From NCBI GenBank assembly GCA_027064945.1, contig JAMOPB010000418.1, positions 1 through 35,301 of the forward strand: DNA of 35,301 nt, in the 5' to 3' direction. The position numbers and the translations under genes were made by a program. Shown piece after piece: positions 1 to 35,301 of this stretch. The notes below the pieces were generated by a model that was not told the DNA's origin, ran no database searches, and saw only the letters and a program-made list of their open reading frames with translations. The stretch comes from Candidatus Cloacimonadota bacterium. Lineage in GTDB: Bacteria > Cloacimonadota > Cloacimonadia > Cloacimonadales > TCS61. How positions within the stretch are numbered: position 1 is the first letter of the stretch; every line of letters starts with the position of its first letter.

Positions 1-357
1 GCAGGAAATGAGAAAATCTTATTAACAGAGCGCGGAACAAGTTTCGGCTATCATAATTTAATAGTAGATTTTAGAGGATTTGAAATAATGAGCTCAAGCG
101 GATTCCCTGTGATTTATGATGTTACACACAGTTTACAGCAACCAAGTGTAGGAAAGATCAGCGGTGGAACACCTCAATATGTTCCGATGATGGCAAGAGC
201 AGCAATGGCAACCGGCAGAGTAAATGGCTTTTTTATCGAAACCCATCCCGAACCTGAAAGAGGTTTGTCTGATGCCAAAACAATGTTTGCATTAGATAAA
301 ATTCCTCAATTATTAGATGAATTATTAGCAATAAATAATGTACTGAAAGGAAAATAA
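1..357 (+). CDS. kdsA: KDO-8-phosphate synthase, 5'-truncated by the window edge
   Basis: Frame 1 is open from base 1: AGNEKILLTERGTSFGYHNLIVDFRG...PVIYDVTHSLQQP...GFFIETHPEPERGLSD. These are KdsA motifs, and kdsC follows directly. Confidence 0.95.
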   Translation, partial: AGNEKILLTERGTSFGYHNLIVDFRGFEIMSSSGFPVIYDVTHSLQQPSVGKISGGTPQYVPMMARAAMATGRVNGFFIETHPEPERGLSDAKTMFALDKIPQLLDELLAINNVLKGK

Positions 358-358
358 T

Positions 359-880
359 ATGGCTTATGAAAAGATAAAATTATTGGTTTTGGATTGTGAC
401 GGAGTGCTATCTGACGGCCAGATTGTGTATGATTCCAATGGTGCGGAAGCAAAGAGCTTTTCAGCTCGTGATGGACTAGGAATAAAGCTTCTTAGTTTTG
501 CAGATATCAAAGTTGCCGTTGTTACAGGCAGAGAATCTGAAATGTTAACTCGACGTTGCCAAGATTTGGGAATTGAAATTTTACATCAAAAAGTTAGAAA
601 TAAATTAAGTGTTGTTACTAAGATAATGGAAGATTTAGCTTTATCTTGGGAAAATGTTGCATATATGGGAGATGATTGGAATGATTATCCAGTTTTGGAA
701 AAAGTTGCACTAAGTTCTTGTCCTAATAATGTAACGGAAGATTTTAAGCAGAAATTAGATTTTGTAGCTTCTCATAATGGTGGAGATGGTGCAGTTCGAG
801 ATTTAATAACTTTTATTTTAAAAGAGAAAGGAATTTATGAAGAAGTTATCGATGCTTTTATGGGCTATCTGGCTAAGTAG
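359..880 (+). CDS. kdsC: KDO-8-phosphate phosphatase (HAD family, YrbI/KdsC)
   Basis: Motifs LDCDGVLSDG, RDGLGI, VTGR, YMGDDWND and GGDGAVRD. Lies between kdsA and lptC. Confidence 0.93.
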   Translation: MAYEKIKLLVLDCDGVLSDGQIVYDSNGAEAKSFSARDGLGIKLLSFADIKVAVVTGRESEMLTRRCQDLGIEILHQKVRNKLSVVTKIMEDLALSWENVAYMGDDWNDYPVLEKVALSSCPNNVTEDFKQKLDFVASHNGGDGAVRDLITFILKEKGIYEEVIDAFMGYLAK

Positions 881-1385
881 TTTTCTTGTTTTAGGATGTT
901 CGAAAGAACAAAAAACAATTTATTCTCCTGTTGATGGGAATATTCCTGACCAAGAGTCTAGAAATATTATAATAACCTCAACTAAAGGGAAATTATTGGA
1001 ATATAAACTTAAAGCTAATTATATGCAAAAATTCGATAATAAAAATCTTACTATTGCAGATACTGTGGAAATTACTGCCTATAATAAAAAAGGTGAAATT
1101 CAGACGATTTTAACTTGTGATAAAGCGGAATTGAACGATATGAATAATACATTTATCGGCATAGGTAATGTAGTTGTAACTACCGAAAATGCAATTCTAA
1201 AAACAGAATATTTGAATTGGGATAGAAATACAAATCAATTTTATGCAAAAAATGGTGTTGAAATTCTGCGAGATAATAATGTAATGTATGGCGAAGAGAT
1301 GCGGAGTGATGAGAAAATGACAAAAATTGAAATCACAAAAGTATCAGCTGAAGGAAAATTGAGTGAAGAAAATATTGATTGGTAG
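837..1385 (+). CDS. lptC: LPS export protein LptC-like
   Basis: N-terminal hydrophobic segment ending FLVLG-C, beta-jellyroll-type repeats (GNVVV, LKTEYLNWD), canonical position after kdsC. Confidence 0.8.
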   Translation: MKKLSMLLWAIWLSSFLVLGCSKEQKTIYSPVDGNIPDQESRNIIITSTKGKLLEYKLKANYMQKFDNKNLTIADTVEITAYNKKGEIQTILTCDKAELNDMNNTFIGIGNVVVTTENAILKTEYLNWDRNTNQFYAKNGVEILRDNNVMYGEEMRSDEKMTKIEITKVSAEGKLSEENIDW

Positions 1386-2421
1386 TATTTTGCTAATAAT
1401 AGTTGCTCTGGGAGCAGCTGAATTACGTCCTTATAGATTGATAAATGCTGATCTCGGAACAGCTTCTGAAATTGCCGGTGAAAGAGTTGTAGAACTTGAT
1501 GGCAATGTCCATTTTTTCTATGGTGAAACTGAATTTTTTTCTGATCGTGCAAAATTATTTGAATCTTCCAAACGAACTGTTTTGGAAGGAAATGTATTGG
1601 TTTTGGAAGATACACTTTCACTTAAAGCTAATCGAGTTGAATATTTCAGGATAGAAGAAATGTTACAACTTCGCGGAGATGTATTCGCCAAAGAAACGCA
1701 TTATGACAATACGTATAGCTCTTTTGCCGCTGATAGCGTGGACTATTTTAGAAATGATTCTATTTTGGATGCTTGGAGTAATGTGAAAGTTTATGATCAA
1801 CGTGAAAAAGCAAATGGGATTTGTGGAAAATTGCATTATGAGCTGAATAATGGCTATGGTTATCTTTTGCAAAGACCTAGTATAACAGTTAATGATTCGC
1901 TTAAAATTTCCGCTGAAAAAATCGAATATCATCAGGAATTTTCTAAAATCACCGCTAATTTCGATGTTGTTACAGAATCACCCGATTTTACGATTACAAG
2001 TGATTTCTTGCTTTATTTTAATCTTGAACAGAAAGCTATTTTTCTTGGCGATCCTAAATTTGACAGTGATTTTGCTGATGCAAAAGCTGTGGAAATGCAT
2101 CTTTATTTTGAAAATGAAGAGCTTTCAAAAGCTGAATTATCCGAAGATTGTTTAGTTAATTTTGCTATTAAAGAAGGTGAAGAACGATCAAATTGGATTA
2201 AAGCAAAAGAGATGATTTTTGATTTTCTTGATGGAGAGATTACCTTTTGTGAAGCTACAGGAAGTGTTACAAGTTTTTATAATCAGGAAAAAAGTAAAAG
2301 AAGAGATTATCTTGTAAATAAAGCCTCAGCTCAGAAATTGAAGATTACTTTTCTCGATCATGAAGTTGATGAAATTTTTTTAGAAAATGATATTGACGGA
2401 GTGTATAAATTCATTAAATAA
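1363..2421 (+). CDS. LptA/OstA-like periplasmic beta-jellyroll protein, long form (352 aa)
   Basis: Signal peptide, repeated OstA-like strands (LDGNVHF, LEGNVLV, LRGDVFA, ATGSV), position between lptC and lptB. Confidence 0.75.
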   Translation: MKKILIGSILLIIVALGAAELRPYRLINADLGTASEIAGERVVELDGNVHFFYGETEFFSDRAKLFESSKRTVLEGNVLVLEDTLSLKANRVEYFRIEEMLQLRGDVFAKETHYDNTYSSFAADSVDYFRNDSILDAWSNVKVYDQREKANGICGKLHYELNNGYGYLLQRPSITVNDSLKISAEKIEYHQEFSKITANFDVVTESPDFTITSDFLLYFNLEQKAIFLGDPKFDSDFADAKAVEMHLYFENEELSKAELSEDCLVNFAIKEGEERSNWIKAKEMIFDFLDGEITFCEATGSVTSFYNQEKSKRRDYLVNKASAQKLKITFLDHEVDEIFLENDIDGVYKFIK

Positions 2422-2571
2422 TCTTTAAGGATTTTCATCTAAAATAATTTATAATTGTTTGATGACACTAAATAAATGATTCTGCTTTACTTATAAAGAG
2501 TTAGATAGTGATTATGTATGCAGAAATTATTCCATACGGGTACTATATTATTTTATATAAAGAACATTCGC

Positions 2572-2600
2572 TTGACAAATAAATTTTGAAAACCAAAAAT
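2572..2600 (+). promoter_or_regulatory. Putative sigma70 promoter of the lptB-rpoN unit
   Basis: Perfect TTGACA at 2572-2577, 17-nt spacer, weak -10 AAAAAT at 2595-2600. Confidence 0.45.
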
Positions 2601-2609
2601 ACAACTGTT

Positions 2610-3350
2610 ATGAATAAATTAGAAATAAAAAAACTCGTGAAAATATATGGCAAAAGACGAGTAGTAAATGAAGTAAGCCTCAATATAAATCAAGGTGAAG
2701 TAGTAGGCATTTTGGGACCAAATGGTGCCGGGAAATCTACTACCTTTTACATGATATTGGGATTAATAAAACCAAATTTCGGGCAGGTTTTGGCAAATGG
2801 AAAGGATATTACCAAACTTCCAATGTATAAACGTGCACAATTGGGCATTGGCTATTTAGCACAGGAACCATCAATTTTTCATAAACTAACTGTTGAACAA
2901 AATATCATGGCAATCTTAGAAACTCTTAAGATTTCCAAGGTGGAACGTAAACGTCGATTGGAAGAAGCATTGGACGAACTAAACCTTACTAAATTAGCTA
3001 AACAAAAAGCTTACACTCTTTCCGGTGGAGAAAGAAGAAAATTAGAGATTACCAGATCACTTGTTACTTCTCCGTCATTTTTGCTAATGGATGAGCCGTT
3101 TGCAGGAGTAGATCCTCTTGCTGTAGCAGATATCCAAGACATTATTATAAAATTAAAAAGTAGAGGAATCGGGATATTGATAACTGACCATAACGTGGCA
3201 GAAACTCTTAATATCACTGACCGTGCTTATATAATTTTTAATGGGAAAATACTATTTTCCGGAACAGCAAAAGAACTGGTTAATAATAAAAAAGCCAGAG
3301 AAGTATATTTAGGAGATAGATTTATTCATCCTTTGGGAGAAACTGAATGA
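2610..3350 (+). CDS. lptB: LPS export ABC transporter ATP-binding protein
   Basis: Walker A GPNGAGKST, GYLAQEPSIF, signature LSGGERR, MDEPFAGVDP, ITDHNV, VYLG. ATG 2610 preferred over TTG 2586, which lies inside the putative promoter. Confidence 0.96.
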   Translation: MNKLEIKKLVKIYGKRRVVNEVSLNINQGEVVGILGPNGAGKSTTFYMILGLIKPNFGQVLANGKDITKLPMYKRAQLGIGYLAQEPSIFHKLTVEQNIMAILETLKISKVERKRRLEEALDELNLTKLAKQKAYTLSGGERRKLEITRSLVTSPSFLLMDEPFAGVDPLAVADIQDIIIKLKSRGIGILITDHNVAETLNITDRAYIIFNGKILFSGTAKELVNNKKAREVYLGDRFIHPLGETE

Positions 3351-4783
3351 GTGGCTACAAACAAACACTAAATACTAAACAAACCCAGAAAATGGTATTA
3401 AAACCAAAGATGTTACAATCTTTGAAATTATTGACTATGCCATTGATGGAGTTGGAAACTCAAATTAAGCAAGAAGTGATTGAAAATCCGATGTTAGAGA
3501 TTTTTGATTACGATAATGAAGAAGATTCCGATCAAAAGGAATTGGAAAAAAAAGAGAAAGAAGAAAAAATCGATGAAGACTTAAAGAAAACTTTGGAGGA
3601 AACGGAACAATTAAGCGAAATTTTAGATTCTTACAATGAATTATATCGTGAAAATACAGGAAGACAAGTGAAACAAGAACGTGCTGAAATGCAAGATTAC
3701 ATTGCCAGCAATATAAATAAAAAGGAGTATTTTTTTCAACAGCTTGATGATTTGCATCTTGATGAAAATGAATATGATTTTGCTTATGATTTAATTGAAT
3801 CATGCAATGTTTACGGCTTCCTTCCTGAGGATTTCTCGATAGAAGATTTAGCAATGGATTATGGTATATTTGATAATAGATCGCATCAGATTCATGAAGA
3901 AATCTTACTTTTTGAACCTGCCGGAATAACTGCCAGAAGTATCGAAGAATGCTTACTGGCTCAGATAGAACCTAATCAACAAAATAAACTCTTACGTGAT
4001 GTCGTTGAAAATAGTTTTGATGACATTATTCATAAACGTTACTCTAAAATTGCCAAAAAGCACAAAGTAACAGAGTATGCAATATTAAATATCAAAGATG
4101 AAATTGCTCATCTTGATCCTAAACCGGGACTACGGATAATAAATAATGACGACAAATATATTGTTCCGGATGTAATAATAAAAAAAATAGCAGGTAAATA
4201 TGAAATAATTGTTAATGATTTTTCTTTTCCAAGAATTAGAATAAATAGAAGATATAAGCAGATTTTACGTGATGTAAAAGATAAAAAAGAATCTTTGGCT
4301 TATGTTAGAGATAAAGTAAATTCAGCTAGGTTCTTGATCAAATCGGTTTATCTTCGAGGACGAACTTTAGAAAGAGTAACTGAAGCGATTATTCGTAATC
4401 AAATGGATTTTTTCTATAAGGAAAATGGCACGTTACGACCACTTACATATTCTGTAATTGCTGATGAGCTTCAAGTTAATGAATCTACTATTTCCAGAGT
4501 TGTAAGAAGAAAGTACGCTGATACCCCTTTTGGTATAATGAACCTAAAAGAATTTTTTACTAGCAAAGCAGGTAAAGATGATAATTTTGAATCCGTATCA
4601 CGCCAAAGTGTGGAAAAAAGAATTTTTAGTCTAATTGAAAAGGAAGATAAAGCTCATCCGTTAAGCGATAGTGAGATTGCTGAGATTATTCAAAAAGATG
4701 GAGTAACAGTTTCACGTCGCGTTGTGGCAAAATATAGAAATGCTAACGGGATATTGAATAGTCATTTAAGGAGAAATAGATGA
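3347..4783 (+). CDS. rpoN: RNA polymerase sigma-54 factor
   Basis: Gln/Leu-rich region I, ENPMLE, PKPG, YIVPDV, HTH IADELQVNESTISR, PLSD, RpoN box SRRVVAKYR. ATGA overlap with lptB. Confidence 0.96.
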   Translation: MSGYKQTLNTKQTQKMVLKPKMLQSLKLLTMPLMELETQIKQEVIENPMLEIFDYDNEEDSDQKELEKKEKEEKIDEDLKKTLEETEQLSEILDSYNELYRENTGRQVKQERAEMQDYIASNINKKEYFFQQLDDLHLDENEYDFAYDLIESCNVYGFLPEDFSIEDLAMDYGIFDNRSHQIHEEILLFEPAGITARSIEECLLAQIEPNQQNKLLRDVVENSFDDIIHKRYSKIAKKHKVTEYAILNIKDEIAHLDPKPGLRIINNDDKYIVPDVIIKKIAGKYEIIVNDFSFPRIRINRRYKQILRDVKDKKESLAYVRDKVNSARFLIKSVYLRGRTLERVTEAIIRNQMDFFYKENGTLRPLTYSVIADELQVNESTISRVVRRKYADTPFGIMNLKEFFTSKAGKDDNFESVSRQSVEKRIFSLIEKEDKAHPLSDSEIAEIIQKDGVTVSRRVVAKYRNANGILNSHLRRNR

Positions 4784-6174
4784 AAAAATTTGATGTAGCA
4801 ATTATTGGTGGCGGACCTGGTGGTTATGTTACAGCTATTCGCCTGAAACAGTATGGCATTAATGCTGTGGTATTCGAAAAAGAAAGATTGGGTGGAGTAT
4901 GCTTGAACTGGGGTTGTATTCCTACAAAATCTTTAGTGAAAGTGGCAGAATTGTATCATGAGATGGAGATAGCAGAAGATTTTGGTATAAGTGTTGGCAA
5001 TGTTGCTTTAGATTATGAAAAAGTTTGGGAAAGGAAAAATAATATTGTTGAACAATTAGTTGGTGGAATCGAGTTTATCTTTGAAAAAAGAGCAATACCT
5101 TGTATCAAAGAAAAAGTTACAAAAATAGAAAAAAATAATGATTTCACAATATATACCGAAAGTGAAAAATATACAGCAACTTATGTTATTTTGGCAACCG
5201 GTTCTAAGCCAAAAGAACTACCGTTTATGAAATTTGATGGTGACAAAATACTATCTTCACGCGATATTTTAAGTATGAAAGAGTTGCCGAAAAGTTTGGC
5301 AATTATTGGCGGTGGCGTAATCGGTTGTGAATTTGCCACAATTTACAAACAAATGGGTGTAGATGTTCAAATTATTGAATTTCTTCCAAATTTAATAAGT
5401 ACGGAAGATGCTGAGATTTCTAAGAAATTGGCTTCAAAGCTGAAGCGAAATAAAATTAAATTACACATGAAGAAAGCAGTAGAATCTTATCGAGTAGAAG
5501 ATGGAAAGATTGTGCTAAAACTTTCAAAAGGTAAAGAGGTAATGGCAGAGAAAGTGCTTGTTAGCGTTGGTCGTGTTCCTGTTTGTGATATCGAATTTGT
5601 AGGCTTTGAACCTGAAACAGAAAGAGGTATGATGCAAATAGATGATAAAATGCAAACAAATGTTGAAAATCTCTTTGCTATTGGTGACATTACAGGAAAA
5701 CTTATGCTGGCTCATACAGCAAGTAAGCAGGGACTGATAGTTGCCGATATTTTAAATAATAAAATAAATAATACCTCAATTCCAATTCAAAAGCTTGATT
5801 ATAAAAAAATACCTGCTTGTATTTTTACAAATCCTGAAGTAGCAAGTGTTGGTTATAATGAAGAAGACGCAAAGGAAAAATTTGGAGAAATCTTAGTAGG
5901 TAAATTCCCCTTTTCAGCTAACGGCAATGCTATGGGAAAAGGCGATACTTATGGCTTGGTAAAAGTAATTGCCAGCGGAAAAAATCATAAAATCTTAGGT
6001 ATTCATATTATAGGATTACAAGCTACAGAATTGATAGCTCAAGCTGCTGCCATGATCGGTCTGAATGCAGGTATTGATGATGTGAAAAATATTATTTTTG
6101 CTCATCCTACACTATCTGAAACCGTTATGGAAGCAATTGAAGATGTGGAAAACTTAGCTGTTCATAAATTATAG
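4780..6174 (+). CDS. lpdA: Dihydrolipoamide dehydrogenase
   Basis: FAD motif GGGPGG, redox disulfide GGVCLNWGCIPTK, NAD motif GGGVIG, MLAH, C-terminal HPTLSE. ATGA overlap with rpoN. Confidence 0.95.
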   Translation: MKKFDVAIIGGGPGGYVTAIRLKQYGINAVVFEKERLGGVCLNWGCIPTKSLVKVAELYHEMEIAEDFGISVGNVALDYEKVWERKNNIVEQLVGGIEFIFEKRAIPCIKEKVTKIEKNNDFTIYTESEKYTATYVILATGSKPKELPFMKFDGDKILSSRDILSMKELPKSLAIIGGGVIGCEFATIYKQMGVDVQIIEFLPNLISTEDAEISKKLASKLKRNKIKLHMKKAVESYRVEDGKIVLKLSKGKEVMAEKVLVSVGRVPVCDIEFVGFEPETERGMMQIDDKMQTNVENLFAIGDITGKLMLAHTASKQGLIVADILNNKINNTSIPIQKLDYKKIPACIFTNPEVASVGYNEEDAKEKFGEILVGKFPFSANGNAMGKGDTYGLVKVIASGKNHKILGIHIIGLQATELIAQAAAMIGLNAGIDDVKNIIFAHPTLSETVMEAIEDVENLAVHKL

Positions 6175-6186
6175 GTAAATTTTATA

Positions 6187-7083
6187 ATGGAAAATAAAAA
6201 AAATAGTAGCTATTTAAGAAAACCTAAATGGTTAAAATCTGACAAAGTTGGTTCTAAGAAAAGTAGCGAATTAGCGAAAAAATTACGTAAATATAATTTG
6301 GTAACTGTTTGCGAAGATGCAAAATGCCCTAATCGAGGCGAGTGTTTTGAAAAAGGGACAGCTACATTTATGATCTTAGGTGAAGTTTGTACTAGGAATT
6401 GTAGGTTCTGTGCTGTTCAAAAAACAGCAGGGGAATTACCACCTCCCGATGTTGATGAGCCTAAGGCAATTGCACAATTATCTAAAGAATTAAATTTACG
6501 TCATATTGTGGTTACTACTGTAACTAGAGATGATCTACCTGACGGTGGAGCAACTCAATTTATTAATGTAGTAAAAGAGATAAGAAAAACTTGTAACAAA
6601 GATGTAACAATTGAGTTGTTAATATCAGATTTAAAAGGTGACATGGAGCAGGTGAAAAGAATTGTGGAATCTGCTCCGGATGTCTTGAACCATAATGTCG
6701 AGACTGTGGAAAGATTGTATCCGAAGGTTAGACCAATGGCAGATCTTGAACAGTCGCTTCAGGTACTTCGTAAAGCTAAAAAAGTGGATCCGAATATTTT
6801 AACTAAAAGTGGATTCATGGTTGGCTTGGGAGAGAATAAATCAGAAGTGCTAACTCTAATGAAAAAACTACGTGATGCAGATGTTGATATTGTCACTATA
6901 GGACAATATATGCAACCATCAAAAAAGCATTATCCTGTTGCAGAATATGTAACTCCGGAACAATTTGAAGAATATAGGAAAATTGGTCTGGAAATGGGAT
7001 TTTCTTTGGTAGAATCTGCACCATTAGTTAGAAGTTCATATAATGCAGAGTTAGCAAGAGACATTCTAAAGAAAAGGAGATAG
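6187..7083 (+). CDS. lipA: Lipoyl synthase (radical SAM)
   Basis: RKPKWL, CX4CX5C (CEDAKCPNRGEC), CX3CX2C (CTRNCRFC), RDDLPDGG, NHNVETV, GQYMQP, VRSSY. Confidence 0.97.
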   Translation: MENKKNSSYLRKPKWLKSDKVGSKKSSELAKKLRKYNLVTVCEDAKCPNRGECFEKGTATFMILGEVCTRNCRFCAVQKTAGELPPPDVDEPKAIAQLSKELNLRHIVVTTVTRDDLPDGGATQFINVVKEIRKTCNKDVTIELLISDLKGDMEQVKRIVESAPDVLNHNVETVERLYPKVRPMADLEQSLQVLRKAKKVDPNILTKSGFMVGLGENKSEVLTLMKKLRDADVDIVTIGQYMQPSKKHYPVAEYVTPEQFEEYRKIGLEMGFSLVESAPLVRSSYNAELARDILKKRR

Positions 7084-7085
7084 TT

Positions 7086-7610
7086 ATGCAAATTACAATC
7101 ACTGCCCGTCATTTCGATTTGACAGACGCAATTAGAGACCACATTGAAAGTGAATTGGAGAGACTTGAGAGATACTTTGATCATATCATTAGCGCTCAAT
7201 TCATTTTGAAGTTGGAAAAAGATCGAAATTATGCTGAAGTAATTCTGCACGTACCCAAAAACGATTTAAAAACAGAAGCCGTAGATGATAACATGTATCT
7301 CGCTATCGATGACGCTATTGAAAAAGTTGAAAAACAGATAAAAAAATTGAAAGGTAAATGGGATGATCATAAGAAGAAAAGTTTAAAAGAAAGTGCAAAT
7401 TATGTTTATGCCAACCTATATAAAGAAGGTGAAAAATCAGAACGTATTTCTACAAAAAGAATTATAGCCGAAGCTTTTACTGTTGATGAAGCTCTTAGTC
7501 AGTTCAAGTTAACCAGCGATCCGTATTTTATCTTTAAGAACATAGAAACAGATAGAATCAATGTTCTAGTGAAAAAAGATGAACAACATTTCAAATTGTT
7601 GGAACCTTAA
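7086..7610 (+). CDS. hpf: Ribosome hibernation promoting factor, long form
   Basis: S30AE N-domain (ITARHFDLTDAIRDH...NMYLAIDDAIEKVEKQIKK) plus a C-terminal dimerisation-type domain (TVDEAL...YFIFKNIETDRINVLVKK...LLEP). Confidence 0.9.
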   Translation: MQITITARHFDLTDAIRDHIESELERLERYFDHIISAQFILKLEKDRNYAEVILHVPKNDLKTEAVDDNMYLAIDDAIEKVEKQIKKLKGKWDDHKKKSLKESANYVYANLYKEGEKSERISTKRIIAEAFTVDEALSQFKLTSDPYFIFKNIETDRINVLVKKDEQHFKLLEP

Positions 7611-7637
7611 TAGGCAAAATTTAACTAAAATTTAAGT

Positions 7638-7689
7638 GGCGAATATAACATGTGGGCTTGCTGAAGCAAGTCCACAATTCGCCTGTTAT
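7638..7689 (+). other. Intergenic stem-loop between hpf and hprK, without a U-tract
   Basis: TGTGGGCTTGC-TGAA-GCAAGTCCACA (7651-7676), extendable by GGCGAAT/ATTCGCC or by ATAACA/TGTTAT. Confidence 0.7.
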
Positions 7690-7715
7690 CTCAAACTAAT
7701 TATAAAAGGAATTTT

Positions 7716-8666
7716 ATGAATCTATCTTTAAAAGAATTTTTTGAAATAAAACAAGAAGAATTATCGTTAAGCCTTGTTACTAATCCTGAAACATTAAATA
7801 ATGAAATTATAAGCAGGCATATTAATCGGCCTAGTTTAGCGCTTACCGGATTTTTTGAAAGGTTTTCCTACAAAAGAATTCAAATTTTAGGTGAAACCGA
7901 AATTGGTTATATGCAATCATTAAGTGATGAATTATTATATGATAGATTAAAAGAGATGCTCATCTACGATATTCCTTGCTTGATTATTACAAAAGGTTTA
8001 TCTGCACCGAAACAATTAGAATTCCTAGCAAATGAGATGAAAATTGCGGTATTAAAAACGTCTCAAACTACTGATAGGTTTTCACATAATCTTAGACGTT
8101 TTCTTGATGATTATTTTGCACCTTCACGAACATTACATGGAACAATGATAGACGTGTTTGGTGTGGGGATTTTATTAACAGGTAAAAGTGGAATTGGTAA
8201 AAGTGAATGTGCTTTGGATTTAGTAGAGCGTGGTCATAAAGTTATTACTGATGATGCTGTAAAAATTAAATTAAACGATGACAAACTAATAGCAATGCCA
8301 ACAAATGATTTCGGTCATTTTATGGAAATTCGTGGAGTTGGTTTGATCGATGTGGAAAAAATGTTTGGTATTCAGGCTGTAGGGCTTGAAAAACAAATAG
8401 ATATTCAATTGGAACTAATGCCGTGGCAAGATAATATGGATTATGAAAGAATTGGGCTTTCTGATAATTATGTGGAAATATTAGGAGAGAAAAGACCTAT
8501 TATTTATCTTCCAGTTTCACCTGGTAAAAATGTTTCAGTTATAATTGAAGTAGTTGCAATGAATTATATCCTAAAAACTTTCGGATATGAAGCTGCCAAA
8601 GTATATACAAATAAATTGCAAGAGAAATTAAGAGAAAAATCAGAAAGAAGAAAGCGTAAATTATAG
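7716..8666 (+). CDS. hprK: HPr(Ser) kinase/phosphorylase
   Basis: INRPSLALTG, RIQILGETE, LHGTMIDVFGVGILLTGKSGIGKSECALDLVERGH, TDD, EIRGVGLID, PVSPGKN. Confidence 0.96.
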   Translation: MNLSLKEFFEIKQEELSLSLVTNPETLNNEIISRHINRPSLALTGFFERFSYKRIQILGETEIGYMQSLSDELLYDRLKEMLIYDIPCLIITKGLSAPKQLEFLANEMKIAVLKTSQTTDRFSHNLRRFLDDYFAPSRTLHGTMIDVFGVGILLTGKSGIGKSECALDLVERGHKVITDDAVKIKLNDDKLIAMPTNDFGHFMEIRGVGLIDVEKMFGIQAVGLEKQIDIQLELMPWQDNMDYERIGLSDNYVEILGEKRPIIYLPVSPGKNVSVIIEVVAMNYILKTFGYEAAKVYTNKLQEKLREKSERRKRKL

Positions 8667-8696
8667 CAAATAGGAGAGGAGAAATCCTAAATTAAT

Positions 8697-8963
8697 ATGA
8701 TAAGAAAAAAAATAAAAATCGAAAATAAGTTAGGCTTGCATGCACGACCAGCAACTATGATAGTAAAGACAGCAACACAATATCGTTCAGATTGCCGACT
8801 AATAAAAGATGATATGGATATTAACGGCAAAAGTATTATGGGCGTAATGATGCTTGCTGCCGAATATGGAAGTGAAATAGAATTGGTAACTGATGGGATC
8901 GATGAAGAACATTTGATGAATGAATTGGTTAATCTTTTTAAAAGCAAATTTAATGAAGAATAG
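8697..8963 (+). CDS. ptsH: Phosphocarrier protein HPr
   Basis: NKLGLHARPA (His15) and NGKSIMGVMML (Ser46). GGAG-rich ribosome-binding region upstream. Confidence 0.96.
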   Translation: MIRKKIKIENKLGLHARPATMIVKTATQYRSDCRLIKDDMDINGKSIMGVMMLAAEYGSEIELVTDGIDEEHLMNELVNLFKSKFNEE

Positions 8964-8973
8964 ATAGGATATT

Positions 8974-10680
8974 ATGACTAAGAAAATTCAAGGATTGGCA
9001 ATTTCCGATGGAGTGGGAATTGGTAAAGCAATTGTTATTATTCCCCAAGAGATTGTTATTAATAAAGGAGAAATTTTACATAGTGAAGTAAGCTCTGAAC
9101 TTGAAAGATTTGAAAATAGCATACAGCATGCTTTGGATGAAATTGATCATTTGATCGAAAATTATGCTTATACTAAGAACAATCAAAACATCTTAAAAAC
9201 ACATAAAATGATTCTTAAAGATCCTGAATTTTATGAGAAAATAAAGAAATTAATCCAAGAGAATTTATACAATCTAGAACAAGCTGTAGATCAACATTTC
9301 AAAGGAGTTATCGAACTTTTTAGTAAAATGGATAATGAGTATATGGCAGAAAGAGCAAATGATTTTAAAGATGTTAAAAATCGTTTACTTTCCCACATTA
9401 CAAATCAAAAGTTAGATCAGATGATTAATGTTTGTTCCGAGAATATAGTTATTATGCCCGAAATCACACCATCAGAAATTACATCTGTATTTGATAAAAA
9501 TATTGCAGGTTTAATTACTGAAACCGGTAGCAAAACAGCCCATAGTTCAATTTTAGCAAGATCATTTGGCATTCCTGCTGTTAGTGGAATTGCTAATATA
9601 TCAAAAGAGATAGATGATGATTCTTTAGTAATTGTGGACGGCTACAAAGGTGAAGTTATCATTGAACCGGATGAGCAGATTTTAAAAGAATATCAAGCAA
9701 TAGTTGAAAAAGATAAAAGAGATAAAGGAAAATTAGAAAAGCTTATTGATCAAAAAGTTCAAACTCTTGATGGGAAAGTGATAAAATTAAAGTGCAATGT
9801 GGAAATTCCTGAAGAGATGCCTCAAGTTCAAAGAGTAAATGCAGACGGAATCGGATTGATGCGTACGGAATTTATTTTTCTCGATAAGGAAGAACTTCCT
9901 GACGAAGATGAACAATTCAATATTTATAAAAAAATTGTTGAGAAAATGGGCGATAGAGAAATTACAATTCGCACTATCGATGTGGGTGGAGATAAGCTTT
10001 CTAAAATTTTGAATTTTACGAAGGAGCAAAATCCTAATTTAGGATGTCGTGGTATCAGAGTTTCTCTTCTATATCCTGAAATATTTAAGGTTCAGATCAG
10101 AGCAATTCTTCGTGCCAATAAATATGGTAATATTGCAGTAATGTTCCCAATGGTTAGCTCAATAAGAGAGTTGCGTGAAGCTAAGAAAATTGTTCAAGAA
10201 TGTATCAATGAACTAGAAAATGAAAATATCGAATTTGATCCTAACATCAAAATTGGAATTATGATAGAAATTCCATCCGCTGCAATAAATTCAGATTTTT
10301 TTGCAAAAGAATGCGACTTTTTCAGTATTGGAACAAATGATCTTATTCAATATACTTTGGCTGTAGATCGTGGAAATGAGCATATTCATGAATATTTCCA
10401 ACCATTGAATCCGGCAGTTCTAAACTTAATTAACCTAACTATTGAAAATAGTCATAAGAATAATATTACTTCCGCTATTTGTGGTGAAATGGCAAGCGAG
10501 CGTAAGTTCACAGAGATACTTATTGGTATGGGGATTGATGAGTTAAGTGTTAGCCCGGGACAATTTTTAGCAGTTAAAGATAAAATTCTTTCAATTAATT
10601 ATAAGAAGGCAAAAAAAATTGCCGAACAAGTTTTACAAGCCGGCAATGTTGAAGAAATAGATAAAATTATCTCTTCCTAA
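8974..10680 (+). CDS. ptsI: PEP-protein phosphotransferase (PTS enzyme I)
   Basis: GSKTAHSSILARS (phospho-His), GIGLMRTEF, RTIDVGGDK, NPNLGCRGIR, MIEIP, SIGTNDLIQY, ICGEMAS. No N-terminal GAF domain, so not PtsP. Confidence 0.96.
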   Translation: MTKKIQGLAISDGVGIGKAIVIIPQEIVINKGEILHSEVSSELERFENSIQHALDEIDHLIENYAYTKNNQNILKTHKMILKDPEFYEKIKKLIQENLYNLEQAVDQHFKGVIELFSKMDNEYMAERANDFKDVKNRLLSHITNQKLDQMINVCSENIVIMPEITPSEITSVFDKNIAGLITETGSKTAHSSILARSFGIPAVSGIANISKEIDDDSLVIVDGYKGEVIIEPDEQILKEYQAIVEKDKRDKGKLEKLIDQKVQTLDGKVIKLKCNVEIPEEMPQVQRVNADGIGLMRTEFIFLDKEELPDEDEQFNIYKKIVEKMGDREITIRTIDVGGDKLSKILNFTKEQNPNLGCRGIRVSLLYPEIFKVQIRAILRANKYGNIAVMFPMVSSIRELREAKKIVQECINELENENIEFDPNIKIGIMIEIPSAAINSDFFAKECDFFSIGTNDLIQYTLAVDRGNEHIHEYFQPLNPAVLNLINLTIENSHKNNITSAICGEMASERKFTEILIGMGIDELSVSPGQFLAVKDKILSINYKKAKKIAEQVLQAGNVEEIDKIISS

Positions 10681-11657
10681 CTTTCTTTATCATCAATAAT
10701 ATTTTCTTTAGAAAATTCTTTTAAAACTTCTGCAAGAACCTCTTTTACGTCATTTTTACTCAAAAAAGTTGGTGGTGAAAGTTTAATTGCTTCACCAGTA
10801 TTCATAGATTTCTCAATTGTTATTTTTAAACTTTGAGTTGGAATTTCCGATATATTGGGAATATGACGATTTTCCAAAATTGAAACAATTGTAATTCCGC
10901 TTAGCATTATTACCCAAGTTGAATAGATCCAAAATAGAAAGATTGGTATTGATGCTAATACTCCCCAAACCAATTCAATATTTGTAAGATGAACTACATA
11001 CCAATTGAATAAAGATTTAAAGAGAATCCAAGTGATTGATGAGCATGCTGCCCCGATTATTATTGAACGAAATTTGACCTGCACAGTAGGAATATAGAAA
11101 AATCCAAAAGAAAAAATTGTGAACAATATAATCACAGGAGTAAGGTATAAGAGCAATCCTTGCAAAAATGGTACTTCAAAAAATGAAGCTAAAAATGGCA
11201 ATGATGTTGTAGAAAGAAGCACTAAAATTAGCAAAGATCCTAAAATTGTCATACCGAAGAATTTTACCAAGTTAGAAAAAAAATTTTTGGAATGAAATTC
11301 CTGAGCATTTAGGATTTTATCAAAAGTTGAATTGATAATTTGGAATAATGAATAAGAAGATATCACTAGTATTATAAAACTAAAGAGATTAAAAGGAATC
11401 TTCTTATTTGCTAATTGTTGTATATAATTATAGATTAAATCAGCAGAATCAGGTAGAAATATTTCTTTTATGCTGCTTGATATTTTAGTATTAATCTCTA
11501 GAAAAGGTAATTCAGGAAGAAAATATAATAAGAATATTATAAATGGTAATGATCCCAGCATCGTCACATATGTTAAAGCAGCAGACTCCTTTAAAATGCC
11601 ATCATTTTGTATTTTATTCCAAAAAACCGAAAGTGCTTTTATTGTTTTTTTTAACAT
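10677..11657 (-). CDS. YihY/BrkB family membrane protein
   Basis: SAALTYVTMLGSLPF, INSTFDKI, FFYIP, WGVLASIPIFLFWIYSTWVIMLSG, about 6 TM segments. ATG 11657 follows GAGG; GTG 11663 is an alternative start. Confidence 0.85.
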   Translation of the reverse strand: MLKKTIKALSVFWNKIQNDGILKESAALTYVTMLGSLPFIIFLLYFLPELPFLEINTKISSSIKEIFLPDSADLIYNYIQQLANKKIPFNLFSFIILVISSYSLFQIINSTFDKILNAQEFHSKNFFSNLVKFFGMTILGSLLILVLLSTTSLPFLASFFEVPFLQGLLLYLTPVIILFTIFSFGFFYIPTVQVKFRSIIIGAACSSITWILFKSLFNWYVVHLTNIELVWGVLASIPIFLFWIYSTWVIMLSGITIVSILENRHIPNISEIPTQSLKITIEKSMNTGEAIKLSPPTFLSKNDVKEVLAEVLKEFSKENIIDDKES

Positions 11658-11667
11658 AACCACCTCT

Positions 11668-12894
11668 CTAATCTACTCGCAATGCTGTAATTGGATCTAA
11701 TCTACTGGCAATGATTGCAGGAATTATTCCGGCTAATAATCCGACAAAAGCTGAAGAGAAAACAGCCATCAAAATAGTATTTAAATTCGCAATTAATTCT
11801 ATTCCTAAATATTTACTTGTTATATCTAAAATAGAAACTCCCATAACTAATCCAAGTAAGCCACCAATAAGCGAAACCAAGATAGTTTGCACTAAGAATT
11901 GAACAAAAATATCTCTTCGTCTTGCACCAAGAGCTATTCTTATGCCTATTTCTCTAGTCCGTTCTTTAATAGTTGCAAGCATAATATTAGAAACAACAAT
12001 TGCTCCTATGAAAAGAGAAATTGCCGAGATTAGCGTAAATACCAATTGGAATACCTTTCCGTTTTTTTCCATTGACTTAGCCTCTTCTGCAGCACTTTCA
12101 ACTACGAAGACAGGTTTACCTTTGCGCATGTTTAATAGGATGTTTTCGATTTTCACACCTAAAGCAGGAGCAGACTCAGCATCTTGAGCTTTAATTTTTA
12201 TTGAATGGATTTTATCTTCGCCGGTTCCTTTATTAATAAATGTAGTTAATGGTATAAAAGCAAAACGATTTAGATATGCTAAAGCATTATCATTCATTAA
12301 GTTATTTGAAGATTTCATATAGCGATAATCCATAATGCCAATAACTTCCAAGCGTCTTCCAAAAACAGTTATCAATTCTCCTATCGCTTTTTTATTTCCA
12401 AAAAGAACCTCTTTAACTTTCGACCCGATTACAATTACATCATTTACTTTATTTAGATCATAATTATTAATAAATCTTCCTTCGGCTACATTCCATTCTT
12501 CTATGCCGGTGTAATCTTCATTAACTCCAAAAATAGGAGCATAATATACTTTTTTCTTATATGAAAATTGTTTGTAACTTCTTAATGTCGGAGAAATAAA
12601 TTTTGCTTCAGGAATTTGAGATCTAAGAAAATTAAATTCCTTAAGATCAAAATATCTTTGTAAGTTAGGATACTCTTGATATTCTCGATTTCTATAAACA
12701 GATATTTTGGCTAAACCACCTCGCTCTTCCATCCAAGCTAAAGTTTGCTTATTTATCCCATTAATTATTGATGTAACAACTACTATGGATAATGTGCCTA
12801 AAACTATTCCTAAAATAACAATGAAACTTCTTAGTTTCCTAGACCAAAAATCTGAAAAGCCAACCGATAAACTTTCTTTAATTGAGATTGCCAT
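11668..12894 (-). CDS. MacB/FtsX-type ABC transporter permease
   Basis: KLRSFIVILGIVLG, periplasmic domain (GRFI, VIVIG, EVIGI), ISLFIGAIVVSNIMLATIKERTREIGIRIALGA, PAIIASRLDPITALR. Start placed at MAISI. Confidence 0.9.
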   Translation of the reverse strand: MAISIKESLSVGFSDFWSRKLRSFIVILGIVLGTLSIVVVTSIINGINKQTLAWMEERGGLAKISVYRNREYQEYPNLQRYFDLKEFNFLRSQIPEAKFISPTLRSYKQFSYKKKVYYAPIFGVNEDYTGIEEWNVAEGRFINNYDLNKVNDVIVIGSKVKEVLFGNKKAIGELITVFGRRLEVIGIMDYRYMKSSNNLMNDNALAYLNRFAFIPLTTFINKGTGEDKIHSIKIKAQDAESAPALGVKIENILLNMRKGKPVFVVESAAEEAKSMEKNGKVFQLVFTLISAISLFIGAIVVSNIMLATIKERTREIGIRIALGARRRDIFVQFLVQTILVSLIGGLLGLVMGVSILDITSKYLGIELIANLNTILMAVFSSAFVGLLAGIIPAIIASRLDPITALRVD

Positions 12895-13561
12895 TTGCAA
12901 TTTTCCCATCAACTATGTTAATTACTTTGTTAGCCTGCTTCGCAACGACAGGATCATGTGTAACCATTATCACTGTGTGACCTTGTTTGTGTAAATCTTT
13001 AAAAATACCGATAATATCTGCTCCGCTTGTTGTATCAAGATTTCCAGTAGGCTCGTCTGCCAAGATTAATGCAGGATTATTTACTATAGCGCGAGCTATT
13101 GCTACACGCTGACGCTGTCCGCCTGAAAGCTCACTTGGTTTGTGACGTAATCTATCTCCTAAACCAACATTAACTAAAACTTGCTTTGCAACAGATGCTC
13201 TTTTTTTAGGGCTAAAACCGGCATACATCAAGGGTAATTCCACATTTTTTTGTATATTCAAATGTGGTAATAAGTTGAATGTTTGGAAAACAAAACCGAT
13301 CTGTTTGTTTCTGATTTCTGCTAATTGACGTTTTTTTCTTTCATTTAGATCTATTCCATTTAAAAAATATTTGCCATCGGTAGGAGTATCTAAGCAGCCT
13401 AAAATGTGCATTAAAGTGGATTTTCCTGAACCACTAGGACCTATCACAGCTACAAATTCGCCTTTATTGATTTCAAGATCTATTCCTCGTAAGGCTGGTA
13501 CTATTATTTTTCCCATCTTATATTCTTTTGTTATATTGCTTATTGAAATTACTTTTTCCAT
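12878..13561 (-). CDS. LolD/MacB-type ABC transporter ATP-binding protein
   Basis: GPSGSGKST, IGFVFQTFNL, LSGGQRQRVAIARA, LADEPTGNLD, VTHD. Confidence 0.95.
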   Translation of the reverse strand: MEKVISISNITKEYKMGKIIVPALRGIDLEINKGEFVAVIGPSGSGKSTLMHILGCLDTPTDGKYFLNGIDLNERKKRQLAEIRNKQIGFVFQTFNLLPHLNIQKNVELPLMYAGFSPKKRASVAKQVLVNVGLGDRLRHKPSELSGGQRQRVAIARAIVNNPALILADEPTGNLDTTSGADIIGIFKDLHKQGHTVIMVTHDPVVAKQANKVINIVDGKIANGNLN

Positions 13562-13626
13562 TGTTTTTCCTTTATATAAAACTCTTATGAAAGATTTATG
13601 AATTTTAACATTAAAATAAACCGAAA

Positions 13627-13642
13627 TAACTAAGTTTAGTTA
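13627..13642. promoter_or_regulatory. Perfect 7-2-7 inverted repeat, candidate operator in the divergent ABC/aroA intergenic region
   Basis: TAACTAA-GT-TTAGTTA. Confidence 0.35.
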
Positions 13643-13810
13643 CTAAAATTATGCTTTTATTTTCCGTATCTATTTTAATGATTTTAGCTTGAATGAAATT
13701 TGATAAAATTTCCTAAAAGGCTGAGTGTGATAAATGATATGCAAAGTTTATTGTCAAAGAAAATTTGTTTATTGACGCATTAGAATTTAATTTTAAAAAA
13801 AGATAAAAAA

Positions 13811-15040
13811 TTGGAGTTATCAAAATTGCTAGAAAAAATTATTCGTGTTAATGGTTCAAAATCGGAAATTAATAGGATATTATTAATTTCTACATTCTTA
13901 GAAAAAGAGTTGAAAATCAATAATTTTTCAGATTGTGAAGACGTGGAAACACTGCTTTCAAATCTAATATCTCTCGGGTTTAATTTCAAGAGAAACCAGG
14001 GCAATTCAATAACAATAATTCCTAATAAATTAAAATCCGGCAAATTGTATATAAAAGATTCCGGAACAGCATTACGCTTTATAATTTCTCGTTTAGCCGT
14101 TTGTGAAAATGAAGAGTTTATTTTAGATTGTAGTGAACAATTAAAAAAAAGGCCGCATGAGATTTTAATAACAAGCCTGAAACAATTAGGAGCAGAATTA
14201 GATAATAATTTTCCCATGAAAATAACAGGGAAAAAGTTAACGGGTGGTATGATAAACGTTCAAGGAAATATCAGCAGTCAATTTATAAGTTCTCTATTAC
14301 TATTAGCTCCGGCATTTGAAGGTGGCTTGGAAATTGTTTTAAATGATAAAATTGTCTCAAAATCATATATTGATTTAACTATTGCCTTGATGGGAAAATT
14401 TGGTGTAAGTGTAAAGTGGGATAAGAATAAGATAATTGTGCCTAAGAACAGTAAGTATAAAAATCTTAGAGAATATTTTGTAGAACCTGATTATTCTACA
14501 TTATCCTATTTTTGGCTTTTGGCGGTGATATTGAAGAAGAATATTGTTACTCAAGGGAATCCCCAAAATAGTTTGCAAGCTGATTCAAAATTTATTCATA
14601 TTTTGGAAAGATTCGGAGCAAAAGTAAAATATCAGGAAGATTCACTGATAATCAATTGTGATAAGATCTTAGGTGGTAATGCCGATATGATTGATATGCC
14701 TGACCAGGTAATTAGTTTGGTGATTTTAGCTTTGTTCGCTGAAACTCCTATTTCAATTTCCGGAGTTGAACATTTAAAATTTAAAGAATCAGATAGAATC
14801 ACAAATCTTGTGAATGAACTTAGTAAATTAACTAAAATAAAATATGAGAATGAAATTTTAACTGTTTTTCCAATTAAGAAAATTCCCCAAGATGAGATTA
14901 TGCTAAGAACTTATAACGATCATCGGTTTGTAATGGCATTTTCTGTTTTACAAAAGAAGTTTGAATGGATTAAATTAGATAATATTGATGCAGTAAAAAA
15001 ATCTGCACCTGAATTTTGGAATGAATTAAAAAAAATATAA
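13811..15040 (+). CDS. aroA: 3-phosphoshikimate 1-carboxyvinyltransferase (EPSP synthase)
   Basis: GSKSEINR, DSGTALRF, LKKRP, ISSQFISSLL, EPDYS, DMPD, KESDRI, TYNDHR, VKKSAPEFW. The TTG start is uncertain. Confidence 0.92.
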   Translation: MELSKLLEKIIRVNGSKSEINRILLISTFLEKELKINNFSDCEDVETLLSNLISLGFNFKRNQGNSITIIPNKLKSGKLYIKDSGTALRFIISRLAVCENEEFILDCSEQLKKRPHEILITSLKQLGAELDNNFPMKITGKKLTGGMINVQGNISSQFISSLLLLAPAFEGGLEIVLNDKIVSKSYIDLTIALMGKFGVSVKWDKNKIIVPKNSKYKNLREYFVEPDYSTLSYFWLLAVILKKNIVTQGNPQNSLQADSKFIHILERFGAKVKYQEDSLIINCDKILGGNADMIDMPDQVISLVILALFAETPISISGVEHLKFKESDRITNLVNELSKLTKIKYENEILTVFPIKKIPQDEIMLRTYNDHRFVMAFSVLQKKFEWIKLDNIDAVKKSAPEFWNELKKI

Positions 15041-15058
15041 ATATTAAGGAAGATGAAG

Positions 15059-15976
15059 ATGAAAAAAATTATAATATTGATGGGTGGTTTTTCAGAAGAA
15101 AGAGAAGTTTCTTTAGTTACCGGTGAGCAAATTGCAAAAGAGCTAGAAAACATTTATCAGATTAAGAAAATTGATCCGAAAGAGTATAGCTCTTATCATC
15201 TTATGATGGAAGAAATTATAGAATTTGATCCAATGTTGGTTTTTATAGCTCTGCACGGAGCGGAAGGAGAAGATGGCAGAATTCAAGCATATTTATCATT
15301 GCATAATATAAAATTCACCGGTTCAGGATACAGAGCAAGTGCGCTTGCAATGGATAAAATAATCAGTTCTAAAATTGCCAAAAGTGTGGATGTGCCTGTA
15401 GCTAATAAAATTATATATGAAAAAAGTCACACGATAGATAAAGAAATAGCTTGCCAATTAGGTTTCCCTTTGGTAATCAAGCCAAATGAATCAGGTTCAT
15501 CTTTTGGAATATCAATTATTCACCATGAAAATGATATTGAAAATGCTATTGAGTTTGCTTTCAAATATAGTGATAAAATTATATGTGAACAATTTATTCC
15601 CGGAAGAGAATTAACTGTTACAATCATAGATAATGTTGCGTATCCTGTGGTAGAAGTAAAACCAAAATCCGGTTGGTATGATTATCAAAACAAATACACT
15701 AAAGGAAATACGATTTATGAAGTCCCTGCCAAACTTAGTGTAACGGAGGAGAAGGTTATTAAAGAATATGCTTTGAAAATATATAAAGCATTTGGATGCG
15801 AAATTTATTCAAGAGTAGATTTTCGTTATAATGGAGAAGAATTTTATTTTTTAGAAGTTAACACATTGCCGGGAATGACAGCCCTTAGCCTTACGCCTAT
15901 GGCTGCGAAAGAAGCAGGAATTTCTTTTGGTGATTTATTGAAAAAAATCATCGATTTGTCTATACTTAGATGCTAA
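15059..15976 (+). CDS. ddl: D-alanine--D-alanine ligase
   Basis: GGFSEEREVSL, ALHGAEGEDG, KPNESGSSFG, GRELTV, omega loop WYDYQNKY, SRVDF, LEVNTLPGMT. ATG 15059 fits the AGGA spacing better than 15053. Confidence 0.95.
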   Translation: MKKIIILMGGFSEEREVSLVTGEQIAKELENIYQIKKIDPKEYSSYHLMMEEIIEFDPMLVFIALHGAEGEDGRIQAYLSLHNIKFTGSGYRASALAMDKIISSKIAKSVDVPVANKIIYEKSHTIDKEIACQLGFPLVIKPNESGSSFGISIIHHENDIENAIEFAFKYSDKIICEQFIPGRELTVTIIDNVAYPVVEVKPKSGWYDYQNKYTKGNTIYEVPAKLSVTEEKVIKEYALKIYKAFGCEIYSRVDFRYNGEEFYFLEVNTLPGMTALSLTPMAAKEAGISFGDLLKKIIDLSILRC

Positions 15977-15989
15977 ACTAGGAGGATTT

Positions 15990-17084
15990 ATGAAGAATTT
16001 GTTTTTTATTTTTTTTGTGATAATGTCAGCATTTTGTTTTGCTGATATTGGAGATATTAGTGTTGTGCCGACATCAGGGCTTGTCTATAATAATATTGGT
16101 GCTAGTGCTTTTAATCTTGATGATCCGAATCAACAGCCGATTTTTTTTACAAGTATGATTTTCAATAATACTGATTCAGAAATTGAAAACTATAAATTGG
16201 AAATTTCGATGTATTGGCGTGATCAAATTGTAATTGAATCAATTACCGTAAGACCTAAACCGGGTTCTAGCTGGCAAGTTTTAGAACCAAATTCAAACCA
16301 GGTTTTAACTAATAGAGATATTATTGTAAACAATTCAAATGATTTTGTTGCGGAAACCGATTTGGATTTTGAAGAAATCAGAAGTAATGTTTCCGAATTT
16401 GATGATATTTTCCGAAAAACAGGCTTGATGCCGGATGGGGAGTATCGTTGGGATGTTCAATTTTTCGATGAAAATAATAATCCTCTTTCAAATCTCGTAT
16501 CATTTTCTTATATAATTGAAACTCCAATTGATATAATGCTTACAACTCCCGGCAGTCCGATTGGAAATGAAGTTTATTTTGCTTTAAGTAATCGTCCAAC
16601 TTTTGTTTGGTATTCAAATTTGAATAATTATACTCTAACAGTTTATGAAGTGGATGATGTTGTGGAAAATCCGGAAGATATTCTCACTAACAATCCAATT
16701 ATTGAAATTTCCGATATAGAAGCTAATTCTCTTACCTTTCCGGAGGAGTATGCAAGTTTGGAAGGTGGGAAAACTTATGCTTGGCGAGTGCAAGCAGAAA
16801 CGTTTGCGCCAGCAGGATTTTCTTCAGAGACCAAATATAGTAAATTTTATCTATTCAAAATAATGACAGATTCTGAAGAAGTAGCTGCTCAACAGCAATT
16901 AATTAATTTTATCCAACAATTAAATATTCCCCAAGCACAAGAATTAATAGATCTTTTCAATGCCGGCTATGCTCTGGATGAGATCAATTTTCAGGGGAGC
17001 AGTGTTTCCGCTGAAGATTTAATGGATATTCTTAATCAAATTCAACAAGGAACTCTTCGCGTAAAAAGCGTTAGAGTGGACTAA
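15990..17084 (+). CDS. Secreted hypothetical protein with Ig/FN3-like beta-sandwich domains
   Basis: AGGAGG ribosome-binding site, signal peptide ending AFCFA, PDGEYRWDVQF, RPTFVWY...YTLTVYE...LEGGKTYAWRVQA, Gln-rich helical C-terminus. Confidence 0.75.
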   Translation: MKNLFFIFFVIMSAFCFADIGDISVVPTSGLVYNNIGASAFNLDDPNQQPIFFTSMIFNNTDSEIENYKLEISMYWRDQIVIESITVRPKPGSSWQVLEPNSNQVLTNRDIIVNNSNDFVAETDLDFEEIRSNVSEFDDIFRKTGLMPDGEYRWDVQFFDENNNPLSNLVSFSYIIETPIDIMLTTPGSPIGNEVYFALSNRPTFVWYSNLNNYTLTVYEVDDVVENPEDILTNNPIIEISDIEANSLTFPEEYASLEGGKTYAWRVQAETFAPAGFSSETKYSKFYLFKIMTDSEEVAAQQQLINFIQQLNIPQAQELIDLFNAGYALDEINFQGSSVSAEDLMDILNQIQQGTLRVKSVRVD

Positions 17085-17093
17085 GGGGGCAAT

Positions 17094-17750
17094 ATGAAAA
17101 AGATTTTATTATCCTTAATTGTATTACTACTATTTTGCATAAATTTGAGTGCGTCAGTTGCAATTACTTTAAAAGCGGTTGGAGATGTTTCTTTAATTAG
17201 AGAAGAAAACGTTTCTAAAGCGGAAAATGGGACTGAATTAGAAAATAATGATCAACTTGAGACAAAGAAAAATTCCTATGCAGCAGTGAAATTTGTAGAT
17301 GGAAGCTCTGTAATAAAAGTTTTCCCAAATTCTGTTTTAACTATTAATGCAGAAGAGGGAGAAGATAAGAAATTAAATAAAAAAACTAATCTGAAAGTTG
17401 GGGAATTGTGGGCAAAAGTAACAAAAAAAACAGGTGGATTTGTAATTGATACGCCTACTACAGTAGTTTCCGTAAAAGGAACAAGCTTTAATGTTGATGT
17501 TGATGAAAATGGAATTACTGTTGTTAATACTTTTGAAGGCAGTGTAGAAATGAAAAATAAAAAAGATGGGAAATCTGCAATTATTGGTGCCGGAAAACAC
17601 GGAAGATCTAATGGTAGTGGTGATATTGAAGTATTAGATGGGAATACAACTCAAGAAGAGAAAAATGTCGATCCGGAAGTAAAAATCTTAGAAATCGAAT
17701 TAGAAAATTCCGAAGGTAATTCAAAAATAATAAAAATAGAGTTTGAGTAG
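17094..17750 (+). CDS. Secreted FecR-domain protein
   Basis: Signal peptide, VKFVDGSSVIKVFPNS, GELWAKV, FVIDTPTTVVSVKGTSFNV, VNTFEGSVEM. Confidence 0.88.
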   Translation: MKKILLSLIVLLLFCINLSASVAITLKAVGDVSLIREENVSKAENGTELENNDQLETKKNSYAAVKFVDGSSVIKVFPNSVLTINAEEGEDKKLNKKTNLKVGELWAKVTKKTGGFVIDTPTTVVSVKGTSFNVDVDENGITVVNTFEGSVEMKNKKDGKSAIIGAGKHGRSNGSGDIEVLDGNTTQEEKNVDPEVKILEIELENSEGNSKIIKIEFE

Positions 17751-17758
17751 GAGGTATT

Positions 17759-20110
17759 ATGAAAACTTTAATTATGTCATTTTTACTCTGCTCAATTACT
17801 TTTGCTTTTGCAGTAAATCTTTCCGTCGAATTACCGGAAGTTTATGAAAATAACTCCGAACTGATTTTACGAGTGGATGAAGGATTTAATGATATAGAAA
17901 AAGCAACTTTATATTTCAGAGCAGATGATGAAGAAAGCTATATTTCATTGGATATGCAAAAAGGATTAGTTTCAGAACCAATATACACTGTTTCAATTCC
18001 GTCAAATTACTCATTTGATTCTGCAGTTGAATTGTATTTTGAAGCATTAACAGAAAATGGACAGAAAATTACATATCCACAAATAAATCCTCAATTAAAT
18101 CCGCTTAGATTAATAGTGGCAAATTCTGATACAATCTCTGAGAGTATTATTTTGCTTTCACCGGATGTGAATTTTCCAATCAACGCTGAAGAATTGATTA
18201 TTGCATTTTCCTATTTTTCTATTCAAAACGATATTAAAGCTAATTCAATAAAAATATTTTTTGATGGGAAAGATTATTCCTCTAAAGCAAAAATAACAAA
18301 AAATATGGCTATATTAAAGCTTCCAACTCCTAAAGCGGGAAAGCATACATTTAAAATGAAAGCAGAATCTGTAATGGGAAATAAGATTAGTTCAAAAGAT
18401 TTTTCCTTTGATCAAAACAAATCTGCAAAAATCATTCCTTTCAATATCGACGGAAGTTTATCTGCTTACGGAAAATACGAATCAAATTCAGAAACAGATA
18501 ATTATAATGATGCAAATATGCGTTTGATTCTAAATGTAAGGAAAAACTGGTTCAGGTTGAAATCAAAAACTTTTCTCACAAGCTTGGAAGATTCTAAGAA
18601 ACAACCTTTAAATAGGTTTAGTTTGGATATTGATGTACCTCATTTTGGAGTTAAAATTGGTGATTTCTCTCCAGATTTCGGTTCATTTGCAATAAATTCT
18701 GTAAATGTAAGAGGTGTTTTTTCTGAATTAAATTTTAAACTTTTCCGATTACAAGCACTGTATGGAGATAGCAAAAGAGCTATTCCCGGTAAACTTTATA
18801 CCACAAATAATTCCGAGACGGTGAATGGTGATTTATATGTAAATAATGATATAGCTTTTGCCAGGGAAACTACCGGAATTAAGATGGAGTTTGGTCACGA
18901 AAGATATTTTAATTATGGCTTGAGTTTTGTTAAAAATAAAGATAGAGTTTCCTCTTTGGATGAGGAGCAATATTTTGCACCGGATTCTACACTTTTGGTT
19001 CGTCCGAAAGATAATATTGTCATTGCAACAGATACAAGATTTGCTTTCAAAGACCAACGCATTGTTTTTGGTGCTGAAGCTGCAATGAGCTTGTATAATT
19101 CCAATATAATAGATGGTGCAATTTCTCAAGATTCTCTGGAAACTTTGGTAGGACAAGAAATTCCTATTGATCCTGAAGATTTGGAAGGTTTCTTTGTGGT
19201 AAATTCGAATATTGAACCTTTTGAACCGGGATTATCCAATCTATCCTACAAAGCATATATGAGAGTTTTCCTCTTAAGAAATTTGTTTAATATTAGTTAT
19301 TCATATGTTGGAAGTAGTTTTAATAATCTTTCAGTAGGGTATTTGGCAAAGGATTTGGCTACAATTTCAATTAGTGATAATATCGCATTATTCAACAATC
19401 GTTTTCTTTTGAATATTTCTTATAATATGAACAACAATAATCTATCGGATGATAAAGAATTTACTACAAACAACAATACTTTTTATGCTCAAGTTTATGT
19501 TCGCCCCACAAATGATTCTTTTTTTAATTTTAGTTATAATATCAATAATACCGATAATAGTTCTGATACATTTGAGACCAGAACATCGGTTTATTCAATA
19601 GGAATGGGCTATAATGTGAAACAGATAGATTATGCACCAACAAAGTTTAGTGTAAATTTCTCAAATTCTGTAAACGAAGATTTATTGGGGAATACTTACG
19701 ATTTTCAGAAAAATGTGATTACAATTTCTGCCAATAGTAAATATCGAGATTTTCCGCTAAAATCTAAAATTGGTTATTCTGTAGCATTGGATGAAAACAA
19801 GCGAGTTTCTTTTGATGATTCATATTGTGAAATTGAAGAGTTGGATGATAGTAGCTATCATTCTGTTTTTGTTAATACAAGTTATTTGTTTAATGAGAAA
19901 ATTGAACCGATTGCAAAATTTAGATTCTCAGTTTCATCAGGAGATTTTGAATATTCTTCTCAAAATGTAAATATTGGCACAAAATATAAATTTGATAGGA
20001 AAACGGATTTATATGCCGGATTAGGCTTTGCGAATTATAATTATCCTAATTTGGATGAGAATGATAATAGCGAATTAGAGCTTTCAATTAACTTAAAAAG
20101 AAGATTCTAA
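17759..20110 (+). CDS. Large outer-membrane protein: N-terminal Ig-like domains plus a C-terminal beta-barrel
   Basis: GGAGG ribosome-binding site, signal peptide ending AFA, Ig-like segments (TLYFRA...YTVSIP...LYFEA; IFFDGK...GKHTFKMKA), alternating aromatic amphipathic strands after about residue 230, terminal strand LSINLKRRF ending in Phe. Confidence 0.75.
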   Translation: MKTLIMSFLLCSITFAFAVNLSVELPEVYENNSELILRVDEGFNDIEKATLYFRADDEESYISLDMQKGLVSEPIYTVSIPSNYSFDSAVELYFEALTENGQKITYPQINPQLNPLRLIVANSDTISESIILLSPDVNFPINAEELIIAFSYFSIQNDIKANSIKIFFDGKDYSSKAKITKNMAILKLPTPKAGKHTFKMKAESVMGNKISSKDFSFDQNKSAKIIPFNIDGSLSAYGKYESNSETDNYNDANMRLILNVRKNWFRLKSKTFLTSLEDSKKQPLNRFSLDIDVPHFGVKIGDFSPDFGSFAINSVNVRGVFSELNFKLFRLQALYGDSKRAIPGKLYTTNNSETVNGDLYVNNDIAFARETTGIKMEFGHERYFNYGLSFVKNKDRVSSLDEEQYFAPDSTLLVRPKDNIVIATDTRFAFKDQRIVFGAEAAMSLYNSNIIDGAISQDSLETLVGQEIPIDPEDLEGFFVVNSNIEPFEPGLSNLSYKAYMRVFLLRNLFNISYSYVGSSFNNLSVGYLAKDLATISISDNIALFNNRFLLNISYNMNNNNLSDDKEFTTNNNTFYAQVYVRPTNDSFFNFSYNINNTDNSSDTFETRTSVYSIGMGYNVKQIDYAPTKFSVNFSNSVNEDLLGNTYDFQKNVITISANSKYRDFPLKSKIGYSVALDENKRVSFDDSYCEIEELDDSSYHSVFVNTSYLFNEKIEPIAKFRFSVSSGDFEYSSQNVNIGTKYKFDRKTDLYAGLGFANYNYPNLDENDNSELELSINLKRRF

Positions 20111-20128
20111 CCTAAAAAAAACGTACTT

Positions 20129-20160
20129 ATAGGAAGGGCGAAATTTGGTCCTTCCTATTT
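20129..20160 (+). terminator. Stem-loop between the barrel gene and the cyclase gene (weak terminator or stabiliser)
   Basis: ATAGGAAGGGC-GAAATTTG-GTCCTTCCTAT followed by only a short T run. Confidence 0.6.
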
Positions 20161-20178
20161 AGTATTAGGAAAAAATAA

Positions 20179-22041
20179 ATGAAAAGAATTAAATACTTTA
20201 TACCTGCAATCATTTTTGTTATTTTACAGTTGATTTTTGTTAGTAATTATTGGACAGGTCTGGAATTAAAAGCCAAAGATTTGCTTTTTCAGATTCGGGG
20301 AGAAATAAAAACTTCAGGCAATGTTGTAATTGTAAATATTGGCGATGACACTTTTAATTCACTGGGAATTCAATGGCCTTTTCCAAGGGAATATCATGCA
20401 CGAGTAATAGATAATCTTGAGCGAGCAGGTGCTGCAAAAATTATTTTTGATATAGAATTTGTTGAAGAATCAAATGCAAAATCAGATTCTATCTTAGCAT
20501 CCACAATAGCCAAATATGATAATATCACTTTAGCCGGAAAAGTAATAACTCAGATTACGGGAAAAACAAAAAAAACTCAAGTTTTAGCACCAATATCTAG
20601 TTTGCTTAGAGCAAATGCAAACTGGGGAACGGTAAACATCTCAGCTGATAACGATGGTTTTGTTAGGGAATATGAATTATTTCAAAAGATTGGGAAAACA
20701 AATAAATATTCTTTAGGAGCAATTGCAGTAGCTAGTTTCAAAAATAGAGATAACTACTTGGAAGATATTATTAATGGAGAAAAATATCTACAAATTTCCG
20801 ATTATCTAATTCCTAAAAAAAGAAACAAGACAGCGCTGATAAATTATTACGGACCAGCTAGAACATTTCCTTACTACGAATATGCGGATGTTTTAGATTC
20901 AGAGGATTTTGATATACCTTTTTTAGATTTAGATTCTTTTAATGATTTAATGAATAAAGGAGTTTTTAAAGATAAAATCGTTATAGTTGGTGTCTCTGCC
21001 GTCGAATTTCACGATTCACATCCCACTCCTTTCTTTTCAGAAAATAGAGCACTAACTCCCGGAGTAGAAATTCATGCTACTTTTATAGATAACGTTTTAA
21101 TGAGAGAACACTTATCGGAATTTCCTTATATCAAGTTAATATTTATTTTTCTATTTCTAACTTTTATTCTCTTTTTGATTAACATAAATATCAGACCAAC
21201 AATCTCAATTATTTATAATTCATTATTATTTTTTTCTTACTTTGGCGTTGTGTTTTATTTATTTAATACGGAGAATATGTTATTGCCGGTTTTGGAAATT
21301 CCCGCAACAATTATAGTAGTGTATGTTATAGGATTAGTTTTCCAATATATTAAATCTACTAAAGAGAAATTTTTTATAAAAAAAGCTTTCGGTAGATATA
21401 TTGCACCATCTTTGGTGGAAGAATTGATAAAAGATCCCAAAAAATTAGAATATGGTGGAAGCCTTAAAAATATTTCTGTATTATATTCTGATATTGTATC
21501 TTTCACATCCTATACCGAAACGCATTCACCTAAAGAAACAGTAGAATTGTTGCGAGAATATCTTACTGCAATGGTAGAAGTTGTTAAAGATAATAAAGGA
21601 ACATTAGATAAATTTGTGGGTGATGAAATTGTAGCCCTTTTCGGAGCTCCGGTAGAATTGGAAGATCATGCATATTGGGCGGCAAAAACTGCTTTGGAAA
21701 TGCGTTATAAGATGCAAGAATTACAAGAAAAATGGAAAAAAAATAATCGAGATCCATTCGAAATAGGAATTGGCATAAACTCCGGAGAAGTAACTGTGGG
21801 AAACCTTGGCTCTGAACAAATCTTTGATTACACTGCTATCGGAGATAATATGAATGCCGGAGCTAGAATTGAAGCTTTAACAAGAAATTATAAAACGGAG
21901 AATAATATTTTAATTAGCGAAAGTACCAAAATTCTGATTGAAGATAAATTTGAAGTGGAATATGTAGATGATGCAATGGTAAAAGGTAAGAGTAAGCCGA
22001 TAAAAGTTTATCAATTGCTTGCCATGAAAACACCAAACTAA
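20179..22041 (+). CDS. CHASE2-domain membrane adenylate cyclase (class III)
   Basis: CHASE2 motifs (VVIVNIGD, WPFPR, IFDIEF, DNDGFVR, INYYG, KDKIVIVG, PGVEIHA), three TM helices, cyclase motifs SDIVSFT, DKFVGD, GIGINSG, YTAIGDNMNAGARIE, VKGK. The Lys/Thr specificity pair indicates ATP as substrate. Confidence 0.95.
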   Translation: MKRIKYFIPAIIFVILQLIFVSNYWTGLELKAKDLLFQIRGEIKTSGNVVIVNIGDDTFNSLGIQWPFPREYHARVIDNLERAGAAKIIFDIEFVEESNAKSDSILASTIAKYDNITLAGKVITQITGKTKKTQVLAPISSLLRANANWGTVNISADNDGFVREYELFQKIGKTNKYSLGAIAVASFKNRDNYLEDIINGEKYLQISDYLIPKKRNKTALINYYGPARTFPYYEYADVLDSEDFDIPFLDLDSFNDLMNKGVFKDKIVIVGVSAVEFHDSHPTPFFSENRALTPGVEIHATFIDNVLMREHLSEFPYIKLIFIFLFLTFILFLININIRPTISIIYNSLLFFSYFGVVFYLFNTENMLLPVLEIPATIIVVYVIGLVFQYIKSTKEKFFIKKAFGRYIAPSLVEELIKDPKKLEYGGSLKNISVLYSDIVSFTSYTETHSPKETVELLREYLTAMVEVVKDNKGTLDKFVGDEIVALFGAPVELEDHAYWAAKTALEMRYKMQELQEKWKKNNRDPFEIGIGINSGEVTVGNLGSEQIFDYTAIGDNMNAGARIEALTRNYKTENNILISESTKILIEDKFEVEYVDDAMVKGKSKPIKVYQLLAMKTPN

Positions 22042-22072
22042 GAAAAGGTATTTTAAAAAAAATGGATTAGTG

Positions 22073-22588
22073 ATGAAAAAAATTGTTTTAATTATTTTGT
22101 TTTTAACAAGCATATTTCTATGGGGTCAAGATAGATTTGTTTTGGCCGGAGGATATGGCACGGCGGATGTAGATTCTTTTGAGCACGAAATATATACTTT
22201 TCGCTTAGCAGGTAAAAATCAATCTACCTTTATTGGAATTGATTATGATTTACTTATATATGAAGATGATTTTATTGAATCAGAATATTCGGAAAAATTA
22301 ACAAACAGCAACATTCATGAAATCAGTTTCTTATTTGGAAAATCAATGCCATTTGGCAGATATTCTAGTGTGAATTTTAATGGTGGGATATCAGTTATTA
22401 GGAAACTTGAGAAATTTGAACAATCAAATTTACCGGAAAAAAAAAGAAAAGATTTTGGATTTCCAATTGATGCAACAATAGATATTGGTATTTTAAAAAA
22501 CTTGGGAGTAAGTTTCAGAGCTAAGAAAAGTTACAATGATATTGCACCATATTTTGGATATTCTGCAATGTTGCAATTCATTTTTTAA
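22073..22588 (+). CDS. Small outer-membrane beta-barrel protein (hypothetical)
   Basis: Signal peptide, about 8 amphipathic strands, C-terminal YSAMLQFIF. GTG 22070 is an alternative start. Confidence 0.65.
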   Translation: MKKIVLIILFLTSIFLWGQDRFVLAGGYGTADVDSFEHEIYTFRLAGKNQSTFIGIDYDLLIYEDDFIESEYSEKLTNSNIHEISFLFGKSMPFGRYSSVNFNGGISVIRKLEKFEQSNLPEKKRKDFGFPIDATIDIGILKNLGVSFRAKKSYNDIAPYFGYSAMLQFIF

Positions 22589-22816
22589 ACTAAATTATTA
22601 CAAAAGGTAAATGATTTCAATAATAAAATAAAAGATGTAAGATGTTCTTATAAATAAATTTAGATAGGGCGATAAGCAAATGATAGCAATGGAAGAATGC
22701 TTGTAACTACTTGTTTTATAATGAGATAGCTTGTGATGGTTGAGCGATTATTTAAGATTCAAAATTTGTAAAATTCATCAAAACCCTTTTATGAAGCGAC
22801 TTTACAGTTTTTTTTA

Positions 22817-22845
22817 TTGACAGGATTTTAACTCATACATAAATT
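22817..22845 (+). promoter_or_regulatory. Putative sigma70 promoter of hup
   Basis: TTGACA (22817-22822), 17 nt, TAAATT (22840-22845). AGGAGG precedes ATG 22889. Confidence 0.65.
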
Positions 22846-22888
22846 CCGATTGTTTTGATGCACATGAAAAAAAAATAGGAGGAAATTC

Positions 22889-23161
22889 ATGAACAGACAA
22901 GATTTAATTAGTAAAATTGCCCAAGATGCAGACATTACTAAAAAGGCTGCTAATTTAGCGCTAACTTCCATTATCGAAGGTATTACAACTTCACTTGAAA
23001 AAGGAGACAAAGTTTCTTTAGTAGGTTTTGGAACTTTCAAAGTTACAGAGAGAAAAGAACGTACCGGTGTAAATCCTCGTTCAAAAACAAAAATTATAAT
23101 TCCTGCAAGAAAAGTTCCTGTTTTCAAAGCTGGTAAGAAATTGAAAGAAGCAGTTAAATAA
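22889..23161 (+). CDS. hup: DNA-binding protein HU
   Basis: MNRQDLISKIA, GDKVSLVGFGTF, RTGVNPRS, IPARKVPVFKAGKKLKEAV. Confidence 0.96.
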   Translation: MNRQDLISKIAQDADITKKAANLALTSIIEGITTSLEKGDKVSLVGFGTFKVTERKERTGVNPRSKTKIIIPARKVPVFKAGKKLKEAVK

Positions 23162-23178
23162 TTTATATTTAGCTTGTT

Positions 23179-23213
23179 AAGAAGCAAGGGTTATTTTGCT
23201 CTTGCTTCTTTTT
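23179..23213 (+). terminator. Rho-independent terminator after hup
   Basis: AAGAAGCAAGGGT-TATTTT-GCTCTTGCTTCTT followed by TTT. Confidence 0.8.
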
Positions 23214-23248
23214 ATTAAATTAATTAGAGACATTAAGGATATTGGATT

Positions 23249-24379
23249 ATGAAATTTTCGATTGAGAAAAAAGACTTACAAGTTAATATTCAGCATTTAT
23301 ATAATATTGTTCCAAACAAGAACACAATGCCAATATTGACTAATTATCTAATTGAAGCAGATGAACAATCTGGCAAAATGAGATTTACTGCAACAGATTT
23401 AGAAATTACTGTTGTTGTAGAGTTTGAAGCAAATATATCAGAATCAGGTAAAATTGCTGTATCTGCTAGAAATTTTAATGAGATTATTAATTCGTTACCT
23501 GGTTCAATTATTCATTTTATGGTTGATGAAGAGATATTAAAAATTCATTGTGAGAAATCTAGGTTTAATCTTCTTTGCGCCGAGAGTAGTCAATTCCCAT
23601 TAATTCCTCAACGTGACTTGTCCAATGCTTTGGAAATAGATGCAAAGTTGTTTAAAAAGATGGTGGAAAATACATCGTTTGCTGTTTCAACAGAAACAAA
23701 CAGACCAATTTTCACAGGTATTTTGTGGAAATTGTTTCCTGAAGAGCAATTGATGGTTGCTACCGATGGTAAAAAAATTGCTGAATTTACCTACAAAAAA
23801 AATATTAATCTTCAGCAAGAAATTGAACAAATTATTCCAACAAAAGGTTTATTATTTTTAGACAAAGTTATAAATGATGATATCGATGAAGTTGCAGTGA
23901 TCTTAGAATCTAACAGAGTGATGTTTGCTTATGGGAATTATACAATATTTAGTCATATTATTGATGGCAAATTTCCCGATTATACTAAAGCAATTCCGTT
24001 GAATAATAACAATATTTTAAAGATAAGAAAATCAATATTGAAAGATGCAGTTAAGCGCGTTTCATTGCTCGCTTCTGAAGATACTTTTAAAGTTAAGTTA
24101 GATTTAACTGAAAACGTTTTATCTGTTGATTCTGCCAATAGAGAAGAAGGTGATGCTTCAGAAAAAATTGAAGATTTTAGCTATACGGGTGAACCTTTAG
24201 TTATTGCATTCAATTATAGATATCTTAGCCAAATATTGAATGTAATTGAAACTGACCAGGTAGAAATTAGAATGGGTAAATCAAATGAGCCTGTACTATT
24301 TTTTAATGTACCTGCAGAAACCGAAGATGGCGAAAGTGGTTTAGCCAGATTCTTATTGATGCCTTTACGGTTAAAATAA
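23249..24379 (+). CDS. dnaN: DNA polymerase III beta sliding clamp
   Basis: MPILTN, ATDLE, FAVS...RPIFTG, VATDG, IIPTK, DGKFPDY, IAFNYRYL, LLMPLR. Confidence 0.96.
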   Translation: MKFSIEKKDLQVNIQHLYNIVPNKNTMPILTNYLIEADEQSGKMRFTATDLEITVVVEFEANISESGKIAVSARNFNEIINSLPGSIIHFMVDEEILKIHCEKSRFNLLCAESSQFPLIPQRDLSNALEIDAKLFKKMVENTSFAVSTETNRPIFTGILWKLFPEEQLMVATDGKKIAEFTYKKNINLQQEIEQIIPTKGLLFLDKVINDDIDEVAVILESNRVMFAYGNYTIFSHIIDGKFPDYTKAIPLNNNNILKIRKSILKDAVKRVSLLASEDTFKVKLDLTENVLSVDSANREEGDASEKIEDFSYTGEPLVIAFNYRYLSQILNVIETDQVEIRMGKSNEPVLFFNVPAETEDGESGLARFLLMPLRLK

Positions 24380-25456
24380 TTGAGAGTTAAACATTTATCA
24401 ATACAGAATTTTCGGAACATATTAAAGTTCAATAAAAAATTTGAACCTGCCGGTGCTATTATATTTGGAAAAAATGGTACCGGCAAAACTAATTTGTTAG
24501 AAGCAATTAGTTATTGTGCTTTTGGAAAATCTATAAGGTCTGCTTCTGATAGTGATCTTGTAAGTTTTTCAAAAGCATTTTTTCGTTTGGAATCTACTTT
24601 CGAAATTCAAGGAAATAAGATCGAAATCGATGCAGCATTTGATAATAAAAGAAAACTTATAAAACTAGATGATTGCAAGATTGATAAAATTAGTGAGTTG
24701 TATAAATATGCCAAAGTAGTTTATTTTTCACCGGAAGATATTGAACTGGTTAGTGGTGGTCCTTCATACAGACGGAAATTCATTGATTTAGCAATTTCTC
24801 AAACTTCCTATAAGTATTTGGATAGTCTAAGAACTTATAATCGAATTTTAAAACAAAGAAATGCACTTTTGAAAACTGATTTTTCCTTCAAAGAAAAAAA
24901 AATTTGGGATGAGCGTTTAGCAAAAGTAGCAGGAGAAATAATTGAAGATAGATTGGAATATCTAGAAGCATTTATCCCTCAACTTTGTGATAAATATTTT
25001 TTTGTTAGCGGAAAGGAAGAATCGCTTTCAATTGAGTATAAATTTAGTTTCCCAAGAAATGAGTTATTAGATTTTTCCCAAAATATTAAAGAGCATTTGG
25101 AAGAAATAGAAAATAATGAAATCAGAATGCAAAGAACTTTAGTTGGACCGCATCTGGACGATATTGAATTTTCGATAAAAGGGAAACCGGCTAGAAATTT
25201 TGGATCTCAAGGTCAAAAAAGGTCTTTGGCGATAACAGCTAGGTTAGTACAAGCATACATTATTAGAAAAAAAAATAATGATGCACCAATATTGATATTT
25301 GATGATGTGCTGGCAGACCTTGATAGAGTAAGAGCTCAAAAAATTATGGATGTTTTGGAAGATGATCATCAAATATTTATTGCAACACCAAATTTAGGAC
25401 TGTATGAAGATTTTGGATTGGAAACTATTAATCTGGAGAAATTGTTGAATGATTAG
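24380..25456 (+). CDS. recF: DNA replication/repair protein RecF
   Basis: NFRN, GKNGTGKTNLLEAI, GGPSYRRKFID, QRNALL, GPHLDD, GSQGQKR, DDVLADLD. TTG start immediately follows the dnaN stop. Confidence 0.95.
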   Translation: MRVKHLSIQNFRNILKFNKKFEPAGAIIFGKNGTGKTNLLEAISYCAFGKSIRSASDSDLVSFSKAFFRLESTFEIQGNKIEIDAAFDNKRKLIKLDDCKIDKISELYKYAKVVYFSPEDIELVSGGPSYRRKFIDLAISQTSYKYLDSLRTYNRILKQRNALLKTDFSFKEKKIWDERLAKVAGEIIEDRLEYLEAFIPQLCDKYFFVSGKEESLSIEYKFSFPRNELLDFSQNIKEHLEEIENNEIRMQRTLVGPHLDDIEFSIKGKPARNFGSQGQKRSLAITARLVQAYIIRKKNNDAPILIFDDVLADLDRVRAQKIMDVLEDDHQIFIATPNLGLYEDFGLETINLEKLLND

Positions 25457-26681
25457 CAAAAAAAGTGTTTTTGGTTGGTTGATGTATGATTTTGCCAATT
25501 CTGCCTTTACAACTGTAATTGTAACAGTTGTCTATAGCGTTTATTTTAGAAATGTTGTAGTCAATGATGGCGAATTAGGTACAGCATTATGGGGAAGGGC
25601 TGTAAGTATTTCGATGTTGCTTGTAGCAATAAGTGCTCCCATTTTAGGTGCTGTTGCAGATTATTCTCGTTCCAAAAAGAAATTTCTTTTTATTAATTGC
25701 TATCTGACAGTAATTTTCACAGCACTCTTATATTTCGTAAAAGCCGGTGATATAAAAACAGGAATGATCTTTTTTATTGTCGCAAATTATGGATTCAATA
25801 GCGGGAATGTTTTTTATAATGCACTGTTACCAGCAGTAACCACAAGAGAAAATATGGGAAAAATTTCCGGTTTAGGCTGGGGATTCGGTTATATTGGCGG
25901 TTTGCTTTCTTTGATAATAGTGTTGCCTTTTGTACATAATCATCAAACTCGTCTGGTGTTCCCATTAGTAGCACTGTTTTTTGGATTATTTGCTATATTT
26001 ACTTTTGTTTTGTTAAGAGAAGTTCATAAACCTTCAAAGCGTACAAATTATTTTAAAACAGCTTATCGTAGAATTATGCATACTGCTAGGAATATAAAAG
26101 ATTTTAAAGAATTGCTGAAATTTATTCTTAGTTATCTGATCTATAATGACGGAATAATCGTTGTAATTAGTTTTGGGGCTATTTACGGTTCAACACGATT
26201 TGGTATGACACAAAAAGAACTAATCATATATTTTATAATAGCAAATATCACTTCCATAATCGGTTCATTTAGTTTTGGATTTATTACAGATAAAATCGGT
26301 GCAAAAAAAACAATAAGTATTACTCTGTTTATCTGGATGGCAGTTGTTTTAGCAGCTTTTTTCAGTAAAACAATTACTCATTATTATTATGTAGGTGTGC
26401 TAGCCGGAATAGCTATCGGAGCAAGTCAATCCTCTAGTAGAACAATGTTGGCTTTACTTACTCCTGAAGCCAAAATGGGAGAGTTCTTCGGATTTTATTC
26501 TGTAACGGGGAAAATGGCTTCTGTACTTGGTCCTTTGATTTATGGCGAAGTTGCAAGAATTACAGGTGATCAAAAGTGGGCTATATTATCCGTGTTAATA
26601 TTTTTTATAGTAGGATTGCTTTTGCTAAATACTGTTGATGAAGCTAAAGGACGAAAAACAGCGGAAGCCTGGATTGAATAG
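25449..26681 (+). CDS. MFS transporter, UMF1/Atg22-like family
   Basis: WLMYDFANSAF, PILGAVAD, VFYNALLP, SGLGWGFGYIGG, YNDG, GEFFGFY, about 12 TM segments. Confidence 0.9.
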   Translation: MISKKSVFGWLMYDFANSAFTTVIVTVVYSVYFRNVVVNDGELGTALWGRAVSISMLLVAISAPILGAVADYSRSKKKFLFINCYLTVIFTALLYFVKAGDIKTGMIFFIVANYGFNSGNVFYNALLPAVTTRENMGKISGLGWGFGYIGGLLSLIIVLPFVHNHQTRLVFPLVALFFGLFAIFTFVLLREVHKPSKRTNYFKTAYRRIMHTARNIKDFKELLKFILSYLIYNDGIIVVISFGAIYGSTRFGMTQKELIIYFIIANITSIIGSFSFGFITDKIGAKKTISITLFIWMAVVLAAFFSKTITHYYYVGVLAGIAIGASQSSSRTMLALLTPEAKMGEFFGFYSVTGKMASVLGPLIYGEVARITGDQKWAILSVLIFFIVGLLLLNTVDEAKGRKTAEAWIE

Positions 26682-26783
26682 TTGTTAATTCTAAAAGTAA
26701 TTTAAAGCAAATCTATAATTTAAGTTTACAATTTACTTATTGGAAAAATTTTGGTTAAAACAAATTAAACGAGGTATTTAAAA

Positions 26784-27146
26784 ATGCAAAGATTAATGCT
26801 TTTATCAAAAATTCATAGAGCTACAGTTACAGAAAGAGATTTGAATTATGTAGGTAGTATTACAATAGATAAAAATCTTATCGAAGCATGTGGAATGTAT
26901 GTAAATGAAAAAGTTGATATTTATAATATCAGTAATGGTAATAGATTTTCTACCTATGTAATTGAAGGTGAAGCAGGCTCGGGAATAATCGGAGTCAATG
27001 GTGCAGCAGCACGTATGGTTAGTTTGGGAGACAAGGTAATTATATGTAATTATGGTAGAATGACAGAAGAAGAGATTGCTAAGCATGAGCCAACTGTGAT
27101 TGTAGTAGAAGATGATGAGAATTTGGAGTTCCATAAACATGTCTAA
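26784..27146 (+). CDS. panD: Aspartate 1-decarboxylase proenzyme
   Basis: SKIHRATVT, YVG-SITID self-cleavage site, NGNRFSTY, NGAAAR, GDKVII. Confidence 0.97.
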   Translation: MQRLMLLSKIHRATVTERDLNYVGSITIDKNLIEACGMYVNEKVDIYNISNGNRFSTYVIEGEAGSGIIGVNGAAARMVSLGDKVIICNYGRMTEEEIAKHEPTVIVVEDDENLEFHKHV

Positions 27147-27978
27147 ATTGAAGGTGATCGATTCAATTGAAGAGATGCAGGAAATTTCTGCTAATTGGTC
27201 GGAAGAAGTAGGATTTGTTCCTACAATGGGCTACCTGCATGAAGGACATCTTAGCTTAGTAAAAGCTGCAAAAGAAAATTGCAAGATAGTTGTTGTAAGC
27301 ATCTATGTAAATCCTAGTCAATTTGCTCCCAATGAAGATCTTGATACTTATCCAAGAGATTTTGACCGAGATAAAAAACTTTTGGAAGAATTGGAAGTTG
27401 ATTATCTCTTTTTCCCTAAAGATAGTGATATGTATCCACAAAATTATAAAACTTGGGTTAATGTGAATGATCTGACGAAAGGTTTATGCGGGAAATCAAG
27501 ACCAACTCATTTTCAAGGTGTAACAACTGTTGTAAGCAAACTGATAAACATTGTTAATCCTAATAAAATGTTTATGGGTGAAAAAGATTTCCAACAGATT
27601 ACAGTTTTAAAACGTATGGTAGAAGATTTAAATTTCCGAGTTAAGATTATAGGTTGTGATATTGTCCGAGAGAAAGACGGCTTGGCAATGAGTTCCAGGA
27701 ATAAAAATCTTAAATCTGAAGATAGAGAAAAAGCTTTAAGTTTAAGTAGATCTATCAAACTAGCAAAGAATTTGTTTAGAGATGGAGAAATAGAAAGCAG
27801 AATCATCAAAGAGAAAATTTGGGAATTAATAAATTCTTCCGGTGCTAAAGTTGATTATGTAGAAATTGTAGATCCTGTAACATTGGAAGATGTAGAAAAA
27901 GTAGATGAAAAAAGCCGTGTAATTTTGGCAGCTTATGTTGGCTCTGTCCGGCTAATTGATAATGGTAATTTAGAATAA
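27139..27978 (+). CDS. panC: Pantoate--beta-alanine ligase
   Basis: FVPTMGYLHEGH, SIYVNPSQF, YPR, SRPTHFQGV, GEKDFQQ, GLAMSSRN, RLIDN. ATG 27139 follows GGAG and overlaps the panD end. Confidence 0.97.
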   Translation: MSKLKVIDSIEEMQEISANWSEEVGFVPTMGYLHEGHLSLVKAAKENCKIVVVSIYVNPSQFAPNEDLDTYPRDFDRDKKLLEELEVDYLFFPKDSDMYPQNYKTWVNVNDLTKGLCGKSRPTHFQGVTTVVSKLINIVNPNKMFMGEKDFQQITVLKRMVEDLNFRVKIIGCDIVREKDGLAMSSRNKNLKSEDREKALSLSRSIKLAKNLFRDGEIESRIIKEKIWELINSSGAKVDYVEIVDPVTLEDVEKVDEKSRVILAAYVGSVRLIDNGNLE

Positions 27979-27986
27979 TATTTTTT

Positions 27987-28017
27987 ATAGGAAACTTTTT
28001 AGTTTCCTATTTTTTTT
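27987..28017 (+). terminator. Rho-independent terminator after panC
   Basis: Perfect ATAGGAAACT-TTTT-AGTTTCCTAT followed by T7. Confidence 0.88.
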
Positions 28018-28070
28018 CTTTACACTTTGCTAATGTTTTTAGAAATTTATCGTGCATGAGGGAGGAAGCG

Positions 28071-29393
28071 ATGCAAATTTCTGAAAAGTTTATTTTCCAT
28101 ATTTGGGATGCTCAACATTTAAAAACAAATCTGAAAACAGCTACTAATAAGGATGTACAGATATTGTATGTAGGCAGATGGAATAATTCGTCCGGACCGG
28201 ATTTTAAAGATGTAGTGATTAAAATAGAAAATCAAATATTACGTGGTGATGTAGAAATTCATCAAAAAGTATATGATTGGCAGCTTCACAAACATCACGA
28301 AGATCCGAATTTCAATAATGTGGTTTTACACGTGGTTTATGATAACAGCAGCGATATAAAATACACAATTAATGAAGCCGGGGATTTGATAGAAATTTTA
28401 GAAATACAATATTTCTTAGATCAATCAATAAGTAAATTATTAGAAAAATATGAGGGGATATCACTTTCTGTTAAGGGTGATTTTTGTGAATATTTTGCCG
28501 GTAAAACAAGTGATATAACATCAAAATTATTAGAGAAAAATGGAATTGAAAGATTGCATAAAAAGATGAGAAGATTTTCCAGTGAAATGATTTTTGATGA
28601 TCTTGATCAAATTGCATATCAAGGAATATTGGAAGCTTTGGGATATAATAAAAATAAATTCCAGATGTTGCAATTATCCAGAGAAATAACTTTTGACTTT
28701 ATCAAAAAAAGCAAACTTAAAGGTATGACCAAAGAACAATTACTTTCGATATTTATTTTTAGTAGCTCACTTTCAGATCATATACCTAATAATTTTCCCA
28801 ATCAACTAAAATATAAATTAATCTCATTATACACCGAGCAACATTTCTTTTTAAATAAAATTGATATAGATTGGAAATTATTCAGAATTAGGCCTGTAAA
28901 TCATCCTGTTAATAGAATCGTACAAATCATAGATTTTCTTTGGGAAGCAAGTGATAGCTCGATTTTTAACAAATTTCTAACTCTTTTTTCATTTAGTGAT
29001 AATCAAATTGATATGAAAGAATTTTATTTTAGATTAAATAAGTTATTTGCTCCTACAGATGATAATCTTCCTGAACATTATCGAATAGGAAAAACAAGAT
29101 TGGATACAATTGGAATAAATATTATTATTCCTTTAGTTTTATTATATGCGGGAAAAATGAATTATAAGAATTTAACGGAAGTTACAAAAAACATTTATAA
29201 AAATTATCGTGCATTACCAAAAAATCATATTGAAAGTCATATGCATAGATTTATGCAACAATCTCAAATAAAAGTAGTTAGGAAAAAAGCAATTTATCAG
29301 CAAGGATTATTAAATCTTTATTATGATTTCTGTAAAGATCACAATTGCCAAATCTGCAAAGCAAAACTGGATGCAGATTTGGCCAAAATGTAA
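28071..29393 (+). CDS. DUF2851 family protein
   Basis: E..HIW, GRWNNSSGPDF, GDVEIH, DWQLHKHHEDPNFNNVVLHVV, LGYNKNK, RIRPVNHP, QQGLL..YYDFC...CQIC. ATG 28071 follows GGAGG; 28056 is an alternative start. Confidence 0.85.
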   Translation: MQISEKFIFHIWDAQHLKTNLKTATNKDVQILYVGRWNNSSGPDFKDVVIKIENQILRGDVEIHQKVYDWQLHKHHEDPNFNNVVLHVVYDNSSDIKYTINEAGDLIEILEIQYFLDQSISKLLEKYEGISLSVKGDFCEYFAGKTSDITSKLLEKNGIERLHKKMRRFSSEMIFDDLDQIAYQGILEALGYNKNKFQMLQLSREITFDFIKKSKLKGMTKEQLLSIFIFSSSLSDHIPNNFPNQLKYKLISLYTEQHFFLNKIDIDWKLFRIRPVNHPVNRIVQIIDFLWEASDSSIFNKFLTLFSFSDNQIDMKEFYFRLNKLFAPTDDNLPEHYRIGKTRLDTIGINIIIPLVLLYAGKMNYKNLTEVTKNIYKNYRALPKNHIESHMHRFMQQSQIKVVRKKAIYQQGLLNLYYDFCKDHNCQICKAKLDADLAKM

Positions 29394-29397
29394 AAAA

Positions 29398-30327
29398 TTA
29401 TATTAATCTACATGCATCCTTAGCTATCATTTTTGCCTCTTTAATCAGATCCATCACGTTATTGGTTTCATCATTTGCCTGAGAAACTCCCCAACCTCTA
29501 ATGATATTGTTTTTTTGGATTATATCGATAAAACTACCTTCAATCCGTTTGATAGTTAGAAGTGCATTTTTCTTATCGGTTTCAGGCAGTGCAATCAAAA
29601 AAATATTATTCTGATATCTGCCAATTATATCAGTAGTTCTAAGGTTATCTTTAATATAATCTCCAATAGATTCAATTATTTTACTTACCTTATTAACTCC
29701 ACGCTTATTGACTAAAGATTTATAGTTATCGATATATAGAACACAAAGACTGATATCTCTATTATAACGTTTCATAAGCCTTAATGATGTGTTCGCTTTA
29801 TGGGTAAAAGGTTGGAATTTATGAACGTGATTTATTTGATAAAATCCTTCATGCTGTGCAATATCATCTTCTAAGTTATGAATTCTGACGGTGATACTGC
29901 CAATGCTTCCATAAAATTTTATTAGTTCTTGATGCTCTTCTGAAAAGAATCCTTCTTTTTTATCTAAAAACATAAATCCGAAAAGCTCTGATTTATAAAA
30001 AATGGGGGTAATTATAAGATGAGAAAAATCGTGTTCAAATTTGTAAAATCCATATTCATCTATTTCAATTTGTTCAAATTTCATCATCTCTTGAACGAGA
30101 GGATCACCGGCAGTAAAAATAGTGTCTTTAGCAAAATGATGACTGATATGCCTACTAATTTTCAATCTGTATAATTCTGTATGAGGAACTTTTAGAAAAA
30201 TACCCAAACTTTGATATTTTATCTCCTTTTCTAAATCTCTTAAAATTCTAGACAAACTCTTTTCTAATGGCAGATCAGCTTGAATGTCCTTTTGCAATTC
30301 CACAAAATGTTTTATCGAAAAATCCAT
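29398..30327 (-). CDS. GAF plus degenerate GGDEF protein, putative c-di-GMP receptor
   Basis: GAF-like segment IITPIFYKSELFGFMFLD..EGFFSEE. GGDEF-fold segment IDNYK...LRTTDIIGRYQNNIFLIALPETD, with an RxxD I-site and QNNIF in place of GGDEF. Confidence 0.78.
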   Translation of the reverse strand: MDFSIKHFVELQKDIQADLPLEKSLSRILRDLEKEIKYQSLGIFLKVPHTELYRLKISRHISHHFAKDTIFTAGDPLVQEMMKFEQIEIDEYGFYKFEHDFSHLIITPIFYKSELFGFMFLDKKEGFFSEEHQELIKFYGSIGSITVRIHNLEDDIAQHEGFYQINHVHKFQPFTHKANTSLRLMKRYNRDISLCVLYIDNYKSLVNKRGVNKVSKIIESIGDYIKDNLRTTDIIGRYQNNIFLIALPETDKKNALLTIKRIEGSFIDIIQKNNIIRGWGVSQANDETNNVMDLIKEAKMIAKDACRLI

Positions 30328-30336
30328 ATTGCACTC

Positions 30337-31695
30337 CTAATTTTTAATACGTTCTGACCAATTAATTATTTGTTTTCCGCCAGCTTTGATTGAGACTATA
30401 AATTTAATTTGATGAGCATTTATTTTTTTATAATTTATATTGTTATTTAGTATTGTCCAATCTCCGGAAATGTTATGGATAACTTCAATCTCTTTTGTTT
30501 CTTTACTTTGATTTTCTAAAGAAACTCTCATTTTCTTTTGAATTAATTTTCTATCAATTTTCTTATACTCAAGTTGTTCTGTTTTTCCAACCAAATCAAA
30601 AGCATTTCCAATTGTAACAACAACTTCTTGGTTAACTGCTGTGTGTTTGATTCTATCTTCTCCAATAAATTGTAAGCTTTTATCTGCTTTGTCTTCTTGA
30701 TAAATTTTTATTCTTCCTTTGGGAAGTGGAAGCTTTAAACCTGATGCTTCATCGTTTTTAAATTTGATCTGTGATATAATCTTATTACTAAAAGTATTGT
30801 ATCTGTTGGATTGTTCAGCTTTAACGATTTTTGATGGAAACAATTGAATTTGCTTAATTTGTTTATTAGCAATTGAAACATTCTGGTCTAAAGTATAAAG
30901 ATGAAAATCATTGAACGATTTTTCATTAAACTCCGGAGGAGCTTCAAGAGCCATGTCAACATTTGAATCATACATAGCTACTCTTGCTAATGATTTAGCA
31001 TGTTGAGGAGAAATTGTTTTATTTACATCTCCTGCCATTAATTTAAGTTTAACATTTTCAAATTTTTTCCCTGAATAATTTTTGATTGTTACCCAGGAAT
31101 TAATATCAAGTTTTTTTGTTTCGGGATTCCAAATACAATTGTAATCAACATCCCAGCTTAATCCATCACATAAGTAACTGATATTTGCTTTGTATTTTGC
31201 TTTTTTGGGAGCATATAATTTCCAACGTAAAGTTGGTTTTAGATAGAAATTATCAGGTAATTTTGCTAAGGTGATATTTCTAATTGTAGAACGGTTGATA
31301 AGAATCAATTTCTTGCTTGAATTTTCTAAAACGCCAATTGTTTTTGAATCGGTGAATTGCAATATTCCTTCCAAATAATACTCTTCCTCAGTTTGGATAA
31401 TAACATCTTCACCAATGTATTTTTGCATAATTTGCTCTGTATTTGCCAAATCAAATTCATAATTTTGAGAAAAAATTTGCAAAGAATTATTTTGTGAATC
31501 TAAGATTACAGATTTTGCATCGATAGTATTTGGTATATTTTCGTAGTAATAATCTTGTAAACCTGCTTTAAGACCAAGTTCAAGCTTAGTTCTTATCAAA
31601 GAAAAATTGTTATTATAAATAGTTACTTGTGTCTCATTGGAAAATAAAATTGCAACTAAAAATAATGCAAAGAAAACAAAACAAACCTTTTTCAT
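30337..31695 (-). CDS. Secreted DUF4139-domain protein
   Basis: Signal peptide, VTIYNNNFSLIR, QNYEFDL, PTLRW, SYLCDGLSWDVDY, DFHLYTL, GLKLPLPKG, FIGEDRI, GNAFD. GGAGG ribosome-binding site. Confidence 0.85.
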   Translation of the reverse strand: MKKVCFVFFALFLVAILFSNETQVTIYNNNFSLIRTKLELGLKAGLQDYYYENIPNTIDAKSVILDSQNNSLQIFSQNYEFDLANTEQIMQKYIGEDVIIQTEEEYYLEGILQFTDSKTIGVLENSSKKLILINRSTIRNITLAKLPDNFYLKPTLRWKLYAPKKAKYKANISYLCDGLSWDVDYNCIWNPETKKLDINSWVTIKNYSGKKFENVKLKLMAGDVNKTISPQHAKSLARVAMYDSNVDMALEAPPEFNEKSFNDFHLYTLDQNVSIANKQIKQIQLFPSKIVKAEQSNRYNTFSNKIISQIKFKNDEASGLKLPLPKGRIKIYQEDKADKSLQFIGEDRIKHTAVNQEVVVTIGNAFDLVGKTEQLEYKKIDRKLIQKKMRVSLENQSKETKEIEVIHNISGDWTILNNNINYKKINAHQIKFIVSIKAGGKQIINWSERIKN

Positions 31696-31734
31696 ACATC
31701 CTCCGAATTTGATTTTTTTATTTTAACAAAGTGA

Positions 31735-32346
31735 TTATAAATTAGATCTTATTCGAGCTAAGATCATTTCAATTCCAACAACGTTATTTCCACCTCTTGG
31801 TATGATTATATCTGCAAATCTTTTACTAGGTTCTACAAATTCAATATGCATAGGACGTACAGTAGCTTTGTATTGATTTATTACTGAATCTAAAGAACGG
31901 CCTCTTTGTTTTATATCACGTTCAATACGTCGTAATATTCGTATATCAGCATCAGTATCTACAAATATTTTGATATCAAGTAAATCACGTAATTCACGAT
32001 TTTCAAAAATTAGTATACCTTCAACAATTATAATGGGAGTAGGTAATAATTTTTTTGTCCTTTTGGTTCTTAGATGTTCTTCAAAAGAATAGATTGGTGT
32101 TTCAATAGGAATATTGTTTTTCAAAGCTTTAATATGTTGGATTAAAAGAGAAGTTTCATAAGTATTGGGATGATCGTAATTTAATTTCGCTCTTTCATCA
32201 AAATCTAAATTAGAGAAGTTTTTATAATAGTTGTCGTGCCGTAAAACTGTTAATTTACTTTTAAATTCTTCTTGTATTGAGTTCGCAATTGAAGTTTTAC
32301 CTGAAGCTGTTCCTCCGGCAATTCCGATAATTAAAGGTCGATGCAT
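31735..32346 (-). CDS. udk: Uridine kinase
   Basis: IGIAGGTASGKT, HDNYY, NYDHP, VEGIL, FVDTDADIR, RDIKQRGRS, PMHIEFVEPSKRFADIIIP. Confidence 0.96.
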   Translation of the reverse strand: MHRPLIIGIAGGTASGKTSIANSIQEEFKSKLTVLRHDNYYKNFSNLDFDERAKLNYDHPNTYETSLLIQHIKALKNNIPIETPIYSFEEHLRTKRTKKLLPTPIIIVEGILIFENRELRDLLDIKIFVDTDADIRILRRIERDIKQRGRSLDSVINQYKATVRPMHIEFVEPSKRFADIIIPRGGNNVVGIEMILARIRSNL

Positions 32347-32942
32347 TATTTTATCCTTTCCCTTTTAAAATATGAAACCATTAAACCTGAACCAATTTCA
32401 ATTAATACGTTCTCAAATTGTTGATCTAAATTGATAAAGTCAAGGTATTCTTGTACTGTCTTTTTATGAGATATAATATTATCTGCTATAACTATTGCTG
32501 TATCCTGCAATTTTGGGATTAATAATTTTATATATTTGATATAGCCGATTTTTCCAGCATCTAAAAAAGCGTAATCAAATGTTTTATCTAAATTAGGAAT
32601 TACCTCTTCCGCCATGCCAAAATGTTGTGTTATATTATTAATTCCTTCCAGATTTGATTTGCTTAGATTATACCTGCTTTCATCCACTTCGATAGTATCC
32701 AATTCACCGGAATTATAACTACACGCGGTAGCTTGCCAAAATGTGGAAAAGCCGTTAGAAGTTCCAACTTCAATTAGCTGTTTACATCTTTTTTCCAAGA
32801 TAAAATTAAATAGATATTTTGCTGTCTCATCATCAATATTCCATAAGCGATGAATTTCTGCTTTCTGTTTGGCGAACTCTTCAATTTTATCAGAATATTT
32901 TTCTTTAATTACGTTAAATTTATTTCCATTTGTATTTTCCAA
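32346..32942 (-). CDS. SAM-dependent O-methyltransferase (caffeoyl-CoA OMT / YrrM-TrmR-like)
   Basis: EVGTSNGFST, TIE, FDYAFLDAGK..Y, IADNI, GSGL. TAATG coupling to udk. Confidence 0.85.
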   Translation of the reverse strand: MENTNGNKFNVIKEKYSDKIEEFAKQKAEIHRLWNIDDETAKYLFNFILEKRCKQLIEVGTSNGFSTFWQATACSYNSGELDTIEVDESRYNLSKSNLEGINNITQHFGMAEEVIPNLDKTFDYAFLDAGKIGYIKYIKLLIPKLQDTAIVIADNIISHKKTVQEYLDFINLDQQFENVLIEIGSGLMVSYFKRERIK

Positions 32943-34011
32943 AAGTACCTCTTAATCCAAAATAAATAAAATATGGCAGATAGATTAGTTCTGCAATAGG
33001 TAAGAATAATAACAATTTTCTTTTTCTTATCTTATGTAAAAATAGAGTAATTAATAAAGATTCAAACATAATTTTTATAGCTAAGAAAATCATGAAAAAA
33101 ACAACATCAAATAATCCGCAAAGCATTAGTCCAAAGGCAACTAAGAAGATTAAATAATATAGGAAAACTAATAAAGTCATAATTTTGATAGATAGAGTGT
33201 AATGTTTCCATTTAGAAGCTCTTCTGCTTTCTCTTTGCAGATGTTCTTGCAGATTATTGATATTTTTTGTATGAACCATCGCTGAATTATTAAAGATAAA
33301 ATTCATTTCTCTAATCTCTTTGCGCATTCTTTGCAACATCAAATCATCATCGCCGGATTTAATTTTCCCGATTTCTCCAAATCCGCCAATTTTCTGATAA
33401 ACGGATTTCCGATAAGCCATATTACCGGCAGTGCATGTAATAGCCCAGTTCATTCCAAAACTACCACTGGTAACTGCAAAAATTGCGGAACGTTCCAGAT
33501 TTTTCAAACCGGTAATGAATTTGCTTCCCATATCAATAAAAGAGTAGCCTGCTAAAAAATCTATTTCGTCTGTAAAATGGTAATTTATCTCTTTCAACCA
33601 CTCCTTGCCGACAACACAATCCGCATCAGTGAAGGCTAAAATTTCATAACTTGCCTCTTTTATGGCAGCATCAATTGCGCCTTTTTTTCCAACTAAATCC
33701 GGATTCTCTTCAGTAATTTGAACCAATTTTATGAAAGGATATTTTTTTGCATATTGTTTGATAATATCAGAAGTTTTGTCTTCCGATCTATCGTCGGCAA
33801 TTACAAGTTCAATCAATTCTCTTGGATAGTTCTGAGCAAGTATAGATTGAATCAAATTTTCAATAGTTGCAGCTTCATTACGAGCTGCTACAATTATTGA
33901 AATCGGTTTAAGATTATTATCTCTTTTACGCGGTAGTCTAAAAATTCCTATAATAAAACTAAATAATATCAGATAATAAAATAGGGAAAATAATAATAAT
34001 AATGAATACAT
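32920..34011 (-). CDS. Membrane GT2 glycosyltransferase (CesA-like fold)
   Basis: SIIVAARNE, DDRSED, GKKGA, FTDADC, GNMAYRK, SGDDD. One N-terminal and about 3 C-terminal TM segments. Confidence 0.92.
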   Translation of the reverse strand: MYSLLLLFSLFYYLILFSFIIGIFRLPRKRDNNLKPISIIVAARNEAATIENLIQSILAQNYPRELIELVIADDRSEDKTSDIIKQYAKKYPFIKLVQITEENPDLVGKKGAIDAAIKEASYEILAFTDADCVVGKEWLKEINYHFTDEIDFLAGYSFIDMGSKFITGLKNLERSAIFAVTSGSFGMNWAITCTAGNMAYRKSVYQKIGGFGEIGKIKSGDDDLMLQRMRKEIREMNFIFNNSAMVHTKNINNLQEHLQRESRRASKWKHYTLSIKIMTLLVFLYYLIFLVAFGLMLCGLFDVVFFMIFLAIKIMFESLLITLFLHKIRKRKLLLFLPIAELIYLPYFIYFGLRGTFGKYKWK

Positions 34012-34015
34012 AAAT

Positions 34016-34894
34016 TTATCTCTTTTGTTTTAAAATAATACCTAATCCTACGATTGCCGGTAAAACTGAATTGATGAAAAATACTGTCAATGTTGCTGTT
34101 AGTATAACTTCTGATTGGATGCCGTATTTAGAAAAAACTTCCAAAGCAAAAGTTTCACGTAATCCCAAACCACTATACGAAATTGGAATAGAATTTGCCA
34201 AAATTACAAGTGGAGTAGAGATAATTATTTTAGCAAAATTTATACTGGCAAAATGATTTATAATCGTATGATATTGAAAAAAAGTAATAAACATATAAAT
34301 ACATTGCAATGCAATAATTCTTGGGGTAATTTTCTTGTATGCCTTTAGATAATCTAAGAATTTTTCATATTTAGGTTTCTTTAGGAAAATCTGTGCAAAG
34401 AAAAGAAGGAAAGGCAGACTAAGCATAAAAACAAAAGAGAAAATTCTGGCATGATATGGCCATTGCTTAAAATAAAATATGCTGGCAAAAGCTGCAGCTG
34501 ATAGATTTGTCCAAGTTAAGAAAAATTTCTCCAAAGTTACAGAGATAAAAGTTGCACCTTTGTCATTATCTATATAATACATTTTCCCGAAAGTGCCGTA
34601 TCCTCCTGGAAGCAGGAATTGCAAAGCGGTACCAATGAATGTTGATTTTAAAATTTCATTATTTTTAGGATGATAATCGGGATTTATTTTAAGATACTGT
34701 CCCCAATTATAGAAACGGATAGCATACTTTACGGCAGAAGAAAGAAGCAATATAATTACAGTAGTGTGACCTAAATGCTTGAAATTACTAAGAAGTGTAT
34801 GAACACTTATTTTTTTGAAAATGAAAAAAAGGATCGTTAATGTGATCGCAATTTTTAATATATATATGATTTTACTTTTTTTTATTTTATCCAT
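34016..34894 (-). CDS. Flippase-like membrane protein (LPG synthase TM / UPF0104 family)
   Basis: RFYNW, LLPGGYG, SVTLEK, IPISYSGLGLRE, multiple TM segments. Confidence 0.82.
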   Translation of the reverse strand: MDKIKKSKIIYILKIAITLTILFFIFKKISVHTLLSNFKHLGHTTVIILLLSSAVKYAIRFYNWGQYLKINPDYHPKNNEILKSTFIGTALQFLLPGGYGTFGKMYYIDNDKGATFISVTLEKFFLTWTNLSAAAFASIFYFKQWPYHARIFSFVFMLSLPFLLFFAQIFLKKPKYEKFLDYLKAYKKITPRIIALQCIYMFITFFQYHTIINHFASINFAKIIISTPLVILANSIPISYSGLGLRETFALEVFSKYGIQSEVILTATLTVFFINSVLPAIVGLGIILKQKR

Positions 34895-34998
34895 AACATT
34901 TATTTATTCGGGAAAAATCTTGACCCGAAATTTTCTATCCAAAATTTTTAGTACCAGATTTAGAAAACAAGGCATCTAGTCAATATAAATGGAGAATT

Positions 34999-35301
34999 AT
35001 GTTTATAATATTAATATTAATTATTATATCACTTTTGATGATAGAGTATTTTTCACTTGGAAAAATATTTTGGTTTGCACAAATAATATTTTTTAATCCG
35101 AGAAGTAAGAAGTTGGTTCTGACTTTTGATGATGGACCTGATCCCAAATTTACAAGAGATGTAATGCAGATTTTGGGAAAATATAACATTAAAGCAACTT
35201 TTTTTGTATGTGGGAAAGAAAGTGAAGAGAATCCTGAGATAATAAAAGAATTGGTTGCGAATGGACATGAAGTTGGAAATCATAGTTGGAATCATATAAA
35301 T
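34999..35301 (+). CDS. CE4/NodB polysaccharide deacetylase, 3'-truncated by the window edge (not in the ORF track)
   Basis: GGAG ribosome-binding site, then MFIILILIIISLL...LVLTFDDGPDP...KATFFVCG...GHEVGNHSWNH. The frame stays open to the window end. Confidence 0.93.
   Translation, partial: MFIILILIIISLLMIEYFSLGKIFWFAQIIFFNPRSKKLVLTFDDGPDPKFTRDVMQILGKYNIKATFFVCGKESEENPEIIKELVANGHEVGNHSWNHIN

Follow-up and report, generated by a model that had tools for sequence, protein, structure and literature searches.

An envelope gene cassette beside a CHASE2 cyclase in Cloacimonadota: a candidate outer-membrane input arm for cAMP synthesis

The window analyzed here is a stretch of 35,301 nucleotides from Candidatus Cloacimonadota bacterium (assembly GCA_027064945.1, contig JAMOPB010000418.1). 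It contains a cassette in the order 364-aa protein, FecR-domain protein, 783-aa barrel and CHASE2 cyclase, all on the + strand and followed by a fifth ORF. The following features were used:

15053..15976, + strand, ddl, encoding D-Ala-D-Ala ligase (Pfam Dala_Dala_lig_C, 1.9e-53); a conserved neighbour, given as context and not as a component
15990..17084, + strand, secreted 364-aa protein with two FN3/Ig-like domains (ORF; predicted fold)
17094..17750, + strand, secreted 218-aa FecR-domain protein (Pfam FecR, 9.6e-15)
17759..20110, + strand, predicted 783-aa outer-membrane protein (ORF; predicted fold)
20129..20158, + strand, stem-loop of 11 pairs inside the 68-nt gap 5' of the cyclase gene (terminator-like scan)
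20179..22041, + strand, CHASE2 class III cyclase of 620 aa, read as an adenylate cyclase (Pfam CHASE2 3.5e-50, Guanylate_cyc 1.3e-25)
22070..22588, + strand, secreted 172-aa protein ending in Phe, probable small outer-membrane beta-barrel (GTG start; ATG at 22073)

The original prediction had described five co-oriented genes, and the coordinates and gaps were found as claimed, with intergenic distances of 9, 8, 68 and 28 or 31 nt. Four of the products had been called signal-peptide proteins. Indeed, each of the non-cyclase proteins carries a single N-terminal hydrophobic segment, from which the signal peptides were assigned by eye. The reported absence of an ECF sigma factor, TonB and a plug domain was likewise confirmed among the 33 scanned ORFs of the window, where sigma-54 is the sole sigma factor. 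The stem-loop 5' of the cyclase gene may act as an attenuator or an incomplete terminator. It is weak evidence, because the scan of the region returned 6 terminator-like sites and 4.0 were expected from shuffling.

The 620-aa protein scored 171.4 bits against CHASE2 (PF05226) and 90.5 bits against Guanylate_cyc (PF00211, cut-off 21.9). Based on hydrophobicity, a first transmembrane segment (TM1, residues 4-22) is followed by a periplasmic CHASE2 domain (about 24-320), which sits between TM1 and a cluster of three TM segments (320-394). The cytoplasmic cyclase domain occupies residues 429-613. Its catalytic motifs are intact, as had been proposed: D438, K478, D482, D556, N559, R563 and K604 are invariant in 18/18 aligned orthologues. 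We take D438, D482, K478, D556, N559 and R563 to cover the two metal-binding Asp, the substrate-specifying Lys/Asp and the transition-state Asn/Arg. The best solved relative is Cya2 (2w01/6fht), presumably a guanylate cyclase. At the specificity positions K and D are found in the window cyclase, compared with E and G in the aligned Cya2 chain (2w01). Lys/Asp at these positions marks ATP use in class III cyclases, and from this pair the 620-aa protein is predicted to be ATP-specific, i.e. an adenylate cyclase. It is the sole Guanylate_cyc match and the sole CHASE2 match in its 89%-complete genome. A search for cAMP effectors gave a single weak cNMP-binding match in the same genome (21.8 bits); cNMP-binding proteins above the cut-off were present in 40/41 relatives.

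For the 783-aa protein, fold prediction gave a signal peptide, Ig-like beta-sandwich domains at 20-120 and 131-219 and a barrel spanning 229-783 with a C-terminal Phe. In the model, 26 strands were counted. Conservation peaks in strands 9-14 and in the long loops 448-494 and 518-532. The barrel family is large (3108 representatives) and carries no annotation. Plug, TonB_dep_Rec and STN matches were absent from 20 barrel homologues, and the model has no plug-like domain. The closest solved fold is MtrB of Shewanella MtrCAB (6r2q, identity 10%); the shared 26-strand barrel is a likeness of fold only, and none of 20 family members matched MtrB_PioB at E<=0.05. In contrast to MtrB, the window barrel has no cytochrome partner, as neither neighbouring protein contains a CxxCH motif. 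A Slam-type barrel (SlipAM) was also considered and rejected: no SlipAM or TPR match was obtained with 20 barrel homologues, the model has 26 strands and its N-terminal domains are Ig-like, not TPR.

In the 218-aa protein, the signal peptide precedes a FecR beta domain (about 25-175), and an acidic linker of variable sequence connects this domain to a conserved C-terminal beta-hairpin motif. This motif reads LEIELENxxGxxKxIxIEFE in an alignment of 20 orthologues and was found in Fidelibacterota too. A FecR-family periplasmic domain beside an outer-membrane barrel resembles the situation in FecA-FecR-FecI. In contrast to that system, the 218-aa protein lacks an anti-sigma domain and, past the signal peptide, any TM helix, the window lacks an ECF sigma factor as well as a TonB-dependent receptor with its plug or signaling domain, and the output would be cAMP.

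The 364-aa protein is predicted to fold into FN3/Ig-like beta-sandwiches at about 21-176 and 183-291, followed by a small alpha/beta domain (295-352); its C-terminal strand is conserved. The second sandwich is DUF928-like. The protein itself scored 17.2 bits against DUF928 (PF06051, cut-off 26), with weak matches in 2/19 orthologues, and a 695-aa homologue in locus L060 reached 49.3 bits. A CHASE2 sensor adjoining a DUF928 protein is described for Nostoc in the accessible part of PMC5587647. Within the cassette, the 364-aa protein evolves fastest.

Comparison of related loci, most likely from Cloacimonadota, revealed the same order and strand for the genes of the 364-aa protein, FecR-domain protein, barrel and cyclase in 19/20 cases, with median gaps of 9, 8.5 and 20.5 nt. 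The fifth gene behaves differently. Its product is probably a small outer-membrane beta-barrel; this label comes solely from a language-model look-alike search of an atlas, which returned small outer-membrane barrel clusters (score 0.97), and Pfam gave no match. The original prediction had counted it as an integral part of a five-component system. In line with this, the gene is co-oriented, lies about 30 nt 3' of the cyclase gene, encodes a protein resembling an outer-membrane barrel and has a 49%-identical homologue at the same position in G002, a genome of the same genus. However, no match was found in any of the 20 related loci. Among five genomes searched it was detected in G002 alone, one of two same-genus genomes, and was missing from the other four, including an 80%-complete one of the same genus. 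In three genera (L015, L017, L022), the cyclase gene is followed directly by HU-dnaN-recF. Five components are thus very improbable. The 172-aa protein is a genus-level accessory outside the conserved cassette, which comprises four genes.

Co-occurrence across phyla had been suggested as a check, and it holds for these four genes in two phyla, not for the fifth. In Fidelibacterota, tblastn at 22-33% identity yielded seven loci with the cyclase in 7/7, FecR in 6/7 and a gene like that of the 364-aa protein in 4/7; at the seventh locus the FecR ORF was added by ORF inspection. The cassette genes follow the window's order there as well. These loci have no other synteny (ddl, HU, dnaN) in common with the window. 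In a sample of 151 genomes of the window's phylum, the barrel was present in 128 and CHASE2 in 124. When the two lists were compared, both were present in 118 genomes and neither in 17; 10 genomes had the barrel without CHASE2, and 6 had CHASE2 without the barrel. Together with the barrel family in 46/61 genomes of the second phylum, this means that the cassette is retained by the majority of the genomes sampled from two uncultivated phyla. The locus counts overstate independence, because most of the conserved adjacency reflects synteny inherited among kin. With ddl distances controlled, rate covariation was highest between the barrel and the CHASE2 domain (partial correlation 0.82) and reached 0.62 between FecR and CHASE2. 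Since the genomes are kin and the correlations carry no significance test, this is weak support.

Natural deletion variants exist. In one genus, four genomes (G107, G116, G123 and G133; 90-99% complete) keep ddl and the genes for the 364-aa protein, FecR-domain protein and barrel (hereafter the trio) as intact ORFs; the locus lacks a cyclase, and CHASE2 had no match anywhere in these genomes. Conversely, the cyclase is kept with the trio deleted in at least three genomes: G005 and G016 retain murA-ddl-cyclase-HU, and G062 has ddl-cyclase only. G023 has lost the barrel alone. In a sister order, the trio stands without an adjacent cyclase in 5/5 loci and an orthologous cyclase is encoded elsewhere in each genome, 220 kb from the trio in G080. 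Trio and cyclase are therefore separable, and the loss patterns count against an obligate system. The trio is a module that is able to persist alone, and the cyclase is probably an optional reader of its state and not its sole purpose. One could go further and regard the trio as an outer-membrane machine that has a function of its own, for example uptake, export or surface display of the FN3 protein, or that forms a sheath like MtrB or an usher, with the cyclase as a long-standing neighbour without direct coupling. We consider this doubtful, though a serious contender. Adjacency to the CHASE2 cyclase recurs in the second phylum despite the low identity and the lack of other synteny, the pairing of FecR with CHASE2 recurs independently in Proteobacteria and Campylobacterota, and G023 keeps the genes of the 364-aa and FecR-domain proteins with the cyclase despite the loss of the barrel.

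A functional coupling has a parallel in Sinorhizobium meliloti, whose CHASE2 cyclases CyaD1/D2/K sense a plant protein signal via the outer-membrane barrel NsrA, according to the accessible part of PMC13001267. This parallel had been drawn in the original prediction and proved closer than thought, as a FecR-domain gene adjoins cyaK and the domains are homologous. On pSymB, the gene directly upstream of cyaK, which we take to be nsrA, has a product of 1190 aa, in which a FecR domain at the N-terminus is followed by TPRs and the C-terminus gives a weak barrel signal. BLASTP aligned this FecR domain with the 218-aa protein of the window at 26% identity (E 6e-11), so the earlier wording of a split, Ig-based version is a fair description. 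Barrel similarity between the 783-aa and the 1190-aa protein was not detectable (hhalign probability 0.7%). In both cases a FecR-domain envelope partner is encoded beside an inner-membrane CHASE2 class III cyclase. The upstream gene of S. meliloti is a single FecR-TPR-barrel fusion, whereas the window has three separate proteins without TPR, a barrel with two Ig-like domains, an extra FN3/DUF928-like protein and the barrel gene between the FecR and cyclase genes. Therefore, the cassette is a split, differently built analogue. To our knowledge, the sole studied CHASE2 case, that of S. meliloti, suggests an outer-membrane partner and not a small ligand; the cassette would follow the same input logic with different parts.

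What CHASE2 domains sense was given as unknown in the accessible text of a 2016 paper (PMC5192318). No published description of the four-gene cassette was found in the literature. The earlier statement that the architecture is uncharacterized is partly right; clusters of FecR and CHASE2 genes are in print, as far as the accessible parts of two papers go (PMC9239204, PMC5192318). In Campylobacterota, the gene cluster of a CHASE2 adenylate cyclase also encodes a phosphodiesterase, a TPR protein and an outer-membrane protein with a FecR domain, and from this gene neighbourhood the authors suggest one signal pathway (PMC9239204, accessible part). The clustering of a CHASE2 cyclase with a FecR-domain envelope protein is shared with the window, which in contrast has neither a TPR protein nor a phosphodiesterase; the published description, in its accessible part, mentions neither an FN3/DUF928-like protein nor a 26-strand barrel as a separate protein (PMC9239204). 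In Burkholderiales and Pseudomonas, the gene of a LysM-FecR protein lies directly 5' of a CHASE2 histidine kinase gene in one operon (PMC5192318, same text). Here too, a secreted FecR-domain protein gene precedes a CHASE2 sensor, but a histidine kinase and a response regulator provide the output in place of a cyclase, the FecR protein bears LysM, and the operon as described there has neither a barrel nor an FN3 protein (PMC5192318).

Taken together, we give an even chance to the reading that the four genes form an envelope module in which the barrel and its two exported partners are the input arm of the CHASE2 cyclase. Such a module would probably let cell-envelope events set the cAMP level. 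We infer all contacts, the direction of signaling, the cue and the control of the cyclase by the trio itself. The 26-strand barrel with its two periplasmic Ig-like domains would work with the FecR-domain and FN3/DUF928-like proteins, and the three would serve as the extracytoplasmic input arm of the inner-membrane cyclase. The cue would be a change in the outer membrane or periplasm and could concern a ligand, or whether the barrel complex is occupied or intact. This change would reach the periplasmic CHASE2 domain, most likely via the FecR-domain protein, and would alter how much cAMP the cytoplasmic class III domain makes. The cAMP would then be read by cNMP-binding proteins. The four-gene set is small enough to be rebuilt in E. 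coli cya-, which makes CHASE2 input directly testable.

The same coupling might respond to an internal cue, with the module reporting the state of cell-wall or outer-membrane assembly. This would explain the place of the cassette in a murA-ddl operon: murA and ddl lie 5' of it with gaps of 12 and 13 nt (the latter between ddl and the cassette), and ddl adjoins the cassette in 18/20 related loci, in 16 of them on the upstream side and in 2 relocated to a position downstream of the cyclase gene. The cassette also occurs as one copy and lies among core-genome genes (lpt genes, rpoN, dnaN and recF), and LysM in the Burkholderiales FecR partner of CHASE2 kinases is a peptidoglycan-binding domain (PMC5192318, accessible text). 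However, ddl is present in 0/7 Fidelibacterota loci, trio and ddl are apart in the sister-order loci, and domain searches found no peptidoglycan-binding domain in any of the five proteins. An internal cue is thus quite unlikely.

Within the input-arm reading, a specific arrangement of the parts can be imagined. The barrel may be an MtrB-like sheath that holds a partner, either the FecR-domain or the FN3/DUF928-like protein, inside the outer membrane, thereby forming a protein rod that couples a variable surface-exposed binding domain to the periplasmic CHASE2 domain. We regard this as unlikely. Each of the candidate partners has at its C-terminus a beta-strand motif that is conserved in both phyla. 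If the sheath arrangement is true, a surface event would set cAMP without TonB, an ECF sigma factor or ligand diffusion, and this would be a general input mechanism for CHASE2, an orphan sensor family.

The original prediction described five co-oriented genes. Five co-oriented ORFs were indeed located where it had placed them, separated by gaps of 9, 8, 68 and about 30 nt:

15990-17084, plus strand: A364 ORF (ORF call), 364 aa, secreted protein with two FN3/Ig-like domains, DUF928-like; one N-terminal hydrophobic segment
17094-17750, plus strand: FecR-domain ORF (Pfam FecR), 218 aa; one N-terminal hydrophobic segment
17759-20110, plus strand: barrel ORF (AlphaFold2 model), 783 aa; one N-terminal hydrophobic segment
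20179-22041, plus strand: cyclase ORF (Pfam CHASE2 and Guanylate_cyc), 620 aa
22070-22588, plus strand: fifth ORF, 172 aa from a GTG start, with an ATG three bases later; one N-terminal hydrophobic segment

Only the 218-aa and 620-aa proteins, two of the five, are named by Pfam. A murA-like gene and ddl precede the ORFs on the same strand with gaps of 12 and 13 nt, and a HU gene, dnaN and recF follow downstream. The sole long gap among the first four genes, before the cyclase gene, contains a predicted 11-pair stem-loop with a T-rich tail (20129-20158). No ECF sigma factor, TonB or plug-bearing receptor was detected among the 33 window ORFs scanned, as had been claimed.

The first four genes, here called the cassette, were found together in other genomes. 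Among 20 related genomes, examined at one locus each, 19 retained the order A364-FecR-barrel-cyclase on one strand; in the twentieth, the cyclase was located on a separate contig. Median gaps in these relatives were 9, 8.5 and 20.5 nt, the barrel-to-cyclase gap being the widest there too (maximum 972 nt). ddl adjoins the cassette in 18 of the 20 loci. The fifth gene was matched at none of these 20 loci and recurred, with its position retained, in one same-genus genome only. Its product is a putative small outer-membrane barrel, a reading that comes only from language-model look-alikes. Thus, the proposed five-component unit was not borne out; the observation holds for four of its genes, and its interpretation as a trans-envelope cAMP system is supported in part. 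The names attached to close homologues and the Atlas place the source organism most likely in Cloacimonadota. The sequencing runs listed as matches comprised 15 of DNA and none of RNA. Within a phylum sample of 151 genomes, the barrel profile matched 128 and CHASE2 124. The two lists, compared by hand, share 118 genomes; a further 10 contain the barrel alone, six contain CHASE2 alone and 17 lack both, counts that are not independent because the genomes are kin. The 10 barrel-only genomes include two weak matches and four fragments at contig ends.

We consider it an even call that the A364, FecR and barrel proteins (the trio) form an outer-membrane/periplasmic module coupled to the cyclase. The trio would change state in the outer membrane and periplasm, the CHASE2 domain would read this state, most likely by way of the FecR-domain protein, and the cyclase would convert the input into cAMP. 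With ddl distances controlled, rate covariation was highest between the barrel and the CHASE2 domain (0.82), exceeding the correlation between the two halves of either protein, values obtained from kin genomes and carrying no significance test. This covariation lends weak extra support to a trio read by CHASE2. The fastest-evolving parts were A364 (Kimura 1.81) and the Ig-like domains of the barrel protein (1.77), compared with 0.54 for the catalytic domain; such fast evolution would be in keeping with a part that determines specificity or is exposed. The cassette offers a compact, testable route to the question of what CHASE2 domains sense.

An all-against-all profile search yielded a barrel family of 3108 representatives at E<=1e-3 and 608 at E<=1e-30, with second-tier members bearing Marinimicrobia/Neomarinimicrobiota names. 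Using one second-tier barrel protein as query, seven Fidelibacterota loci were retrieved, with the same gene order. By tblastn, the cyclase was detected in 7/7, FecR in 6/7 and an A364-like gene in 4/7, and ORF inspection supplied the missing FecR ORF at the seventh. The Fidelibacterota FecR proteins share the C-terminal hairpin motif of the window protein, and the barrel occurs in 46 of the 61 genomes in a sample of this phylum. One A364-like ORF from a Fidelibacterota MAG (L044:2425-3741) is fused to a restriction-enzyme fragment: it starts with MmeI N-terminal and helicase-spacer domains, and may reflect either a disrupted gene or a chimeric assembly. The second phylum also bears on the nature of the cue. 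The murA-ddl context of the cassette would fit a variant in which the coupling is retained and the cue is internal, namely a cell-wall or envelope state. However, ddl was absent from the seven Fidelibacterota loci, and we regard this variant as quite improbable.

The most informative result, with evidence in both directions, came from natural variants of the cassette. In one genome (G023, locus L052) the order is murA-ddl-A364-FecR-cyclase, the barrel being lost. Two others (G005, L053; G016, L054) have lost all three partners and read murA-ddl-cyclase-HU, and a further genome (G062) retains ddl-cyclase only. In the sister order, the trio was found without an adjacent cyclase in 5/5 loci, with an orthologous cyclase elsewhere in each genome, in one case (G080) 220 kb away. 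Finally, a single genus includes four genomes (90-99% complete) that have ddl-A364-FecR-barrel as intact ORFs and zero CHASE2 matches genome-wide. The trio therefore stands as a unit in its own right. The main rival explanation makes it an independent machine with the cyclase as a mere neighbour, which we judge rather unlikely. Trio and cyclase usually travel together, but there is no strict mutual need. The precise loss of one or three genes in G023, G005 and G016 provides a natural deletion series for comparative tests.

Coupling of the trio to CHASE2 was also compared with known systems. On pSymB of S. meliloti, cyaK is abutted by a gene which we take to be nsrA. Its 1190-aa product carries a FecR domain at the N terminus, contains TPRs and gives a weak barrel signal at the C terminus. 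The FecR domain aligns with the window FecR protein (E 6e-11), whereas the C-terminal part is unrelated to the window barrel. The likeness to NsrA-CyaK drawn in the original prediction is thus corroborated on the FecR side. According to published work, the CHASE2 cyclases CyaD1, CyaD2 and CyaK sense a plant protein via the barrel protein NsrA (PMC13001267); the gene clusters of Campylobacterota CHASE2 cyclases also encode a phosphodiesterase, a TPR protein and an outer-membrane protein with a FecR domain (PMC9239204); a CHASE2 kinase is paired with a LysM-FecR protein in Burkholderiales (PMC5192318); and a DUF928 protein adjoins a CHASE2 sensor in Nostoc (PMC5587647). Every part of the cassette therefore has a precedent beside CHASE2. 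In a literature search that covered few subscription journals, no published description was found of a cassette split into four genes and including a 26-strand, MtrB-like barrel. We regard the cassette as a variant of the NsrA-CyaK kind, split into four genes.

The 620-aa cyclase shows the topology typical of CHASE2 proteins: TM1 leads into a periplasmic domain, and three more TM segments follow. Its nearest solved relative is Cya2. The catalytic motifs, previously described as intact, form a full set: Lys and Asp occupy the substrate-specifying positions, and both metal-binding Asp residues and the transition-state Asn and Arg are present. These residues are invariant in 18/18 orthologues, which points to a plausibly active adenylate cyclase. 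In the genome of the window (89% complete, 7% contaminated), neither Guanylate_cyc nor CHASE2 matched any other protein. Many related genomes encode, at a distance from the cassette, an additional CHASE2 protein that is longer (about 710-750 aa); none was found in the genome of the window. The search for CRP/cNMP effectors gave a divided answer. In the same genome, a single weak cNMP-binding match was obtained, in a REC-domain protein:

contig C79, L034:1381-2238, minus strand: response regulator, 285 aa; REC 1.5e-29, cNMP-binding-like C-terminal half at 21.8 bits, below cut-off

This protein, a candidate cAMP-responsive regulator, adjoins a HisKA-bearing membrane protein. Similar weak matches occur in ORFs of 285-302 aa in many relatives. 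Above the cut-off, one to eight cNMP-binding proteins each were found in 40/41 relatives, including both same-genus genomes. Therefore, cAMP receptors exist in the lineage.

The 783-aa protein was modelled with AlphaFold2 on 20 orthologues (pLDDT 85.4, pTM 0.60). The model contains beta-sandwich domains at 20-120 and 131-219. Residues 229 to the C-terminal Phe form a barrel, in which 26 strands were counted. Best conserved in the barrel were strands 9-14 and the long loops 448-494 and 518-532; the usual outer-membrane topology rule would put these loops outside the cell or folded into the lumen. The motif of these loops is preserved in the second phylum at 22-24% overall identity. A Slam/T11SS identity was supported neither by Pfam nor by the predicted fold. 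Profile comparison of A364 domain 1 with domain 2 gave a probability of 2%, so there is no evidence of sequence repeats. One A364 homologue (L060:139-2223, genome G055) is enlarged to 695 aa by additional DUF928-like repeats, which fits a putative modular, fast-changing binding protein. NCBIfam matches of the 218-aa protein to Leptospira Lsa33/LipL45 were sub-threshold only and were taken as generic FecR-domain similarity. Two more FecR-domain ORFs in the genome of the window, on C174 (L037:1021-2982, at least 654 aa) and C271 (L038:1015-2763, 582 aa), are without a CHASE2 partner because of the single CHASE2 match.

Elsewhere in the window, 837-10680 encodes LptC-like, LptA-like and LptB-like (ABC ATPase) proteins, sigma-54, a ribosome hibernation factor, HPr kinase and a PEP-utilising enzyme I, together with lipoamide-dehydrogenase-like and lipoyl-synthase-like genes. 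With this core envelope and regulation cluster, the cassette therefore sits in a housekeeping region and not in an island. A 309-aa GGDEF-domain protein (29398-30327, minus strand, 5.3e-12) adjoins a DUF4139 protein and suggests that this small genome encodes c-di-GMP signalling as well.
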